This document shows, piece after piece, positions 1-64,000 of a stretch of 64,000 bases of DNA; within the stretch, counting starts at the first letter, position 1; every line of letters begins with the position of its first letter. The DNA is from Thiotrichaceae bacterium (GTDB lineage: Bacteria; Pseudomonadota; Gammaproteobacteria; SZUA-140). The stretch spans positions 47,845 to 111,844 of the forward strand of contig NVTY02000019.1 in assembly GCA_002401765.2 (NCBI GenBank), in the 5' to 3' direction. The notes under the pieces were generated by a model. That model did not search any database, had not been told where the DNA came from, and worked only from the letters and a program-made list of their open reading frames with translations. The translations under genes were made by a program, and so were the position numbers.

Positions 1-1
1 T

Positions 2-271
2 GCTTCGGTTACGCTGCTTCGGCGATTGTTTCAAGGTGAAAAGATCTGGGAGGCGCACAAGAGTCATTTCTATCAGCGGCTTGTTCTGGTTGGCTGGGGG
101 CATAAAAAAACAGTATTGTGTGCTTATGTGCTGATGGTGGTGTGCAGTGCGACTGCATGGTTTGCAATGCAGGTTGATGTTACTTTTCAGTGGATGATCA
201 TCATGGCTTGGCTTGTGGCATATGTTCTGATGATGATTGGGGTTGTTAAGTTAGCGCGTCAATATGCATAA
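2..271 (+). CDS. C-terminal fragment of a family-4 glycosyltransferase (WbpL/WecA-like undecaprenyl-phosphate sugar-phosphate transferase). The 5' end lies outside the window.
   Basis: The frame is open from the window edge. The tail is hydrophobic and has a HKSHFYQR-type motif seen in WbpL/WecA enzymes. It sits directly upstream of a WbpM/CapD-type dehydratase. Confidence 0.5.
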   Translation, partial: ASVTLLRRLFQGEKIWEAHKSHFYQRLVLVGWGHKKTVLCAYVLMVVCSATAWFAMQVDVTFQWMIIMAWLVAYVLMMIGVVKLARQYA

Positions 272-282
272 AACTATTTTGA

Positions 283-2187
283 GTGGTTTTTGATATGCGG
301 AAAAAAATAAAATTGAAGCTTCAAAGTCGGCGTTTGGCTGTGATTTGTCACGATCTCCTCATGGTTGTGGCTGCCTGGGGCTTGGCATTTTTTACCCGCT
401 ATAACTTTTCTTTACCCGATAGTGCCTGGGCGATGGTCTGGCAGACGCTTGTGGTGGTAACAATCGCTCAGGCTATCGTCTTTTGGGTTACTGGCTTGTA
501 TAAAGGCCTGTGGCGCTTCGCGAGTCTTCCAGATATGTGGAATATCAGTCGAGCTGCCATTATAGGTGTTTTAGCAATATCCCTATGTCTTTTTCTGTTT
601 AATCGTATGGAAGGCATTCCTAGAACAATATTGTTATTTTACCCCGTTTTCCTTGTTTTTCTGCTGGGTGTGCCGCGGATTGCATATCGCATGTGGAAAG
701 AGCATGGGTTTAATTTAAAAAATGCGGCTGGGCGAAAACATGTATTAATTGTCGGCGCAGGCCGTTCCGGTGAAATGTTGGTTAGAGACCTGTTGCGCGA
801 AAGAGAATATCTGGTTGTTGGTTTTCTGGATGATAATCATCGCTTGAAGGGCGCTAAGGTTAGGGGGATACCTGTTTTAGGCTCGATTCACGATATTCCC
901 GATGTCGTAGATGTTTATCAGGTTAATATCATCATGATAGCGATTCCTTCGGCGAGTAGTAAACAGATGCGTCGGATTGTAGAACAATGTGAGCAGACTG
1001 AAGTACCGTTCAGAACGCTACCCGGCATGCAGGATTTAGTCTCTGGTCAGTCAACGTTAAATGAACTGCGCGAAGTGGCGATTGATGATCTTCTAGGAAG
1101 AGACCCTGTTCAACTTGATTGGGCGGGGATCAATCAGGGGATTTCAGGTAAAACGATTTTAATTAGTGGTGGCGGTGGTTCTATTGGTTCTGAGCTCTGC
1201 CGACAGATCGCTAAGCTTGGCCCTGCTAAATTAATCCTGTTTGAGAAGTCAGAATTTAATCTTTATAGCATTGGTTGTGAGCTTAAAAATGACTATCCTA
1301 ATCTCATTTTCCATTCGGTGTTGGGGGATGTGTGTGATGCCGCCTCGGTAGCTCATGTGTTAAAAAGCCATGCGCCTGAAATTATTTTTCATGCGGCGGC
1401 TTATAAGCATGTACCGATGCTCGAGTATCAGGTGCGTGAGGCGGTTAGAAATAATGTGCTTGGAACGCGTTTGATGGCTCAGACAGCCGCAAAATTTGCT
1501 TGTGAGACGTTTGTGATGATTTCAACTGACAAGGCTGTGAACCCTGCGAATGTGATGGGGGCGAGTAAACGCGCTTCTGAGATATTTTGCCAGGCGCTAA
1601 ACTCGCGTGTTGATACGCATTATATTACCGTACGCTTTGGTAATGTGCTCGGTTCTGCGGGTAGTGTAGTGCCGTTATTTAAAGAGCAAATTGCCCGTGG
1701 TGGCCCTGTTACCGTAACGCACCCTGATATTACCCGGTTTTTTATGACGATCCCTGAGGCAAGCCAGCTTATCCTGCAGGCTGCATGTATGGGGAAGGGC
1801 GGAGAGATATTTGTACTGGATATGGGAGAGCCGCTTAAGATTAGCTACCTGGCTGAGCAGATGATTCGCCTGTCGGGAAAAATACCGGGTGATGATATTG
1901 AGATTAAATATACGGGGCTGCGACCTGGTGAAAAGCTTTTCGAAGAGCTTTTTTATCAGCAGGAAGATTTGTTAAAGACGGGTCATAAAAAGATTTTACT
2001 GGCGCGATCAACTCAGTCTGAGTGGGATGAGATAGAGAGTAATATGGCAATATTACAAAAGGCGAGTGATGATTTTGATGAAGGCCTGATACAAGAGACT
2101 CTACATCAACTGGTTCCCGAGTTGAGTGAGCAACAGGCGATCTCGTTGTCGAATGATAGTAACGTGGTTGAATTTAACCGCGCTTGA
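283..2187 (+). CDS. Membrane-anchored polysaccharide biosynthesis protein, CapD/WbpM/PglF-type nucleotide-sugar 4,6-dehydratase
   Basis: 634 aa. N-terminal TM segments, two Rossmann glycine motifs (VGAGRSG and SGGGGSIGSE), and a YKHVP catalytic-region motif typical of the family. The start could be GTG 283 or ATG 295. Confidence 0.85.
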   Translation: MVFDMRKKIKLKLQSRRLAVICHDLLMVVAAWGLAFFTRYNFSLPDSAWAMVWQTLVVVTIAQAIVFWVTGLYKGLWRFASLPDMWNISRAAIIGVLAISLCLFLFNRMEGIPRTILLFYPVFLVFLLGVPRIAYRMWKEHGFNLKNAAGRKHVLIVGAGRSGEMLVRDLLREREYLVVGFLDDNHRLKGAKVRGIPVLGSIHDIPDVVDVYQVNIIMIAIPSASSKQMRRIVEQCEQTEVPFRTLPGMQDLVSGQSTLNELREVAIDDLLGRDPVQLDWAGINQGISGKTILISGGGGSIGSELCRQIAKLGPAKLILFEKSEFNLYSIGCELKNDYPNLIFHSVLGDVCDAASVAHVLKSHAPEIIFHAAAYKHVPMLEYQVREAVRNNVLGTRLMAQTAAKFACETFVMISTDKAVNPANVMGASKRASEIFCQALNSRVDTHYITVRFGNVLGSAGSVVPLFKEQIARGGPVTVTHPDITRFFMTIPEASQLILQAACMGKGGEIFVLDMGEPLKISYLAEQMIRLSGKIPGDDIEIKYTGLRPGEKLFEELFYQQEDLLKTGHKKILLARSTQSEWDEIESNMAILQKASDDFDEGLIQETLHQLVPELSEQQAISLSNDSNVVEFNRA

Positions 2188-2233
2188 CTATGTCGCATTT
2201 CATGAATGAATTGTTCTTGCTTTGGGGCTAAGC

Positions 2234-3139
2234 ATGTCATATCCCACCATTGAAGATTTTATCGGCAACACCCCGCTGGTGAGATTACAGCGTCTGCCGG
2301 GTGATTCTAATAACGTTATTTTGGCTAAGCTGGAAGGTAATAACCCTGCTGGCTCGGTGAAAGATCGTCCGGCGCTGAGCATGATTCAACATGCAGAAGA
2401 ACGTGGCCAAATTAAACCGGGTGATACGCTAATCGAGCCGACCAGTGGCAATACCGGCATTGCACTGGCGATGGCATCGGCGATCAAGGGTTATCGTCTC
2501 ATCCTGATTATGCCGGAGCACATGAGTGTTGAGCGTCGCGCGAGTATGGCGGCCTATGGTGCTGAGATTGTGTTGACACCGAAAGAAGGCAGTATGGAAG
2601 CGGCGATTGACCGTGCGCGTGAGATGGTGGCGAATGGCGAGGGGGTGATGCTGGATCAGTTTTCGAATCAGGATAACCCCAACGCGCATTACAATGGCAC
2701 TGGCCCTGAGATCTGGCGTGACACTGATGGCAAGATCACGCATTTTGTGAGTTCGATGGGCACTACCGGTACCATTATGGGGACTTCGCGTTTCCTGAAA
2801 GAACAGAATCCCGATATTCAGATCATCGGTGTGCAGCCGATGGATGGCGCGCAGATCCCGGGCATTCGTCGCTGGCCAAAAGCGTATCTGCCGAAAATAT
2901 ATGATGAGCAGCGGGTAGACCGTATCATCGATGTGAGTCAGGAGGCAGCGGAAGAGACCACCCGTGAGCTCGCTCGACGTGAAGGCATCTTTGCTGGGAT
3001 CTCATCTGGCGGTGCAATCAGTGCTGCACTTCAACTTTCACAGGAAGTGACGGATGCGGTGATTGTGGTTATTATTTGTGACCGCGGGGACCGTTATCTT
3101 TCGACCCCCGTTTTTGCAATTCCGGAACTTTCAGTTTAA
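2234..3139 (+). CDS. cysM: Cysteine synthase B (O-acetylserine sulfhydrylase B)
   Basis: Near-colinear with E. coli CysM: IGNTPLVRLQR, KLEGNNPAGSVKDR (PLP lysine), TSGNTGIALA, SSMGTTGT, ICDRGDRYLST. ATG at 2234 (MSYPT) is preferred over the alternative start at 2222. Confidence 0.9.
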   Translation: MSYPTIEDFIGNTPLVRLQRLPGDSNNVILAKLEGNNPAGSVKDRPALSMIQHAEERGQIKPGDTLIEPTSGNTGIALAMASAIKGYRLILIMPEHMSVERRASMAAYGAEIVLTPKEGSMEAAIDRAREMVANGEGVMLDQFSNQDNPNAHYNGTGPEIWRDTDGKITHFVSSMGTTGTIMGTSRFLKEQNPDIQIIGVQPMDGAQIPGIRRWPKAYLPKIYDEQRVDRIIDVSQEAAEETTRELARREGIFAGISSGGAISAALQLSQEVTDAVIVVIICDRGDRYLSTPVFAIPELSV

Positions 3140-3153
3140 ATAATAGGCTTAAG

Positions 3154-4545
3154 ATGGCACGTAAACATAAGCGATTGCGTAGGCGCTCGTCAAATAACAG
3201 TGGTCGAGTAGACCTGAAACAGAGTGCCTATGCGGCGGTTGAGTCGCTGAGTCATGATTCACGTGGTGTTGCGCATATCAATGGCAAGGCGGTCTTTATT
3301 GATGGCGCACTGCCGGGTGAAGAGGTGCTGTTCTCTTATCTGAAACGCAAGGGTAGCTTTGATGAAGGTGGCGTCGCGCATGTGATCAAGGCGGCCCCTG
3401 AACGTGTCAAACCCGGCTGTGCTCACTTTGGTGTGTGCGGTGGTTGCAGTCTGCAACATATGGCGGCAGAGACGCAGATCAATGCCAAACAGCAGGTGTT
3501 GCTTGATAACCTCAAACATATCGGCAGTGTTGAGGCGGAGGCCTTACTACCGCCGATGACGGGGCCGCTGTGGGGTTACCGGCGTAAGGCGCGTCTCGGT
3601 GTTAAATATGTGATCAAAAAAGAGAAGGTGCTGGTTGGCTTTCGTGAAAAACACAGCGCATTTTTGGCCGATATCGAAGGCTGCGATGTATTGCACCCAT
3701 CGGTAGGTAAACAACTGAATGCGCTGAAAACGCTCGTTGGTGAACTGTCTATCTACATGAGAATTCCGCAGATTGAAATTGCCGTCGGTGATGATGGTAC
3801 TGCGATGATCTTCCGCCACCTTGAACCCTTTATCGAGAGTGATATCGACAAACTCCGCGCCTTTGCAGAGCAGCACAGCGTCTTACTGTATCTGCAGTCT
3901 AAAGGGCCAGATACGGTGCATCTATTGTGGCCAGAGCAGGCTAAAGAGAGCGCTAAATATGCGCTCTGTTATCGCCTGCCCCAGTATGATCTCGAATACC
4001 GCTTTGGACCGACGAACTTTGTACAGGTCAATGCTGAGATCAATAGTAAGATGATTGATAAAGTGATTGAGCTGCTTGATCTACAGCCCGAAGATCGTGT
4101 GATGGATCTCTTTTGTGGGCTGGGAAATTTCACCTTGCCGATGGCGCGTCGTGTTGCATCAATCGTCGGCATTGAGGGCGATGATGCGCTGGTTGAACTG
4201 GCAAAGTATAATGCCAAACACAATGGCATTGAGAACGCTGAGTTTTACAAGGCCGATCTAAGCAAACCAGAACTGTTACCGCAGGCCGGTTTTGTACTGG
4301 ATGGGCAGCGTTTTGATAAAGTACTGTTGGATCCCGCACGCGCCGGGGCGCTTGAGATGATGGCACCACTGGCGAAGATGGCGCCGAGGCTGATCGCTTA
4401 TGTATCTTGTAACCCAGCGACATTGGCGCGAGATGCGGATGAACTGGTAAATAAACATGGCTACCGTATGACAAAAGTGGGGGTGATGGATATGTTTCCG
4501 CACACCTCGCATGTTGAGGCGATGGCGCTGTTTGAACGAGGGTGA
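3154..4545 (+). CDS. rlmD: 23S rRNA (uracil1939-C5)-methyltransferase RlmD (RumA)
   Basis: N-terminal TRAM-like region, a 4Fe-4S cysteine cluster (C..CGGC..C), the SAM motif DLFCGLGNF, and C-terminal YVSCNPATLARD. Confidence 0.85.
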   Translation: MARKHKRLRRRSSNNSGRVDLKQSAYAAVESLSHDSRGVAHINGKAVFIDGALPGEEVLFSYLKRKGSFDEGGVAHVIKAAPERVKPGCAHFGVCGGCSLQHMAAETQINAKQQVLLDNLKHIGSVEAEALLPPMTGPLWGYRRKARLGVKYVIKKEKVLVGFREKHSAFLADIEGCDVLHPSVGKQLNALKTLVGELSIYMRIPQIEIAVGDDGTAMIFRHLEPFIESDIDKLRAFAEQHSVLLYLQSKGPDTVHLLWPEQAKESAKYALCYRLPQYDLEYRFGPTNFVQVNAEINSKMIDKVIELLDLQPEDRVMDLFCGLGNFTLPMARRVASIVGIEGDDALVELAKYNAKHNGIENAEFYKADLSKPELLPQAGFVLDGQRFDKVLLDPARAGALEMMAPLAKMAPRLIAYVSCNPATLARDADELVNKHGYRMTKVGVMDMFPHTSHVEAMALFERG

Positions 4546-4690
4546 TTGATGTTTATCCATAAAATAATCTCGCTAAGACACTGGGCACGCAAAGTTTTAA
4601 CTAATGACTTTTGTGTCATATCATTATCTTTTCTTGGCGCACTTTGCATCTTGGCGAGAAAAACACCGATGTTTAATCAGTAATACGAGT

Positions 4691-5164
4691 ATGGCTAAAG
4701 AGATCGAACGAAAATTCCTACTGCTCAATGAAGATTGGCGTAATGAGGTAGATGCTTCTTGTCACTACGCGCAGGGTTATCTCTCGAGTTCAGATAAAGT
4801 CTCTATTCGAATCCGTACCTCTGGTGAAAAGGCCTACCTCAATTTTAAGAGTGCTACGTTGGGGATTACGCGCACCGAGTATGAATACGAAGTACCGCTT
4901 GTGGATGCCGACGATATGCTGGCCAACTTTTGCAATGGCCCGCTGATTGAGAAGGTGCGCTACTTTGTGAAGCGCGGCGATCACACCTGGGAGATCGATG
5001 TCTTTGAGGGTGATAACGCGGGTCTGGTGGTGGCAGAGATAGAGCTACAGGCGGAAGATGAGGCCTTTGAGCGACCTGCTTGGATAGGTGCCGAAGTATC
5101 GGATGATGCGCGTTATTATAACGTCTGTCTGGTAACGCATCCATATTGCGAGTGGACTGACTAG
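4691..5164 (+). CDS. CYTH-domain protein (CyaB/ThTPase-like triphosphate tunnel metalloenzyme)
   Basis: Begins MAKEIERKFLL, which includes the diagnostic ExExK motif. About 157 aa, typical for CYTH. ATG at 4691 was chosen over the longer ORF that starts at 4604. Confidence 0.75.
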   Translation: MAKEIERKFLLLNEDWRNEVDASCHYAQGYLSSSDKVSIRIRTSGEKAYLNFKSATLGITRTEYEYEVPLVDADDMLANFCNGPLIEKVRYFVKRGDHTWEIDVFEGDNAGLVVAEIELQAEDEAFERPAWIGAEVSDDARYYNVCLVTHPYCEWTD

Positions 5165-5229
5165 CTAGTATTCCATAAATATCAATAATATTTCTCTCGC
5201 CAAGATGCAGAGAGCGCCAAGAAAAGATA

Positions 5230-6759
5230 ATGATATTACATAAAAATAATCAATTAAAACTTTGCGTACCCTGTCCCTTGGCGAGAATGCTATTATTGCT
5301 ACCGTTGTTTTTATTAATGGCCTCTTGTGCCGTACCGGACAACGGTGCGCTGCGTTTTGGTCTGTCGAAGATGCCGGTAACACTTGACCCTCGTTTTTCC
5401 ACCGATGCGACTTCATCCCGCATTAATAGGCTTCTATATCAGCGTTTGGTTGATTTTGATGCCGCTTCGATGCCTGCGCCATCACTGGCGACCTGGCAAA
5501 AACTGACGCCGCTGCATTACCGTTTCACGCTAGATTCAGGACGCGCCTTGTTTAGCACTGGTGAGCGCCTCACCAGTGAAGACGTGAAGGCAACCTATGC
5601 CTTTATCCTCGATGCCGACAATGCATCACCACACCGCCTCACCCTCGCACGCTCGATTGAGCGTATTGAAACCCGAGGGGATGATGTGATCGATTTCATT
5701 CTTAAAGAAGCAGACCTACTCTTTCCGGGGCGGCTGGGCATCGGCATTCTGCCCAAGACGCTGATTGAATCCCAACATCCCTTTAACCGTTCCCCACTGG
5801 GTAGTGGGGCGTATCAATTAGTCGCCTGGCCGGATGATACCCAGCTACGCCTAAAGCGCCGTAGTGATGATTTGCTGCTGGAGTTTATTGAGGTGACCGA
5901 TCCCAATGTGCGCGTATTGAAGTTGATGCGCGGTGAAATCGATATGATGCAGAATGACCTACCACCTGAGCTCATCCGTTATCTATCGAATGAGCCGGGT
6001 ATTATGATTAGTCACGGCGCGGGTGCTAACTTCGCCTACCTCGGTTTTAATATGGAAGATGAATTCACGGGTGTGTTGCAGGTTCGCGAAGCGATTTCGC
6101 TGGCGCTGGATCGTGATTCGATTATTCAATATGTGCTGGGGAATTCGGCACGCCCTGCCAACGCACTGCTACCGCCTGATCACTGGGCAGGTGTACCTGC
6201 ATTGCATCAAATTGCCTATGACCCTGCGGCGGCAAAGGCATTGATGAGTAAACTGGGTTATAGCGTTGAGAAGCCACTACATCTCACCTATAAAACTTCT
6301 AGTGATCCTTTTCGCCTGCGCCTTGCCACGGTGATTCAGCAACAGCTTGCTGAGGTCGGTATTAAAGTCGAGCTGAAGAGTTATGACTGGGGGACGTTCT
6401 ATGGCGATATCAAAGCGGGGCGCTTTCAGATGTATAGCCTGATGTGGGTGGGAATCAAACTGCCGGATATCTTTCGTTACGTCTTTCATAGCACAGCAGT
6501 GCCGCCAGAAGGGGCGAATCGAGGGCGTTTTATTGATGCTGAAACAGATCGTCTGATTGAGACCGCCGAGGCTGCCAATACCATTGAGAAGCAGGCGGTA
6601 CTTTACCAGCAGCTGCAACACCATCTGTTACAGCAGTTGCCATTTGTACCGTTGTGGTATGAAGATCATGTTTTTATCGCACGTGATCATGTGGCGGGGT
6701 ATACCATTGCGCGGGATGGGAATTATGATGGATTATTGGATGTGCAACGTAATGACTAA
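5230..6759 (+). CDS. ABC transporter substrate-binding protein, family 5 (peptide/nickel, Opp/Dpp/MppA-like), probable lipoprotein
   Basis: 509 aa. Signal peptide with an LLMASC lipobox-like site, SBP_bac_5-type length and composition, and two Dpp-type permeases downstream. Confidence 0.8.
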   Translation: MILHKNNQLKLCVPCPLARMLLLLPLFLLMASCAVPDNGALRFGLSKMPVTLDPRFSTDATSSRINRLLYQRLVDFDAASMPAPSLATWQKLTPLHYRFTLDSGRALFSTGERLTSEDVKATYAFILDADNASPHRLTLARSIERIETRGDDVIDFILKEADLLFPGRLGIGILPKTLIESQHPFNRSPLGSGAYQLVAWPDDTQLRLKRRSDDLLLEFIEVTDPNVRVLKLMRGEIDMMQNDLPPELIRYLSNEPGIMISHGAGANFAYLGFNMEDEFTGVLQVREAISLALDRDSIIQYVLGNSARPANALLPPDHWAGVPALHQIAYDPAAAKALMSKLGYSVEKPLHLTYKTSSDPFRLRLATVIQQQLAEVGIKVELKSYDWGTFYGDIKAGRFQMYSLMWVGIKLPDIFRYVFHSTAVPPEGANRGRFIDAETDRLIETAEAANTIEKQAVLYQQLQHHLLQQLPFVPLWYEDHVFIARDHVAGYTIARDGNYDGLLDVQRND

Positions 6760-6779
6760 GTTGTTTATAGGGGGGCGTT

Positions 6780-7259
6780 ATGCCTAAAATCATCATCGAT
6801 ATCCCAACGCAACGACTGCGCCTGATTGAAGGTGATAAAACGGTAATAGACGTTGCAATTTCAAGCGCCAAAAATGGAGCGGGTGAAACGATGGGCAGTG
6901 AATGCACCCCGCGTGGCAGTCATATCATCCGGGCGAAGATTGGTGCGGGTCATCCATTAAACGCTGTTTTTATAGGACGACGTCCAACAGGCGAGGTTTA
7001 TTCGCCAGCACTTGATGCTGCGCAGCCAGGGCGCGATTGGGTATTGAGCCGAATTCTATGGCTGAGTGGTACGGAGGTTGGGGGAAACCGTTTAGGCAAT
7101 GTGGATTCCATGCGTCGTTACATCTACATCCATGGAACCCCTGATCGCGAACCGATGGGAAAGCCCATGTCACACGGCTGTGTCCGTATGCGCAATGATG
7201 AACTAATCGAACTATTTGATCGTGTCGAAGCGGGTACGCATGTACAGATCAATGGATAA
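6780..7259 (+). CDS. L,D-transpeptidase (YkuD-fold) domain protein
   Basis: Catalytic motif IHGTPDREPMGKPMSHGCVRMRN (His ... S-H-G-C-V-R-M). No obvious signal peptide on the 159 aa product. Confidence 0.8.
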   Translation: MPKIIIDIPTQRLRLIEGDKTVIDVAISSAKNGAGETMGSECTPRGSHIIRAKIGAGHPLNAVFIGRRPTGEVYSPALDAAQPGRDWVLSRILWLSGTEVGGNRLGNVDSMRRYIYIHGTPDREPMGKPMSHGCVRMRNDELIELFDRVEAGTHVQING

Positions 7260-7265
7260 CATTCG

Positions 7266-8195
7266 ATGCTAAGTTTCATCATCTCCCGCCTATTAAGCGC
7301 AGTGTTTGTCATCTTCGGTGTCTCGTGCCTGGTCTTCTTTCTGATTCACCTGGTACCCGGTGATCCAGTTGAGGTGATGCTAGGTGAGTCGAGCCAGCCG
7401 GCGGACCGTGAGGCATTACGAGCGGCGCTGGGGCTTGACCAACCGATACTGGTGCAGTTGGTGAACTACTTTAATGGGCTGCTGCACTTCGACCTGGGTG
7501 AGTCGTTGCATTCCAAGCGGCCGATTGTGGATATGTTGATGGAGCGTATTCCGGCTACTGCAACATTGGCGGCGGCGGGATTGGTGGTTGCGGTGGTGAT
7601 CGCTTTCCCACTGGGCATCATGGCAGCGATGAAAAAAGATACTGCGTGGGATAGCGGCGCGATGTTCTTTTCCCTGTTTGGTATCTCGATCCCTAACTTC
7701 TGGATGGGGCCACTGCTGATTCTATTCTTCTCACTCTGGCTAGGCTGGTTACCGGTCAGTGGACAGTCGGGCATCGCTTCACTGGTATTGCCTGCGTTAA
7801 CATTAGGCACTGCATTGGCGGCGATCCTTGCACGTATGATTCGTGCGACGTTATTGGAAGTGATGGGAGAAGACTATATCCGCACCGCACGTGCCAAAGG
7901 GCTTTCGGAGCGCGCCATCATTATGAATCATGGCCTGAAAAATGCGATGCTGCCGGTGATTACACTGCTGGGCCTGCAGCTTGGAGCGTTGCTTGGTGGC
8001 GCGATGATTACTGAAATCGTCTTTTCATGGCCCGGCATTGGCCAGCTAACGATTGATGCAATCAACCGCCGAGACTACCCAGTGGTACAGGCATGCATTT
8101 TATTGATTAGCCTCACTTACGTGGTGGTCAACACGCTGACCGACCTGGTCTATGCCTGGATGGACCCACGCATTCGACTGGGGAATGCCCAATGA
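7266..8195 (+). CDS. ABC transporter permease (DppB/OppB-like)
   Basis: 309 aa. Starts MLSFIISRLL as DppB/OppB do. Multiple TM segments and the EAA-type loop IRTARAKGLSER. Confidence 0.85.
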   Translation: MLSFIISRLLSAVFVIFGVSCLVFFLIHLVPGDPVEVMLGESSQPADREALRAALGLDQPILVQLVNYFNGLLHFDLGESLHSKRPIVDMLMERIPATATLAAAGLVVAVVIAFPLGIMAAMKKDTAWDSGAMFFSLFGISIPNFWMGPLLILFFSLWLGWLPVSGQSGIASLVLPALTLGTALAAILARMIRATLLEVMGEDYIRTARAKGLSERAIIMNHGLKNAMLPVITLLGLQLGALLGGAMITEIVFSWPGIGQLTIDAINRRDYPVVQACILLISLTYVVVNTLTDLVYAWMDPRIRLGNAQ

Positions 8196-8995
8196 TGCGC
8201 CTCTGGTTTCCTGCTGCCATCTTTGTTTTATGGTTTGTGCTCGCGCTCTTCGGACCGCTGTTTTCACTATCGCCAGACCATATTGAACTCAGTCGAATCC
8301 TGCTGCCGCCCGATGCCAATGAGTGGTTTGGTTATGATGATCTTGGTCGCTCACTGTGGGATCGGCTGATTGTCGGCGCGCAGACATCCTTCATTGTATC
8401 GATGGCAGTGGTCGCTATCTCAATATTGATCGGTGTCACGATTGGCTCATTCAGCGCCTTTGTTGGCGGCTGGTTTGACCACTTGATCGTACGGATCATC
8501 GATATCTTTCTTGCCTTTCCCGGTATTCTGCTGGCGATTGCGTTGGCGGGGTTGATGGGGCCGGGGATTGATAATGTGGTGATTGCGCTTTGCGTTGTCG
8601 GCTGGGTTGGCTTTGCGCGACTCTCGCGTGCACAGGTGATGACGCTAAAAAACCGCGACCATGTACAAGCGGCGATTGCGCTTGGTGCTAGCCGGTCCCG
8701 TATTATTTTTAAACACCTGGTGCCATTGATTGCTGCACCATTGATTGTTGAGGCGACTTTTGCGATCGCCAGTGTTGTGATCGCTGAGGCGGGGCTCTCT
8801 TTTCTTGGCCTCGGTATTCAACCACCGACGCCATCCTGGGGCAGCATGATTCGTGACGGCACACGTTATATGCTGGTCGCACCACACATGGTGCTGGTGC
8901 CGGGCATTGCATTGATGCTGGTGGTGCTGTCGGTTAACCTGCTGGGTGACCGGCTACGTGATTGGCTGGATGTGCGATCACGTGATCGTAAATAA
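8192..8995 (+). CDS. ABC transporter permease (DppC/OppC-like)
   Basis: 267 aa. Overlaps the upstream permease by 4 nt. Carries a binding-protein-dependent transport signature region (AAIALGASRSRIIFKHLVP). Confidence 0.85.
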   Translation: MMRLWFPAAIFVLWFVLALFGPLFSLSPDHIELSRILLPPDANEWFGYDDLGRSLWDRLIVGAQTSFIVSMAVVAISILIGVTIGSFSAFVGGWFDHLIVRIIDIFLAFPGILLAIALAGLMGPGIDNVVIALCVVGWVGFARLSRAQVMTLKNRDHVQAAIALGASRSRIIFKHLVPLIAAPLIVEATFAIASVVIAEAGLSFLGLGIQPPTPSWGSMIRDGTRYMLVAPHMVLVPGIALMLVVLSVNLLGDRLRDWLDVRSRDRK

Positions 8996-9150
8996 ATTAC
9001 ATCCTGTCATCCCGGTAGGCCCTTGGTCGAACTCTATAAGTTGGCGTGGTAGCCTGGGTTGATATCTCTATTTGAGATGGATATAGGCCGTTACTCCAGG
9101 ACACTTCCTTTGGGTGTCGGGTAGGCGGCAGGAATATTGAGGAGTAACGA

Positions 9151-10194
9151 ATGGCGCTAGGACCAGTAATGATGGGGATTGCAACGCTACAGCTGAAGGC
9201 TGAAGAACGCGAGCTGATGACGCATCCATTGATCGGCGGGGTGATTCTTTTTAGCCGTAACTATGAATCACCCACACAGGTGATGGCGTTGGTGGCTGAA
9301 ATTCATGCGCTGCGCACGCCGAAATTGCTGGTAACCGTTGATCACGAAGGTGGTCGAGTGCAGCGTTTTCGTGCTGGTTTTACAGCGCTGCCTGCGGTCA
9401 CGCATCTTGGCAAGCTATTTGATAAAGAGCCGAAAGCGGCACGTGAACTAGCAGAGCTGAGCGGTTGGCTGATGGCGATTGAGATGCGTGCCATCGGCAT
9501 CGATTTTAGCTTTGCACCGGTGCTTGATCTGGGGCGTGGCATTTGCAAAGTGATTGGCGATCGTGCCTTTCATAAAGACCCAGAAGTGGTGGCTGATCTG
9601 GCGCACCAATATATGATCGGCATGCACCGTGCGGGGATGCCCGCAACGGGTAAACATTTTCCCGGTCATGGTGGCGTGGTGGAAGATTCTCACCTCGCGG
9701 TGCCGGTTGATAAACGTCGTTACGAAGACCTGCAGATGGAAGACCTGATGCCGTTTGATCGCATGGCGCACTTTGGCATGGAGGCGGTGATGGTGGCGCA
9801 TGTGCTTTATGAGCAGATCGATAGCAATTTAGCCGGTTTTTCACCATTCTGGTTGCAGGAGGTGCTGCGTAATCGCCTCAAATTTCAGGGGGTGATCTTT
9901 AGCGACGACCTTGAAATGGAAGGGGCGAGTGTGGCCGGTGATGTGGCCGACCGTGCTGAGGCGGCGATCAATGCTGGTTGTGACATGGTGCTGGTCTGTA
10001 AAGAGTTCGATGCGGTAGTGAGCGTGTTAGAAAGGCTTAAAAACTGGCATAATCCCACCTCCCAACTGCGCCTCTCCCGTTTGCATGGTAAGGGGCACGT
10101 GACTTATGAGTCGCTCAGTTCTGACCCCGAATGGAAACGGGCAGTGAAAAAGGTGATTGCCTATGATGAGCCGCATACGCTGGGTCTACTGTAA
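9151..10194 (+). CDS. nagZ: Beta-N-acetylhexosaminidase NagZ (peptidoglycan recycling)
   Basis: GH3 motifs: VDHEGGRVQRF, KHFPGHG, and a D-H catalytic region. About 347 aa. A GAGGAG Shine-Dalgarno (SD) sequence lies upstream of the ATG. Confidence 0.9.
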   Translation: MALGPVMMGIATLQLKAEERELMTHPLIGGVILFSRNYESPTQVMALVAEIHALRTPKLLVTVDHEGGRVQRFRAGFTALPAVTHLGKLFDKEPKAARELAELSGWLMAIEMRAIGIDFSFAPVLDLGRGICKVIGDRAFHKDPEVVADLAHQYMIGMHRAGMPATGKHFPGHGGVVEDSHLAVPVDKRRYEDLQMEDLMPFDRMAHFGMEAVMVAHVLYEQIDSNLAGFSPFWLQEVLRNRLKFQGVIFSDDLEMEGASVAGDVADRAEAAINAGCDMVLVCKEFDAVVSVLERLKNWHNPTSQLRLSRLHGKGHVTYESLSSDPEWKRAVKKVIAYDEPHTLGLL

Positions 10195-10219
10195 ATTTAA
10201 TACTATTGAAGAAGGTCGA

Positions 10220-11257
10220 ATGAATATGAGTCGATTGTTAACTGTTATTGCATCTGCATGGATGCTGCTCTCTACCGCTGCATTTGCAGGCTTTGAACCC
10301 TTTCAGCCGCTACCAGCCAGCCCACCGATCCCAAGCGATAACCTGCAGACATCGGCCAAGATTGCGCTGGGCAAACAACTTTATTTTGATAGTCGACTTT
10401 CTGCCACGTATCGTGTTTCGTGCAATGGTTGTCACAATGTGATGTCGGCGGGTGATGATGGCAAAGCGGTCTCGCGTGGTGCCTTAGGGATCGCGGGTAA
10501 GCGCTCTGCGCCAACACTTTATAACGTCGCGTATCAGACTGTTTATTTCTGGGATGGGCGTGCGGCGAGCCTTGAAGAGGCAATTAAAGAGCACCTGATC
10601 AGCCCGATGGAAATGGGCATGAAAGATAAAAGTGCGGTCGTTGAGCGACTCTGGCAGACAGGTAACTATCAGCAGATTTTTGCGGATACCTTTGGCCCGG
10701 GTGTTGCGTTGAGTTATGAAACCATTACACAGGCACTGGCGTCATATATCCGAACACTGGGTACGCCAGATAGTGATTTTGATCGTTACCTGCGTGGTGA
10801 TAAGGGCGCGATCTCAGTGCAGGCGAAGCGTGGTTACCGTGAGTTTATTGAAGTGGGTTGTGCCTCTTGCCATTTTTGGGTGAATCTGTCTGGCCCTGTC
10901 CCTGGCCTGGCATTTCAGATGGGAGATGGGTTTTATGAATTGTTCCCCAATTATCCGGGTACTAAAGATGAAGCGCGCTATCAATTGGCAGATGATCTTG
11001 GTCGTTACTACGTGACAAAAGATGAGACTGATCGCCGCATGTGGCGTGTGCCTGTATTGCGTAACGTTGGATTGACAGCGCCGTATTTTCATAACGGCCA
11101 GGTTAAGACGTTAGAAGAGGCGATCCGTGTGATGGGCAGCACTCAGTTGGGCAAGGTATTAAGCCGTGCACAACAAGCAGATATCGCTGCATTCTTGCAT
11201 ACCGTGAGTGGGCGTTTCCCAACACAGAAATTCCCTAAGCTTCCTGCCTCTTATTAA
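10220..11257 (+). CDS. Di-haem cytochrome c peroxidase (CCP/MauG family)
   Basis: Signal peptide, two CxxCH motifs (CNGCH and CASCH), and the conserved APYFHNG near the C-terminus. ATG at 10220 with a GAAGG RBS is preferred over the longer ORF. Confidence 0.8.
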   Translation: MNMSRLLTVIASAWMLLSTAAFAGFEPFQPLPASPPIPSDNLQTSAKIALGKQLYFDSRLSATYRVSCNGCHNVMSAGDDGKAVSRGALGIAGKRSAPTLYNVAYQTVYFWDGRAASLEEAIKEHLISPMEMGMKDKSAVVERLWQTGNYQQIFADTFGPGVALSYETITQALASYIRTLGTPDSDFDRYLRGDKGAISVQAKRGYREFIEVGCASCHFWVNLSGPVPGLAFQMGDGFYELFPNYPGTKDEARYQLADDLGRYYVTKDETDRRMWRVPVLRNVGLTAPYFHNGQVKTLEEAIRVMGSTQLGKVLSRAQQADIAAFLHTVSGRFPTQKFPKLPASY

Positions 11258-11268
11258 GAGAATCGATT

Positions 11269-11826
11269 ATGTCCGTGAGTTTTGAAGAGGCGCAGGCTGT
11301 ATTGGCGCGTGCTGAATGTTTACATTCGGTGGATGAGATTAACGTTGCGTTTGATCAGATGGCGGATGCCATTTCACAGAAGATTGGTGATTGCGAACCA
11401 CTGGTGATCTGCGTGATGCAGGGCGGCCTAATTCCGACGGGATTGCTGTTGTCGCGCCTGAGTTTTCCACTGCAGATCGATTACCTGCACGCCTCACGTT
11501 ACGGTGGCAAAACACGTGGCGGTGAGCTTGATTGGAAGGTGTTGCCACATCATGAGCTAAAGGGGCGTACGGTATTGCTGGTGGATGATATCCACGATGA
11601 AGGGGTGACGCTTAAGGCGATCATCGAGTATTGCAAAGAGCATGGTGCTGAAACGGTGCTAAGTGCGGTGTTGATTAATAAATTGCATGAGCGTAAAGCG
11701 GCAGCCCCCGCTGATTTTGTTGGGCTGGATGTAGTAGACCGTTACCTGTTTGGTTATGGCATGGATTACAAAGGGCATCTACGCAATGCGCCGGGTATTT
11801 ATGCCGTTTGCAGTGATGATGAGTGA
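11269..11826 (+). CDS. Hypoxanthine-guanine phosphoribosyltransferase
   Basis: PRPP-binding motif VLLVDDIHDEGVT and C-terminal FGYGMDY, typical of 6-oxopurine PRTs. Confidence 0.8.
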   Translation: MSVSFEEAQAVLARAECLHSVDEINVAFDQMADAISQKIGDCEPLVICVMQGGLIPTGLLLSRLSFPLQIDYLHASRYGGKTRGGELDWKVLPHHELKGRTVLLVDDIHDEGVTLKAIIEYCKEHGAETVLSAVLINKLHERKAAAPADFVGLDVVDRYLFGYGMDYKGHLRNAPGIYAVCSDDE

Positions 11827-11833
11827 GTAAACG

Positions 11834-12577
11834 ATGGTAGATTTAGCAATTATTGGCGGTACGGGATTAACATCACTAGATGGCCTGGAGATCGTCAGGC
11901 GAGAGGTGGTTCATACGCCATTTGGTGAGCCTTCTGGACCGTTGACTCATGGTATGTTGAATGGCAAAGAGGTGCTGTTCCTGGCGCGCCATGGTTATGG
12001 TCATACCATTCCACCACACCGCATTAACTATCGTGCCAATCTCTGGGCATTGCATCACGCCGGTATTAAGCGGGTGATTGCAGTCGCGGCAGTCGGTGGT
12101 ATTCATGATGATTTGCCGCCGGGCGCGCTGGCGATTCCGGATCAAATTATTGATTACACCTGGGGGCGCCCTAGCACTTACTTTGAGGATGATTTGACTG
12201 AGGTAACGCACATCGATTTTAGCTATCCCTACTGTGATGAGTTGCGCGCGCTACTGATTGATCAATGCAAAGCGGCAGGTTTGAATGCCTGTGAAACGGG
12301 TACTTACGGTGCGACTCAGGGGCCGCGTCTTGAGACTGCTGCTGAGATCGCAAGAATGGGGCGCGACGGCTGTACCATGGTGGGAATGACGGGGATGCCT
12401 GAGGCCGTGCTGGCGCGTGAACTCGACTTGAACTACGCCTGTTGTGCGGTATCTGCCAATTGGGCGGCGGGCAAAGGGGATGGCTCTGTTATTTCAATGG
12501 CAGAGATTGAAGAGAACCTTAAGACAGGAATGGAGAGTGTACGAAAAGTACTGCAGCAGTTGCTGTCAAGTTTATAG
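11834..12577 (+). CDS. S-methyl-5'-thioadenosine / S-methyl-5'-thioinosine phosphorylase (MTAP family)
   Basis: IIGGTGL start, FLARHG, YRANLWAL, and the GPRLETAAE and MTGMPEA motifs of MTAP-type PNPs. Confidence 0.85.
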   Translation: MVDLAIIGGTGLTSLDGLEIVRREVVHTPFGEPSGPLTHGMLNGKEVLFLARHGYGHTIPPHRINYRANLWALHHAGIKRVIAVAAVGGIHDDLPPGALAIPDQIIDYTWGRPSTYFEDDLTEVTHIDFSYPYCDELRALLIDQCKAAGLNACETGTYGATQGPRLETAAEIARMGRDGCTMVGMTGMPEAVLARELDLNYACCAVSANWAAGKGDGSVISMAEIEENLKTGMESVRKVLQQLLSSL

Positions 12578-12581
12578 CCTT

Positions 12582-13679
12582 TTACTGAGCCTCGGTGTCG
12601 ATAGTCTCGACACTCTCATTGAGTGATGCGGCATCAGATGCGAGATTTTCTTCCCGTGCGATTTCTGGTTCTGGCTCAGGTTCAGGCAGCTCGTAAGGGA
12701 TAATCTTCACTAGCATGCCAAACATGGGGTGGTCGAAATAGTGCAGCTCTCCGCTGCGTAGGCGTCTTTTCTGATGCATACGGAATAGTGTGGGTGGTTG
12801 CTCGATTTCATCAAAGTTCATGAAAAAGGTGTTGTTTTTCAGTGGCTCTGTCTGGCTACGATAGAGCAAATCTGCCTCAAGGTGCAAATAACGTCCGAGG
12901 TGTAGTTTGATGGTGCCATCGAGTGTTTTGAACTGCGCTTCAATTGGGTTTTTTTCGTTGTCATCCTGAGACACAAATAGCATCGGCGATTTGCTTAATC
13001 CCGCGGGTGCCATCAGAGTATTGATGCTCCTGAAACTGGGTGTTGAGGTCAATGTGACCTGGCTCAAATTGCTATGAATATAGATGGTTTGGGCCGCTTC
13101 TTTTGACGCCACAGGCTGACGCCATGCAATGTTTAAAATAGGCACGTATTGGGCTGAATTTGTTAATGTGTCGGTAAATTCCATTAGCGTTAGTGCGTCA
13201 TCAGAGAGTAGCTGGAAAGGTTGTTCCTGAGGCGATTCTTTTATCGCTAGCACTGTTGTTGCCGTGGTGTGTAGCAACTCAGGCGTGATTGCTAAGCCAA
13301 TAGCATCCGCCTGGGTAAATGTGTGGTTAATTTCTATTTCAAGCGTGTTTTCAGCGCTTGCGGCGGGTAAAAACAATGGGTTTTCTTCGTTCTCGATGTT
13401 AATGTTATCTTCAAGATCAGTTTCGATTATGGGACTAAGCTTGATGGAGTTTTCATAGTTTGGCAGGCCGGGATCATCGGGCCAAATTTCCTGTGAATCT
13501 ATGGTGTTTTTTTCTCGGATTTCAAAGACTATAATCTCGGTCTGAAACCATCGTTCCTCCTCGTCAGGCTCTGGCTGCGCGTTGCCAGGGGTACTCAACA
13601 GTGCGCTGAGCAGGATGGATGGGAATGTAAGGAAAGTACGGGTCATAGAATAATAATTATCAGGCCTGGGTTTTAGCAA
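12582..13679 (-). CDS. Secreted protein, probably CsiV/DUF2803 family (peptidoglycan-associated)
   Basis: Signal peptide followed by the RWFQTEIIVFE motif I associate with CsiV-family proteins. C-terminal RMHQKRRLRSGELHYFDHPMFGMLV block and an acidic PEPEPEPE tail. The family assignment is from memory. Confidence 0.45.
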   Translation of the reverse strand: MLKPRPDNYYSMTRTFLTFPSILLSALLSTPGNAQPEPDEEERWFQTEIIVFEIREKNTIDSQEIWPDDPGLPNYENSIKLSPIIETDLEDNINIENEENPLFLPAASAENTLEIEINHTFTQADAIGLAITPELLHTTATTVLAIKESPQEQPFQLLSDDALTLMEFTDTLTNSAQYVPILNIAWRQPVASKEAAQTIYIHSNLSQVTLTSTPSFRSINTLMAPAGLSKSPMLFVSQDDNEKNPIEAQFKTLDGTIKLHLGRYLHLEADLLYRSQTEPLKNNTFFMNFDEIEQPPTLFRMHQKRRLRSGELHYFDHPMFGMLVKIIPYELPEPEPEPEIAREENLASDAASLNESVETIDTEAQ

Positions 13680-13686
13680 ACAATAA

Positions 13687-13839
13687 CGTAACTATTCAGC
13701 ATAGTGAAAAATAGGCATGTAACTGTTCAGGTTGCTTCTGAAGTTTGTCAGGTCAAGGCGAAAAATATGAGTTTACAGGTGTAAATGATCATTTTTCAAC
13801 GCAGAAATGGCAGGTTTCAGGAGAGAACTGAATAGTTAC
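13687..13839. mobile_element. MITE-like element (family B): 12 bp perfect terminal inverted repeats flanked by an 8 bp direct repeat
   Basis: GTAACTATTCAG at 13687-13698 and its reverse complement CTGAATAGTTAC at 13828-13839. ACAATAAC appears at both flanks (13680-13687 and 13840-13847). An internal near-copy GTAACTGTTCAG lies near 13719. No coding capacity. Confidence 0.45.
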
Positions 13840-14062
13840 ACAATAACAGAAAGTGAATGGCAACATAAGGGGAGAGAGGGGGAGCTATGCCGTTTTTTTG
13901 GCATGCGTAAAATTCTTCTCGCTGATGATTTCTAACGTAAATCCTTAGAAATTTCCATATTACTCATTGATCCTCGGTTTTTGATGGCCGAGCACGCATG
14001 TGTCGTTATGTCCGTTGTCTTATACTTGCTCACCGCGCATGACTAATGTACTGAGGGTGGAA

Positions 14063-14464
14063 ATGAGGGAAGAAATTTCAAGAGTGCGGCTGAGCTATGG
14101 GCGCGCCATTTCAAAACGGCAGTTTTTGGACCGTTTTTATGAACTGTTTATGAGCAGCAGCCCTGCTGTTGCACGTAAGCTTGCCTCGACCGATATTGCG
14201 ACGCAGCAGGAGTTGCTATCGCAGGCGATTAATATGGTGATCCTTTTTCCTCAGGGCAATAAGATTGCAAAAAATGCGATTAAAAGAATCCGTGAATCGC
14301 ATTGTCGTGATCGCTTGGATATTAAACCTGAGTATTATCAGTTCTGGATTGATAGCCTGATTGCTGCACTGTCTGAGCATGATCCTGATTTCAATGAAGA
14401 ACTGGATCGCGCGTGGCGCAAAGTGGTGCAGGAAGCGATTGATTTTATTGCTGAAGGGTATTGA
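14063..14464 (+). CDS. Single-domain globin-like protein (sensor-globin/protoglobin-type fold)
   Basis: FLDRFYELFMSSSPAVARKL ... TDIATQQELL, then a candidate proximal His in RESH followed by IKPEYYQFWIDSL, as in globin-coupled-sensor globin domains. ATG 14063 has a GAGGGTGG SD just upstream. Confidence 0.55.
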   Translation: MREEISRVRLSYGRAISKRQFLDRFYELFMSSSPAVARKLASTDIATQQELLSQAINMVILFPQGNKIAKNAIKRIRESHCRDRLDIKPEYYQFWIDSLIAALSEHDPDFNEELDRAWRKVVQEAIDFIAEGY

Positions 14465-14468
14465 TTGA

Positions 14469-15149
14469 TTATAGCGCCCAGGCGAAGGCTTTTTCAAATG
14501 TATTGCGTGCATCCTGTGTAATGGGGCTGCCATGCGCGATAATGATCTTTGTAAAATCCCATTTGGATATTGCCTGAATGGAATCATTAAAGGCGGCGCG
14601 GTCTTTTATCAGTGACTTCAGGATGCGAGTGGGTGTGAACCGCTTGTAGGCAGCATTTAAGTGTAAAAAAATCTTGCCCCAGAGTGACATCGTACCGCCA
14701 AGGTTAAAGGCGAGGTCGGTCAGAATCAAGGTTTGGCTCTCTGCATGGAAGAAGACGAATTCTTGTAGTCGTGGCATACCATTGACCGCGATGCACTGTA
14801 TCTCATTATGCTGAAATGGTAGGAGGTTATTGGTACGCCCTGCGAGTGCGTGTTTTGTTAGGCATTGATCTGTTGGAGCGTATAGCGCTGATTTGGGGTA
14901 GTGCTGCTGCCATTCCTGGATGAAGCGGGTATGTTCCAGGTTGGGTGAAATTAAATAGCGAACTTCTCCGAGTGTATCAATAGCGGTGTAGGTTTCTTCA
15001 TTGCATGGGATCATTGAATGAATCAAAAGTTGTTGGTTACGCAGGCGTACAATCGTCATGCGCAAGCCTAGTGGTACCCCTAGAAAGCTTGAGGGCTGTT
15101 CTACTGTCCAGATGTTGGGCCCAAACTGAAGAAGTAGGTTACTATGCAT
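14469..15149 (-). CDS. DUF4336-like protein (metallo-hydrolase-like fold), function unknown
   Basis: 226 aa. The pattern IWTVEQP...GVPLGLRMTIVRL...LLIHSMIP...LGEVRYLISPNLEH...W...YP resembles DUF4336. Overlaps the marR-type gene upstream by 8 nt, so it is probably co-transcribed. Confidence 0.5.
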   Translation of the reverse strand: MHSNLLLQFGPNIWTVEQPSSFLGVPLGLRMTIVRLRNQQLLIHSMIPCNEETYTAIDTLGEVRYLISPNLEHTRFIQEWQQHYPKSALYAPTDQCLTKHALAGRTNNLLPFQHNEIQCIAVNGMPRLQEFVFFHAESQTLILTDLAFNLGGTMSLWGKIFLHLNAAYKRFTPTRILKSLIKDRAAFNDSIQAISKWDFTKIIIAHGSPITQDARNTFEKAFAWAL

Positions 15150-15588
15150 GATGCTTGTCCTCTTGAGTGTGGATGGCGCTGAGCTGAGCCAGTGTGTTTC
15201 TGAATCGCTCGTATTCTACTTTGCCTAGCGCTGTCTCATATTGAAGTTCAATATCAGCAACAATCTCGACGGCGCGTGAAATTAATTCGCTTCCTTTTTC
15301 GGTGTAATGAACAAACTTGACGCGCCGATCATGCTGCTCTTCAGTGATATTTAGGTAGCCCTTTGTGGTTAGCTCTTTCACCATTCTTCCTACCAGTTGT
15401 TTACTCAGTGCGGCATCTTGCGCAAGTTGACTGATCATCATCCCTTCGTTATTGAGGTGGCGTAGGATGTTTAGGTGTGAGGGGGTGACGTCAGTAATGC
15501 GGTGTGTGGCAAGCTGTTCGAGCAATGTCTGCTCAAAGCCTCTGAAAAGTTTGAGTACAAGTCTGGCGGTGGGTTTAAGTGTTGTCAT
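15142..15588 (-). CDS. MarR-family transcriptional regulator
   Basis: Winged-HTH region: ITDVTPSHLNILRHLNNEGMMISQLAQDAALSKQLVGRMVKELTTKGYL...DRRVK. ATG at 15588 is preferred over the longer ORF. Confidence 0.8.
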   Translation of the reverse strand: MTTLKPTARLVLKLFRGFEQTLLEQLATHRITDVTPSHLNILRHLNNEGMMISQLAQDAALSKQLVGRMVKELTTKGYLNITEEQHDRRVKFVHYTEKGSELISRAVEIVADIELQYETALGKVEYERFRNTLAQLSAIHTQEDKHHA

Positions 15589-15594
15589 GCCCAA

Positions 15595-15633
15595 TAGTAA
15601 ACTATATTTACTATAAAAGTAAATGCAGTTTAC
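15595..15633. promoter_or_regulatory. Two adjacent palindromes immediately upstream of the marR-type gene; candidate autoregulatory operator
   Basis: TAGTAAA-ctata-TTTACTA (15595-15613, perfect 7-5-7) and GTAAA-tgcag-TTTAC (15619-15633, perfect 5-5-5). They share a GTAAA/TTTAC half-site and start 7 nt from the start codon. Confidence 0.4.
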
Positions 15634-15752
15634 CAATCGGCTGTTTATGCTGAGGCTAATGGGGGCTGTATTCGTTATCATGTTAATCAATGAGATATAA
15701 TGATCGTTGGAATTGTGCCTGTATTGAGGCGCAAGCAGTGGGTTAGGAGTTT

Positions 15753-16301
15753 GTGATGTCGGTTAAAAAAGTGGTCAGGATGGGCGATCCTGTATTGTTG
15801 AGCGCGGCGGAGCCGGTGGTGAAATTTAATACGCGTGCACTGAGTCGTTTAGTGAATAATTTGCTCGATACGATGGCGAAGCATGATGGCGCAGGTCTGG
15901 CGGCACCGCAGATTGGGGTAGGCTTACAAGTGGTGGTGTTTGGGCTAGCTGCTAATCCTCGTTACCCTGAAGAGGAGTCGATACCGATGACTGTGCTGGT
16001 TAATCCGCGGATTGAGCCATTGAGTGATCAGGTGGAGGATGGTTGGGAAGGGTGCCTCAGCGTCCCTGGATTGCGCGGTCTGGTGTCGCGTTATACCTAT
16101 ATTCGATATAGTGGGTTTGATCAGTTTGGCGGCAAGATTGAGCGTGAGGTGCGGGGGTTTCATGCGCGCGTGGTGCAACACGAGTGTGATCATCTGGACG
16201 GTGTACTCTACCCTCAGCGCATGACCAATATGCGCGCCTTTGGTTTTGAAGACGAGTTAGAGAGGGCGGTGGAAGCAGAAGAGGTCGATAAAAAAGAGTA
16301 A
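15753..16301 (+). CDS. def: Peptide deformylase
   Basis: All three PDF motifs: GAGLAAPQIG, EGCLSVPG and QHECDHLDG. Confidence 0.9.
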   Translation: MMSVKKVVRMGDPVLLSAAEPVVKFNTRALSRLVNNLLDTMAKHDGAGLAAPQIGVGLQVVVFGLAANPRYPEEESIPMTVLVNPRIEPLSDQVEDGWEGCLSVPGLRGLVSRYTYIRYSGFDQFGGKIEREVRGFHARVVQHECDHLDGVLYPQRMTNMRAFGFEDELERAVEAEEVDKKE

Positions 16302-16326
16302 TATTTTGTCGAGCATATGGTTAAGT

Positions 16327-16352
16327 GCTAGATCAGTTGGGGTTGATCTAGC
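16327..16352. terminator. Hairpin between the convergent def and DAHP synthase genes
   Basis: GCTAGATCA-gttggggt-TGATCTAGC, a perfect 9 bp stem. No clear U-tract on either side. Confidence 0.35.
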
Positions 16353-16371
16353 GCGTGATTCACCTGGTTTA

Positions 16372-17481
16372 TTAGCACTTGTTTGCTAGTGCAACACGCT
16401 GCTCATAGGCCGCCCGTGTGATACGGATGTCTTCGAGAAAGTAGGGCAGTTCTTTGAGTGTTAACGCTTGAGGTCCATCGACCAATGCCTTCTTGGGTTC
16501 TGGATGGAAATCAACCAATACCATATTGGCTCCCGCGATGATGCCTTGTGCAGTAACATGCATCACATCCAGAATATTGTCGGGCGCGATGTCACGTGAG
16601 CCGACAGAATGAGAAGGATCAATACAAACGGGCATTCGGGTGAGTCGTTTTACGACCGGTACATGTGCAAAATCAACAAAGTTGCGATGTGGGTCACCCA
16701 TGTTGGTTTTCATCCCGCGTAGACCAAATATTACGTTGCTATTACCTTCGCTGGCGAGGTATTCGGCAGCATTAAGAGACTCTTCCAATGTAATGCCGAA
16801 ACCGCGTTTTAACAGTACTGGATGCTTCTGCTGGCGACCGACGATCTTCAGTAGTTCAAAATTTTGGGTGTTACGGGTGCCGATTTGAAACATCACGCCG
16901 GTTGAATTCCCCGTCTGCTCTAACGCTTCATTGATCTCATCGATATGGCTTTCGTGGGTGATTTCCATCGCAACCACTTTGATGTCATATTTACCAGCAA
17001 GCTCGAAAACATAGGATAGGCATTCTTTACCGAAGCCCTGGAATGAGTAAGGATTGGTGCGGGGTTTATAGGCGCCCATGCGTGTGCATTGCTGGCCATT
17101 TTCCTGCAGAATTTTCATCATCGCCTCAACATGCTCGCGCGTGTTGACGGCGCACAGGCCGGCAAATACATTGAGGTTGTCCTGACCGAAGGTGATGCCG
17201 TTGTATTCGAATGAGCAAGTGCGGGTATCATCTTTATGACGTCCCAGTACACGGTATTCTTCAGAGATACGTACGGCACGTTCAACGCAAGGGAGTGTGC
17301 TCATGTCATCAATGTTCAGGGCATGTGTGTCACCGATCAGGTATATTTCAGTGAGGGTCTGTTGTGACCCCGTTACCTGGTGCAAGCGGTGCTCGACAGA
17401 TGGCAGGTTATTAAGATGGTCCATTAGGCGCTGGTAATCGTTGCCTTGCGGGTCTGTATCTGGTGCCAGAATTAAAATCAT
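16372..17481 (-). CDS. 3-deoxy-7-phosphoheptulonate (DAHP) synthase, type I-beta with an N-terminal regulatory extension
   Basis: About 90 aa of N-terminal domain, then a KDO8PS/DAHPS I-beta core (GAYKPRTNPYSFQG, LLKRG, CIDPSHS). Confidence 0.8.
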   Translation of the reverse strand: MILILAPDTDPQGNDYQRLMDHLNNLPSVEHRLHQVTGSQQTLTEIYLIGDTHALNIDDMSTLPCVERAVRISEEYRVLGRHKDDTRTCSFEYNGITFGQDNLNVFAGLCAVNTREHVEAMMKILQENGQQCTRMGAYKPRTNPYSFQGFGKECLSYVFELAGKYDIKVVAMEITHESHIDEINEALEQTGNSTGVMFQIGTRNTQNFELLKIVGRQQKHPVLLKRGFGITLEESLNAAEYLASEGNSNVIFGLRGMKTNMGDPHRNFVDFAHVPVVKRLTRMPVCIDPSHSVGSRDIAPDNILDVMHVTAQGIIAGANMVLVDFHPEPKKALVDGPQALTLKELPYFLEDIRITRAAYEQRVALANKC

Positions 17482-17743
17482 GAGTGGTTATCCGATATGT
17501 TTTCAGTCAAGGTTTATTATTTCATAGAATGAAGGTTTAGTGCTGTCAATTAATGATATTTGACGAGCCGAGCCTGTTGTCCATGCGCATATTTTAAATA
17601 GCGACAGGGTGGTGAGGGCAGGGCTATGGTGCGATGGATGTGCTTGCCTGGAGCAGGCAGCACTGAACTTTTCAGTTCAGAAGCTCTTGCCGCTTGGCCC
17701 AACGAAGTCAGCCAACTTCATCTCTTTTGATTGCTGGGCAATA

Positions 17744-18676
17744 TTAATTTTCCCCAGCAAATTTCACGCAATTTCGGCCTGCATTTTTTGCTTCGTACAT
17801 TGCTATATCAGCCCTGTCAAACAGTGTTGTGGCATTATCCTCAGCGTTGATACATGCAACACCTAAGCTAGCAGAGGTGGGGATTAACTCGTTTCCATAC
17901 TTGTAGCTACTGGTGTAGATGGTTCTGCGAATTCGCTCTGCAAGCAACATGGCGCCATCTTTTCCTGTATTGCTGAGTAGAATGGTGAATTCTTCACCGC
18001 CGTAGCGAAATAGCATGTCCGAGCTGCGGGTGCATTCGGAAATGCGTTCAACAACGGCTTGTAGGATGCAGTCGCCAGCCGTGTGGCCATATTCGTCATT
18101 GATCTGTTTGAAAAGATCTATATCAAGGGCAATCAGCGATAGTGGCGTGTTGTGGCGTTGTGCTAATTCGATTTCACGGCTGATGGCTGAATTCATCGCT
18201 GCGCGATTGTTGGCTCCGGTGAGCGGGTCTCGTAGGGCAGCAGTCAGTGCACCTTTGTATAATAGGGCATTGCGCAATGGGTAGACCAAGCTGCAAAGCA
18301 GGTGTTCAAAGAGTGTTGTTTCTTGCTGATCGAAAACCGTTGATCGTGTGATGGTTAATTTGCCTAGTGACTGGCCTGCGGCTGACAGTTGATACGAGCA
18401 TGAGTGCTTGGTAGGGGTGCCAACTTCCAGTCGAATTCCTTGCGTTTGGTGTTCGTACACCATGCTTTGATGTGGAATCATGATGCTTATTTCCTGAGAA
18501 AAAATCTCAATCAGGGATTCGCAGTCGAGAGTTGTCTGTAGGACACTGACGATTTGAAGCGCTCGGTTTAAGCCGCCTTGTCCAGATTCAGTCTTTAAGG
18601 CATCTGACATTAATGCCAGATTACCAAATTCGTAAACCATATCCTTGTCATTTGGTTGTGTATACGGGATCGGCAT
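17744..18676 (-). CDS. Diguanylate cyclase (GAF-like N-terminal domain + GGDEF)
   Basis: RDPLTGANNR, DIDLFKQINDEYGH, and a GGEEF active site with an RSSD (RxxD) I-site five residues upstream. Confidence 0.85.
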   Translation of the reverse strand: MPIPYTQPNDKDMVYEFGNLALMSDALKTESGQGGLNRALQIVSVLQTTLDCESLIEIFSQEISIMIPHQSMVYEHQTQGIRLEVGTPTKHSCSYQLSAAGQSLGKLTITRSTVFDQQETTLFEHLLCSLVYPLRNALLYKGALTAALRDPLTGANNRAAMNSAISREIELAQRHNTPLSLIALDIDLFKQINDEYGHTAGDCILQAVVERISECTRSSDMLFRYGGEEFTILLSNTGKDGAMLLAERIRRTIYTSSYKYGNELIPTSASLGVACINAEDNATTLFDRADIAMYEAKNAGRNCVKFAGEN

Positions 18677-18972
18677 TTTCGAACCTCCTTCGTTAGTGCC
18701 AGCACGTCCATGGCAATATGCATGGAGTGTGCCAGTATGTATTTCAACATCACTTAGAGCGCTAATACCACTAAAACATCGTTATGATACATAAATTTAC
18801 GGTCATGCAAAGGATAATATTTAATTCGCCAATATTTTGGCTTTCATGGGCGAGCGATCTTGCGGCAAAAAATGCCGCTTGGAACGTGTGACAGGTGGCG
18901 TCGGGGCGGAATAATGCTAGGCTGAAATAGGCGTTAAAGGATTAACGTGGAACTAATATCAGGGAGAGATGA

Positions 18973-20715
18973 ATGATGCAAGGGCAGATCATTAGAAGTC
19001 AGGTCGCGTTACGCACCGCACTTTCATTGCAAACGTCTGTGCCGGACCGGCCGATGGGTGAAATTATTGTTGAAAAGCAAAAGCTCATTAGCCGAGTGCA
19101 GCTTGATTCACTGTTGCAGCAGCAGAAGGGCGGTATTAATAAGCGTCTTGGCGTCATGCTGGTAGATCAGGGCTTGCTGTCGCAAGAGCAGGTTTATGTT
19201 GCGCTGGCTGACAAATTTGGTATTCCCTATGTTCGTCTTGATGACTTTGAAATTCATAGCGATGTATTGAAATGTATTCCGGCTGAGGTTGCTTTTCGTT
19301 ACAACATTATGCCGTTGGTGGTATTGGGGCGGCGTTTGGTTGTTGCGATGGAAAACCCACTTGATTTAGGCAGTATTGAAGCGCTTACTTTTTCGATTAA
19401 CTTAAAACTAGAGGCCGTTATTTCACCGTTACGAGATATCGCTGTCGCTCAAAGTAAGTATTATAGCCGTTTTGATGAACATGAAGCACTTCAGGATCGC
19501 GCGCTTGCCCCGCTGCCGTATCATGTTACTAAGACAGACTCAATGCATATCATAGAGGCGCAGGCTAGAAAGAAGCCATTGGTCCGGTTGTTGAATGCGA
19601 TTGTATTACAGGGGATTGTCCGGAACGCATCTGATATTAATATCCGTCCCGGAAAGGATGGAATAAAGGTCTATTACCGCATTGATGGCCAGTTGCAATT
19701 TTCCCGTGCGATGGATAAATCACTGCTTCTCCCATTAATCTGTCGTATCAAGGTGTTGGCGTCGATGGATATTGCTGAAAGGCGGCTACCGCAGGATGGC
19801 CATGTGAGCCTGATGCGTGGTAAACGACATATTGATTTAAGGGTGTCAGTGATCCCGACGGTAGATGGGGAGAGTGTTGCTATCCGTATTCTTGATAAAG
19901 AGGTCGGGGTGAAAAATTTTTCCGACTTAGGGCTTGTGATGGCGCAACAGCAGAAAGTGTCTGCATTGATTGCGCGGCAGAGCGGTTTATTTTTAGTAGT
20001 AGGTCCTACAGGCTCAGGTAAAACAACAACGCTATACGCATTACTGAATGAAATTAAAAAAAAGAATGCACATATAGTGACGATTGAAGACCCGGTGGAA
20101 TATGAAATGGCCGGCATTGAGCAGGTTCAGGTGGCGGCATCACGTGAAATGGATTTTTCTATCGTACTGAGAAGTGTTCTACGGCATGACCCCGATGTGA
20201 TTATGGTGGGTGAAATTCGCGATAATGAAACCGCGGATATTGCTAATAAAGCGGCGTTAACAGGGCATTTTGTACTGAGTACATTGCATACGCATGATTG
20301 TGTTAGTACAGTATTTCGTTTGATTGATATGGGGATAAAGCCTTATCTATTGGCTGCCACCCTTAAAGGGGTGATGGCGCAGCGCCTGGTTAGATTGAAT
20401 TGTGAACATTGCGCGGTGCCAGTAAGCGTCTCTGCCGTGACTCGTGCGGCGCTGCATTTGGATGAGCAGGAATCGGTGTTATCTGGGAATGGCTGTAATG
20501 GGTGTAATCAAAGTGGTTTGCATGGGCGTACGTTGATCAGTGAGGTGTTAATGATTGATGATGCGATTGCTGGGCTAATCAATGACCGCGCGACTCATCG
20601 TCAGATGACTGAATGTGCGCTGAAGAGTGGTATGGTATCGATGCATGATGATCTGATTCGGTTGGTAAAGGCAGGCAAGGTCTCTGCTGACGAGGCGCTG
20701 GCTTATGATGTCTGA
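18973..20715 (+). CDS. GspE/PilB/MshE-family secretion-type AAA+ ATPase with an N-terminal T2SSE_N / MshEN-like domain
   Basis: Walker A GPTGSGKTTT, Walker B VIMVGEIRD, His box LSTLHT, tetracysteine CEHC...CNGC, N-terminal RLGVMLVDQGLLSQEQVYVALADKFGIPYV. A GGGAGAG SD lies upstream. Confidence 0.85.
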   Translation: MMQGQIIRSQVALRTALSLQTSVPDRPMGEIIVEKQKLISRVQLDSLLQQQKGGINKRLGVMLVDQGLLSQEQVYVALADKFGIPYVRLDDFEIHSDVLKCIPAEVAFRYNIMPLVVLGRRLVVAMENPLDLGSIEALTFSINLKLEAVISPLRDIAVAQSKYYSRFDEHEALQDRALAPLPYHVTKTDSMHIIEAQARKKPLVRLLNAIVLQGIVRNASDINIRPGKDGIKVYYRIDGQLQFSRAMDKSLLLPLICRIKVLASMDIAERRLPQDGHVSLMRGKRHIDLRVSVIPTVDGESVAIRILDKEVGVKNFSDLGLVMAQQQKVSALIARQSGLFLVVGPTGSGKTTTLYALLNEIKKKNAHIVTIEDPVEYEMAGIEQVQVAASREMDFSIVLRSVLRHDPDVIMVGEIRDNETADIANKAALTGHFVLSTLHTHDCVSTVFRLIDMGIKPYLLAATLKGVMAQRLVRLNCEHCAVPVSVSAVTRAALHLDEQESVLSGNGCNGCNQSGLHGRTLISEVLMIDDAIAGLINDRATHRQMTECALKSGMVSMHDDLIRLVKAGKVSADEALAYDV

Positions 20716-20775
20716 TGATACCTTTTGGTGTTTGGAACAGAGGCGTAGCTATTTTGCTATTGTACCAGTGCCATT

Positions 20776-23700
20776 TTGCATGGCGTTGTTAGTGTAGCGG
20801 GGAGTTTTGTGGTGGATACACAACAGTATTTAAAGTTAGGGCGCCCTCGCCGAAGTCTGTTTTATATTCTACTTATTGGTGTGATTTCTTCGGTAGTACT
20901 TTTTTCCTGGGTTCGCGATTGGGAGCAGCAGCGAGTTCAAGTGAGTTTTGAGGCGATGGCTGCATCTTATATCGCGGCTATTGATAGTGAAATTAGCCGT
21001 CATCAGGAGGCGATTAGTTCTGTTGCTAATTTTCATCAATCATTAGACGAGGCTAATCGAGCTGCTTTCCATGCTTTTGCCGCTGCTGTATTGCTAGAAC
21101 ATCGTGACATGCAGGCATTAGAGTGGGTGCCAAGGGTATTACATGTGGATCGCGAGGAATATGAGCTAAAGGCACGCCAGGCAGGTTTTGATGGGTTCCG
21201 TTTTACTGAGCGCAACGCCACTGGCAGCTTAGTGCTGGCATCAAAGCGTGATGAATATTTCCCTGTTTACTATGTTGCCCCCTATGAAAGTAATGAACGA
21301 GCCCTAGGGTTTGACTTGGCATCTGACCCGGTCAGGAGAGCGGCCCTTATGCAGGCACGCGACAGTGGTGAAATTGTTGTCAGTGGGCGAATACGTTTAG
21401 TGCAAGATGATAACAGTGATCAGTATAGCTACTTGATGTTTAAGCCGGTGTACAGCGGGGCTCTTCCTGTGACGGTAGAGACACGTCGTGTTCAATTGCA
21501 GGGTTATGCACTAGGGGTCTTTAAGTTTGGTGAGTTTATTGATGAAGCGCTGCATGATTCATCTCATGATTCATTGGACCTCTGGATTTATGATCAAGTG
21601 GATCCAACTGTAAAAGAGTTACTCTATTTTAGAGAGAATACTAAGGAGGAAAAGGTGCTGTCCCGCATTTCATCATCCGTAACGGGCAATGAAATGGTGT
21701 TGGAGTTTGTGTTAAATCAAAATGGACGTTCTTGGCAATTTATCTTTAAGCCATCCGTTCGTTTTTTAAATGAACTCTCCTCGGAAAGAGGCTGGCTAGT
21801 GTTGGTTGTTGGCATGGTGATGACTCTTTTTGCCATTATATTCTTATATCGTCGTGAGCGTTATACCCAGATGATCGAACAGAACTCACGGCTTTTAGCG
21901 CAAGAGAGAAATGAATCTGAACAGCGTTATTTACAGTTATTTGAGAGCAATAATGATGCACTATTTGTGGTGGAGATAAATGAGGAATCAGGGCCTGGAA
22001 AATTTATTGATGTGAATGAAGCGATGTGTCAGCGCTTAGGGTATAGCAAAGAAGAATTATTGCAGATGACGCCAGTTGATATCAATATTCCTAGTATGGA
22101 GGCCGAATTACAGGCATGTGTTGCTGATGTGCTGGCACATAAAGGCCACCTGTTTGAAACAGTGCATATTGCCAGGGATGGTCGAGAAATTTCTGTTGAG
22201 ATCAATATTAGAGTGCTGGGCGGAAATAATGATTCACTATTTATCGGTTGTGCCCGCGATGTAACTCAGCGTCGTAAAGCACATGCGGCACAAATTGAAG
22301 CAAAAGAGTGGGAGATGGAAAAGCTTTCAAGCGCACTGGAGCAGACGGCAGATTCTATAATGATCACCGACCGCTATGGTGTTATCGAATATGTTAACCC
22401 TGCTTTTGAGCAGATTACTGGATTTAGCCGGGCTGAGGCGAGCGGTAAAACACCCGCTATTATTAAGTCAGGGCGGAATTCGAGTGAAGAATATAAGCGC
22501 TTATGGCGAACCATTATGCAGGGTGAGGTTTATCGAAATGTCTTAATTAATCGAAAAAAAGATGGCTCTTTATATTACGAAGAGAAGACTATTTCTCCGC
22601 TCAAGGATAGCGATGGCAATATCACCCACTTTATTTCGTCGGGTAAAGATATAACCGAACGTATGCAGACTGAAGAACGTCTTCATCACCTTGCTTACCA
22701 TGATATTTTGACCGACCTTCCCAATCGGGTGCTGCTTGTTGAGCGAATCAGTAACGCGATTAAGCAGTCGCGTGGTGCGGATCATCGTTGTGCAGTGTTG
22801 TTTATTGATCTTGACCGTTTTAAAAATATTAATGATACGCTGGGGCATGGGGTTGGTGATCTGTTGCTGCAGGCAGTTCCTGAGCGTTTGCTGAGTTGCG
22901 TGCGCGAAAGAGATACGGTGGCGCGTTTTGGTGGCGATGAGTTTGCACTGTTATTGGAGAAGGTGCCCAGTAGCGATGCCGTTGCAAAAGTCGCAGCTAA
23001 GTTGATAGAGGTGTTATCAAAGCCATACTGGGTCGACAATCAAGAACTATATTTAACAGCGAGCATTGGGATTAGTCTGTCACCTGATGATAGCTCCGAT
23101 GCCAATACGTTGATTAAAAATGCGGATACTGCGATGTATCGTGCTAAAGACACTGGGCGTAATAACTATCAGTTTTATTCGACTGATATGGGAGTGAGGG
23201 CCTTTGAGCGCCTTTCCCTTGAAACCAGTTTGCGTTACGCGATGGCACGTGATGAATTTGAGCTTTTTTATCAGCCTCAGATTGCAATGAAAAGTGGTGA
23301 AATAGTCGGTGCTGAGGCGCTGATTCGCTGGCATCACCCAGAGCAGGGCTTGGTAGCACCTGATAAATTTATACCCCTGTTAGAAGACACGGGTTTAATT
23401 ATTGATGTAGGAGAGTGGGTGATCAATACCGCATGCAAACAGGGAAGTGCGGTGGTCAAGTTGACTGGCAACCCCTTTAGAATGGCGATAAACCTTTCGG
23501 GTAAGCAGTTTCGAGATGAAAAATTAATTGATATTGTTAGGCAGGCTGTTGAGGTTCATCAGTTCGCTGTCTCGCTGCTTGATATTGAAATTACTGAAAC
23601 GGTTTTGATGCAGGACGATAACGTTTCGCTAGCAAATATCAGTGCATTAAAGGCATTAGGTGTGCAGTTATCGATTGATGATTTTGGTACGGGTTATTCC

Positions 23701-23985
23701 TCACTTAGTTATCTAAAACGATTTCCAGTGGATATCATCAAAATTGATCGAACGTTTATTCGTGATTTGACGAGTGATTCTGAAGATGCAGCCATCGTGA
23801 CCGCGGTGATTGCGATGGCGCATAGTCTAAAATTAGAGGTTGTGGCAGAGGGGGTGGAGAACAGTGCTCAGGTGGAGTTCCTCCGCCATTATGCATGTGA
23901 TTACCTGCAGGGTTTTTTCTTTAGTAAGCCGCTACCGGAAAAAGAATTTCATCAATTATTGATGTCTGATAAAAACGGGTCTTAA
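20776..23985 (+). CDS. Membrane sensor protein CHASE-TM-PAS-PAS-GGDEF-EAL (c-di-GMP turnover)
   Basis: CHASE block (ALEWVPRV...EYFPVYYVAPYESNERALGFDLASDPVRRAAL), two PAS regions, GGDEF with an RERD I-site, and EAL (EALIRW, DDFGTGYSSL). The start is uncertain: TTG 20776 or GTG about 20809 behind a GGGGAG SD. Confidence 0.85.
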   Translation: MHGVVSVAGSFVVDTQQYLKLGRPRRSLFYILLIGVISSVVLFSWVRDWEQQRVQVSFEAMAASYIAAIDSEISRHQEAISSVANFHQSLDEANRAAFHAFAAAVLLEHRDMQALEWVPRVLHVDREEYELKARQAGFDGFRFTERNATGSLVLASKRDEYFPVYYVAPYESNERALGFDLASDPVRRAALMQARDSGEIVVSGRIRLVQDDNSDQYSYLMFKPVYSGALPVTVETRRVQLQGYALGVFKFGEFIDEALHDSSHDSLDLWIYDQVDPTVKELLYFRENTKEEKVLSRISSSVTGNEMVLEFVLNQNGRSWQFIFKPSVRFLNELSSERGWLVLVVGMVMTLFAIIFLYRRERYTQMIEQNSRLLAQERNESEQRYLQLFESNNDALFVVEINEESGPGKFIDVNEAMCQRLGYSKEELLQMTPVDINIPSMEAELQACVADVLAHKGHLFETVHIARDGREISVEINIRVLGGNNDSLFIGCARDVTQRRKAHAAQIEAKEWEMEKLSSALEQTADSIMITDRYGVIEYVNPAFEQITGFSRAEASGKTPAIIKSGRNSSEEYKRLWRTIMQGEVYRNVLINRKKDGSLYYEEKTISPLKDSDGNITHFISSGKDITERMQTEERLHHLAYHDILTDLPNRVLLVERISNAIKQSRGADHRCAVLFIDLDRFKNINDTLGHGVGDLLLQAVPERLLSCVRERDTVARFGGDEFALLLEKVPSSDAVAKVAAKLIEVLSKPYWVDNQELYLTASIGISLSPDDSSDANTLIKNADTAMYRAKDTGRNNYQFYSTDMGVRAFERLSLETSLRYAMARDEFELFYQPQIAMKSGEIVGAEALIRWHHPEQGLVAPDKFIPLLEDTGLIIDVGEWVINTACKQGSAVVKLTGNPFRMAINLSGKQFRDEKLIDIVRQAVEVHQFAVSLLDIEITETVLMQDDNVSLANISALKALGVQLSIDDFGTGYSSLSYLKRFPVDIIKIDRTFIRDLTSDSEDAAIVTAVIAMAHSLKLEVVAEGVENSAQVEFLRHYACDYLQGFFFSKPLPEKEFHQLLMSDKNGS

Positions 23986-24005
23986 TTCGATAGTGGTGCA
24001 GCTTG

Positions 24006-24710
24006 CTAATTTGAAGCGGCGCGTAGTGGCATGCTTTCATCTGGCGCGGGTATGTGAGGGAGATTCTCTCCAATCCACTTAACGAGAGGAGCCCATTCAA
24101 TTCGTTCGTTGGTGACGAGAGAGGCTTCCATTTCATGGATGCCAATGCCTGCGGCTGAGGCCTCAATATAATTCTCACTATCGCTCAGCGCCGTTAAAAA
24201 AGGGATGTCGAGTAATTCAAGAAACTGCTCCAATGGCTGGTAGATTGGGGTGTTCTGTCTCACTCGGTTGGCAATAACACTGATGGGTATACCTCTGGCG
24301 CGGGTTTTAATGATGAGCATTAGTTCGCGTATAAATGCCGCTGTCGCATGAATATCGACTGCAGACGGTGCAACTGGGATGATAATCATGTCCGCGCGGT
24401 CAACCGCTTCACGTAGCAGGTCTCTGCTAATGCCCGCGGGTGTGTCGATGATGACACGCTCGGTATCTGCGGGAGTTTTTAATTGAAAAGCGCGGGTGAT
24501 GCCTGTTCGTTTGTGACTAGCATCGATGAGATAGATGGCGGGTCGGTTACTGTTTTCTCTGAGTGCCCCCCAGTAGTGGCTTGAGCCTTGTGGGTCATAA
24601 TCGAGGATAGCTGTTTTGAAGCCAGCTGAAGCGTAAAGCGATGCAAGATTAGTTGCAATGGTTGTTTTACCACAGCCACCTTTTGCGTTAAGTAATAATA
24701 CTGATTGCAT
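24006..24710 (-). CDS. ParA/MinD-family P-loop ATPase (orphan)
   Basis: Deviant Walker A NAKGGCGKTT, DYDPQGS, and the IIDTPAG Walker B region. No parB-like partner next to it. Confidence 0.8.
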   Translation of the reverse strand: MQSVLLLNAKGGCGKTTIATNLASLYASAGFKTAILDYDPQGSSHYWGALRENSNRPAIYLIDASHKRTGITRAFQLKTPADTERVIIDTPAGISRDLLREAVDRADMIIIPVAPSAVDIHATAAFIRELMLIIKTRARGIPISVIANRVRQNTPIYQPLEQFLELLDIPFLTALSDSENYIEASAAGIGIHEMEASLVTNERIEWAPLVKWIGENLPHIPAPDESMPLRAASN

Positions 24711-25020
24711 AACTTTACCCTTCAAACTCCTACTTACCTTAAATATAGCGCCATAATTACTGATAAATGTAATGGTTTTTCACTTTTTATGTTGTGAGGC
24801 GCATCACGATTGAGGTATTACCACCTACTGACGGCCTTTTAATGGCGCCAGTTATTTGTCGGGTCGCTTAGTTTGCTCTTAATATTTTGATTTATTTAAC
24901 TTTATTTCTCATGTGATTTTTGTAAAAAATGATTTCAAGCCGATGCGCAGCGTCTTTCGAAGCCAGTGTGGCCCGAGCCATTATCGCTATGAAAGGCTTT
25001 AAAAAATGCTCTGATGGTGT

Positions 25021-26991
25021 CTATTCTCGCTGTAACTCAGGCAGCCCTTTGAAGCAATTAAGCGCCTCGGGGTTAGCAATTGCGCTGATGTTAAGCACCG
25101 CTTCATTATGGATGACATTACGCACCGCAAGCTCAACAATCTTGCCACTGCGAGTGCGTGGAATATCATCCACTGCAATGATTTTAGCTGGCACATGACG
25201 CGGCGTTGTGCTTTGCCGGATACGTCTCTTAAGCTGGGTGATAAGCGCCTCGTCGAGTTGGTAGCCTTTCTGGAGTTTTACAAATAGTATGATGCGTATG
25301 TCATCTTTCCACTGCTGGCCAACCGCGATGCTCTCTGTAATTGCCGGCTGTTTTTCTACCTGACGATAGATCTCTGCGGTGCCGATACGCACGCCACCAG
25401 GGTTCAGTAGCGCATCAGAGCGCCCGTAGATAATGACGCCGTCATGTGCTGTAATTTCAGCATAGTCACCATGGGCCCAGGTATTTTCGAAACGTTCAAA
25501 GTAGGCCTCATGGTATTTTTTATTGTTATCATCGCCCCAAAAACAGAGCGGCATGGGTGGCGCGGGTGCAGTGCAGACCAGTTCGCCTTTTCGGTTTTTG
25601 ACGGCCTTACCTGATTCATCGAAGACTTCAACTTTCATGCCCAGACCGCGGCACTGAAGTTCACCGCGGTAGACCGGCAGTAGCGGATTGCCAAGCGCAA
25701 AGCAGGAGACAATGTCAGTGCCGCCAGAGATCGATGAGAGTTGTAGGTCTGAGCCGATCTCACGGTAGACATAGTCATACGACTCAGGTGCCAGTGGTGA
25801 GCCGGTCGATAGTACGGTGCGCAGTTTACTGAGTGGGTGATTGGCATTGGGTTTGATACCTGCTTTTTCCAGTGCCGAGAAGTATTTCGCACTCGCGCCA
25901 AAGATGGTAATGCCTTCTTTCTCAGCGATATCAAACAGGGTCTCTGGTGATGGATGAAAAGGGGAGCCATCGTATAGAACCAGTGTGGCTCCTGTTGCAA
26001 GCGAACTCACTAGCCAGTTCCACATCATCCAGCCGCACGTGGTGAAGTAGAAGATCACATCCTTGTTTTTCAAATCGGTGTGCAGCACCAGCTCTTTGAG
26101 GTGCTGTATCAGCGTGCCGCCTGCGCTATGTACAATGCACTTTGGTTTTCCAGTGGTACCTGATGAGTAGAGAATGTAGAGCGGGTGGTCGAATGGCAAT
26201 TGTTCAAAGTGGATCTCTTCGCAATCTGTTTCTACAAAGCTGTGATAGTGAATGGCGTTGGGCAGTGCGTTTAAATCTGGTTGCTGGTTTAGATAAGGGA
26301 TAACGATGACCTGATTAATGCTTGAAATGTGCTGGGAAATTTCAGCAACGCGTGCCAATGAATCATGCTGTTTACCTTTAAACCAGTAGCCATCACAGCA
26401 GAAAAGTAGCTTGGGTTCAATCTGCTCAAAGCGCTCAATGGCACCATCGACACCAAAATCGGGTGAGCATGATGACCAAATAGCGCCCAATGAGGTGGTG
26501 GCTAACATAGCGACAACTGCCTCTGGGCGATTAGGGAGGAAGCCCGCGATGCGATCACCACTAGTCACGCCCTGTTCGCGCATCGCAGCGGCAAGATGGG
26601 CAACGGCAGAATAGAGTTCGCGATAGCTAAGTTCACAGCGGTTTTTATCTTCACCCTGAAATATCAGCGCGGCTTTGTGCTGTAGTGGCCCATGGCAATG
26701 TCGTAGCAGGTTTTCAGCAAAGTTAAGGCGCGCGCCCTCAAACCACTTCGTGCCGGGCATGGCGTTATTATCTATCACACGATGCCATCGTTGGCTTGCT
26801 TTAATCGCAGTGAAATCCCATACGGCAGGCCAGAACTGTTCCGGGGAATCGATTGACCATTGATATAGCTCGTTATAATGCTTTACCTCTATCTTATACT
26901 TAAGACGTACCGCTTTTATAAATTGGTTGAGATTGGCATTGGCAATGCGCTTAGCTGAAGGGGTCCAGATCGGTTGTGATTCGGTTGGCAT
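25021..26991 (-). CDS. Acetoacetyl-CoA synthetase (acetoacetate--CoA ligase)
   Basis: 656 aa. AMP-binding motifs YSSGTTGKPKCIVHS and the SGKI C-terminal lysine region. The N-terminal IWTPS...I.N.NL..F pattern is typical of AACS. Confidence 0.85.
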   Translation of the reverse strand: MPTESQPIWTPSAKRIANANLNQFIKAVRLKYKIEVKHYNELYQWSIDSPEQFWPAVWDFTAIKASQRWHRVIDNNAMPGTKWFEGARLNFAENLLRHCHGPLQHKAALIFQGEDKNRCELSYRELYSAVAHLAAAMREQGVTSGDRIAGFLPNRPEAVVAMLATTSLGAIWSSCSPDFGVDGAIERFEQIEPKLLFCCDGYWFKGKQHDSLARVAEISQHISSINQVIVIPYLNQQPDLNALPNAIHYHSFVETDCEEIHFEQLPFDHPLYILYSSGTTGKPKCIVHSAGGTLIQHLKELVLHTDLKNKDVIFYFTTCGWMMWNWLVSSLATGATLVLYDGSPFHPSPETLFDIAEKEGITIFGASAKYFSALEKAGIKPNANHPLSKLRTVLSTGSPLAPESYDYVYREIGSDLQLSSISGGTDIVSCFALGNPLLPVYRGELQCRGLGMKVEVFDESGKAVKNRKGELVCTAPAPPMPLCFWGDDNNKKYHEAYFERFENTWAHGDYAEITAHDGVIIYGRSDALLNPGGVRIGTAEIYRQVEKQPAITESIAVGQQWKDDIRIILFVKLQKGYQLDEALITQLKRRIRQSTTPRHVPAKIIAVDDIPRTRSGKIVELAVRNVIHNEAVLNISAIANPEALNCFKGLPELQRE

Positions 26992-27009
26992 GGGTGAGCG
27001 GGGTGGGCG

Positions 27010-27780
27010 TTACTTTTGTCCCATGCGCAGCGCACCATCAAGCCGAATGGTGGAGCCATTTAACATCGGGTTCTCGACGATATGTTGTACTAGGGCGGCA
27101 AATTCATTGGCTTGTCCCAGTCGCTTGGGGTAGGGAGTGTTGCTGCTAAGTGCTTCACGAGCTGCCAGCGGAAGTGCATCAAACATCGGGGTTTCGAAGA
27201 GCCCGGGTGCGATCGACATGACACGAATACCGAGTCGTGAAAATTCACGCGCAAGTGGCAATGTCATGCTGACAATGCCACCTTTGGACGCCGCATAAGC
27301 GGCCTGGCCGATTTGGCCTTCAAAGGCAGCGATCGATGCGGTATTAATCAACACCCCTCTTTCATTATCTCTGCCCATAGCCGTGTTGTGTTGCATAAAA
27401 TTCACGGCGGCACGGCAGACGGTAAAACTGCCATTAAGATTGATCTCGATGACCTGCTGGAATTCAGCGTGATTGATGAGACCATCACGAGTCAGGACGC
27501 GACTGCTTGGAGCAATGCCGGCACAGTTAACGACAAGCTGGATATCACCTAGTTTGGAATGAGCTTCTTGCAGCGCTGCATCAACAGCTGTTTCAGAGGT
27601 GACATCCGTTGCGATGAAGTACGCCCGTTCACCTAGCAAAATCAGTTCTTCAGCGCAACGTTCGCAATCTAGATCCAGAATAACTGTTGCGCCACCTGCT
27701 GCGATGATACGCTGTGTTACGGCAAGTCCAAGCCCAGAGGCACCGCCAGTCACAATTGCGTTAAGTTGTTTAAATTCCAT
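27010..27780 (-). CDS. SDR-family 3-hydroxyacyl-CoA dehydrogenase (HSD17B10 / type II HADH-like)
   Basis: TGGASGLG cofactor motif, NCAGI, and the YAASK catalytic tetrad region. About 256 aa. Confidence 0.8.
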
Positions 27781-27801
27781 GGTCTATTCTCATTTTATGC
27801 T

Positions 27802-28698
27802 TTAACGATAGAGTTTTCCTACATGGCTACTATTAATACGATTGAGCTGCTGGCAGATCATATTGCCCGTTTCACTTAAGGCACGTAGATCAACGCCGGT
27901 TTCAATACCCATCCCATGTAGCATATAAATGACATCTTCAGTCGCTATATTGCCACTGCTTCCATCTGTATAGGGGCAGCCACCCAGGCCAGCCACTGCC
28001 GCATCGATGGTGGTAATACCGAGCTCAAGGCAGGCGTAGATGTTAGCAAGCGCTTGTCCTCTGGTGTTGTGAAAGTGGATCGCTAGCTGTTCGATTGCGA
28101 CCTGTTTGCTAACGGCCTGAATTAGTCGTTGTGCCTGTAATGGGGTGCCGATACCGATGGTGTCTCCTAGCGAAACCTCATAGCACCCCAGTTCAATCAG
28201 GCGGCGTGCAATGGTGGCAACCACCATCGGTTTGACTTTGCCGTCAAATGGGCAGCCCATTACACATGAGAGGTAGGCGCGTACTTCAATTCCATTATCA
28301 CGTGCGATTGCCATTACAGGATCAAAATGAGTGAATGATTGTTCAATCGAGCAGTTAAGGTTTTTATGGTTAAAACCTTCGCTGGCAGAAATGAAGATAG
28401 CCACGCTTTTAGCGCCTGCTTCAAGCGCACGTTGCATCCCTTTCTCATTAGGGACCAGTACCGGGTATTTTATCCCTGGACGCTGATGGATTCCCTTGAT
28501 CACCTCTTCTGAATTAGCCATCTGGGGGAGCCATTCCGGGTTGACCATACTGCCGCTTTCAATCACCGCTAGGCCGCAGCATGAGAGCTGGTTAATGAAA
28601 TCTATTTTCACCTGGGCAGAAAGATGCTGCGCCTCATTCTGTAGCCCGTCGCGCGGGCCAACCTCAACAATGGTGACGTTTGATGGTAGTGAATTCAT
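27802..28698 (-). CDS. Hydroxymethylglutaryl-CoA lyase
   Basis: VTIVEVGPRDGLQNE start, HFHNTRGQALAN, and GLGGCPY motifs. Start is either ATG 28698 or the upstream TTG at 28761. Confidence 0.85.
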   Translation of the reverse strand: MNSLPSNVTIVEVGPRDGLQNEAQHLSAQVKIDFINQLSCCGLAVIESGSMVNPEWLPQMANSEEVIKGIHQRPGIKYPVLVPNEKGMQRALEAGAKSVAIFISASEGFNHKNLNCSIEQSFTHFDPVMAIARDNGIEVRAYLSCVMGCPFDGKVKPMVVATIARRLIELGCYEVSLGDTIGIGTPLQAQRLIQAVSKQVAIEQLAIHFHNTRGQALANIYACLELGITTIDAAVAGLGGCPYTDGSSGNIATEDVIYMLHGMGIETGVDLRALSETGNMICQQLNRINSSHVGKLYR

Positions 28699-28723
28699 AG
28701 TGGAGATAGCAATCTTATTTGGT

Positions 28724-29509
28724 TTAATGGGTGGTGGCCCATGAGGGAAGGCGTTTTTCAAAAAAGGCGCTCATTCCTTCCTGGCCTTCCTTTGAAGCTC
28801 GTAGCTGTGCAATCAAGCGGGCAGATGATTCGTCACTAAAGTCGGGGCTTAGTGATCGAATCAGGCACTTACACGCCTGCACTGATAATGGCCCTGCTTT
28901 GAGCAGCTTCTCAGTGGCGTGATTAATGGTTTTATCAAGCTCGCTGTTATCACATACTTGGTGAACAAGGTCTATTTTTATTGCCTCGTCGCTACTAAAG
29001 CGTTCGGCACTCAGAAAGAGTCGGCGCGCGTGGCGCTCGCCAATCGCCTTGATAATATAGGGAGCGATGACGGCAGGCACCAGGCCTAAACGCAGCTCGG
29101 TAAAGGCAAACTGGGCACTGCGTACGGCAATGGCGATGTCGCAGCAGGCAATCAACCCCAGTGCCCCTCCAAAGGCACTGCCATTAATACGCGCTACGGT
29201 TGGTTTGTCGTATTCGTAGAGTGCCCGCATTAATTTTGCGAGTGCCTCGGAATCTTTTTGATTCGTCACTTCGTCACGTTGCGCGGCTGCCTTCATCCAT
29301 TTGAGGTCGGCACCGCTGGAAAAAGTATCCCCCTTGCCCGAGAGTACTAGAATACGGATGGCATCATCTTTTTCAATTTCACTGAGCGTGGTATGTAATG
29401 ATGCAATCAATTTATCATCGAAGGCATTGTGCTTCTCAGGATTGTTTAATGAAAGTGTACAGACGCCGCGTGAATCGGTCTCAGTCGTTAGTCGTTCTTC
29501 TTGCGCCAT
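28724..29509 (-). CDS. Enoyl-CoA hydratase (methylglutaconyl-CoA hydratase-like, crotonase fold)
   Basis: Crotonase signatures: NNPEKHNAFD, GKGDTFSSGADLKWM, INGSAFGGALGLIACCD. ATG 29509 is preceded by a GGAGAG SD. Confidence 0.8.
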   Translation of the reverse strand: MAQEERLTTETDSRGVCTLSLNNPEKHNAFDDKLIASLHTTLSEIEKDDAIRILVLSGKGDTFSSGADLKWMKAAAQRDEVTNQKDSEALAKLMRALYEYDKPTVARINGSAFGGALGLIACCDIAIAVRSAQFAFTELRLGLVPAVIAPYIIKAIGERHARRLFLSAERFSSDEAIKIDLVHQVCDNSELDKTINHATEKLLKAGPLSVQACKCLIRSLSPDFSDESSARLIAQLRASKEGQEGMSAFFEKRLPSWATTH

Positions 29510-29551
29510 GCTTGCTCTCCTTAATGGTAATAACACGTGAACCAGGTGTTA

Positions 29552-31159
29552 TTACATTCTAAAAACACCGTAGTTAGTTTTATTGATGGGGGCATTCATC
29601 GCCGCTGCAATACCGCGCCCTATCAAATCTCGCGTGTCGAGTGGGTCAATGATGCCATCATCCCATAACCGTGCCGTTGCGTGGTAGGGGTGGCTTTGAC
29701 GTTCGAACTGCTCGCGCGTCTCATTTTCGAATGTCTCTTGTTCTTTTGCACTCCACTGTTTTCCAGCGCTTGCCATGCTATCTTTTTTGACTGAACTAAG
29801 TAGATGTGAGGCGGTATCGCTACCCATCACGGCAATACGTGCATTGGGCCACATCCACAATTGCCTTGGGCTATAGGCGCGGCCGCACATGGCGTAGTTG
29901 CCTGCACCGTAAGAACCGCCAATAATCACAGTGAACTTGGGGACCTCGCTACAGGCGACGGCATTCACCATTTTAGCGCCATGTTTTGCGATACCTTCAT
30001 GCTCATATTTTTTTCCGATCATAAACCCGGCAATGTTCTGTAGAAAAAGCAACGGGATACCACGTTGGTTGCAGAGTTCGATAAAGTGGGTGCCTTTCAG
30101 TGCCGCATCAGAAAAGAGGATGCCGTTATTGGCGATAACGCCGACAGGGTAGCCATGGATGTGAGAGAAACCACACACCAGTGTCTGGCCAAAGAGTTTT
30201 TTAAATTCCTGAAATTCCGAGCCATCGACAATGCGTGCGATGACTTCACGGACATCATATTGTTGACGCACGTCGAATGGGATGATGCCGTATAGTTCTT
30301 GGGCAGAGTAGAGCGGAGCAGTGACTGCTTGTCGATTGATGATGCCCTGTTTTTGGTAGTTGAGGTTGGCGATAATATTACGGGTGATTTGCAGCGCGTC
30401 AGCATCATCTTTTGCCATGTGATCTGCGACCCCAGAGATACGACTATGGACCTCTGCTCCGCCCAGTGTTTCAGTATCAACCACCTCTCCAGTGGCAGCC
30501 TTTACCAGTGGTGGGCCACCCAGAAAGATGGTGCCCTGTGATTGTACGATCACACATTCATCTGCCATCGCCGGCACATAGGCACCTCCGGCCGTGCATG
30601 AACCCATCACCACCGCGATCTGTGGAATCCCCTGAGCGGAGAGTCTCGCCTGGTTATAGAAGACGCGGCCAAAGTTATCGCGATCAGGAAAGACCTCGTC
30701 CTGAAGTGGTAAAAAGGCGCCGCCTGAGTCAACCAGATAGATGCATGGGAGGCGATTTTGTTCGGCAATTTCCTGTGCTCTGAGGTGCTTCTTGGCGGTG
30801 ATGGGGTAGTAGGTACCACCCTTTACCGTTGCGTCGTTGGCAATGATGATGGTCTCCTGACCATGCACCACGCCAATGCCGGTAATGATGCCTGCGCTCG
30901 GCACCTGATTGCCATACATGTGATTGGCAGCCAGCGCTGAGAATTCCATGAACGGCTGGCACTCATCAATGAGCATGTTGATGCGGTCTCTTACCAGCAA
31001 TTTTCCGCGTTGTAGGTGTTTGTCACGTGCTTTATTGGAATCGCCAATTTTCACATCACGCAGGCGCTCTTTAAGGTCGTTGACCAGCAGCTGCAAATGG
31101 CCGCTATTGTCAGTGAACGCTTCGCTTTTGGTGTCGATCTTACTTTCTATAGTCGCCAT
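29552..31159 (-). CDS. Methylcrotonoyl-CoA carboxylase beta subunit (carboxyltransferase)
   Basis: 535 aa, colinear with the MCCase/PCCase CT family ([60 protein letters not shown]). Confidence 0.85.
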
Positions 31160-31238
31160 CTTTAAATTCCATATGCTGCTTTATGTGGTAGGAATATTCG
31201 CTAATGCCCTTGGCCATGCTGTTATCGGTTTAATGCCG

Positions 31239-32423
31239 TTAGTTTGTGACTTCAATTGCGATCGCTGTTGCTTCACCGCCACCAATACAGAGTGATGCAA
31301 TGCCACGTTGTTGACCACGAGCGCGTAGCGCGTGTAGCAGCGTCACAATAATACGCGTACCGGATGCCCCGATGGGGTGCCCCAGGGCACATGCCCCACC
31401 ATTGACATTGACTTTAGCATGATCAATTTTAAGTTCATGCATCGTTCCCATCGTCACTGCGGCAAAGGCTTCGTTAATCTCGTAAAGATCGACATCGTTG
31501 TCGCGCCAATGACACTTTTGATAGAGCTTAGTCATGGCATGAATCGGGGCCAGGGTAAACTCCTCAGGTGACATGGCATGGCTAGTGTGAGCAACAATGC
31601 GCGCCAGGGGCAAAATGTTGCGTGCTATCGCTTCATCGGCTGACATTAGCACCAGTGCCGCGGCACCATCGGAGATCGAGGATGAATTGGCAGCGGTGAT
31701 CACACCATTTTTTTGAAAGGCAGGCTTCAAACCTGGGATTTTATCGGGTTTACAGCGGGCGGGCGTTTCATCAGTGGTAATTTCCTCTTCACCATGGCGT
31801 GTTTTAATGTTGACTGTGGTGAGCTCGTTAGCAAATGCCCCGTTGCTAACGGCGGCCATCGCACGGTTAACAGACTCCACCGTAAAGGCATCGAGCTGTT
31901 CACGGCTGAAACCAAAGTGTGTTGCGCACTGTTCTGCAAAGACGCCCATGGCCTGGCCATCAGAAGCATTTTGTAGGCCATCGAATAGCATGTGGTCGAG
32001 CAATTCAGTATGGCCAAATCGGGCGCCCTGGCGTGTGTTCAGGGCAAGGTAGGGGGCTCGGCTCATTGACTCCATGCCGCCTGCGACCACAATGTTGGCG
32101 CTGCCAGCGGCAATGGCATCGGCGCCTTGCATTACGCTTTTCATCCCTGAACCACAGACTTTGTTGATGGTGGTGCAGGGGACCGAGATCGACAACCCCG
32201 CGTTAAGCGCTGCTTGGCGAGCGGGTGCCTGGCCTAAGCCGGCAGGTAATGCGCAGCCCATGATTAATTCGTCGACTTCATCAGCTTCAAGCCTGCTATC
32301 AGAAACCGCTGCATTAATGGCGGCAGCACCCAGCTCGTGAGCTAAAGTGCCTGAAAATTGACCGAGAAAGGCGCCAATAGGGGTGCGCCTTGCGGCAATA
32401 ATAACGATTTCTTTGGGCTTCAC
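31239..32423 (-). CDS. Acetyl-CoA C-acetyltransferase (thiolase II)
   Basis: Active-site blocks INKVCGSGMKS, NVNGGACALGHPIGASG and CIGGGEA. GTG start behind an AGGAGG SD. Confidence 0.85.
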   Translation of the reverse strand: MKPKEIVIIAARRTPIGAFLGQFSGTLAHELGAAAINAAVSDSRLEADEVDELIMGCALPAGLGQAPARQAALNAGLSISVPCTTINKVCGSGMKSVMQGADAIAAGSANIVVAGGMESMSRAPYLALNTRQGARFGHTELLDHMLFDGLQNASDGQAMGVFAEQCATHFGFSREQLDAFTVESVNRAMAAVSNGAFANELTTVNIKTRHGEEEITTDETPARCKPDKIPGLKPAFQKNGVITAANSSSISDGAAALVLMSADEAIARNILPLARIVAHTSHAMSPEEFTLAPIHAMTKLYQKCHWRDNDVDLYEINEAFAAVTMGTMHELKIDHAKVNVNGGACALGHPIGASGTRIIVTLLHALRARGQQRGIASLCIGGGEATAIAIEVTN

Positions 32424-32743
32424 AAACGTCCTCCTTATGTGCCATTTTTGCTTCGTATTCTCTCGTTAGCGTTATATAGGCCTTTATGGGCTGCTAACCA
32501 GGCAGTGTTCTCATCACGATTGTGAACGGTCATCTATAATCAATGCTGGTTCTTTTGATAGCATTATGAAATTACTTCATCACCTTAATTATGTTTAATG
32601 CAAATCGAATGCCACTATCTATTACGGCGTGCAATCTCCCCGTTAACTTAGTTAAATGAACGTGTTATTTTGATGAATGTGGGCAGTGTGTGAAGAAATG
32701 GCTGTTACGGGGCTGATGATGTGCCAATAAGCAGGGATTATAA

Positions 32744-34573
32744 ATGTTACGTGATGAAATACCGAATGGTAATAAGAAATCGACTCTGATGCGGTTTCTA
32801 ATGGCCTTGGTGGTCTGTTTTATTGTGGCAGGTGGCGTGTTCTTGGTGGACCGGACTAAGAAGATTGAGCGAGACTGGGATCAATATTCTTCCCACCGGA
32901 GTGGTGAATCTGACTTGATATCGCGACTCTATCGCCATATGGGGTATGGTGGATTTATTCATAATTTTAAGAATTTTGTGATTCGACGGGATGAGCCTTT
33001 GTTGGATGCCATTGAGTTAAATTTGAGTGAGATATTGGTTGATCTTGAAGAGTACGAGGTAAAATATATTACTGCTTATGAAGTGGAGTTCACTGCACTG
33101 GATGGTCGTCATCAAGCACTTGAACTGCGTAAACACATAGGGGTTATTCGCGAGGTCATCGAGCAATATATTCTAAAGCTTGCTATTGCAAAGAAGGGGG
33201 TATCTGAGGGTGTTGATGCCGTCATGCTTGATCGACAGCTTAAGGTGGATGATTCGGCTGCGATAGCCGCACTTGATGCCCTATTTAATCATGTAAAAGA
33301 ACATGCAAAAGATGAAGTCACGTCTATTCGTCACAATACAGATAACACCATTGGTTTGATTGTTCTTATGTTGGTGATTCTGGTTTCTACGGTGGCACTA
33401 CTACTGTACATTGTGACGATGGTGAATCGTCAATACTTGGCCTCTAAAATCGTCGCAGAGGAAAATAAAGATGCACTGAATTACATTCTCAATAGCCTAT
33501 CGGATAGTGTCATCATGGTTGATGAAAAGGCTCAATTAATCTGGGCTAACGAGGCCGTGCGAGAGATGTTTGGCTATGAGCCCAGTGAGCTGGTCGGTGA
33601 AAATATTAATTGTCTTTTGCCTCAAGAGTCACGCGATGGTCATTATGATTTGTTTAAACATTATTTAGAGAAGCCCGTTCCCCTTGAGCTGGGTGTTGGT
33701 AAGGTTTTACGAGCCGTCAAAAAAGGAGGTGAGACATTCCCTGTTGAAATATCCCTGAATACAGTGACGTTAAATAGTCACTTAATGGCGATTGCTGCGA
33801 TTCATGATATTACTGAACGTATTATTCATGAAAATAAAATTGAAGCATTGAATCAATCTTTGATTCGCAATAATCGCGAGTTAAATGAAATTAACAAAGA
33901 GCTGGAGTCTTTTAGTTATTCAGTTTCACATGATTTGCGAGGGCCACTGAGGGCCATCGGTGGATTTAGTTCGTTGCTGACTGAGAAGTACAAAAACTTA
34001 CTGGATGAAGATGCTCAGGATTATCTCGCGCGTATTCGTCGTTCAAGTAAGCGGATGGGCGAATTGATTGATAGTTTGTTAAATCTATCTCGCTATGTTC
34101 GCGAAGGAATTGAGCCCGTTGAGTTTAATTTGGATGAGTTGGCACAATCGATTTTTAACAGGATTAATGATTCAACGGATATTCCCTCGGATACCGAGGT
34201 CGAAATTCAGTCTGAAATGAGCGTCATTGCTGACTACCAATTGATGGACGTGGTGATTTATAATCTAATGAGTAATGCATTTAAATTTACCCGGAAAGTT
34301 AAAAATGCCAGGATTAAAGTGGGTATGACGAGCCCCGAAGGGGGACAGGATCTTTATTTTGTCTCAGACAATGGTGAGGGGTTTGATTTGGCTTATGCTG
34401 ACCGCTTGTTTTTGCCATTTCACCGTCTGCATCATGCGGCGGAATACGAAGGCAGTGGTATTGGTCTGGCAACGGTGCAGCGCATTATTAGGCGACATGG
34501 TGGGCGAGTGTGGGCTGACTCGGCCCCTGGCGTTGGGACAACCTTCTATTTCACGCTCTCAAACCCCCACTGA
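32744..34573 (+). CDS. Membrane sensor histidine kinase (periplasmic/extracytoplasmic sensor, PAS, HisKA, HATPase_c)
   Basis: Two TM segments flank a sensor region carrying a GYGGFIHNFKNFVIRR motif. Then a PAS domain, H-box FSYSVSHDLRGPL, N-box NAFKF and G-box GSGIGL. Confidence 0.85.
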   Translation: MLRDEIPNGNKKSTLMRFLMALVVCFIVAGGVFLVDRTKKIERDWDQYSSHRSGESDLISRLYRHMGYGGFIHNFKNFVIRRDEPLLDAIELNLSEILVDLEEYEVKYITAYEVEFTALDGRHQALELRKHIGVIREVIEQYILKLAIAKKGVSEGVDAVMLDRQLKVDDSAAIAALDALFNHVKEHAKDEVTSIRHNTDNTIGLIVLMLVILVSTVALLLYIVTMVNRQYLASKIVAEENKDALNYILNSLSDSVIMVDEKAQLIWANEAVREMFGYEPSELVGENINCLLPQESRDGHYDLFKHYLEKPVPLELGVGKVLRAVKKGGETFPVEISLNTVTLNSHLMAIAAIHDITERIIHENKIEALNQSLIRNNRELNEINKELESFSYSVSHDLRGPLRAIGGFSSLLTEKYKNLLDEDAQDYLARIRRSSKRMGELIDSLLNLSRYVREGIEPVEFNLDELAQSIFNRINDSTDIPSDTEVEIQSEMSVIADYQLMDVVIYNLMSNAFKFTRKVKNARIKVGMTSPEGGQDLYFVSDNGEGFDLAYADRLFLPFHRLHHAAEYEGSGIGLATVQRIIRRHGGRVWADSAPGVGTTFYFTLSNPH

Positions 34574-34602
34574 CAAGGTGATCAGTGAGGGTGCCCCCCG
34601 AG

Positions 34603-35085
34603 TTAATGATGGCTGGCGGGGATATTGAGTGTTAACCAATATTCAACGGTTTTGCTAATAAGCTCTTTGAATTCATCATAATCAACCGGTTTTCGCAGAT
34701 AGCTATTAATATTGGCATTGTAACAGCGTTTAATATCGCTTGGTTCAAGTGAGGTGGTTAAGACCACTAGCGGCATGCTTCTCAGTCGTTCATTTGCTGC
34801 AATCATCTCGATCACTGAAATACCGTCAATAATGGGTAATTTTAGATCAATCAGGGTGAGTGCCGGCTGAGTGTTATTTTCACCTAATAGATAGTCTAAG
34901 CCTTCTTTACCATTTTTTATCGCAAGGAGATGGGGGGGGGTAGTTATCTCTGATAGCGCCAATTTTGTTAATAAAATGTCATCCTCATTATCTTCGATGA
35001 GCAAGATGGACTTTAGTGGCGGATTAATTTTATTGTCGGCTACCATGATACTACCTATGGTGAAGATAAAGAGCTTTTCATTCAC
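34603..35085 (-). CDS. Single-domain response regulator (receiver only)
   Basis: ILLIEDNEDD acidic pocket, LIDLKLP phospho-acceptor Asp, TTS and KP motifs. No output domain. Start is 35085 or ATG 35046. Confidence 0.8.
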   Translation of the reverse strand: MNEKLFIFTIGSIMVADNKINPPLKSILLIEDNEDDILLTKLALSEITTPPHLLAIKNGKEGLDYLLGENNTQPALTLIDLKLPIIDGISVIEMIAANERLRSMPLVVLTTSLEPSDIKRCYNANINSYLRKPVDYDEFKELISKTVEYWLTLNIPASHH

Positions 35086-35149
35086 CTTGAATGATTTTAA
35101 TATTGATCTTAAATATGAAATTCGACATTAATCTTACACGAATTCGGCA

Positions 35150-36265
35150 ATGATTAGCGAAAACACTGAAGCGGGGCGTATCACAGTGAAAATTAACTTA
35201 TTGCTCATCGAAGACTCTAGTGATGACATGGTGCTCATTACTGAGTATTTGAGATCAGATGGTTTTGATGTTAACTGTAAAATGATCTGTAGCGAAATTG
35301 AGTTGAGGGAGGAGCTTGAGTCTACATCCTGGGATGTCATCGTATGCGACCATTTTATGCCTGGATTTTCCTCCTCAAGAGCGCTTGAAGTGCTGTATGA
35401 GGATGAGCCAGAAATTCCTTTGCTGGTTGTTTCCGGGATGATTGATGAAAAATTTGCGGTGGAGTCGCTTAAAATGGGTGCCTTTGATTATGTGATGAAA
35501 GATAACTTGGCTCGTCTGCCGTCAGCGATCAAAAACGCCATGACAGCATTTGACTTGGTGCGTAAACAGAAAGTGGCGAATGAAGAAATTGCATCATCAC
35601 GCCACCTGCTACGCCGTCTGGCCGCTCACTCACAAAACCTGCGTGAAGAAGAACGTGGTCGTTTTGCACGTGATTTACATGATGATCTTGGCAGTGGCAT
35701 GGCGGCGCTGAAGATGGACCTTAAATGGCTGCTCAAACGTTTGGATGGGCAGGACCCGGAGGCGGATGAAAAATTATCAGGCATGACCCGATTGATTGAT
35801 AGTGCTATTGCTTCGGTGCGTCATGTGATCACTGAAATGCGTCCCAGTATTATTGATGATCTGGGTTTGCTGGCTGCTGTGGAGTGGCAACTGGAAGAGT
35901 TTGGCAAACGCCATGGCATTAAGGTAGCGTTAGACCGGAATTGCGATGAAATTGTTTTTAAGAATAAAGACAAAGACAGTGATATTTCCATCTTCAGGAT
36001 ATTCCAAGAAGCGCTCAATAATATTGCTAAACATGCCGAATCCACCTCTGTATTGGTGACGGTTATCGATGAAGACGATGTCTTGATCATCACGATTTCT
36101 GATGATGGGTGTGGTTTTGATGTGAGTGCGCGGACCAATAATGATTCTTTTGGGATTATTAGTATGAAGGAAAGAGTGCTTGTGATGGCTGGCAATATCG
36201 ATGTGATATCGAATCCCGGTGATGGGGTTGTTGTTAAAATCTCTTTGCCAAGAGGGGTATTGTGA
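35150..36265 (+). CDS. Receiver-modulated histidine kinase (N-terminal REC + HisKA_3 + HATPase_c, NarX/LiaS-type core)
   Basis: REC motifs: LLLIEDSSDD and the Asp in VIVCDHFMPG. HisKA_3 H-box RFARDLHDDLG. ATPase blocks NNIAKHA and DDGCGF. Confidence 0.8.
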   Translation: MISENTEAGRITVKINLLLIEDSSDDMVLITEYLRSDGFDVNCKMICSEIELREELESTSWDVIVCDHFMPGFSSSRALEVLYEDEPEIPLLVVSGMIDEKFAVESLKMGAFDYVMKDNLARLPSAIKNAMTAFDLVRKQKVANEEIASSRHLLRRLAAHSQNLREEERGRFARDLHDDLGSGMAALKMDLKWLLKRLDGQDPEADEKLSGMTRLIDSAIASVRHVITEMRPSIIDDLGLLAAVEWQLEEFGKRHGIKVALDRNCDEIVFKNKDKDSDISIFRIFQEALNNIAKHAESTSVLVTVIDEDDVLIITISDDGCGFDVSARTNNDSFGIISMKERVLVMAGNIDVISNPGDGVVVKISLPRGVL

Positions 36266-36900
36266 TGATGTTGAATAAAATTTTGATAGTAGACGACCAT
36301 GCCATTGTACGTGCTGGGCTGAAGCAAATCCTGAATGAAGGGATGCTAGATGTTACCGTTGATGAGGTTGACTGCGGCATGGGTGCCATCGAGCGACTAA
36401 AGCATGATCAATATGACGTGATCTTACTGGACATTTCATTACCGGACAAAAGTGGTATTGATGTTCTAAAGCGTATTCGTGCAGATGAAAATAAAACACC
36501 GGTGTTGATTCTGAGTATTCATGCTTCAGATCAATATGCATTGAGGGCTTTTCGTTGTGGTGCGAATGGTTATATTAATAAAGAAGCGGTCACCGATGAA
36601 TTACTTAAGGCGGTAAAAAAAGTCTCCAGTGGTGGACGTTATATTTCTGAAAACACAGCGGACATGCTGCTTGATATTTTAGAGGGCGATTCATCGGAGG
36701 CGCCGCATTCGAGGCTTTCGGACCGTGAGTATGAAGTACTCCGCCTCATTGCCTCAGGCGAGTCATTAACCCAAATTGGTGAACGCCTCTCACTGAGCGT
36801 GAAAACCATTAGTACTTATCGGACGCGTATCCTGGCAAAAATGAAGATGAAAGATAATAACGAGTTAACACATTACGCAATTAAGATGGACCTACTTTAA
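36262..36900 (+). CDS. NarL/FixJ (LuxR-type HTH) response regulator
   Basis: REC (ILIVDDH, ILLDISLPD) plus a GerE/LuxR HTH (LSDREYEVLRLIASGESLTQIGERLSLSVKTISTYRTRI). Its start overlaps the stop of the upstream kinase. Confidence 0.85.
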   Translation: MMMLNKILIVDDHAIVRAGLKQILNEGMLDVTVDEVDCGMGAIERLKHDQYDVILLDISLPDKSGIDVLKRIRADENKTPVLILSIHASDQYALRAFRCGANGYINKEAVTDELLKAVKKVSSGGRYISENTADMLLDILEGDSSEAPHSRLSDREYEVLRLIASGESLTQIGERLSLSVKTISTYRTRILAKMKMKDNNELTHYAIKMDLL

Positions 36901-37071
36901 GCGCGCGGGACGAGGCGTCGCATGAAACGGTTGGGCAATGGGTTATGCTGATGGTGTCAGGCAGTCTGAATACGATCCCATATAGCTAAATGGCCGCGAT
37001 AGGGCGGCTGCTTGCCAGGAAGAGTATGGCTCAGGTATGCCGTGCTGTTATGCGCTGAGCACGCAGTAACG

Positions 37072-37815
37072 CTAATAATACTTCTCAATGGTGATATGCC
37101 CAGGCGCACTTCTTCGATGCCGAGTCATGCCTTTTTGTTCCAGCAGTTCACTAGCATCTTTGATCATTCCTGCATTACCGCATAACATCACATGGGAGCA
37201 TTCTGCGTTGATTGATAAGCGGGCCGCGGATTCGAGCTGCCCATTGTTGACCGCATCAGGTATGCGCCCATGGATGGTATTTGAGACTTTTTCCCGACTT
37301 ACAAACGGCACATAATGAAACGCCTCTGGATGATGTTGTGACGTGTCGTTAATTAATTCGCGATAGGTGAGTTCATCCGCGTTGCTAACAGCGTGAACCA
37401 GTACCACCTGTTCAAACTGCTGCCATAGTTTGTCTGTCTTGAGTATCGCAATAAAAGGGCCGATCCCCGTACCCGTAGCGAGCATCCACAGTTCGGGGGC
37501 GGCTGGCAGTTCTTCGAGCACCATAAAGCCGTTGCAGCCATCATAGACCCAAAATTCATCGCCAGCTTCAAGTGAGGCGAGGTGTGGCGTGAGAAGCCCG
37601 TCTTCGACAACATTAAAGTAGATCTCATGGGGTTGCGTATCGGGCGTGTTGATTAGCGAGTAGGGGCGGCCGACACGCTCACCGTCGATGTCCATTCCGC
37701 AGCGCAAAAACTGACCCGCTCTAAAGGGATGGATTTCTGCTTCAAACTGGAGTGACACTAACCGTGCTGTCCAGTGCTGTTTGCCAACTACCTGTGCCTT
37801 AACCCACGTTGCCAT
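37072..37815 (-). CDS. fpr: Ferredoxin--NADP(+) reductase (bacterial Fpr subclass)
   Basis: RPYSL FAD-binding motif, GTGIGPF NADP motif, and C-terminal ...ITIEKYY typical of Fpr. Confidence 0.85.
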   Translation of the reverse strand: MATWVKAQVVGKQHWTARLVSLQFEAEIHPFRAGQFLRCGMDIDGERVGRPYSLINTPDTQPHEIYFNVVEDGLLTPHLASLEAGDEFWVYDGCNGFMVLEELPAAPELWMLATGTGIGPFIAILKTDKLWQQFEQVVLVHAVSNADELTYRELINDTSQHHPEAFHYVPFVSREKVSNTIHGRIPDAVNNGQLESAARLSINAECSHVMLCGNAGMIKDASELLEQKGMTRHRRSAPGHITIEKYY

Positions 37816-37956
37816 GATCTGGATATCCTATGCTGTGCTTGTAGACTCACCTATCCTCCTCAGTATCACACTATTGTCACCACTAGTGTTAGCGCGCTTT
37901 AAAGGTGCTGTGGGGTGAATGGTTTGTGTTTAAGTGATTGTTGGCGTATAACGAGT

Positions 37957-37983
37957 GTGGCACTATATTATAATTAGTGCCAC
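37957..37983. promoter_or_regulatory. Perfect 9-9-9 palindrome upstream of fpr; candidate regulator binding site
   Basis: GTGGCACTA-tattataat-TAGTGCCAC, about 140 nt upstream of the fpr start codon. The AT-only spacer resembles a -10 region. Confidence 0.3.
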
Positions 37984-38257
37984 GATTTATTGATGGGAAT
38001 TCGTAAATCAATGCCAGAACATCTTAATGAAGAGTCGGAGGCGTTATGTGTGGTGATAGCAGGCAAAATAGAAGTAATAAACAAGCAGGGCTGCGTCCAA
38101 TATCGGCGCAGTCAATTTTAAGCCCATGTAAGTGCGACTGTCAGGTGGTTAAGCGCGTATCAAAAGCCGATCGCGAACAGAAGAAAGTACAGGCAAACCA
38201 AATTGACAGCAGCGTTGCTACTGGCGCAATTCCGTCAGTCTGACTAGTTGAATTCAA

Positions 38258-38635
38258 TTAGCCGAGGCGTCCATCGATTCTAGGTCGGATCAGGTAGGGG
38301 GCATAGACTGCGATAAACAGCGCGAAGGCAGCGCTCCATAATACTTGAGCGCTGCCAATCCATAACGCGTGCCATTCAGGCAGTAGCATTGGCATCATCA
38401 CCCGGATGATGCTGCCTGTGAGCAGCAGCGGTAGACATAACTTCAGCACGGCAGGCGGTTGAGTGACTTTTCGCCCGGTATGACCCAGCGTCACACGCGC
38501 CATCATGCCGATGGTCATCATACCAATACCACCATAGGCAAAGGCGTGCAGTGCGAGCTTTGAATCGAAACCGAGGTAATAAGCGGCGGCGGTGATGGCG
38601 AAGCCGACGATGATCCAGCCGTAAGCATGGAACAA
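38258..38635 (-). pseudogene. nnrS remnant: only the C-terminal ~125 codons of an NnrS-family haem/copper membrane protein
   Basis: Four TM segments with an NnrS C-terminal pattern (ALHAFAYGGIGMMTIGMMARVTLGHTGR). Full-length NnrS is roughly three times longer. Homology stops at about 38640, where base composition changes. There is only a TTG pseudo-start. Confidence 0.6.
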
Positions 38636-38896
38636 AGTTCGCGCCTTGCAATATTGTCTCTCACACTCGTTCTACGCCAAGCTACTGGCTGTCAAGCGAG
38701 TGACCTCAAAGCTTTAGGATTGAAGGAGAATAGATTATGATGGGGCTGATGAGGTACCACAGCTGGGGCACTTCACCGTGGTGTCCTTTAGGAATGCTTG
38801 AGCCGTCAAGATGGGAAACTATCACGCTCGGTTCTGAGGGGGGAATGGGGTCGTAAGGCCCCTGACCTACCCGGTCGCTTAAAAAAGGCAATTTAT

Positions 38897-39355
38897 ATGA
38901 TTGACTGTACATTTGAGCTAAACGATAAACCAATGAGCATTTTCATCTGTGGAGCAACATCATTCCCGGCCTTCTCTGGTCTTGATCAACATGTTAATCG
39001 TTGGCTTTCTGCATGTATTCCAGACCAAGGGCCAATCCCCCCTGGCACTTACTATATATTTGATAGGCAATCTGGTGGTTTATTTGGCCCGCTACGCGAT
39101 ATGTTCACTGGCAAAGACCAATGGTTTGCTCTATACGCTATAGATGGAAAAATAGATGATGAAACATACTGTGATAAAGTCAAGCGTGGTAATTTTCGAC
39201 TACATCCCAAAGGAGATCGCGGTATTAGCAAAGGCTGTATCACAATCGACAGTAAGACCGATTATCAATTTTTAAGAGGAATATTGAAAAACGCTAAACA
39301 AGAAGCAGTGCCCGACTCTCAGTTCCTCGCTTATGGGAAAGTTGTGGTCAGATGA
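38897..39355 (+). CDS. DUF2778 / Tlde1-like protein (L,D-transpeptidase-fold toxin domain)
   Basis: FPAFSG...GPIPPGTYYI...NFRLHPKGDRGISKGCITID matches the DUF2778 pattern (a.SG ... GPiP.G.Y.i ... f.lH ... S.GCI). No signal peptide. ATG at 38897. Confidence 0.6.
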   Translation: MIDCTFELNDKPMSIFICGATSFPAFSGLDQHVNRWLSACIPDQGPIPPGTYYIFDRQSGGLFGPLRDMFTGKDQWFALYAIDGKIDDETYCDKVKRGNFRLHPKGDRGISKGCITIDSKTDYQFLRGILKNAKQEAVPDSQFLAYGKVVVR

Positions 39356-39621
39356 AGAAGATATATCGCTTTAGCTTAACAGGGTTTTGGATGATTTTCG
39401 CCACTGCTTCCTTAGCTCTCTGGTGGTTGGTGAACCCTGATATGTATCCTACTTTTCCAGAACCATTTTGGGAGTGGTTAGGTCATATTTATGCTGTAAC
39501 TTGTTGTGAGGAACAAGCAAATTTAGAATTGTTGGTGCGTCTAAGTTTATCATTTTTTGTCGTTTCTTTATTAACGTTTATTGTTATATTTTTGTGGCGT
39601 ATAAAAAGCGCTAACAAATAG
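39352..39621 (+). CDS. Small two-TM membrane protein; candidate cognate immunity protein
   Basis: The ATG overlaps the upstream TGA (ATGA), which suggests translational coupling. 89 aa with two hydrophobic helices. No family recognised. Confidence 0.4.
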   Translation: MKKIYRFSLTGFWMIFATASLALWWLVNPDMYPTFPEPFWEWLGHIYAVTCCEEQANLELLVRLSLSFFVVSLLTFIVIFLWRIKSANK

Positions 39622-39725
39622 CGCCAGCGGAAATTTATGGCGTGGTTTGGTTTGCGTATTCGCTATCGCTCAATTTTACGCAAACCAAACCATGCTGTAA
39701 ATTTTCGCTGAGCAAAGCGTTAGGC
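39609..39725 (+). mobile_element. Integron attC-type recombination site (~117 bp imperfect palindrome)
   Basis: R'' CGCTAAC (39609-15), L'' GCGCCAG, 36/35 nt imperfectly complementary arms (39621-56 versus 39679-713), L' GCTGAGC, and R' GTTAGGC (39719-25, canonical GTTRRRY). It overlaps the last codons of the upstream ORF, as attC sites often do. Confidence 0.55.
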
Positions 39726-39747
39726 AACAAAATTATCAATAATTTTT

Positions 39748-40098
39748 ATGTTAAAAAATAAATTTATTCGCGTCGTATTTGTAATCGCATTTAGTTTTTC
39801 AAGCAATGTGTATTCTCATTCTGGTGGCACAAATTCGGATGGTTGCCATAATGACAATATTAACGGCGGTTACCATTGTCATCATTCTGACAGTACTGAT
39901 TCAGGTGGTGAAGGAGATATATTAGCGGGGGTATTAATTGCCGGCTTAATATATTGGTATATCGTCAGTAATAAGCCAGAAATATCTAGCATTTCTAAAC
40001 AAGATTCAAACAATGTTAGTAAGTTCAAGCTATCGATTATTCCTAAGTCAAATGAAAGAAACGAAGCTGTTTTACTTAATGTAAGTTATGCGTTTTAA
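39748..40098 (+). CDS. Secreted/anchored YHYH-motif protein
   Basis: Signal peptide, then HSGGTNSDGCHNDNINGGYHCHH (a YHYH-domain-like metal-binding motif), a TM segment and a short tail. Bounded by the two attC-like sites. Confidence 0.5.
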   Translation: MLKNKFIRVVFVIAFSFSSNVYSHSGGTNSDGCHNDNINGGYHCHHSDSTDSGGEGDILAGVLIAGLIYWYIVSNKPEISSISKQDSNNVSKFKLSIIPKSNERNEAVLLNVSYAF

Positions 40099-40100
40099 AT

Positions 40101-40197
40101 GCCCAACAAAGGCAGTAGCGCCGGACAAGCCTCACGCCGCTGCGGCCTGCCGCTCACTGCAGACGTGAGGCTCTCCAAAATGCCCCATCGCTGTTGC
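40101..40197 (+). repeat. Second, degenerate attC-like palindromic element
   Basis: Starts with the inverse-core GCCCAAC three nt after the stop codon. Contains the stem AGCCTCACG ... CGTGAGGCT and ends in GTTGCAA, which violates GTTRRRY at one position. No similarity to the first site. Confidence 0.3.
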
Positions 40198-40375
40198 AAT
40201 AAACAGTTGAAAAATAGTTTGATATTTTCTTAAAAAAGCGTTTGATGGGCATTGAGTTAAAACATAAAGAGAGGAGTATGTTTCAACATTGAAATGCTGA
40301 TTTAATTAAGCGCTGCCCCTGAGTGCAGAAACACCTAGAGGCAGCTAACCACAACCGATACAAGAGATATCAATT

Positions 40376-40612
40376 ATGGCTAAACGCAATGATAAGCGAG
40401 AGACCCGCTCGACTAAAGAAAAATCGATCAAAAAAGCACAAAAACATCCTTACTACCGCTAACTCAAGGTTCGGTCGAGCCTATATTACTACCATTTCGG
40501 CGATTTTCAGCCCCGAGGCCGCTATCGTCCAGTCATCCCTGTTCCCTGGATCAATATCAAAGGTTATTGGCTCAATGAGGCTGGCTTCACCATTTCCTGC
40601 ATCAGCGCATAA
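40376..40612 (+). pseudogene. SymE-family (type I toxin, AbrB-fold) remnant with an in-frame stop and a truncated C-terminus
   Basis: The frame reads MAKRNDKRETRSTKEKSIKKAQKHPYYR*LKVRSSLYYYHFGDFQPRGRYRPVIPVPWINIKGYWLNEAGFTISCISA*. The core IP...I.G.WL.EAGF matches SymE. The TAA at 40460-62 interrupts it, and the usual C-terminal beta-strands are missing. Confidence 0.4.
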
Positions 40613-40789
40613 ATAAACATGCAACTCAATTGAATAGCCTTCAGATAAGCAATATCACTTACGTGAACTACGCGCTGGGAGCGAGGTGAAAAGAGCATGG
40701 TTTGAAGCACTCACAGACAATGATCTCAATCCCATCCATGAAGCCATCTAGGCTATACTGACCCTAGTCAATATATAGATGGACAACCG

Positions 40790-42118
40790 ATGAAACAGAT
40801 CGACACGCTTATTCATGCCCGCTGGGTTATTCCAGTCGAGCCCGCTAATGTCGTGCTTGAAGACCATAGTCTGGCGATGGATGATGGTCGTATTGTTGCT
40901 ATCCTGCCCAGTGTTGAGGCACGGCAGCAATACCGAGGAAAGAATGAACTGACACTTGTCGATCAGGCGTTGATCCCGGGGTTGGTCAACACCCATACTC
41001 ATGCCGCGATGTCACTTTTTCGCGGGCTGGCGGATGATATGCCGTTGATGGAGTGGCTTAACGATCACATTTGGCCGGCGGAGGGGAAGTGGGCCAATGG
41101 TGATTTTGTCCATGATGGCACTCGTCTTGCGATTGCAGAAATGGTTCGTGGTGGCACCACCTGCTTTAGTGATATGTATTTTTTCCCCGGTGAGGTTGCC
41201 CATGTCGCCAGCCAGAGTGGCATGCGTGCTGCGGTTGGTTTGATCATGATCGATTTTCCCACTGCATGGGCGAGTGGCCCCGACGAGTACCTTTCTAAGG
41301 GGCTTAAGGTGCATGACGATTACCGCCATGATCCATTAATTTCGGTCACCTTTGCCCCTCACGCACCCTATACGGTCTCTGATGAACCACTCAAAAGATT
41401 ACAGATGTATGCGGAGGAACTTGATGTGCCGCTGCATATTCATCTGCATGAGACGGCGCATGAGGTCGACGATGCCGTGCAGCAGAACGGTCAACGCCCG
41501 CTTGAGCGGCTCGAAGCCCTTGGCCTACTAACGCCACACCTGGTCGCGGTACATATGACGCAGCTAACGGATGGTGAGATTGAATCAATCGCCACCGCTG
41601 GGGCGCATGTGGTGCACTGTCCAGAATCAAACCTTAAGCTCGCCAGTGGCTTCTGTCCGCTCCATAAACTGCACCAGGCAGGTGTCAATGTGGCGCTGGG
41701 CACGGATGGCGCCGCCAGCAACAATGACCTCGATATGTTTGGTGAGATGCGTACCGCCGCGCTACTTGCCAAGGCGGTGGGGCAGGATGCCAGTGCCATT
41801 CCTGCTGCGACTGCCCTGCAAATGGCGACGCTTAACGGCGCGCGCGCACTGGGGTTGGATAAAGAGATTGGTTCGCTCATCGTCGGTAAGGCTGCCGATA
41901 TAGTGGCGATTGACCTCAGTGAACTGGAGTCGCAACCACTTTACCATCCCATTTCTCAGATCGTTTACGCCACCAATCGTGATAAAGTAAGCCATGTCTG
42001 GGTCAATGGGCGCCACTTGTTAAAGGCGCGCGCTCTGACCACGCTGGATGAAAACCACATCCTCGAAAAAACACGCCAGTGGCGTCAAAAAATCGCTGAG
42101 AGCGATCAGCAGCAATAA
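40790..42118 (+). CDS. mtaD: 5-methylthioadenosine/S-adenosylhomocysteine deaminase (TRZ/ATZ amidohydrolase)
   Basis: Amidohydrolase metal motifs NTHTHAAM, HLHE, HCPESN and GTDGAASNN. Sits upstream of ubiG, as in Pseudomonas. Confidence 0.8.
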   Translation: MKQIDTLIHARWVIPVEPANVVLEDHSLAMDDGRIVAILPSVEARQQYRGKNELTLVDQALIPGLVNTHTHAAMSLFRGLADDMPLMEWLNDHIWPAEGKWANGDFVHDGTRLAIAEMVRGGTTCFSDMYFFPGEVAHVASQSGMRAAVGLIMIDFPTAWASGPDEYLSKGLKVHDDYRHDPLISVTFAPHAPYTVSDEPLKRLQMYAEELDVPLHIHLHETAHEVDDAVQQNGQRPLERLEALGLLTPHLVAVHMTQLTDGEIESIATAGAHVVHCPESNLKLASGFCPLHKLHQAGVNVALGTDGAASNNDLDMFGEMRTAALLAKAVGQDASAIPAATALQMATLNGARALGLDKEIGSLIVGKAADIVAIDLSELESQPLYHPISQIVYATNRDKVSHVWVNGRHLLKARALTTLDENHILEKTRQWRQKIAESDQQQ

Positions 42119-42151
42119 TAACCTGTTACCCTGAATTTAAAGAGAAAGAAG

Positions 42152-42889
42152 ATGCCGCAAGCAGACAATCGCGATAACAACCTAGACAGCAATGTAGACC
42201 GCAACGAGGTCGCTAAATTTGAGGCGATGGCAAGCCGCTGGTGGGATGTGAATGGCGAATGTAAACCGCTGCATGCGATCAATCCGTTGCGCTTGAATTA
42301 TATCGATGAAAAAGTCGCGGGAATTGCGGCTAAAAAAGTGATCGATGTCGGTTGTGGTGGCGGCATTCTCAGTGAGAGCATGGTGCAACGTGGCGCGAGC
42401 GTGAGCGGCATCGATATGTCGGCGCCGTCGATTGAAGTCGCAAAGCTGCACCTCTATGAATCAAACCTTGACGTTGATTACCAGCGATCCACCGCGGAGG
42501 CCTTTGCGGAACTGCATCCACACAGCTTTGACGTGGTCACCTGTATGGAATTGCTTGAACATGTGCCTGACCCTGCCTCCGTCATCCGTGCCTGTGCCAA
42601 GCTGGTTAAGCCTGGCGGGCATCTGTTTTTTTCAACCATCAACCGTAATCCAAAGGCCTATCTGTTTGCGATTGTAGGTGCTGAGTATCTGTTAAAGATG
42701 CTGCCGAAAGGGACGCATGACTTTGCTAAATTTATTCGTCCGTCAGAACTCAGTGCATGGGCCCGTGAAGCGGGGTTGTCGACACATGATATCAGCGGTC
42801 TTAGCTACAATCCACTCAGTAAACATTACGCTATCGGTAATGACATCGATGTTAATTACATGATGCACACGCAGCAAACTGCGCTTTGA
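42152..42889 (+). CDS. ubiG: Ubiquinone biosynthesis O-methyltransferase
   Basis: [14 protein letters not shown] start, SAM motif [13 protein letters not shown], and the [11 protein letters not shown] block. Confidence 0.9.
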
Positions 42890-42896
42890 GCCTCGT

Positions 42897-43571
42897 GTGA
42901 CATTTAAACACATCCTGTTCGACCTTGATGGTACATTGGCCGATACCGCGCAAGACCTTGTCTTTACCCTCAATACATTGCTGCAAAACGAGGGTCATCA
43001 ACCGTTGCCATTTGAGCAGCTGCGCCCAATGGTTACCCATGGGGCCAATGCACTGATCGAACTAGGGTTTGGCGAGCATGTGCCGGTAGCAAAATTTAAA
43101 CAGCTGACTGCTGAATTTCTCGAGATCTATCAAAACCACCTTAGCGATAAGACTGTCCTTTTCCCCGGCATGGCAGAACTGTTAGTTACCATAGAAGGGC
43201 AGGGGCAATTGTGGGGTGTCGTTACCAATAAACCGTCATGGCTGACTAATCCTTTAATGGAGGAACTAGGGTTAGCGCAGCGCGCTGCCTGTATTGTTAG
43301 CGGTGATACGGTCGAACATAAAAAACCACATCCACAACCGATGTTTCACGCCTGCGATGTGATGGGGGTCAGTGCTTCAGAGTGTATCTATGTGGGCGAT
43401 GCTCGACGTGATATCGAGGCGGGCCAGCGTGCGGGCATGAAAACCATCGCAGCGCTCTTCGGCTACATCAATGACGACGATGACCCCGCTACGTGGGGTG
43501 CCGATGGTTCGGTCGAACACGCCAGTGAAATCATCGCATGGCAAAAACGTTTTAATCAGGGTTCGCAATAA
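42897..43571 (+). CDS. HAD-superfamily phosphatase (phosphoglycolate phosphatase / MurNAc-6-P phosphatase MupP-like)
   Basis: DLDGTLADT motif I, VTNK motif II, and K...GDARRD motif III/IV. GTG start. Position after ubiG matches the Pseudomonas gph/mupP arrangement. Confidence 0.8.
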   Translation: MTFKHILFDLDGTLADTAQDLVFTLNTLLQNEGHQPLPFEQLRPMVTHGANALIELGFGEHVPVAKFKQLTAEFLEIYQNHLSDKTVLFPGMAELLVTIEGQGQLWGVVTNKPSWLTNPLMEELGLAQRAACIVSGDTVEHKKPHPQPMFHACDVMGVSASECIYVGDARRDIEAGQRAGMKTIAALFGYINDDDDPATWGADGSVEHASEIIAWQKRFNQGSQ

Positions 43572-43575
43572 AGAA

Positions 43576-44847
43576 ATGACCACCACCAGCTATATTATCA
43601 TTGCCATCACCACCGCTATTTCACTGCTAATGGGTGCACTACTAGCCCATCTGCGCGCACAAAAACAGATTTCCGAACTACAGCGTGAGAACAGTACGTT
43701 GACGACGACGCTAGCAATGCAACAAAGCAATGCGGCAGAAAAGATCGAGGCGCTTGAAAAAAATAGGGCGCAACTTAGCGATACCTTTAGCGCGCTATCA
43801 AGTGAAGCACTGAAAAGTAATAATGAGCAATTTCTTAAACTGGCACAGGAAAACCTCAAGCAGTTTAATGTACAGGCGCAGGGTGATCTGGCTAAAAAAG
43901 AGCAGTCGATAGAGCATTTGGTCAAACCGATTAAAGAGTTATTGGCGAAGACTGAAAAACAGATCCGAGAGATCGAACATGAACGTAAAGAGTCTTACGG
44001 TTCGATTACTAAGCATCTAGAAAGTATGGCGCAGACTCAGCAGATGTTGTATGGCGAAACTCGCAATCTGGTGAAGTCACTGCGTCGCCCTGAAGTTCGC
44101 GGGCAATGGGGGGAGATGACGCTCAAACGTTTAGTGGAACTTGCCGGTATGGTTGAATATTGCGATTTCTTTGAACAGGAATATACCGAAACAGACGACG
44201 GTAGCATTCGCCCCGATATGATTGTGCGTATGCCAGGGCGGCGTGAGATTGTGATTGATGTGAAGACTCCGCTTGATGCCTACCTCAATGCAATCGAAGC
44301 TGATAGTGATGAGCTGCGTGAACAACATCTACTTCATCATGCCAAAAAAGTACGTGAGCGTATCCGCGAGCTTGCCAGCAAGGCCTACTGGGGACAGTTC
44401 AAACAGAGCCCAGATTTCGTGGTGCTATTTATTCCTGGTGACCATTTTCTCAGTGCGGCACTCGAAAAAGATAGCGCATTGCTAGAAGATGCACTGAAAC
44501 AGAAGGTGATTCTCGCTACACCGACAAGTCTGGTTGCACTACTGCGTGCTGTTGCCTTTGGTTGGAATCAGCAGGCGATCACCGACAATGCCGAAAAGAT
44601 TCGAGACCTCGGTGAGGACCTCTATAAGCGACTCTGTACCTTTACCGGCCACATGAGCAAAGTCGGAAAAGGGCTTAACAGCAGCCTGGAGCACTACAAC
44701 AAAGCCGTGGGTTCATTTGAACGGCAGGTACTGAGTGGGGCGCGTAAATTTACCGAAATGGGCATCAGTAGCCATAAAGAACCTGAGGCGCTAGAACCCA
44801 TTGAAAAATTGGCGCGCACGCTGGAAGAACCGATTAATAAGCAATAA
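43576..44847 (+). CDS. rmuC: DNA recombination protein RmuC
   Basis: N-terminal TM, a long coiled coil, then the RmuC nuclease-like core (RGQWGEMTLKRLVE, RPDMIVRMPG, VIDVKTPL, FVVLFIPGD). Confidence 0.85.
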   Translation: MTTTSYIIIAITTAISLLMGALLAHLRAQKQISELQRENSTLTTTLAMQQSNAAEKIEALEKNRAQLSDTFSALSSEALKSNNEQFLKLAQENLKQFNVQAQGDLAKKEQSIEHLVKPIKELLAKTEKQIREIEHERKESYGSITKHLESMAQTQQMLYGETRNLVKSLRRPEVRGQWGEMTLKRLVELAGMVEYCDFFEQEYTETDDGSIRPDMIVRMPGRREIVIDVKTPLDAYLNAIEADSDELREQHLLHHAKKVRERIRELASKAYWGQFKQSPDFVVLFIPGDHFLSAALEKDSALLEDALKQKVILATPTSLVALLRAVAFGWNQQAITDNAEKIRDLGEDLYKRLCTFTGHMSKVGKGLNSSLEHYNKAVGSFERQVLSGARKFTEMGISSHKEPEALEPIEKLARTLEEPINKQ

Positions 44848-44856
44848 GATGACTTA

Positions 44857-45043
44857 CTAGGAGACTGTCGGGCTTAGGTGATCGGAGCGAGCGGAAACCA
44901 TTTTGTAGCCAAAGGGCACCGCAAAATCCATTTATTGGATCGTTTGAGGCGAATATTGGGCATATTCAACGAAAAGGATCGAAGAAATGGGTCGGAATGG
45001 TTTTTCCGCAGTAGATTCATCCTAAGCTCGACAGCCTCCTAGG
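44857..45043. mobile_element. MITE-like element, family A, copy 1
   Basis: Terminal inverted repeats CTAGGAGACTGTCGGGCTTAGG (44857-78) and CCTAAGCTCGACAGCCTCCTAGG (45021-43). The interior is largely self-complementary and about 80-90% identical by eye to the copy at 55253-55463. Begins 10 nt after the rmuC stop. Confidence 0.6.
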
Positions 45044-45128
45044 AGATCGCTCTCCTGTTGCCGGCTAAAGGCCGGGAGTGGACGATGGCGGTTGTTCAAC
45101 TACTCATTGCCTTCCAATTGAATGGGCT

Positions 45129-45506
45129 TCAGTAACCATCATAGGGCGGCATCGGGACTTCTAAGCCTATAAGGCTGGACTTCAGGCATACTGAAAAATC
45201 TGTTTTCTTATCTAAGTGAAATGCTTTAATGGTGCCGTCACTATTGATTTCAAATACTGCGGAAAATGGCTGTTTTTCTGATTTTTTGTGCTTATCTGAG
45301 CAATTATCAAAAATGCTTGGTTGGTGTTCAAAAAATGAACCATTCAATTGCGTCGCATAAAAAGTGCCAAATTCAGAGCTCATTTCTGTCTTTGCCTGCG
45401 CATAGAGTCTATCGAAGTCATTTGATGCACTTGCGTTAGAAATGGTAATACTGGCAATCAATAACGTCGCATAAAATGTGGCTAGCTTTGGCCTCGTAAT
45501 TTTCAT
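45129..45506 (-). CDS. Hypothetical small secreted protein
   Basis: 125 aa with a clear signal peptide (LLIASITISNASA). No recognisable family. Confidence 0.5.
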   Translation of the reverse strand: MKITRPKLATFYATLLIASITISNASASNDFDRLYAQAKTEMSSEFGTFYATQLNGSFFEHQPSIFDNCSDKHKKSEKQPFSAVFEINSDGTIKAFHLDKKTDFSVCLKSSLIGLEVPMPPYDGY

Positions 45507-45642
45507 TGTATAACCTCTTTGACGTTTTTTTAGTTAGCTCACCCTGATTCATAGCCTGCTAATGGCGCTGAGTATACCTTGCCACTATTTCTAAAGTGAC
45601 TCAATACCTATATCTGTGGTGATCAAGTTGTCACGATAAACA

Positions 45643-46062
45643 TTATCGCATCATGACGATGATGACTAATATACCGAGTAAAATAATATATGGGTATGCG
45701 ACAGTAGGGCGCAGGGCGTTACGCATATATTCTTTGATCAATCCAATGGAACCATGTCGGGTTGCCTCCCAGTCTGAATAGAATTGCATGGCCGAATTTT
45801 GGTCGTCGCGTTTGATCAGTTGCTCAAGCGCTAATAGCCGCTCGGTGGTGCGTGCTTGCACGGTACGCCAGATACCTTCTTGCAGCCACAGTACTAATAT
45901 GAATAGTATCGCGATCCATAGGTGGATTGTCAGTCCAATAGTGATAAGGCTGCTGAGAATAGCGACAAGCTTTATCAGCAGGCTATAGCGGTCATAGCGC
46001 TCGTAATCCTGATGTAGGGTTTGCCATTCTTGATTTAACGGGTTTAATGTCGATGTGTCCAT
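45643..46062 (-). CDS. Hypothetical membrane protein
   Basis: 139 aa with three predicted TM helices. No recognisable family. Confidence 0.5.
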   Translation of the reverse strand: MDTSTLNPLNQEWQTLHQDYERYDRYSLLIKLVAILSSLITIGLTIHLWIAILFILVLWLQEGIWRTVQARTTERLLALEQLIKRDDQNSAMQFYSDWEATRHGSIGLIKEYMRNALRPTVAYPYIILLGILVIIVMMR

Positions 46063-46089
46063 GCTTACTTTCCTGCTCGTGTAAAGGTC

Positions 46090-46995
46090 TCAAATTGTTT
46101 CAAGGTGATAGCTAACACTGAGCTGGTGTTTGCCACCTGCTGGGATGGCAATGAGATGGTTAGCCGCATTGGCACTTTCAACGCAGACCATATTCAGGTA
46201 GCCATCTCTTCCCATGTCGCCCATCTGGGTTGATTTTTCAATCCACGGATTCCACACCACGGTTGATTCACTGCCTGTTTTTCGAATGTGAATCCGGCGC
46301 AAAAGGCCGGGGTCGTGAATAGCGCAGTCGGCTTCGGTGTCGATGTAAATACGATCAACCTCGTTTGCGAAGGTAATATCACCTACTTGCTGCCTCGCCA
46401 GCATACCATCTACTTTATCGAGGTAACGACAGCCATTCAGACCATTAATACGGATGTTTCTCACATCGCTGACGGACAAGTAGGTGTGTAATGCTTCGCT
46501 GATGGTCATTGCACTCTGGCCTTTATTAAACGTTGTCAGCGTTATTGTGAGTGTTTTACCGATTGTGATTTGGCATTCTACAGAGGTCGGCTGTGGCCAG
46601 AACTTTGTTTCTATATTGGAGGAATCAAGCTGAAGCGTGATCTGTGTCTCCTCGCTGGAGAATCGGGTCGTGTTGATTACCTGCCACGGCATGGTACGTG
46701 CGAAGCCGTGAGCGGGGAAGTTGGCCTGGGTTTTATGGGCGCCAAACCATGGCCAGCAGATGGGTACACCGCCGCGGATAGACTTACCCGGTGCCTGTGT
46801 TGCATCGGGTGAGAGCCAGATAACGGGTCTTTCGCCCGTTGGCGTCCATTCCATCAGGTGCGCGCCCTGCAAGGCAATGGAAGCACTTGCATGGTTGTTA
46901 TTGATATGGGCAATCACTTGCCCGCTGTGAGTGGTATCAAAAGTGAGCTGGTTCTTGATTCCCCACTGCTTGTTTAAGTTTGTAATGGCTGTCAT
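46090..46995 (-). CDS. D-hexose-6-phosphate mutarotase (aldose 1-epimerase family, YeaD-like)
   Basis: IRGGVPICWPWFG, HGFAR, and the typical ALHTYL and VVWNPW blocks of the YeaD family. Confidence 0.8.
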   Translation of the reverse strand: MTAITNLNKQWGIKNQLTFDTTHSGQVIAHINNNHASASIALQGAHLMEWTPTGERPVIWLSPDATQAPGKSIRGGVPICWPWFGAHKTQANFPAHGFARTMPWQVINTTRFSSEETQITLQLDSSNIETKFWPQPTSVECQITIGKTLTITLTTFNKGQSAMTISEALHTYLSVSDVRNIRINGLNGCRYLDKVDGMLARQQVGDITFANEVDRIYIDTEADCAIHDPGLLRRIHIRKTGSESTVVWNPWIEKSTQMGDMGRDGYLNMVCVESANAANHLIAIPAGGKHQLSVSYHLETI

Positions 46996-47250
46996 TTGAG
47001 CACAGAGATCCAGTGATAACTGTCATGTATGTTACACCCTCAACGACTAACTGTAGTTGTACCAGGCGGTGAGTATGAATATGTATTATAGGATGATTGG
47101 GGGATTTGAACAGCTAAACAGCTGTCGTTTAGCTGCGACTATTAGCAGGTGTTATGATGACGTTCACCACTATCTGATACGAGTGTTTCAATTGCGGTGT
47201 TTTATATGATGTTGCGCTCGATCAAAAAAATAGTCGCTAAATTTTAATAG

Positions 47251-48369
<1,119 letters not shown>

Positions 48370-48394
48370 TCACCTCTACCTGGATTCGTTGTTT

Positions 48395-49243
48395 ATGGTG
48401 CAGTTACAATCACATACTAAAGTTCGTTGTTTTGACGGTTGGTTATATAGCTGCTCGCACCACTCTGCGTCTTGCCGTAGTGAGATGCGCTTTGCAGTCT
48501 TCTTGCCACCACAGGCTGAAACCGAACCTGTGCCTGCTCTTTACTGGTTGTCTGGGCTCTCCTGTACCGAAGAAAATTTTATGGCAAAGGCCGGAGCGCA
48601 GCGTCTCGCATCTGAGTTAGGGGTGGCACTGATTGCATCGGATACCAGCCCTCGCAATACCGGTATTGTGGGTGAAGATGATCACTGGGACTTGGGCAGT
48701 GGCGCCGGGTTTTATGTTAATGCCACTGAGCCGGGCTGGCGTGAACATTACCAGATGTATGATTACATCACGCAGGAATTACCCGCCCTGATAGAGACGA
48801 AATTTGCAGTAGATCCAACCAGAAAATCTATCTTTGGCCACTCGATGGGTGGGCATGGTGCGTTGATAGCCGCATTGAAAAACCCATCGATTTATCGTTC
48901 TGTCTCTGCATTTTCTCCTATCTGTGCGCCAAGCCGCTGTCCGTGGGGTGAAAAAGCATTTGGCAGTTACCTGGGGGCTGACCACGCTACCTGGGCGGCC
49001 TATGATGCGAGTTTACTAGTGCAGAATCATGTGCTTGACAACCCTATATTAGTCGATCAAGGGTGCTCGGATGGCTTTCTTGATCAACAATTAAATCCTT
49101 TAATCTTTAAAGCGGCCTGCGAGGCATCGGGTCAGGCACTCACGTTACGGTTCCATGATGGCTATGATCACAGCTACTTTTTTATCGCCACTTTTATGGC
49201 GGACCATTTACGTTTTCATGCGAATTATTTGTTTGATCAATAG
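48395..49243 (+). CDS. fghA: S-formylglutathione hydrolase (esterase D)
   Basis: LSGLSCTEENF, the GHSMGGHGAL nucleophile elbow, DQFL-type and GYDHSYFF motifs. Follows frmA. Confidence 0.9.
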   Translation: MVQLQSHTKVRCFDGWLYSCSHHSASCRSEMRFAVFLPPQAETEPVPALYWLSGLSCTEENFMAKAGAQRLASELGVALIASDTSPRNTGIVGEDDHWDLGSGAGFYVNATEPGWREHYQMYDYITQELPALIETKFAVDPTRKSIFGHSMGGHGALIAALKNPSIYRSVSAFSPICAPSRCPWGEKAFGSYLGADHATWAAYDASLLVQNHVLDNPILVDQGCSDGFLDQQLNPLIFKAACEASGQALTLRFHDGYDHSYFFIATFMADHLRFHANYLFDQ

Positions 49244-49324
49244 CGACAATTGAACGCAATATTTCACGGCTCAATGCGGGGTGGGGGCCGTTTGCCATGA
49301 TCGATTGATGTCGTGTACTTTCAA

Positions 49325-49861
49325 TTATTGAAAGGGTTGAGTGGAGATTTCCAGTGTCTCTGTGCTATTCGTAAGCCAGATGCTGTCATCTTGAATGGTG
49401 CAATTAAGTTGCATCTGTCTGGCGATGAGTTTGTCGATGAGTTGGCTATTGTTGATGATGATTTTCGCAATGGTCAGGTTGTTAGTGTTTTTGGTGCGTG
49501 CTGAAAGCTGTTGCCACCAAACGTCCCCGCCGCGTGGTTGATAGCTATAAATCAGTACCTGCTGTGCACGACCGCATGCTTTACGCAGGCGTTTCTCATC
49601 AGGATGGCCTAGTTCAATCCACTGTTCAATTTCACCGCTGTCAGCGTGACGCCATAGATCGGGTTCGTCTGCCGAGCTGATACCCTTGGTAAATTCGAGC
49701 GCTGAATGTGCGTTCAGTGCGAACGCAATAATACGATAGAACATGCGTTCATTATTTTCAGAGGGATGGCGTGCAATGGTGAGTTGATGTGCCTGGTAAT
49801 AGTGGCGGTCGATGTTGTCAACTTGCAGCTCAAGTTTGAAGATAGTTGCCTTAAGTGCCAT
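49325..49861 (-). CDS. yaeQ: YaeQ-family protein
   Basis: MALKATIFKLELQVDNIDRHYY...ARHPSENNERM is the characteristic YaeQ N-terminus. Confidence 0.85.
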   Translation of the reverse strand: MALKATIFKLELQVDNIDRHYYQAHQLTIARHPSENNERMFYRIIAFALNAHSALEFTKGISSADEPDLWRHADSGEIEQWIELGHPDEKRLRKACGRAQQVLIYSYQPRGGDVWWQQLSARTKNTNNLTIAKIIINNSQLIDKLIARQMQLNCTIQDDSIWLTNSTETLEISTQPFQ

Positions 49862-50055
49862 GGATTTCCTGTGAGCGTTTACGGGTGAGTGGCGATAATA
49901 ATAGCAGGCTGTAAAACTGAGAGTGGAATTAAGTCATTATCGCGTTTATGCTGTTTAGTTGATGAGTTTTCGACCGCTGGCATTGCAAGCCTGCCGATTT
50001 TTCTGGATGCCATGAAATATCTCGATGATGAGGTAAACGGCGCGTCTGCTTTCGC

Positions 50056-53025
50056 TTATGTGCTGATGATGACGCGCACTGCATCAAGTCTCAGATGTGC
50101 ATCTTTTAGTGCTAGAGTTAATGCGCTCAATTGGTTTTCAAAAAACAGCACTTCATCGTCGCGTACATTAGGGTTTACCTTTTGCAATGCTTTAAGACGA
50201 TTAATCTCTTTGTTGAGTAAGGTTTGTGAGCGGCTTTGTGCCTCTTGTAAAAAGGCGGGTGCTAGTTTCTCGGCTTGTTGTTCGGCAAGCGGTACCATCT
50301 CGCGCAGTTTCTTGCTGAAGGCGCGGATAATTTTACGGGTCGTTTCACGGTCGACCTTAGCGCGTATTTCTTGCAGCGCTTCACTTGATAGCTCGCTGCT
50401 GTAGTCGCGCCCCTTCGGATCGATCATCACTCGGATCAAGGTTGGCGGCAGATAGCGGTTCGATTGTAGCGCACTGTTACCACTACTCTCTAGTATAAAG
50501 AGGCATTCTAGTAGTAGTGTGCCAGCATTAATCATCGGGTGTTTGATGGCGGCAATTGCCGTGTTGCCTTGTTCGTTGTTAAGTACCATCTCTAATGCGC
50601 CAGTGGTGAGTGGGTGCTCCCAGGTGATGTAGTGCACATCTTCATTGGTGAGTGCGGTATCGCGCTCATAAGTGATGGTCATCCCTTCGCTATGCAGGCC
50701 AGGAAAGCTGCTATTTTGCATGTGGTCACCAGGGCGGATGATTTGGCAGGCATCGCTATGGTGTTCGCTATCGATGCCGTAACAGTCAAATACATGCGAG
50801 AGATATTCGGCAAGCAGCTCGCTATTTTCATTGGCGCTCGCGGCTGCCTTGAGTTGATTGGCGATGAGGGGGCGACATGAGTTGTATTCAAGCAACTGAT
50901 CGCGGCCATTTTGCAGTGCATTGTTTAGCTCGGTGTGGATTTTTTGTGTGGTGCCGATCAACGCATTTAGGTCGTTATCATTTTCATGATCCGCATCGAC
51001 TTGGTAGAGCGTTTCAATCAATGTCGGCATCAGCTTGGTGAAGACATTGTGACCCGCTGGGCAGGTCTGTTCAAAGGCGTTGAGCCCTTCGTGGTACCAG
51101 CGAAACATCACTTCTTGGGCTGTTTTTTCCAGGAATGGCACGTGGATTCTGATGGTGTTTTGTTGTCCGATGCGATCGAGTCGACCGATGCGCTGTTCCA
51201 GTAGGTCTGGGTTTAGCGGGAGATCAAACAGCACCAAATGATGGGCAAATTGAAAGTTACGTCCTTCGCTGCCAATTTCTGAGCAGATCAAAACGGGGCT
51301 GCCATATTCTGGGTCTGAGAAATAGGCGGCAGCGCGATCACGCTCAACAATGGAGAGATGCTGGTGGAATAGCGCCGGGTAGACGCCATCTTTTTTACGC
51401 AGTGCGTCAGCAAGATCCATGGCGGTACCGGCATCGGCTGCAATCACCAGCACCTTAGCGGGTTTGAGTTCTTTTAGTTTTGCGCTTAACCATGCGACGC
51501 GCGGGTCAATCGTGTCCCAGTTCTGCCCAGTCGCAACGCTCTGGTAGGCGAGTTCGGGGCAGAGCAACTGGCGTGTTTCAACCGCCTGGTCTAGCATTAG
51601 CTGTAGCAGGCAGTCGTTATAGGCTGCTGGTTGTGGCAGTGGGTAGCCGCTGACCTTGCGCTCTGGAAAGCCTTTGATCGCTGCGCGGGTGTTGCGGAAC
51701 AGGACGCGCCCAGTGCCATGACGGTCGAGCAGATGTTCGGTGAGTTCATTTCGTATCGCGCTTTCATCCTCAGAGAGCGGACTTCCCAATTGTGTTAGCT
51801 TATCGAGTAGTGGTTGGTTGTCGCCTTCGGCCAGTGTCCCTTGGAGGGTGGCGCGGGTGTTGTCGCTTAATGGTGCTTCGCTCAGCAGTTCTGAGACGGC
51901 GTTTGCAATGGGAGCGTAGTGTTGTTCTTCATTAATGAAGCGTTCGAGATCAGGAAAGCGGTCTGGGTCAAGCAGGCGTAGGCGTGCAAAATGGCTCGCT
52001 TTGCCAAGCTGTTCTGGCGTCGCGGTGAGAAGCAGTACCCCTTTGGTGATAAGGGCCAGTTGTTCGATGCACTGATACTCGATACTTGATTGTTGCGGGC
52101 TCCATTCCAGGTGATGTGCCTCGTCGACAACTAGAAGATCCCATTCGGCAGCGAGTGCCTGCTGGAAATGGTCAGGTTGCTTTACCAGGAACTCAAGGCT
52201 GCAGAGTACTAATTGTTCGCTATTAAACGGACTGGAATCGATATTTTCGTCAGCATCCGTCGGATCATCAATTTCAGCGTCGAGGTGTGCTGCGTCTTCA
52301 GAGTGGTAACCGGCAATCGCCTGGCAGCGTGCTTCGTCGAAGATACTAAAGTGCAGGTTGAAACGACGCAGCATTTCGACGAGCCATTGATGGATAAGGC
52401 TCTCAGGCACCACAATCAAGACGCGTTTGGCACGTTCGGTGAGTAGTTGCTGATGGATGACCATGCCTGCTTCGATGGTCTTGCCTAAGCCGACTTCGTC
52501 GGCAAGTAATACGCGCGGGGCGTAGCGGTTAGCCACTTCATTGGCGATGTAAAGCTGATGAGGGATCAGGGTGGTGCGTACTCCCGTTAGCCCCAACAGT
52601 TCGCTGCGCGCCTGACGGTTGGCATGCACGTGGCTCTGTTGGCGTAGCTCAAACCATTTGTTTTTATCCACCTGACCGCTAAAGAGGCGCTCGGTGGGGC
52701 GGTTGAGTTTGATGAAGTTATCCAGCGAACCCTCTGGGAGCTCGCGTGTATTGCCTTCCTCGTCAGTGCCGTGGTAGAGGACCAAGCCATCCTGCTCTTC
52801 AACTCGTGAGACTTTGAGCGTCCAGCCGTCATGTGCTTTTATTTTGTCGCCCAATGAAAAAACCACACGAGTGAGTGGTGCCGTCAGTTTGGCGTAAGTA
52901 CGTGTTTCACCCGTGGCCATGAACAGCAGGGTGACAGCGCGGTGTTCGCAGCTGAGAACGGTGCCCAGCCCCATTTGAATTTCAGCATTACTAATCCAGC
53001 GTTGGCCGGGGAGAAAATCTTGCAC
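50056..53025 (-). CDS. rapA: RNA polymerase-associated SWI2/SNF2 ATPase RapA (HepA)
   Basis: 989 aa. N-terminal FLPGQRWISNAE..GLGTV, helicase motifs LLADEVGLGKTIEA and DEAHHLEW, and the C-terminal helicase domain QRIGRLDRIGQ. Confidence 0.9.
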   Translation of the reverse strand: MQDFLPGQRWISNAEIQMGLGTVLSCEHRAVTLLFMATGETRTYAKLTAPLTRVVFSLGDKIKAHDGWTLKVSRVEEQDGLVLYHGTDEEGNTRELPEGSLDNFIKLNRPTERLFSGQVDKNKWFELRQQSHVHANRQARSELLGLTGVRTTLIPHQLYIANEVANRYAPRVLLADEVGLGKTIEAGMVIHQQLLTERAKRVLIVVPESLIHQWLVEMLRRFNLHFSIFDEARCQAIAGYHSEDAAHLDAEIDDPTDADENIDSSPFNSEQLVLCSLEFLVKQPDHFQQALAAEWDLLVVDEAHHLEWSPQQSSIEYQCIEQLALITKGVLLLTATPEQLGKASHFARLRLLDPDRFPDLERFINEEQHYAPIANAVSELLSEAPLSDNTRATLQGTLAEGDNQPLLDKLTQLGSPLSEDESAIRNELTEHLLDRHGTGRVLFRNTRAAIKGFPERKVSGYPLPQPAAYNDCLLQLMLDQAVETRQLLCPELAYQSVATGQNWDTIDPRVAWLSAKLKELKPAKVLVIAADAGTAMDLADALRKKDGVYPALFHQHLSIVERDRAAAYFSDPEYGSPVLICSEIGSEGRNFQFAHHLVLFDLPLNPDLLEQRIGRLDRIGQQNTIRIHVPFLEKTAQEVMFRWYHEGLNAFEQTCPAGHNVFTKLMPTLIETLYQVDADHENDNDLNALIGTTQKIHTELNNALQNGRDQLLEYNSCRPLIANQLKAAASANENSELLAEYLSHVFDCYGIDSEHHSDACQIIRPGDHMQNSSFPGLHSEGMTITYERDTALTNEDVHYITWEHPLTTGALEMVLNNEQGNTAIAAIKHPMINAGTLLLECLFILESSGNSALQSNRYLPPTLIRVMIDPKGRDYSSELSSEALQEIRAKVDRETTRKIIRAFSKKLREMVPLAEQQAEKLAPAFLQEAQSRSQTLLNKEINRLKALQKVNPNVRDDEVLFFENQLSALTLALKDAHLRLDAVRVIIST

Positions 53026-53253
53026 AGTGTTAATACCCTTAAACGGGCCGGGACAATATCGCCGACCGAAAAAATAGAGGCGTATTTTAGAGGAAATGGC
53101 GAAAAAAATCCCTGTTATCTTCGCTTTTAATATTGTGATGGTTTGTATCGTTGATTATTGATAGTCAATCGATCAATCAATCTCTAATATAGACTATAAG
53201 GATCTTAATTTTTACTATTTTGCCAGAATCAAAAAACTAGTGTGAGGGGAAGC

Positions 53254-53739
53254 ATGGCTGGATTTATATTGGAGCAGTGGCATTGGTGGACCATCACGTT
53301 ATTGGCTTGTTCGTTTGCATTCTACTTTGCCAACAGTAAGCCTGCCTGGGTGGCGATTTCATCCACGGTGGTGGGGGGGATTCTATGGTTTAATCCCGCA
53401 TTCCCAACGATGTATCAACTGGGGGTGTTTTTTGCCATTGCCTCGGTGGGCTTTGTGTTGACGACTTTGATCCTGGATTTTTTTAAGGGTGATGTCGTTG
53501 AGGTCGAGGATGTGGCGCCGAAGCGGGTGCTACGTGTTGATCGTTTAGTTGGGCATGTTATCACGCTTGATAGCCCCATCGTCAATGGTAATGGGGTGCT
53601 TGAAATGCAGGGGGCGACTTTGCGTTTACGTGGCGCTGACTGCGAGGCTGGCGAAAAGGTCCGTGTGACGGGTATTGATGGCATTGACCGTGAATTGATT
53701 CTGGTTGAACCAGCTGAGGGTGCTGAAGAGTATAATTAG
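53254..53739 (+). CDS. NfeD-family membrane protein (short form, C-terminal OB fold)
   Basis: Three TM helices followed by a soluble beta-rich tail (GHVITLDSPIVNGNGVLEMQGATLRLRGADCEAGEKVRVTGIDG..LILVEP). Confidence 0.6.
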   Translation: MAGFILEQWHWWTITLLACSFAFYFANSKPAWVAISSTVVGGILWFNPAFPTMYQLGVFFAIASVGFVLTTLILDFFKGDVVEVEDVAPKRVLRVDRLVGHVITLDSPIVNGNGVLEMQGATLRLRGADCEAGEKVRVTGIDGIDRELILVEPAEGAEEYN

Positions 53740-53750
53740 TTTTTCTCTCG

Positions 53751-53791
53751 AAAAAAGCCCCTCATGAATGAATCATGGGGAGGGGCTTTTT
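53751..53791. terminator. Bidirectional rho-independent terminator
   Basis: AAAAAAGCCCCTC-(loop)-GAGGGGCTTTTT. A GC-rich stem with an A-tract on one side and a T-tract on the other, lying between convergent genes. Confidence 0.7.
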
Positions 53792-53815
53792 GTGAGTGCT
53801 AATGTGGCAAGGGGG

Positions 53816-54508
53816 TTAGGCTGTATGCCTTGGTTTGCGGCGTGCGAACAGTAGTCCCGCTAGCCCCAGGCCGAGAAGAGCGGCTGTTGCGGGTTCCGAT
53901 ACGCTGGTGCTACATGGGTCGTTGTTGATAGAAAAGTTGCCCATTCCCCATTGGAAGGGGTCGATGGTGACCGATGTGATGGCGGAGCACTGGCCTTGGC
54001 GGTTGTCTGCATAGATGCCAAAGCCGGGGGTTTCGCTAGCGCTGAGTCCAAAATAGTGCTTGTTTTCAATCCCGCTTCCATCAAATTCAGTAGCGGTTAA
54101 CCAACCGCGTGCGGACATGTTTGAGCCCACATTAAATGAAAATGCACGGGTGTTTTCTGGTAATAAAATGGTTACCCAGTTAACGCCGGTGGTGAAAATA
54201 TCATAATTATTAGTTTCACCATTCACCCACCAGTCGGTGGAGTCTGCAAGGCCGCGTGACATGTTTAGCGTTGCGCCGCCAGCATCAATAAACGTCAGTA
54301 ACCCATTTAGAGGGGCGCTTACGGTTGATGTGTCTCCGCTCAGAGTATGGTTGACAATGGCAAAGTCAGTCATTGCATACCCGCCGATGGTCTCTGGGGT
54401 GGGTGTGCCGCTGTCGTACTGTTCAAGAATCAATCCTGCATTCGCAATGGATGCGAAAAAGGTCAATGCAAATGTGCTTAGGAGTGCTTTAAATAATTGT
54501 GTAGTCAT
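53816..54508 (-). CDS. PEP-CTERM sorting-signal protein (exosortase substrate)
   Basis: Signal peptide plus a C-terminal VSEPATAALLGLGLAGLLFARRKPR (PEP-like motif, TM helix, basic tail). Confidence 0.7.
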   Translation of the reverse strand: MTTQLFKALLSTFALTFFASIANAGLILEQYDSGTPTPETIGGYAMTDFAIVNHTLSGDTSTVSAPLNGLLTFIDAGGATLNMSRGLADSTDWWVNGETNNYDIFTTGVNWVTILLPENTRAFSFNVGSNMSARGWLTATEFDGSGIENKHYFGLSASETPGFGIYADNRQGQCSAITSVTIDPFQWGMGNFSINNDPCSTSVSEPATAALLGLGLAGLLFARRKPRHTA

Positions 54509-54800
54509 AAAATATCGTGCTCTATTGATTTGTTAACTTGTAGTGAAATCCCTACATTACAGCAGTATGCATTTTTCGTGCCTAAATATTAATTCAATTT
54601 AAATCAAGTGGTTGGTATTATTTTCGACTAATTTCGAGTGTAAGGTGTAAAGTTTATGTATATTTTGAGCGGTTGATGTCGCTTTTTTGTACAGTCGCGT
54701 GGGGTGTGAGCTTTTGATTGAAGGCTGGTAACATCAGCCCGGTGTTTTTGCGGCGATGTAATGGGATTGCTGTTTGTGTAACTTTAATTAGGAAGGCTTT

Positions 54801-55280
54801 GTGACCAATAACGATGTATTACGCCGAATTCGCTACGCCTTTGATTTTAACGATTCGAAGATGATGGCCATATTTTCGCAGGCAGACCATGAGGTGACGC
54901 GTGAACAGGTGAGTGCTTGGCTGAAGGCGGACGATGACGTGGCCTTTCAGAAGTGTCGCGATGTTCAGTTGGCTGTTTTTCTCAATGGTTTGATTAATGA
55001 TCGCCGAGGGCGGCGGGAGGGCAAGCAGCCTGAGCCTGAGCGGCGTTTAAACTATAATATTGTTTTTCGAAAGTTGAAGATCGCCTTAAACCTAACCGCG
55101 GAAGAGATACTCGCTATTTTTGAGCTGACCAATGTGCGCATCAGTAAGCATGAATTGAGTGCTTTTTTTCGTAAGCCATCACATAAAAACTATCGTGAAT
55201 GCCAGAGTCAGGTGTTACGCAATTTTTTGATGGGGATACAGCTTAAATATCGCCCTAGGGAGGCTGTCGGGTTTAGGTGA
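54801..55280 (+). CDS. DUF1456 (YehS-like) protein
   Basis: NNDVLRRIRYAFDFNDSKMMAIF...VSAWLK, then a second repeat (NIVFRKLKIALNLTAEEILAIF), as in the duplicated YehS architecture. The last ~9 codons and the stop lie inside MITE-A copy 2. Confidence 0.75.
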   Translation: MTNNDVLRRIRYAFDFNDSKMMAIFSQADHEVTREQVSAWLKADDDVAFQKCRDVQLAVFLNGLINDRRGRREGKQPEPERRLNYNIVFRKLKIALNLTAEEILAIFELTNVRISKHELSAFFRKPSHKNYRECQSQVLRNFLMGIQLKYRPREAVGFR

Positions 55281-55463
55281 GCGCGTGGCGAGGGAAGGCC
55301 ATTTTGTACCCAGAGGGCATAGCAAAATCCATTTATTGGATCGTTTGAGGTGAATATTGAGTATATTCAACGAAAAGGATTGGAGAAATGGGTCGAAAGG
55401 GTTTTTACCCAGAGGGCACTATGTCTGCAGTAGGATTCATCCTAAGTCCGACAGCTTCCTAAG
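55253..55463. mobile_element. MITE-like element, family A, copy 2
   Basis: Terminal inverted repeats CCTAGGGAGGCTGTCGGGTTTAGG (55253-76) and CCTAAGTCCGACAGCTTCCTAAG (55441-63). Shares the CCATTTTGTA...AAAATCCATTTATTGGATCGTTTGAGG...ATTCAACGAAAAGGAT core with copy 1 and carries an extra ~20 nt internal duplication. Confidence 0.6.
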
Positions 55464-55499
55464 AGAAGAAGCTGTATTGTGAGTGCGGTGAACGGGTCG

Positions 55500-55754
55500 T
55501 TATTCTTCATCAGGCTTAGGTTCGGCCTTTTTGACGCGAATTTTACTGCCGTCGATCTCTTTGCCGTTGAGCATCTTGATGGCGATCTTTGCTTCGCCTG
55601 CTTTGGGCATTTCAACAAAACCAAAGCCTTTGGAGTCACCCGTTTTTTTGTCCATCACCAATGAGCATGACTGCACGAACCCATGCGCTTCAAACATCGT
55701 TAGCAGCATGTTTTCAGTGGTAGTGCGGGCCAGGTTTCGAATGAGTAGTTTCAT
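55500..55754 (-). CDS. RRM-type RNA-binding protein
   Basis: RNP2 KLLIRNL and RNP1 KGFGFVEM. 84 aa. Confidence 0.85.
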   Translation of the reverse strand: MKLLIRNLARTTTENMLLTMFEAHGFVQSCSLVMDKKTGDSKGFGFVEMPKAGEAKIAIKMLNGKEIDGSKIRVKKAEPKPDEE

Positions 55755-55784
55755 GGGGTCTCCGGGTTGTGATTAGCGCCGCTA

Positions 55785-56369
55785 CTATACATCAATCACA
55801 GGCTTGTGTTGACGGCAGTCTGACAATTGCTGCACTGTTTCAGTGAGGCCCTGCTTTTCTAGCAGGTCCATATTGGTTTGTGGAATGGCGTGGACATCCG
55901 GATGGGTGGCGCGTGCTTGCTTGATGCTCTCTTCTAAAATTAGGTGAAACATTGGGTAGAGTGAGCGGTTGGTGTAATTACGCACGTCATCGGCATCTAG
56001 GTCAGCAAACTGGTAATCAGGGTGGAAGCTGGCCACCTGAATAATCCCGAGGAGATGAAGTTGTTCGATGAGTCTATCCACAACACCCAGAAATTCATTG
56101 TAATCACTAAAATCAGAAAAACAGTTAGGGGTGATGAGCAGTGTGGTTTCAATGCTGTTGATATCGCTATTACGCAATGCTAACAGCGCTTGAAGGAGAG
56201 ACTCAGCGATCGCTTCTGCCTCGTTTGCCTGAGAGACAAGGTAGTGAATGGTCCCTTGTTTGAACGGTTTGTGAGCGAAAGGGCAGAGGTTGTGGCGCAG
56301 CACGATGTTTTTTAGCCAGCGCCGTGTCTCTTCAATTACTTGCGCTTGTGTGGTGGTGCTAAGTGGCAT
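55785..56369 (-). CDS. DUF1415-family protein
   Basis: The N-terminal W...V..HNLCPFA motif and ~190 aa length fit DUF1415. The family call is from memory. Confidence 0.6.
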   Translation of the reverse strand: MPLSTTTQAQVIEETRRWLKNIVLRHNLCPFAHKPFKQGTIHYLVSQANEAEAIAESLLQALLALRNSDINSIETTLLITPNCFSDFSDYNEFLGVVDRLIEQLHLLGIIQVASFHPDYQFADLDADDVRNYTNRSLYPMFHLILEESIKQARATHPDVHAIPQTNMDLLEKQGLTETVQQLSDCRQHKPVIDV

Positions 56370-56802
56370 CGCTTAACGCCACCTGATCGCCGATTGCAAT
56401 CGCGCCATCTTGTATGACGCGGCAACAGACGCCGCCCCGCCAATCCTTTGTTAAAGCCTCAAATAGTTTGTGATGCGTCTCTTGCATGCGATTGCAAGGA
56501 TCTGTTTCGCGCGTGATTAGCAGTATTAATGGACCAATCTGGAGTAATTTCCCTATTGATTGGTATAGGTTGATCTCTTCAATATAGAGATTTGCACGAC
56601 GACTCACCCAGGGGAGTGGCTGTTTGATCTCCTGGCAGGCTGCTTGCCACTCTTCACGTGCCAAGACGGTGACTTGTCGTTCGCCCGGTTTGCCGCGAAA
56701 GTCATCCGCAACGCCAGTGGTAGTGGTGACGGAGGCCGTTTCAAGCTGCTGCATGGCGCCGCGTTTTTTATGTCTAATGGCGATACCGAGTAAGCGTCCC
56801 AC
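56359..56802 (-). CDS. MOSC-domain protein
   Basis: 147 aa. Beta-barrel MOSC pattern with the conserved Cys in TRETDPCNRM and GGVCCRVIQDG. Confidence 0.7.
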   Translation of the reverse strand: MGRLLGIAIRHKKRGAMQQLETASVTTTTGVADDFRGKPGERQVTVLAREEWQAACQEIKQPLPWVSRRANLYIEEINLYQSIGKLLQIGPLILLITRETDPCNRMQETHHKLFEALTKDWRGGVCCRVIQDGAIAIGDQVALSDAT

Positions 56803-56923
56803 AGTGATGGTTGATCCTTGTGATTTATTAAGGTGGCACGATACTGATTTATGGCAAGAAATTCAAAGTAATATGTGATTCTATGCCTGTGATTGATGAC
56901 GCAGAATTATCAGCTAATACACG

Positions 56924-56951
56924 TTGACAATAAGGGTATGGTGTATATAAT
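56924..56951 (+). promoter_or_regulatory. Consensus sigma-70 promoter for cspA, giving a ~160 nt 5' UTR
   Basis: TTGACA (56924-29), a 16 nt spacer, then TATAAT (56946-51). The distance to ATG 57119 resembles the long thermosensing leader of E. coli cspA. Confidence 0.5.
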
Positions 56952-57118
56952 TCTAATTGCTTGAAAGTTCGTCTTACATTTATGCACAACCATTTCGAAG
57001 TCCTGTATTAGTTTTCGTCCTGTTTATCATAAGTAATAGCAACACTTCTCAACAAATGGCTGGTTCACATTAAAGTGGGGCAGCTGAAATTACTCAAATT
57101 TAAATTAGGATTATTATT

Positions 57119-57325
57119 ATGTCTACAACTACCGGTACCGTTAAGTGGTTCAACGAATCTAAAGGTTTTGGTTTCATTGAGCAGCAGTCTGGTCCAGATG
57201 TTTTTGCTCATTTCAGCGCTATCTCAGGTGACGGTTTCAAAACCCTTACCGAAGGTCAGCAGGTTGAATTCACCGTGACTCAGGGTCAGAAAGGTCCTCA
57301 GGCTGAGAACATCGTAGCGATCTAG
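57119..57325 (+). CDS. cspA: Major cold-shock protein (CspA family)
   Basis: [15 protein letters not shown] (RNP1) and VFAHFSAI (RNP2). 68 aa. Confidence 0.9.
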
Positions 57326-57390
57326 TTTTAGCATCGCTGTCGGCCTCTTTTGGTCGGCATCGCTCTAATTAATTTTAGGGCAAAATAAAA

Positions 57391-57421
57391 AGGGTGGGGC
57401 CTGATGGCCTTGCCCTTTTTT
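57391..57421 (+). terminator. Rho-independent terminator after cspA
   Basis: AGGGTGGGGCC-tgat-GGCCTTGCCCT followed by TTTTTT. Confidence 0.7.
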
Positions 57422-57475
57422 GTTGGTGAGCTATGCTGCCAGCATCCATTTACGGCCGCGACTGGAGCCACTCCC

Positions 57476-58861
57476 ATGAATGACACTGCTTTTGCATCCC
57501 TTGCACTTCAGCCTACGCTGATCAAAAACCTCTCATCACTTGAATATCTGGAGATGACGCCGATTCAGGCGCAGAGCCTGCCGCATATCCTGGCAGGCAA
57601 AGATGTCATCGGGCAGGGGAAAACCGGCTCAGGTAAGACCGCTGCATTTAGCCTCGGATTGCTTGAAAAATTGAATACAAAGCACTTTCAGGTGCAGGCA
57701 TTGGTGCTGTGTCCGACGCGAGAGTTGGCGGACCAGGTGGCAAAAGAGATTCGCCGGCTGGCGCGCGCCATTCAAAACATTAAAGTACTGACCCTTTGTG
57801 GTGGTGTGCCATTTAAAGCGCAAACAGGTTCGATGGCGCGTGGCGCTCATATTATTGTGGGTACACCGGGGCGCGTAGAAGAGCATGTGCGGCGCGGTAC
57901 ACTCAAGCTGGATGGCTTGAATACATTGGTATTGGATGAGGCCGATCGAATGCTGGATATGGGTTTTCAGCCGTCGTTGGATGTGATCATTGATGGTGCG
58001 CCTAAACAGCGCCAAACCTTGTTGTTTAGCGCGACTTATCCGAATGAGATTAAATCTATCGCTAAACGCATCATGAATAAGCCGGTGGTGGTACAGGTGG
58101 ATGCGACGCATGATAACGAGAGTATCCGTCAGCATCTGTTTAAGGTAGATGCGGGGGGAGGGGCACGCTTTAAGGCATTGCGGTTGCTGTTGCAGCAATA
58201 TCGCCCCGGTTCTACGCTGGTGTTTTGTAACACTAAAAAAGAGACACTAGAGGTTGCTGAGTCCCTTGATGCATTGGGTTTTAGTGCGTTGGCGTTAAAT
58301 GGTGATTTGGAGCAGAAGGATCGCGATCGTATTTTGGTACGTTTTTCTAATAAAAGTGTTTCGATATTGGTGGCGACTGATGTGGCGGCACGAGGGTTGG
58401 ATATCGATGCGCTGGATGCGGTGATTAACTATAATGTTGCGAATGATTTAGAGGTGCATATTCATCGGGTCGGGCGCACTGGGCGTGCGGGCAGTTCGGG
58501 TATCGCCTGTACTTTATTTAGTGAAAATGAGCAGTATAAGATTGAGCGTCTTGAGGCCTATCTGAAACATTCAATCGATGTGGAGGCCTTGCCTTCATTG
58601 AATCTGCTGGATAAGCCTACCTATAAGCCACCGATGGCCACATTGCAAATTGGTGGCGGTAAAAAACAGAAGGTGAGGGCAGGCGACATTCTTGGCGCAC
58701 TGACCGGCGAAGATGGAATTGATGGCAAGCAGGTGGGCAAGATTCAAATCTTTGATCAATGGTCGTATGTCGCCGTTAGTCGAAATGTTGCCAATCATGC
58801 ATTAAATAAATTATCGGCAGGCAAGGTAAAAGGGCGCTCTTTTCGTGTTTTCTTGATGTGA
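57476..58861 (+). CDS. dbpA: ATP-dependent 23S rRNA-specific DEAD-box helicase DbpA
   Basis: Q-motif, GKTGSGKT, DEAD, SAT, HRVGRTGRAG, and the C-terminal DbpA RNA-binding domain (TLQIGGGKKQKVRAGDILGAL). ATG 57476 lies behind a GGAG SD. Confidence 0.85.
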   Translation: MNDTAFASLALQPTLIKNLSSLEYLEMTPIQAQSLPHILAGKDVIGQGKTGSGKTAAFSLGLLEKLNTKHFQVQALVLCPTRELADQVAKEIRRLARAIQNIKVLTLCGGVPFKAQTGSMARGAHIIVGTPGRVEEHVRRGTLKLDGLNTLVLDEADRMLDMGFQPSLDVIIDGAPKQRQTLLFSATYPNEIKSIAKRIMNKPVVVQVDATHDNESIRQHLFKVDAGGGARFKALRLLLQQYRPGSTLVFCNTKKETLEVAESLDALGFSALALNGDLEQKDRDRILVRFSNKSVSILVATDVAARGLDIDALDAVINYNVANDLEVHIHRVGRTGRAGSSGIACTLFSENEQYKIERLEAYLKHSIDVEALPSLNLLDKPTYKPPMATLQIGGGKKQKVRAGDILGALTGEDGIDGKQVGKIQIFDQWSYVAVSRNVANHALNKLSAGKVKGRSFRVFLM

Positions 58862-58889
58862 GTGCGAGGTGGATTGAAGGGTGGCAGGC

Positions 58890-58938
58890 TAAAAAAAGAA
58901 CCCGCGTCTGCTTGGGGAAGTACACGCAGGGCACGGGT
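58890..58938 (-). terminator. Rho-independent terminator for purB (minus strand)
   Basis: On the minus strand: AACCCGTGCCCTGCG...GCAGACGCGGGTT followed by CTTTTTTT. A second perfect hairpin (GAAGGATAAAA...TTTTATCCTTC, 58962-98) lies just upstream of it. Confidence 0.55.
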
Positions 58939-59107
58939 TAAAGTTGCTTTGATGACGCTATGAAGGATAAAACGGGGAGGGAGATGTTTTTATCCTTCGA
59001 GACCTATTATCTGTATTGGTAGATAAAAATCTGTGAGCGATATCGCAATCTTGAGTTTGAGAAGGCATTGCACACCGCATTTGAGTGGTACGCAATGCAG
59101 GTGGTGA

Positions 59108-61134
<2,027 letters not shown>

Positions 61135-61155
61135 CGTGTTTGCCTTGACTGCTAT

Positions 61156-62280
61156 TTAAGGGGTTGAAATATCGGTAAGTGTGTTGCCGATTTGATCGAT
61201 AATACCACCGCCGAGACATTCATCTTGATGGTAAAAAACAATCGACTGTCCCGGGGTGACGGCGCGTTGCGCTTGCTCAAACTGCACAGTCGCAATGCCA
61301 TTTTCAGTCACGCTCATGGTGCAGGGTTGATCCTGCTGGCGGTAACGCACTTTGGCACTGCATTGGTAGGGCGATATGGGCGCTTGCCCACTGACCCAGT
61401 GTAGATCGATTGCATTGAGTACCTGTTTAAACAGCGCGGGATGATCAGTGCCCTGTGCAACCAGTAGTACATTGCGCGCTAAATCTTTATCAACCACATA
61501 CCATGGCTCGCCGCTGCTATCTTCTTTGAGGCCGCCAATTTTCAGCCCCTTTCGTTGGCCGATGGTATGAAACATTAGGCCGTCGTGTTTGCCAATGGTT
61601 TTGCCCTTCAGTGTTTGAATCTCACCCGGTTGTGCTGGCAAGTAGGTATTGAGAAAGGTTTTAAATTCTCGTTGGCCAATGAAGCAGATGCCGGTGCTAT
61701 CTTTTTTGGCATGGTTTTCAAAACCCGCTTTTGCGGCTATTTTTCGCACTTCACTTTTTGGCATGTCACCGAGCGGGAACAGTGCCTTTGAAAGTTGCGC
61801 CTGGCCGAGTGTGTAAAGAAAATAGCTTTGGTCTTTGTTATTGTCTTTGCCTTTTAGCAATTTGAATTGGCCATCTTTTTCAGTGATGCGCGCATAATGC
61901 CCGGTGGCGATTTTATCTGCGCCTTGTCCAATGGCGTAATCAAGGAATGCTTTAAATTTGATCTCTTTATTGCACAGAATATCGGGATTAGGGGTGCGGC
62001 CACTTTTATATTCATCGAGAAAATACTGAAAGACACGGTCCCAATATTCGTTGGCAAAATTGACCGCATCCATCGGAATACCGATTTTATCGCATACCCG
62101 CATCGCGTCGTTGGCGTCGATTGCGGCAGGGCAGGTACCGTCTGGGTCTTTATCTTCCCAGTTTTTCATGAATACGCCGCTGACCGACAGCCCCTGCTGC
62201 TGTAGTAAGAGCGCGGTGACGGATGAATCCACGCCGCCGGACATGCCGACGATGATCTGTTGTGTTGATGGGCTGTTCAT
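61156..62280 (-). CDS. mnmA: tRNA 2-thiouridine(34) synthase
   Basis: PP-loop [18 protein letters not shown], and the DQSYFL and GQRKGL motifs. Confidence 0.9.
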
Positions 62281-62367
62281 TTGACGAGGTGTGTAACGGT
62301 TAGCTGGTAGCTGAAAACGGGGAATTATAGCAAATATTGTTGTCTTTAGCAGTCTGCTGATTGAAGG

Positions 62368-62904
62368 CTATGGGGTGTCGATGATTCGATATTCGCCGGG
62401 TGTGATTCCTTTGAGGTGCCATTGCCCGATGGTGTTTCGAACCAGGCGTAGCGTCGGAAAGCCGACCGCAGCTGTCATGCGTCGCACTTGGCGGTTTTTA
62501 CCTTCACTGATCTTTATTTCTAGCCATGCCGTTGGGATCTGGGCGCGATAGCGCACCGGTGGCATGCGTGGCCAGATCTCGGGGGGCTTGATGCGGCGAA
62601 CCTTGGCGGGGCGTGTTAAGCCGTCTTTCAGTGTGACTCCTTGGCGAAGCTGGCGTATGGCGTCGTCTGATGGTGTGCCGTCTACCTGTACCCAGTAGCT
62701 CTTTTCCAGTTTGTGTTTTGGATCTGCGATGCGGTGTTGTAGTTTGCCATCGTCAGTGAGCAGTAGTAGCCCCTCGCTGTCTCGGTCGAGACGACCGGCG
62801 GCGTAAACGCGCGGGATGTCGATAAAATCTTTGAGGGTCTTTCGGCCCTCAGTGTCGCTGAACTGCGTGAGTACGTCGTAGGGTTTATTGAATAAAATCA
62901 GCAT
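62368..62904 (-). CDS. rluE: 23S rRNA pseudouridine(2457) synthase RluE
   Basis: Colinear with E. coli RluE: [12 protein letters not shown], catalytic [37 protein letters not shown]. Confidence 0.8.
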
Positions 62905-63112
62905 CTAAATTTGGGCGCGGTGGTGTTCTGTCTGCTGATGGTAGCACTATTGATCGAGCGGGACTGATATTGTGTGAGCAGTCGGTGGGCTAACTGGCCA
63001 CTATTTGCCGCGCATCACAGGCGTGAGCGAGAACGTGCCTCGCTATTCAGATGTAAGCCTATCGCGCATGCGCTTAAGTGATGGTGTTGACTTAAGCGGT
63101 TTGTTGGCGAAG

Positions 63113-63346
63113 TTAATTGAGCTGTTGTTCGTCGTCGCTCTCTTTGTCAGGCTTTATATTCGCAGCAAAGAGGCCTTTGGGGCCCTCTGAGAGCTCAAAT
63201 TCAACCTTTTGGCCGCCTTTGAGTGTTTTGTAGCCGTCGATTGAGATGGCGGAGAAGTGGGCGAAGATATCTTCGCCGCCTTCGTCGGGTGAGATGAAAC
63301 CAAATCCTTTGGTGTTGCTAAACCACTTAACAAGTCCACTAGGCAT
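63113..63346 (-). CDS. cspD: Cold-shock-domain protein, CspD-like
   Basis: [15 protein letters not shown] and IFAHFSAI, with a short acidic C-terminal tail. Divergent from clpS, as in E. coli. ATG 63346 lies behind a GGGAG SD. Confidence 0.75.
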
Positions 63347-63676
63347 AACTATACTCCCTTCCATATTCGAGCATCACTATCTTGTTAGGCATGAACCGGG
63401 GTCGTTTCCGCTGACCGCGTAGTAAAACAATAGTCCAATAAGCAAAATAGTCAAGTACTTCGGGGGTGTCAATTGTGCGTGTGTGGAAGATGAGTGGGGT
63501 GGCTGGATTATTGCTATCATTTTGATGGGGTTGAATTTTTTATTGTATGCCTATATGTCTGTTGTTGGGTGTGATATTTTATGCGCTCAGTAATAACTAA
63601 TTCCCATGCAAAACAAGCTGTTATATATTGTTGTGCGAGTGAGATTTTTGTCGAAATAAGGTATAATAGGGTCGGT

Positions 63677-63997
63677 ATGGAAAAAGAGGATCAACACAGT
63701 TCTGACGATAATTTGGCGCTACAAGAGGCTAAGCCAAAGTTAAAACGTCCGCCACTTTATAAAGTGTTACTGATGAATGATGATTACACGCCAATGGATT
63801 TTGTTGTCCATATTTTGCAGGACCATTTTAGCATGACTAGCGAGAAGGCAACTCAGGTCATGTTGCAGGTGCATACACGGGGGGCTGGCGTTTGTGGCGT
63901 TTTTACACGTGACATCGCTGAAACCAAAGTAGCACTGGTAAATCAATACGCACGCGAAAATCAGCATCCGCTGAAATGCACCATGGAGGAAGCGTAG
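63677..63997 (+). CDS. clpS: ATP-dependent Clp protease adaptor ClpS
   Basis: [25 protein letters not shown] and [27 protein letters not shown] are hallmark ClpS blocks. Confidence 0.9.
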
Positions 63998-64000
63998 CGA

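Follow-up and report, generated by a model that had tools for sequence, protein, structure and literature searches.

Between a broken nnrS gene and mtaD, the 64-kb stretch of DNA analysed here (hereafter the window), which comes from an uncultured gammaproteobacterium, carries an AT-rich islet of short plus-strand ORFs. What kind of element is this islet, and how did it come to abut a truncated host gene? A first-pass annotation had described it as a horizontally acquired cassette cluster without an integrase. This description is supported by the homologous cassettes that we found in real integrons and by the matches of an attC covariance model (R3), and the islet is probably a fossil integron cassette array, that is, an attC cluster lacking an integrase (CALIN-like). 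The features identified in and beside it are as follows.

38258-38635, minus strand: nnrS 3' fragment, a pseudogene remnant (last ~117 codons, about one third, of a ~390-codon gene)
38636-38797, no strand: junction DNA from the nnrS breakpoint to intron domain V
38798-38875, plus strand: group II intron 3' stub, domains V-VI, 5'-truncated (Rfam RF00029, 43.7 bits versus gathering 40)
38876-38896, plus strand: 5' leader of cassette 1, CGCTTAAAAAAGGCAATTTAT, remnant of the preceding attC R' junction
38897-39355, plus strand: 152-aa protein with a Tlde1/DUF2778 domain (Pfam Tlde1_dom); putative L,D-carboxy/transpeptidase-like toxin
39352-39621, plus strand: 89-aa two-transmembrane (2-TM) partner, putative immunity protein; its start overlaps the Tlde1 stop (ATGA)
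39608-39725, plus strand: attC1, intact attC of cassette 1 (R3, 28.1 bits, E 8.8e-5)
39748-40098, plus strand: YHYH-domain protein, 116 aa, cassette 2 (NCBIfam NF033223 YHYH_alt, 34.9 bits versus cutoff 30)
40101-40171, plus strand: attC2, decayed attC of cassette 2 (R3, 17.1 bits, E 0.044; R' core GTT changed to GTG)
40309-40381, minus strand: gene for a symR-like antisense RNA, extending over the start codon of symE (Rfam RF01809)
40376-40612, plus strand: symE-like pseudogene (28 codons, in-frame TAA at 40460-40462, then a C-terminally truncated SymE core)
40613-40742, no strand: spacer between the symE remnant and the conserved mtaD block

Base composition and gene content

GC content falls to 0.32-0.40 in the islet, the mean of the window being 0.482, and both the lowest 300-nt value (0.323, at 39521) and the lowest 1-kb value (0.366, at 39101; 1-kb mean 0.483, sd 0.033) of the window lie here. 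The GC3 values of the Tlde1-like gene (0.34), its partner (0.36) and the YHYH gene (0.27) also depart from those of fpr, the nnrS fragment and mtaD (0.53-0.64; 0.50-0.64 over the flanking genes). The sharp drop that had been read by eye from single 60-nt lines was thereby confirmed, as were the line counts themselves (15 G+C at 39541 and 22 at 39481/39781; 36 of 60 in the mtaD line at 41701, where about 58% had been estimated). Taken as a 2154-nt block, the islet (0.418) is tied with the region at 33.1-35.3 kb (0.416), which is equally AT-rich, and to call it the only clearly non-core segment of the window was therefore too strong. The short plus-strand ORFs listed at first reading (Tlde1-like, small membrane ORF, YHYH and SymE-like remnant) are real. 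A promoter and terminator scan did not rise above shuffles, and promoter-like sites showed no enrichment.

The first gene starts at the ATG at 38897, and its product matches Tlde1_dom well above the cutoff (PF10908, 114.6 bits versus 30.1, E 4.7e-33). It has about 790 homologues, almost all of exactly 152 aa, and shows a dN/dS of 0.03-0.13. H103 and C114 are invariant in 18 members of the family, which share the motif RLH-x7-S-x-G-C with a His-Cys spacing of 10 residues. The full Tlde1 motif, HXX14-17-(S/T)HGCh (H121, H129 and C131 in Tlde1a; PMC9638812), is absent from the family, in which the second His is missing; the position before G-C is occupied by K, Q, E, R, L or D and in no case by H. 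A search of PDB sequences with the family profile gave no matches, Tlde1a included. The top four PDB matches of the AF2 model (pLDDT 73.5) in Foldseek are all LD-carboxy/transpeptidases (7o21, 6xj7, 5e51 and 6xj6; probability 0.96-0.98, but E 6e-3 to 1e-2 and TM 0.38-0.44). The protein probably acts in the periplasm, as a toxin of the peptidoglycan L,D-carboxy/transpeptidase type.

Of 19 related loci examined, 16 have the 89-aa ORF at the corresponding position, the remaining three being contig ends or disrupted copies, and the ORF is still intact in L106 and L107, where the Tlde1-like gene is truncated. At 50% identity its family falls into 104 clusters, which with few exceptions are 83-104 aa long, and its dN/dS is 0.17-0.33. 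No match to the ORF was found in Pfam, NCBIfam or PADLOC, and the PADLOC defence models gave no matches. These comparisons indicate that the Tlde1-like gene and the 89-aa ORF are a conserved two-gene unit under purifying selection. The co-translated 2-TM protein probably neutralizes the putative toxin at the inner membrane, with the two acting as effector and immunity protein or as an addiction pair.

The unit resembles the Tlde1/Tldi1 T6SS pair of Salmonella (PMC9638812; bioRxiv 10.1101/2020.02.18.954545) in having a Tlde1_dom protein of one small domain without a signal peptide, conserved His and Cys residues, a cognate gene downstream and, tentatively, a predicted LD-transpeptidase-like fold. 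Unlike that pair, its motif S-x-G-C lacks the second His of (S/T)HGC, its partner is a membrane protein of ~89 aa with two transmembrane segments whereas Tldi1 is Sec-exported and periplasmic, and it is integron cassette cargo. No T6SS Pfam families are present among the genes within +/-10 kb. Pairs of DUF2778 and small 2-TM genes are also found outside integrons: on Erwinia billingiae pEB170, one is flanked by Tn3 and IS3 transposases, and that of L091 is located among IS elements.

Apart from its signal peptide, the YHYH protein has one hydrophobic helix. Beyond its gene, the symR-like RNA matches RF01809 over the full length of the model and is correctly antisense to the ATG at 40376, with a score (47 bits, E 3.4e-7 to 1e-6) below the gathering threshold of 61. 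The Pfam SymE_toxin match (29.1-30.2 bits, cutoff 29) covers only profile positions 12-37 of 54 and is interrupted by the TAA, and no in-frame ATG, GTG or TTG is present in the sequence beyond this stop. The arrangement is similar to the SymE/SymR type I toxin-antitoxin system of E. coli in its SymE_toxin domain and in the antisense RNA over the start codon; unlike that system, symE here is interrupted by an in-frame stop and retains no C-terminal half of the domain, and symR stays below gathering. Judged from these lesions, the symE/symR copy of the islet is dead.

attC sites and homologous cassettes in integrons

We regarded as attC an imperfect palindrome of ~57-141 nt that lies just after a cassette ORF and ends in the cores R'' (RYYYAAC) and R' (GTTRRRY). 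attC1 has this structure: R'' (CGCTAAC, 39609-39615, 6/7 to the consensus) and R' (GTTAGGC, 39719-39725, with the crossover at G39719|T39720) delimit 117 nt with 34-nt arms that are 88% complementary and a DNA fold of z = -6.6, and the partner stop codon lies 4 nt beyond R''. attC2 retains R'' (GCCCAAC), but its R' reads GTGAGGC. The sequence TAAATGCCCAACAAA at attC2 is homologous to the stop codon and R'' of L112, TAAATGCCTAACAAA, and the region around it folds weakly (z = -2.2). An outer inverted repeat (40098-40113/40238-40253) was also considered as attC2 and was rejected, as it is weakly structured (z = -2.2) and the model favours 40101-40171.

The R3 model, which is home-made and roughly calibrated, was trained on 25 sites, all from other loci. 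Its covariation score is 0.411 versus 0.153 in shuffles (0/500), with compensatory changes in all 10 L-stem pairs. The best two matches in the 128 kb searched are attC1 and attC2, both on the cassette strand; attC2 is borderline at its E-value, and the third match has E 0.27. Because homologous Tlde1-cassette attCs (L116, L108/L109) are included in the training set, the attC1 score is not fully independent. A regex-plus-folding scanner, which yielded many false positives, served only for choosing training sites. The model R1 (54 columns, arms only) missed attC1, as it could not span 117 nt. The N-padded model R2 ranked attC1 at the top, yet with 12.8 bits and E 0.9; it recovered 13 non-training attCs in other arrays, and R3 could therefore be built. 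Matches of miRNA families of Rfam at 39625-39710 are hairpin artefacts of the attC stem. R3 detected no attC after the symE remnant. The earlier statement that attC-like palindromes separate the units is thus correct for attC1, which is clean; attC2 is decayed and the third site is lacking.

Relatives of both cassettes reside in integrons. In L095, a copy of the Tlde1 pair with 76% amino acid identity is the last cassette of a plus-strand array that is divergent to a neighbouring integron integrase gene (TIGR02249, 478 bits versus cutoff 265), and the attC of this cassette is 75% identical to positions 39600-39720 over 125 nt (E 4e-10). In six other loci, the R' core GTTAG is located 25-45 nt before the Tlde1 ATG and canonical attCs follow, and L101 contains an array of 91-nt attCs. 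A YHYH homologue (68%) lies between canonical attC sites in L112, and another (47%) in an array adjoining an integrase N-terminal fragment in L113. The ORFs and attC thus form a unit in an integrase-linked array, as cassettes do (L095; L112 and L113 likewise for YHYH). The literature that we searched contained no paper connecting the Tlde1-like/partner family with integrons.

Remnant of a group II intron beside cassette 1

The stub at 38798-38875, overlooked at first reading, is the sole gathering-level Rfam match in the 64 kb. It is oriented as the cassettes and abuts the leader of cassette 1 exactly at the cassette boundary. The leader is homologous to GTTAGCGCTTAAAAAA, which follows the R' core GTTAG in L095, and to GCGCTTAAAAAAAGGAAATTTAT of L096, where a matching arrangement is found (RF00029, 43.6 bits). 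Domains D1-D4 and reverse-transcriptase similarity are both absent, and the segment is an intron remnant, not an intron. Its domain V triad, read from the sequence, is AGC and not CGC, a difference that separates intron classes.

IIC-attC introns occupy the bottom strand of attC and are oriented against the cassette genes (PMC3001079); unlike these, the stub lies on the top strand and has the AGC domain V. In the CALIN of Halorhodospira, same-orientation IIB introns or DV-DVI-only stubs have been described (PMC7923331). Like published integron introns, the stub is located at an attC/cassette junction; it is similar to H.ha.F1/F2 of that array in being 5'-truncated and reduced to DV-DVI, and to UHB.I2 (PMC7923331) in its cassette orientation, GU end and AT-rich 3' exon. 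Elsewhere, in L118-L120 and L096, bottom-strand IIC-type introns are inserted in the Tlde1-like cassette family, L118 carrying a full intron on the minus strand, and the family has thus been targeted repeatedly by group II introns of two kinds.

Breakpoints and chromosomal context

The ORF at 38258-38635 matches only positions 255-371 of the 371 in the NnrS Pfam model (E 2.9e-31), and similarity to longer NnrS proteins begins at '..LFHAYGW', about 38626-38640, in agreement with the end of homology at ~38640 noted previously. The in-frame codons upstream of the fragment have no NnrS similarity; the fragment is 60% identical to the C-terminal ORF of nnrS in L115. The left junction of the islet lies within the truncated group II intron, not at attC or attI. 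The junction DNA has no counterpart in any locus compared, no Rfam D1-D4 match and no convincing reverse-transcriptase similarity. A weak RVT_N tag of the public annotation (38646-38717, 23-aa ORF) was not reproduced, yielding only a 7-residue match at chance level.

On the right, nucleotide similarity to relatives sets in at 40743 (L001), 40781 (L015) and 40778 (L115). Three relatives have mtnA-ompA upstream of mtaD, the islet being absent from that place, and in the single relative showing nnrS, the gene is located downstream of rmuC and contains an in-frame TAG ~9 codons from the breakpoint of the window. Given mtnA-ompA before mtaD and nnrS beyond rmuC in relatives, the junctions appear to mark a larger rearrangement and not a simple insertion. 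It is therefore too simple to propose that nnrS lost its 5' part through an insertion or later deletion: comparison with relatives shows the neighbourhood as a whole to be rearranged, and the nnrS of the one relative already carries the TAG. A simple inversion involving the islet, the mtaD block and the nnrS 5' part does not fit either, as the window nowhere contains an N-terminal part of nnrS, ompA or mtnA. The best MtaD identity of GTDB relatives is 88-91%, their synteny is limited to 40743-44831, and fpr and nnrS are absent from all 80 GTDB-relative loci. We compared about 20 contigs of the same species, each encoding the identical fpr or YHYH protein. All are collinear, with 99.97-100% identity and without an alternative cassette context, and therefore give no sign of cassette turnover. 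An empty site with an intact nnrS, which had been expected in close relatives, was present neither in these contigs nor in the GTDB relatives.

The islet edges contain no tRNA or transposase, and the public gene calls within +/-10 kb include no integrase, as the first-pass annotation had stated for the edges. A tblastn search of the whole window with the L095 IntI gave a best E of 0.013 (50 residues, at 29.3 kb), and neither an intI pseudogene nor an attI was seen in the 23-38 kb that flank the islet on each side.

Origin of the islet

Because the window contains no integrase, we regard the array as a CALIN-like remnant. On this reading, the islet consists of three former cassettes, head to tail on the plus strand: the Tlde1-like toxin gene with its 2-TM partner and attC1, the YHYH gene with the decayed attC2, and the remnant of a symE/symR type I toxin-antitoxin system whose attC is gone. 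An integron integrase would first have captured these cassettes by attC x attI recombination, here or in another genome, which would account for their foreign composition. A non-IIC group II intron formerly resided in the attC upstream of cassette 1, with only domains V-VI left today. A later rearrangement or deletion may then have severed the array from integrase and attI, with one breakpoint in the intron and another in nnrS, by then probably a dispensable gene, thereby setting the remnant beside mtaD; rearrangement or integrase loss is one published route to CALINs (PMC4889954). The present array would be immobile by itself. attC1 could still recombine with an integrase supplied in trans; attC2, with its change from GTT to GTG, and cassette 3 are presumably dead.

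The array shares with CALINs (Cury et al. 2016, PMC4889954) two same-strand attC-model matches 376 nt apart, small promoterless-looking ORFs in one orientation, cassettes unrelated to resistance genes and the absence of intI within 23 kb or more (4-10 kb being the criterion). It differs from them in its decayed attC2, in its cassette 3 without attC and in one of its ends, where a truncated intron is joined to a host gene that is likewise truncated. Because attC2 is decayed and a third attC is lacking, strict IntegronFinder settings might report a single site (SALIN).

Alternatively, an integron elsewhere in the genome may have inserted the cassettes directly at an attG in or beside nnrS, so that no resident integron decayed. 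Integron integrases insert cassettes at many non-att sites, creating isolated cassettes and CALINs (bioRxiv 10.1101/2022.09.11.507474; PMC4889954), and the interrupted nnrS and the absence of intI pseudogene and attI nearby would fit such an event. However, the left junction is not G|TT, a 5'-truncated intron and ~160 nt of other DNA abut nnrS, and the right end has no attC. Moreover, relatives show that the rearrangement extends beyond nnrS to the whole neighbourhood, and extra deletion steps would be required regardless. We consider this alternative improbable.

Still less credible is an ordinary islet of orphan toxin-immunity or toxin-antitoxin genes, in which the palindromes are terminators or REP-like and resemble attC by coincidence. 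The DUF2778/2-TM pairs of pEB170 and the IS-rich L091 agree with this idea, as does the non-significant score of the first crude attC model. In contrast, the cores of attC1 are rightly placed, the site is homologous to an integrase-linked attC and is detected by R3 on the cassette strand only, and the cassette boundaries coincide exactly with the G|TT junctions of homologues. An assembly or binning artefact, in which unrelated contigs were joined at low-complexity or hairpin sequence, can practically be dismissed: several short assemblies end at 38666, 38800-38899, 39636-39749 and 40220-40391, but nine or more independent contigs, which differ in sample and assembler, cover all or part of fpr-nnrS'-islet-mtaD at the identity given above, with an alternative join in none.

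Implications

The guess that an undescribed module would sit here did not hold as regards its kind, since CALINs, toxin-antitoxin cassettes and intron stubs in CALINs have all been published (PMC4889954, PMC7923331). A cassette-array remnant such as the fossil array proposed here is a common, already described sort of mobile-DNA fossil; current concepts remain unchanged, and cases are added. The islet is a clean example of cassette-array decay in an uncultured gammaproteobacterium, in which the integrase has been lost, one attC is intact, a second mutated and a third gone, and the breakpoints are marked by an intron stub and a broken host gene.

A bolder reading, which we hold to be rather doubtful, is that Tlde1-like genes with their ~90-aa 2-TM partners represent undescribed and very widespread integron-borne toxin-immunity or addiction cassettes, and that two group II intron lineages home preferentially to their attC junctions (bottom-strand introns of the classic IIC type at R'', and introns of a non-IIC lineage in the top strand at R' in cassette orientation); intron and cassette may travel, or even arise, together. 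The analysis flags a large unannotated two-gene cassette family, with some 790 relatives of the toxin and, for the partner, about 100 clusters at 50% identity, and the Tlde1-like/partner pair supplies a toxin-immunity candidate that is open to testing.

Structure and base composition of the islet

The AT-rich islet at 38636-40789, between a truncated nnrS and mtaD, has the following structure (window positions).

38258-38635 (-): nnrS fragment, covering Pfam NnrS model positions 255-371 of 371 only
38636-38797: junction DNA of ~160 nt, which matches nothing
38798-38875 (+): group II intron domains V-VI (DV-DVI; RF00029, 43.7 bits versus a gathering threshold of 40)
38876-38896 (+): leader of 21 nt
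38897-39355 (+): Tlde1_dom protein, 152 aa (E 4.7e-33)
39352-39621 (+): partner ORF, 89 aa, with two hydrophobic helices and an ATGA overlap with the Tlde1-like gene
39608-39725 (+): attC1, imperfect palindrome of 117 nt with end cores CGCTAAC and GTTAGGC (DNA fold z = -6.6)
39748-40098 (+): YHYH-domain protein, 116 aa (NF033223)
40101-40171 (+): attC2, a second, weaker palindromic element
40309-40381 (-): symR-like antisense RNA (47 bits, below the gathering threshold of 61)
40376-40612 (+): symE frame with an in-frame TAA, covering SymE_toxin profile positions 12-37 of 54 only
40613-40742: spacer of ~130 nt; similarity to relatives begins at 40743-40781

Promoter-like sites are not enriched in the islet. 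The ends of short same-species contigs cluster at 38666, 38800-38899, 39636-39749 and 40220-40391 (intron stub, attC1 hairpin and sym region), suggesting that short-read assemblies are interrupted there by repeats or hairpins; no same-species contig was seen to continue divergently from these points.

The sharp drop in base composition described in the first-pass annotation was confirmed. The GC content is 0.32-0.40 at 39.1-40.3 kb versus a window mean of 0.482, the lowest-GC 300-nt and 1-kb windows of all 64 kb are inside the islet, and GC3 is 0.27-0.36 in the three intact islet genes versus 0.50-0.64 in fpr, the nnrS fragment, mtaD, ubiG and gph. A recount also agrees with the earlier hand counts of G+C. 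However, the islet is not the sole AT-rich segment, as had been claimed, because at the scale of 2154-nt blocks it ties (0.418) with a two-component cluster at 33-35 kb (0.416). This region (32744-36900; GC 0.416 at the 2-kb scale, GC3 0.41-0.45) encodes a PAS histidine kinase, a response regulator, a HisKA_3 kinase and a GerE regulator. Since the GerE regulator shows 74% DNA identity to the copy in L115, one of the three nearest relatives, the cluster can be regarded as at least partly ancestral. Past rmuC, 44848-46090 could form another small accessory patch; its minus-strand ORFs (45129-45506, GC3 0.38, and 45643-46062) had no match in Pfam, NCBIfam and PADLOC searches, and the attC-model search yielded no significant match there.

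attC sites and homologous cassettes

Covariance models were trained on attC sites found at other loci; one restricted to the arms was too short to span a 117-nt site and missed attC1. An N-padded model (R2) ranked 39611-39723 first, without significance (12.8 bits, E 0.9), and recovered 13 attCs of other arrays that were not in its training set, each on the cassette strand. The final model (R3) was rebuilt from 25 real attC sites, including those recovered by the N-padded model. Its two helices are backed by covariation (0.411 versus 0.153 in shuffles, 0/500), with compensatory changes in 10 of the 10 L-stem pairs. When the whole window was searched on both strands with filters off, R3, whose training set includes attCs of homologous Tlde1 cassettes, gave 39608-39725(+) as the best match (28.1 bits) and 40101-40171(+) as the second (17.1 bits), with rough E-values of 8.8e-5 and 0.044, respectively, and 0.27 for the next match. 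Both palindromes proposed to separate the units are present, but the second is weaker and its GTT core is mutated; attC2 is probably inactive, because GTGAGGC stands in place of the required GTTRRRY. No integron integrase is detectable within the 64-kb window; the first-pass annotation had noted none at either edge of the islet. By the published definition (PMC4889954), the locus therefore qualifies as a CALIN (a cluster of attC sites lacking an integron integrase), the second site being borderline. A weak match on both strands at 63343-63390 (GCCTAACAAG...GTTATGC; 13.9 bits, E 0.27), overlapping the start of a small ORF (63113-63364, -), is probably due to chance because it has no internal stem.

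Of the 790 homologues of the Tlde1-like protein, nearly all are exactly 152 aa long. Locus L095 contains a 76%-identical copy as the final gene of a plus-strand array divergent from a bona fide integron integrase (TIGR02249, 478 bits versus a cutoff of 265). Downstream of this copy come the same small ORF for a membrane protein and an attC matching window positions 39600-39720 (75% over 125 nt, E 4e-10). The R' core GTTAG lies 25-45 nt 5' of the Tlde1 ATG in L091, L095, L098, L099, L101 and L108/L109, several of which have canonical attCs on the 3' side; in L101, the attCs of the array are 91 nt long. The nearest YHYH homologue (68%, L112) sits between two canonical attCs, and its stop codon plus R'' core (TAAATGCCTAACAAA) is homologous to TAAATGCCCAACAAA in the window. 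A 47% YHYH homologue (L113) is found in an array adjoining an integrase N-terminal fragment. These integrase-linked cassettes and the attC model matches make the first-pass view of a horizontally acquired cassette cluster, here a CALIN, well supported.

Rearrangement at the islet edges

The nnrS truncation ending at ~38640 is real, and in-frame codons upstream of this point show no NnrS similarity. About 20 contigs, which come from different samples and were made with different assemblers, encode an fpr or YHYH protein identical to that of the window; they are collinear at 99.97-100% identity, and neither an empty site with intact nnrS, which the first-pass annotation had proposed to seek, nor an alternative cassette context occurs among these same-population contigs. 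Between the window and the nearest other genomes (MtaD 88-91%), only 40743-44831 is shared, and synteny with all three relatives (L001, L015 and L115) stops right after rmuC (44831).

In these relatives, mtnA-ompA precedes mtaD. L115 (JGI Ga0316207_10000250), the only one showing nnrS, carries it at 7158-8339, on the strand of rmuC, downstream of that gene and after a ccdAB toxin-antitoxin pair, with an in-frame TAG ~9 codons upstream of the window's nnrS breakpoint. Hence, a rearrangement specific to this lineage has its breakpoints at both islet edges, and decay of nnrS had probably begun in the clade beforehand. The split nnrS of L115 seems to represent independent decay within the clade. 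The earlier proposal that an insertion or deletion removed the 5' part of nnrS is an oversimplification, given the rearrangement breakpoints at both edges and the TAG already present in L115. A single inversion does not account for the gene order, because the 5' part of nnrS, ompA and mtnA are absent from the window. The mechanism by which the islet arrived can be reconstructed only partly.

Several NnrS C-terminal-only ORFs of ~125-128 aa from other organisms (alignment A1: P0147, P0148, P0151, P0155, P0175 and P0180), some on contigs 92 kb to 1.4 Mb long, begin within 1-3 residues of the start of the window fragment. They could reflect repeated truncation at the same position or an independent 4-helix NnrS-C gene.

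The putative toxin-partner pair

The Tlde1-like family has invariant His103 and Cys114 in 'RLH-x7-S-x-G-C' and, unlike the Tlde1a motif (PMC9638812), no second His. Its profile matched no PDB sequence, and the only meaningful fold matches of the AF2 model (pLDDT 73.5) were LD-carboxy/transpeptidases, weakly so. Of the 19 related loci examined, 16 have the partner, and the others are contig ends or disrupted copies. The partner sequence diverges more rapidly than that of the toxin (mean column identity of 38% versus 75%) and retains two helices and the loop 'PEPFW...EE.ADLE'; its family forms ~104 clusters at 50% identity, without annotation. Both genes are under purifying selection. We infer a putative pair in which the Tlde1-like protein would be a peptidoglycan toxin acting in the periplasm and the partner a membrane-anchored immunity protein.

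In L106 (~4340-5064) and L107 (~4236-4957), the Tlde1 gene is without its first ~81 codons and the partner is intact (75% identical to that of the window), as would be expected for an orphan immunity gene. The conjugative plasmid pEB170 of Erwinia billingiae (NC_014305.1, 8894-9615; L130) encodes a 47%-identical DUF2778 protein and a similar, overlapping 79-aa two-helix partner, flanked by Tn3 and IS3 transposases; no T6SS genes lie within 4 kb of the pair. Non-integron routes also mobilize this two-gene module.

Group II introns in the cassette family

The RF00029 match at 38798-38875 is the only gathering-level Rfam match in the window. The last base of this intron stub adjoins CGCTTAAAAAA, which in L095 comes after the R' core (GTTAGCGCTTAAAAAA). 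In L096, the closest cassette copy (82% aa), an RF00029 match (43.6 bits) ends just 5' of GCGCTTAAAAAAA, and the intron sequence is strongly diverged. The downstream attC of L095 is broken after 'GGCGT' by 'GTGTGCC...', which, at the contig edge, resembles the 5' terminus of a group II intron. The islet stub and similar introns are in cassette orientation and have a domain V with an AGC triad, whereas classic IIC-attC introns are inserted into the bottom strand and run against the cassette orientation (PMC3001079). Same-orientation introns after attC, as well as 5'-truncated stubs consisting of DV-DVI only in a CALIN, have been described (PMC7923331), and the islet stub, also 5'-truncated to DV-DVI and in cassette orientation, resembles these.

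L118-L120 contain a complete minus-strand intron directly 3' of the partner stop (RF02001, 134 bits; RT and GIIM; CGC triad). In L118 (884-2760) and likewise in L119 and L120, it comprises D1-D4, a 446-aa RT/maturase and DV-DVI, inserted exactly between the partner stop and attC: a textbook IIC-attC arrangement in an environmental Tlde1 cassette. L096 also carries a classic minus-strand intron; its cassette (region 1-1022) has group II intron ends on both sides, with a plus-strand DV-DVI (AGC triad) upstream and the 3' end of a minus-strand IIC-like intron abutting the partner stop codon.

In the literature searched, we found no paper linking DUF2778 with integrons. The most interesting loose end is this unannotated toxin-partner cassette family, which has been repeatedly targeted by two kinds of group II intron.

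Follow-up and report, generated by a model that had tools for sequence, protein, structure and literature searches.

A Tlde1-family protein and its two-helix membrane partner on an integron cassette: a candidate mobile effector–immunity module

[quoted passage not shown] The initial annotation of this locus left three options: a stand-alone toxin–immunity (addiction or defence) module, a distantly delivered effector with a new type of immunity, or a non-toxic cell-wall editing enzyme. We analyzed the locus within the whole 64,000-nucleotide (64-kb) stretch of the Thiotrichaceae contig, hereafter the window, and compared it with related loci elsewhere. The features of the acquired segment are listed in Table 1.

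Table 1 Features of the acquired segment and its edges, in window positions
Feature	Position	Strand	Basis
Truncated nnrS (C-terminal third), left edge of acquired segment	38258..38635	-	Pfam NnrS, E 2.9e-31
Remnant of group II intron reverse transcriptase, N-terminus	38646..38717	+	Translation LQYCLSHSFYAKLLAVKRVTSKL, Pfam RVT_N
Group II intron domains V–VI, 3' end of a 5'-truncated intron	38798..38875	+	Rfam RF00029
Two-gene integron cassette (5' UTR, toxin, putative immunity gene, attC)	38876..39725	+	Homology boundaries, attC cores in relatives
Tlde1/DUF2778-family toxin, predicted L,D-transpeptidase-like fold	38897..39355	+	152 aa, leaderless; PF10908 match
Candidate cognate immunity gene, 89-aa inner-membrane protein with two TM helices	39352..39621	+	ATGA overlap, conserved adjacency
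attC of cassette 1	39609..39725	+	R'' CGCTAAC, R' GTTAGGC, arms, fold
Second cassette ORF, YHYH-domain protein, 116 aa	39748..40098	+	NCBIfam NF033223 YHYH_alt
Degenerate attC-like sequence closing cassette 2 (uncertain)	40100..40251	+	TGCCCAAC pairs with GATGGGCA
Decayed type I toxin–antitoxin module (SymR-like RNA and symE-like pseudogene)	40309..40613	both	Rfam symR, Pfam SymE_toxin

The Tlde1-family protein and its membrane partner

The upstream gene had been read as encoding a DUF2778 protein with a His...S-x-G-C motif, and a Pfam profile scan bore this out. PF10908 (Tlde1_dom) matched the product with an E value of 2.7e-33 and 115.4 bits against a cut-off of 30.1 bits, over profile positions 2–118 of 120. 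Across an alignment of 25 toxin homologues, H103, S111, G113 and C114 of the catalytic-type motif RLH103PKGDRGIS111KG113C114I are invariant, as are C4, C40 and C92. Based on its profile match and motif, we assign the product to the Tlde1 family. Almost all homologues are exactly 152 aa long. As had been noted, a signal peptide is absent; the leaderless N-terminus MIDCTFELNDKPMS is kept among the homologues and forms a confident β-strand in the AF2 model (pLDDT 77), in which residues 59–98 are modelled poorly.

The toxin is 49% identical to EBA44643.1, a member of the published Tlde1-family alignment, and part of it aligns with the catalytic H121/C131 region of Salmonella Tlde1a. Querying the PDB with the model through Foldseek gave moderate support for the fold: each of the six top matches is an L,D-transpeptidase or a carboxypeptidase, at E values of 0.03–0.07 and TM scores of 0.36–0.46, and Tlde1a was not among the structures retrieved. 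A sequence-profile search of the PDB with the toxin alignment returned nothing at E ≤ 1, Tlde1a included, so that the relation to Tlde1a rests on the Pfam match and a short pairwise alignment (55 residues, 33% identity). Among the best 120 hits, the clade of 152-aa proteins shows 63–83% identity to the toxin and is mostly environmental.

The start codon of the 89-aa ORF overlaps the toxin stop codon as ATGA, as the initial annotation had described, and its expectation that the partner would be conserved beside homologues in other genomes held as well. A partner homologue lies directly 3' of the toxin in 77 of the 78 genome loci with enough sequence, and the 4-nt start/stop overlap was seen for 51 distinct partner sequences. 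The AF2 model of the partner (pLDDT 85.6) contains helices at residues 2–27, 37–47 and 52–88. Its predicted topology is N-in/C-in, with a conserved acidic loop of ~35 aa on the periplasmic side; the basic termini and this loop agree with the positive-inside rule. Conservation is highest in the loop, not in the TM helices. The partners diverge about twice as fast as the toxins (mean pairwise identity 29% versus 58%), and the two divergences are correlated (r = 0.44, Mantel p = 0.001). Judged by these sequence comparisons, the partner is a real gene that is cognate to the toxin. Its conserved adjacency and the predicted periplasm-facing loop would place a putative immunity protein in the compartment where the toxin is expected to act. 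The partner family comprises 261 clusters at 50% identity, for which profile scans found no Pfam or NCBIfam model. Homology to the partners of the hcp-linked and plasmid-borne toxins (Erwinia and P. syringae) is marginal (hhalign E 3e-4 and 7e-3), and we therefore claim only a shared architecture.

Cytoplasmic enzymes of the YkuD superfamily exist, one case within the window being an ElsL-like L,D-carboxypeptidase of the recycling type (6780–7259). The absence of a leader would also suit a non-toxic cell-wall editing or recycling enzyme, that is, a cytoplasmic or membrane-associated L,D-carboxypeptidase with the two-helix protein as its membrane partner or regulator. However, the host already has ElsL, and the three further invariant cysteines of the toxin parallel the disulfide-stabilised, periplasm-active Tlde1a. 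The gene moreover sits on a mobile, low-GC cassette and is spread patchily over distant taxa, often in multiple copies, with truncated toxins and orphan partners at three loci. Such a distribution fits arrays of weapons and immunity genes rather than housekeeping, and we find an editing role scarcely credible.

The cassette and its decayed surroundings

The suggestion that the two genes form an integron-style cassette ending in an attC-like site withstood comparison with related loci. When the window was searched by blastn against ~50 other loci, similarity was confined to 38880–39725 (boundaries 38880/39720). The attC has imperfect arms of 34 nt that are 88% complementary, and its R'' core overlaps the end of the partner ORF, whose TAG stop lies 3 nt further on. 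As single-stranded DNA it folds with z-scores of −7.65 for the top strand and −6.18, with bulged bases, for the bottom strand; none of 200 shuffled sequences folded as well. The attC behind the homologous cassette of a relative, locus L014, shares 75% identity with it. In the relatives, an R' core GTTAGCG sits 25–58 nt 5' of the ATG and the R'' GCGCTAAC covers the partner stop codon, an arrangement seen in nine loci, L014 and L016 among them. The partner stop codon is often formed from the R'' core (offset −4 in 10 loci). One relative is part of an extended run of small ORFs, all on one strand, that includes ParDE, CcdAB and Rap1a. By its cores, fold and homology boundaries, the toxin–partner pair is evidently a single integron cassette. 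Many unrelated contexts among Gamma- and Betaproteobacteria contain this unit, a recurrence explained by the attC, through which integron integrases can shuttle the two genes from array to array.

A heuristic attC finder (AAC...GTT cores with fold energy and symmetry) gave dozens of matches, on either strand, within GC-rich loci and also within housekeeping stretches of the window. Its counts were therefore discarded, and position-specific cores, folding z-scores and homology boundaries were used instead. A 100-aa Phage_int_SAM_4 fragment upstream of the pair in another relative (L010) was considered as an integron integrase, but we do not call it IntI, as it scored only 17 bits to a generic XerA/integrase model of NCBIfam and is surrounded by IS91-type genes.

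The acquired segment has a GC content of 36–42%, compared with 50–55% in the flanks. At its left edge, the NnrS match is limited to profile positions 255–371 of 371; an intact nnrS would reach ~39370, so the insert replaced the 5' two-thirds of the gene. The reverse transcriptase remnant matched RVT_N with an E value of 2.8e-6 and 28.0 bits, at a cut-off of 28.1, and the intron domains scored 43.7 bits against a gathering score of 40 over the full model (1–77), in the orientation of the cassette genes. After the 3' end of the intron comes CGCTTAAAAAAGG, a match to the 5' end of the L014 cassette, GTTAGCGCTTAAAAAA, and the same intron–cassette arrangement occurs in L016. Truncated group II intron remnants take up the position of the upstream attC. 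A 19-nt inverted repeat (37941–37959/38662–38680) was considered as a second, inverted intron copy and dismissed, as there is no similarity past the 19 nt.

On the other side, the YHYH ORF (E 1.4e-8, 34.9 bits, cut-off 30) begins 22 nt past the R' core of the first attC, and its end adjoins a GCCCAAC core. In the sequence that follows, pairing is between the R''-like TGCCCAAC and GATGGGCA, with GAT in place of the GTT triplet. We downgraded this stretch as a second attC for a CALIN because of that change and because its fold z-scores (−1.8 and −1.1) are not significant. Further downstream, a SymR-like antisense RNA (40309–40381, minus strand; 47 bits, below the gathering score of 61, E 4.4e-7) overlies the start of a symE-like pseudogene (40377–40613, plus strand), whose SymE_toxin match (E 1.1e-6, 29.1 bits, profile positions 13–37 of 54) appears only when an in-frame stop is read through. 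No integrase was found among the annotated ORFs of the window. A CALIN takes at least two attC sites (PMC4889954), and only one in the window is convincing. The region is thus not clearly a CALIN, and the terms cassette-array remnant or solitary attC suit it best. The initial annotation had missed that nnrS is truncated, that a group II intron remnant is present and that the array has decayed.

The Shine–Dalgarno sequence is weak (AAGG). No sigma-70-like promoter was found upstream of the cassette on the plus strand, no integrase or T6SS gene appeared among the annotated ORFs of the 64 kb, and the neighbours are decayed, with a truncated intron, a degenerate second attC, a symE pseudogene and a truncated nnrS. 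The last three points would suit a silent relic, namely an effector–immunity cassette that has become the unexpressed cargo of a dead array, lacking an integrase, a Pc promoter and perhaps a T6SS, and that persists only as a recent arrival. Yet both ORFs are intact and all invariant residues are kept, the identical toxin protein is present on 14 contigs from several samples, and introns in cassette arrays can provide outward promoters (PMC3001079). We consider a silent relic rather unlikely.

Secretion-system linkage and proposed function

In agreement with the initial annotation, no VgrG, Hcp, PAAR or Tss gene was found among the annotated ORFs of the 64-kb window, where all matches were to housekeeping families. 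The annotation took in all ORFs from 300 aa upwards and the majority of the shorter ones down to 100 aa, apart from ORFs of ~180–230 aa at 11269–11826, 14469–15149, 15142–15690, 15753–16301, 53816–54508 and 60496–61134; the genes at 45129–45506 and 45643–46062 have no Pfam family on record.

Linkage to T6SS genes, not found in the window, was seen in relatives. An hcp gene lies immediately 5' of a 65%-identical homologue in a metagenome-assembled genome (L040), the order hcp–toxin–two-TM ORF occurs on a P. syringae plasmid whose toxin homologue is 45% identical, and in Massilia Tle3 and Tla3 are encoded within 10 kb of a homologue. Neighbour clustering over 80 genome loci gave one locus with an adjacent hcp and one lineage with T6SS effector neighbours; most contexts were uninformative, the frequent neighbour clusters being signalling, flagellar or lineage-specific genes. 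Flagellar export apparatus genes recur near three independent homologues. For Tae7, a preprint describes Hcp association and TM-type immunity proteins that diverge faster, together with frequent orphan loci; only 42.6% of the Tae7-carrying genomes have a member near T6SS genes (bioRxiv 10.1101/2020.02.18.954545).

Because most loci are without a T6SS neighbour, the pair might also work independently of such a system. A leaderless peptidoglycan enzyme overlapping with a two-TM protein of charged termini resembles an endolysin–holin pair, and integron arrays are rich in toxin–antitoxin and phage-defence cassettes (bioRxiv 10.1101/2024.07.02.601686). The pair would then be a self-contained addiction or abortive-infection device, or a lysis cassette, in which the partner gates access of the enzyme to the periplasm like a holin rather than neutralising it. 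However, conservation of the partner peaks in its acidic loop, which points to specific protein binding, and the gene order and fast partner divergence are typical of effector–immunity pairs. Direct hcp linkage, both within the clade and on the plasmid relative, argues against this reading as well. Moreover, Tlde1a is harmless in the cytoplasm (bioRxiv 10.1101/2020.02.18.954545), so a classical addiction mechanism would fail without export. We regard a T6SS-independent self-contained module as quite improbable. We likewise give only a slim chance to a T6SS-free weapon or suicide module whose leaderless enzyme reaches the periplasm through its own holin-like partner, or controlled by it, or else by a different export route, for instance the flagellar export apparatus. 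Were a T6SS-free reading true, what integrons disseminate would be plug-and-play modules for lysis or abortive infection rather than secretion-system ammunition.

We favour, with a probability of roughly 0.6, the reading that 38876–39725 is a mobile, promoterless integron cassette carrying a two-gene interbacterial weapon, namely a horizontally traded T6SS effector–immunity module. Against this reading count the lack of T6SS genes among the annotated ORFs of the window, the scarcity of T6SS neighbours at the related loci, the missing promoter match together with the weak Shine–Dalgarno sequence, the moderate fold support and the marginal homology between partner families. Among the three options of the initial annotation, the distantly delivered effector fits best, given the hcp gene 5' of the L040 homologue and the plasmid operon. 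The part of that option that called an integral-membrane partner a new type of immunity has to be given up, since membrane immunity had already been reported for Tae7 (bioRxiv 10.1101/2020.02.18.954545).

In this effector–immunity module, the toxin is a predicted 17-kDa enzyme of the Tlde1 family that has the catalytic His103/Cys114 pair and resembles the members without a capping insert. By analogy with Salmonella Tlde1a, it may trim or exchange the fourth residue of peptidoglycan stem peptides through L,D-carboxypeptidase and D-amino-acid exchange activities. It would be harmful in the periplasm only and, having no leader peptide, harmless in the cytoplasm of its producer until exported. Its likeliest way out would be within the Hcp tube, carried as cargo by a T6SS encoded elsewhere; for this pair in this host, the T6SS route is a candidate drawn from related systems. 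Translation of the partner would be coupled to that of the toxin through the ATGA overlap. The partner itself would form an inner-membrane hairpin, the periplasmic acidic loop of which may block incoming toxin from sister cells by binding to it. The attC would serve as the handle by which integron integrases move the pair among arrays, and in its present state the cassette sits in a decayed array that has no integrase and has taken the place of most of nnrS.

If confirmed, this would mean that integrons traffic ready-made effector–immunity pairs between distant Proteobacteria, besides resistance, toxin–antitoxin and phage-defence genes, and that a T6SS host could gain or swap ammunition through cassette capture. 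The unnamed two-helix family could then be annotated as Tlde1-type immunity proteins, which would make orphan immunity genes easier to recognise in genomic and metagenomic data.

Relation to known systems

Seen against published systems, the pair appears as a new example of a known toxin family with membrane-type immunity. The toxin family, integrase-free arrays and intron-invaded attC sites are already described, as are membrane immunity proteins and orphan loci (bioRxiv 10.1101/2020.02.18.954545). The closest counterpart is Tlde1c/Tldi1c (Tae7/Tai7 in preprint terms), one subfamily of the L,D-transpeptidase-like T6SS effectors (Sibinelli-Sousa et al. 2020, bioRxiv 10.1101/2020.02.18.954545; Lorente Cobo et al. 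2022, PMC9638812). Like Tlde1c, the toxin consists of a single leaderless DUF2778 domain of ~150–175 aa with the His...S-x-G-Cys motif and without a Tlde1a-type capping insert. It likewise forms a bicistron with a downstream, fast-evolving gene for a TM-helix protein, here a putative immunity gene, and is often an orphan, at times beside an orphan hcp. It may belong to subfamily c rather than b. The taxonomic spread of Tlde1c includes Burkholderia and plasmids of Pseudomonas, Pantoea, Klebsiella and Ralstonia. Unlike Tlde1c, the present pair travels as an attC-bounded integron cassette, and its 152-aa clade is mostly environmental; in the Tlde1 literature, as far as it is searchable, we found no mention of such a cassette context.

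The crystal structure and biochemistry of Tlde1a/Tldi1a of Salmonella Typhimurium (STM14_0336/0335) have been reported (PMC9638812), and periplasm-specific toxicity and L,D-carboxypeptidase/D-amino-acid exchange activity have been shown only for this Tlde1a. The window protein belongs to the same Pfam family, has the same spacing of the catalytic His and Cys and is small enough for the proposed Hcp-cargo route; its expected target would likewise be the mDAP3-D-Ala4 bond of stem peptides. It differs from Tlde1a in that the capping subdomain is absent. In addition, Tldi1a is a soluble DUF2195 protein of the periplasm whose gene lies upstream, within a T6SS cluster, whereas the partner described here is a predicted two-TM protein encoded downstream, with no T6SS cluster nearby.

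As for the array, a CALIN with toxin–antitoxin cassettes and sense-oriented, 5'-truncated group II introns is known from Halorhodospira halochloris (PMC7923331). Both have a toxin/antidote cassette of two genes that is bounded by attC and far from any integrase, with further toxin–antitoxin remnants adjoining. In contrast to a strict CALIN, only one attC in the window is convincing, and the present toxin would act outside the cytoplasm and resembles an interbacterial effector rather than a type II toxin–antitoxin toxin. The 5'-truncated intron also follows the H. halochloris pattern, lying just 3' of an attC in the orientation of the cassette genes; classic IIC-attC introns are antisense (PMC3001079).

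The Tlde1-domain toxin and its membrane partner

The 152-aa toxin matched Pfam family PF10908 (Tlde1_dom) with an E-value of 2.7e-33, far over the curated cut-off. This profile check had been proposed in the initial annotation, and its assignment to DUF2778/Tlde1-like proteins is thereby confirmed. Of the 790 relatives that a database search retrieved, the top 120 are 63–83% identical to the toxin and nearly all exactly 152 aa long. In an alignment of 25 of these relatives, H103, S111, G113 and C114 of the catalytic motif are invariant, as are C4, C40 and C92. The N-terminus (MIDCTFELN...) is conserved and was modeled as a confident strand, indicating that the toxin has no cleavable leader peptide, as first noted. 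The toxin is 49% identical to EBA44643.1, a sequence in the published family alignment. Its alignment with the Salmonella effector Tlde1a is limited to the surroundings of the catalytic motif, and the capping insert of Tlde1a is absent. It may belong to subfamily Tlde1 b or c.

As initially described, the toxin stop codon overlaps (ATGA) the start of an 89-aa ORF predicted to encode two hydrophobic helices; its AlphaFold model (pLDDT 85.6) contains helices at residues 2–27, 37–47 and 52–88. The genome loci fetched for toxin homologues (L-numbers) yielded 51 distinct partner sequences of 78–105 aa, which are mutually alignable and whose starts lie 4 nt ahead of the toxin stop. The profile derived from these sequences detected a partner directly 3′ of the toxin in all but 3 of 80 loci, two of the three stopping at a contig edge; the initial annotation had made its reading depend on such conservation. 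An exhaustive profile search expanded the family to 261 clusters at 50% identity, almost all of them 80–100 aa long, with no Pfam or NCBIfam model and "hypothetical protein" as their sole name. Basic N- and C-termini are common to the family. The best conserved region is an inter-helix loop of ~35 residues (NPDxFPxxPExFxxWLxxLYGxxNAEExADLExL), predicted by the positive-inside rule to face the periplasm. Sequence divergence proceeds roughly twice as quickly in partners as in toxins (mean pairwise identity 29% versus 58%), a pattern also seen for immunity proteins and effectors in the family's founding study (bioRxiv 10.1101/2020.02.18.954545), and the two divergences are correlated (r = 0.44, Mantel p = 0.001). 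Judged from sequence, the partner is a real gene, cognate to the toxin.

Cassette structure and flanking remnants

The final codons of the partner enter an imperfect palindrome (attC1) with the cores CGCTAAC...GTTAGGC, in agreement with the attC-like site recognized earlier; every fact stated in the initial annotation holds up. As single-stranded DNA it folds strongly (z = −7.65 for the top and −6.18 for the bottom strand, matched by none of 200 shuffles), with bulged bases in the bottom-strand stem, as attC sites should have. When positions 38000-40800 were compared with all fetched loci by blastn, matches were confined to 38880-39356 plus the attC in L014 (39600-39720, 75% identical); no sequence beyond those limits was shared with any fetched locus. 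A canonical R′ core (GTTAGCG...) lies 25–58 nt 5′ of the toxin ATG in L014, L015, L059, L010, L030, L082, L027 and L024. The R″ core GCGCTAAC overlaps the partner stop codon in L014, L015, L016, L025, L035, L066, L082 and L019, and in 10 loci the stop is built out of the R″ core itself. L016 and L066 contain complete short attC sites of 62 and 67 nt, respectively. One of the relatives sits in a long array of same-strand small ORFs with ParDE, CcdAB and a Rap1a-like gene; the pairs of Massilia, Cupriavidus, Burkholderia and Noviherbaspirillum lie without attC cores within ordinary chromosomal islands. GC content is 36–42% over 39.0–40.6 kb versus 50–55% in the flanking housekeeping genes. These homology limits and attC cores indicate that the pair is an integron cassette, the packaging originally suggested.

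Directly 5′ of the cassette lie group II intron domains V–VI (Rfam 43.7 bits versus a gathering score of 40) and a 23-aa remnant of the reverse transcriptase N-terminus. The intron is followed by CGCTTAAAAAAGG, which corresponds to GTTAGCGCTTAAAAAA where the homologous L014 cassette begins, placing the intron within the R′ core of the preceding attC. The intron runs in the orientation of the cassette genes; classic IIC-attC introns are antisense (PMC3001079). Sense, 5′-truncated introns downstream of attC sites have been described in toxin-antitoxin cassettes of integrase-less arrays (PMC7923331). L016 provides an independent case, with domains V–VI (37.7 bits) immediately 5′ of its Tlde1 cassette and, at the opposite contig end, an intron 5′ end (GTGCG...) after "...AAAACGTTA" of an attC. 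Same-orientation group II introns or fragments in or just past the R′ core (GTTA/GCGC) recur in several independent cassette-carrying arrays. No promoter-like site was found upstream of the cassette on the + strand.

To the left of the truncated intron, nnrS is reduced to its C-terminal third (minus strand, profile positions 255–371 of 371), indicating that the acquired segment replaced the rest of the gene. A 19-nt inverted repeat (95% complementary) flanks this fragment on both sides, one arm falling within the reverse transcriptase remnant; no similarity extends past the 19 nt, and the repeat may have been left by an inversion or some other rearrangement. Right of attC1, a YHYH-domain ORF with an N-terminal hydrophobic segment is adjoined at its end by an attC-like sequence whose R′ triplet is changed from GTT to GAT and which has no significant fold. 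The cassette remnant appears to end in a decayed symE/SymR module: here the start of a symE-like ORF, which is C-terminally truncated and interrupted by an in-frame stop, is overlapped by a SymR-like antisense RNA that scores 47 bits, less than the gathering score. Beyond the module lie housekeeping genes (mtaD-like, ubiG, gph and rmuC). Given this decayed array, the pair may be a relic that is silent in this genome, which is compatible with the proposed cassette origin.

Coordinates of features in the window and in fetched loci
Feature	Locus	Position
Toxin	window	38897-39355 (+)
Partner	window	39352-39621 (+)
attC1	window	39609-39725
Intron domains V–VI	window	38798-38875 (+)
Reverse transcriptase remnant	window	38646-38717
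Group II intron or fragment at R′ core	window	38646-38875
Same	L016	65-139; 2958-3090
Same	L014	10824-10934
Same	L010	7808-8040
19-nt inverted repeat	window	37941-37959 / 38662-38680
YHYH-domain protein (NF033223), 116 aa, second cassette-like ORF	window	39748-40098
symE/SymR-like type I toxin-antitoxin module	window	40309-40613
Apparent peptidoglycan-recycling neighbourhood	window	5230-13679
Peptide ABC transporter (solute-binding protein, two permeases)	window	within 5230-13679
ElsL-like L,D-carboxypeptidase (leaderless, YkuD family)	window	6780-7259
NagZ-like glycoside hydrolase family 3 protein	window	9151-10194
CsiV peptidoglycan-binding protein	window	12582-13679
94-aa two-TM ORF	L099 (NZ_LT985195.1)	6486-6770
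Tandem or truncated toxins, extra partners	L041	7542-12979
Same	L032	10001-12135
Same	L060	7197-8571
Same	L045	5897-7328
Flagellar-gene context	L036-L075 (Massilia)	
Same	L096	18293-20459
Same	L097	15076-20465
Polymorphic-toxin genes	L097	1-5898

Type VI secretion links and candidate function

Salmonella Tlde1a, the family member studied by experiment, is a T6SS effector whose toxicity is confined to the periplasm and depends on H121 and C131; it takes D-Ala4 off peptidoglycan tetrapeptides and swaps it for other D-amino acids. Tlde1c was named Tae7, and its partners Tai7, in a preprint in which only 42.6% of Tae7-carrying genomes had a member near T6SS genes and small Tae7 effectors were proposed to be carried as Hcp cargo (bioRxiv 10.1101/2020.02.18.954545). 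Among the window ORFs tested (all those reaching 300 aa and most of those between 100 and 300 aa), no integrase or T6SS gene was found, consistent with the lack of T6SS context reported initially. In a Hydrogenophilales MAG (L040), hcp ends 60 nt 5′ of a 65%-identical toxin homologue. A Pseudomonas syringae conjugative plasmid carries hcp, a 45%-identical toxin and a 94-aa two-TM ORF in this order, with a GTGA overlap. Lying 3′ of an orphan hcp and overlapping the annotated DUF2778 gene at its stop, the 94-aa ORF is probably the immunity gene; the incomplete PLSDB gene table does not list it, and the original record may annotate it. In Massilia, the T6SS lipase Tle3 and adaptor Tla3 lie within 10 kb of the toxin pair.

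Because of these T6SS links of the clade and near relatives, we interpret the cassette as a transferable effector-immunity module, whose leaderless toxin would be inert in the producer's cytoplasm and, in this host, would be exported via a T6SS encoded elsewhere; its predicted enzymatic activity would be toxic in the periplasm, where the membrane-anchored partner would guard kin cells, with its loop neutralizing the toxin. A T6SS-independent role in addiction, abortive infection or lysis is conceivable, as the combination of a leaderless cell-wall enzyme and a small two-TM protein recalls endolysin and holin. However, partner conservation lies in the predicted periplasmic loop rather than the helices, Tlde1a is harmless in the cytoplasm, and the hcp linkage in relatives also argues against such a role. 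A housekeeping cell-wall editing role fits poorly with a gene that sits on a mobile low-GC cassette, is distributed patchily and, in L032, L041 and L060, occurs in arrays where toxins are truncated and partner copies orphaned; moreover, the host already has an ElsL-like recycling L,D-carboxypeptidase.

The toxin family, orphan loci, integrase-less cassette arrays and intron-invaded attC sites have been described before, as has membrane-type immunity, so the new immunity type raised in the initial annotation is not upheld. Within the searchable literature, this effector-immunity pair moving as an attC-bounded integron cassette is apparently undescribed, as is the definition of the partner's immunity family; only an unrelated co-mention of "Tlde1" and "integron" was found.

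Tandem toxin copies, truncated toxins and extra partner genes in several relatives resemble the orphan-immunity arrays of T6SS effector loci. In three contexts of differing arrangement, flagellar export or motor genes (flhB, flhA, fliPQR, motAB) occur no more than 10 kb from the toxin pair (p ~0.03 by a rough chance estimate), which may reflect nothing more than variable islands beside flagellar clusters. One metagenomic homologue (L097) is found at a toxin island, in which repeated IS elements and an intact group II intron reverse transcriptase accompany large eCIS_core/Ntox4 polymorphic-toxin genes.
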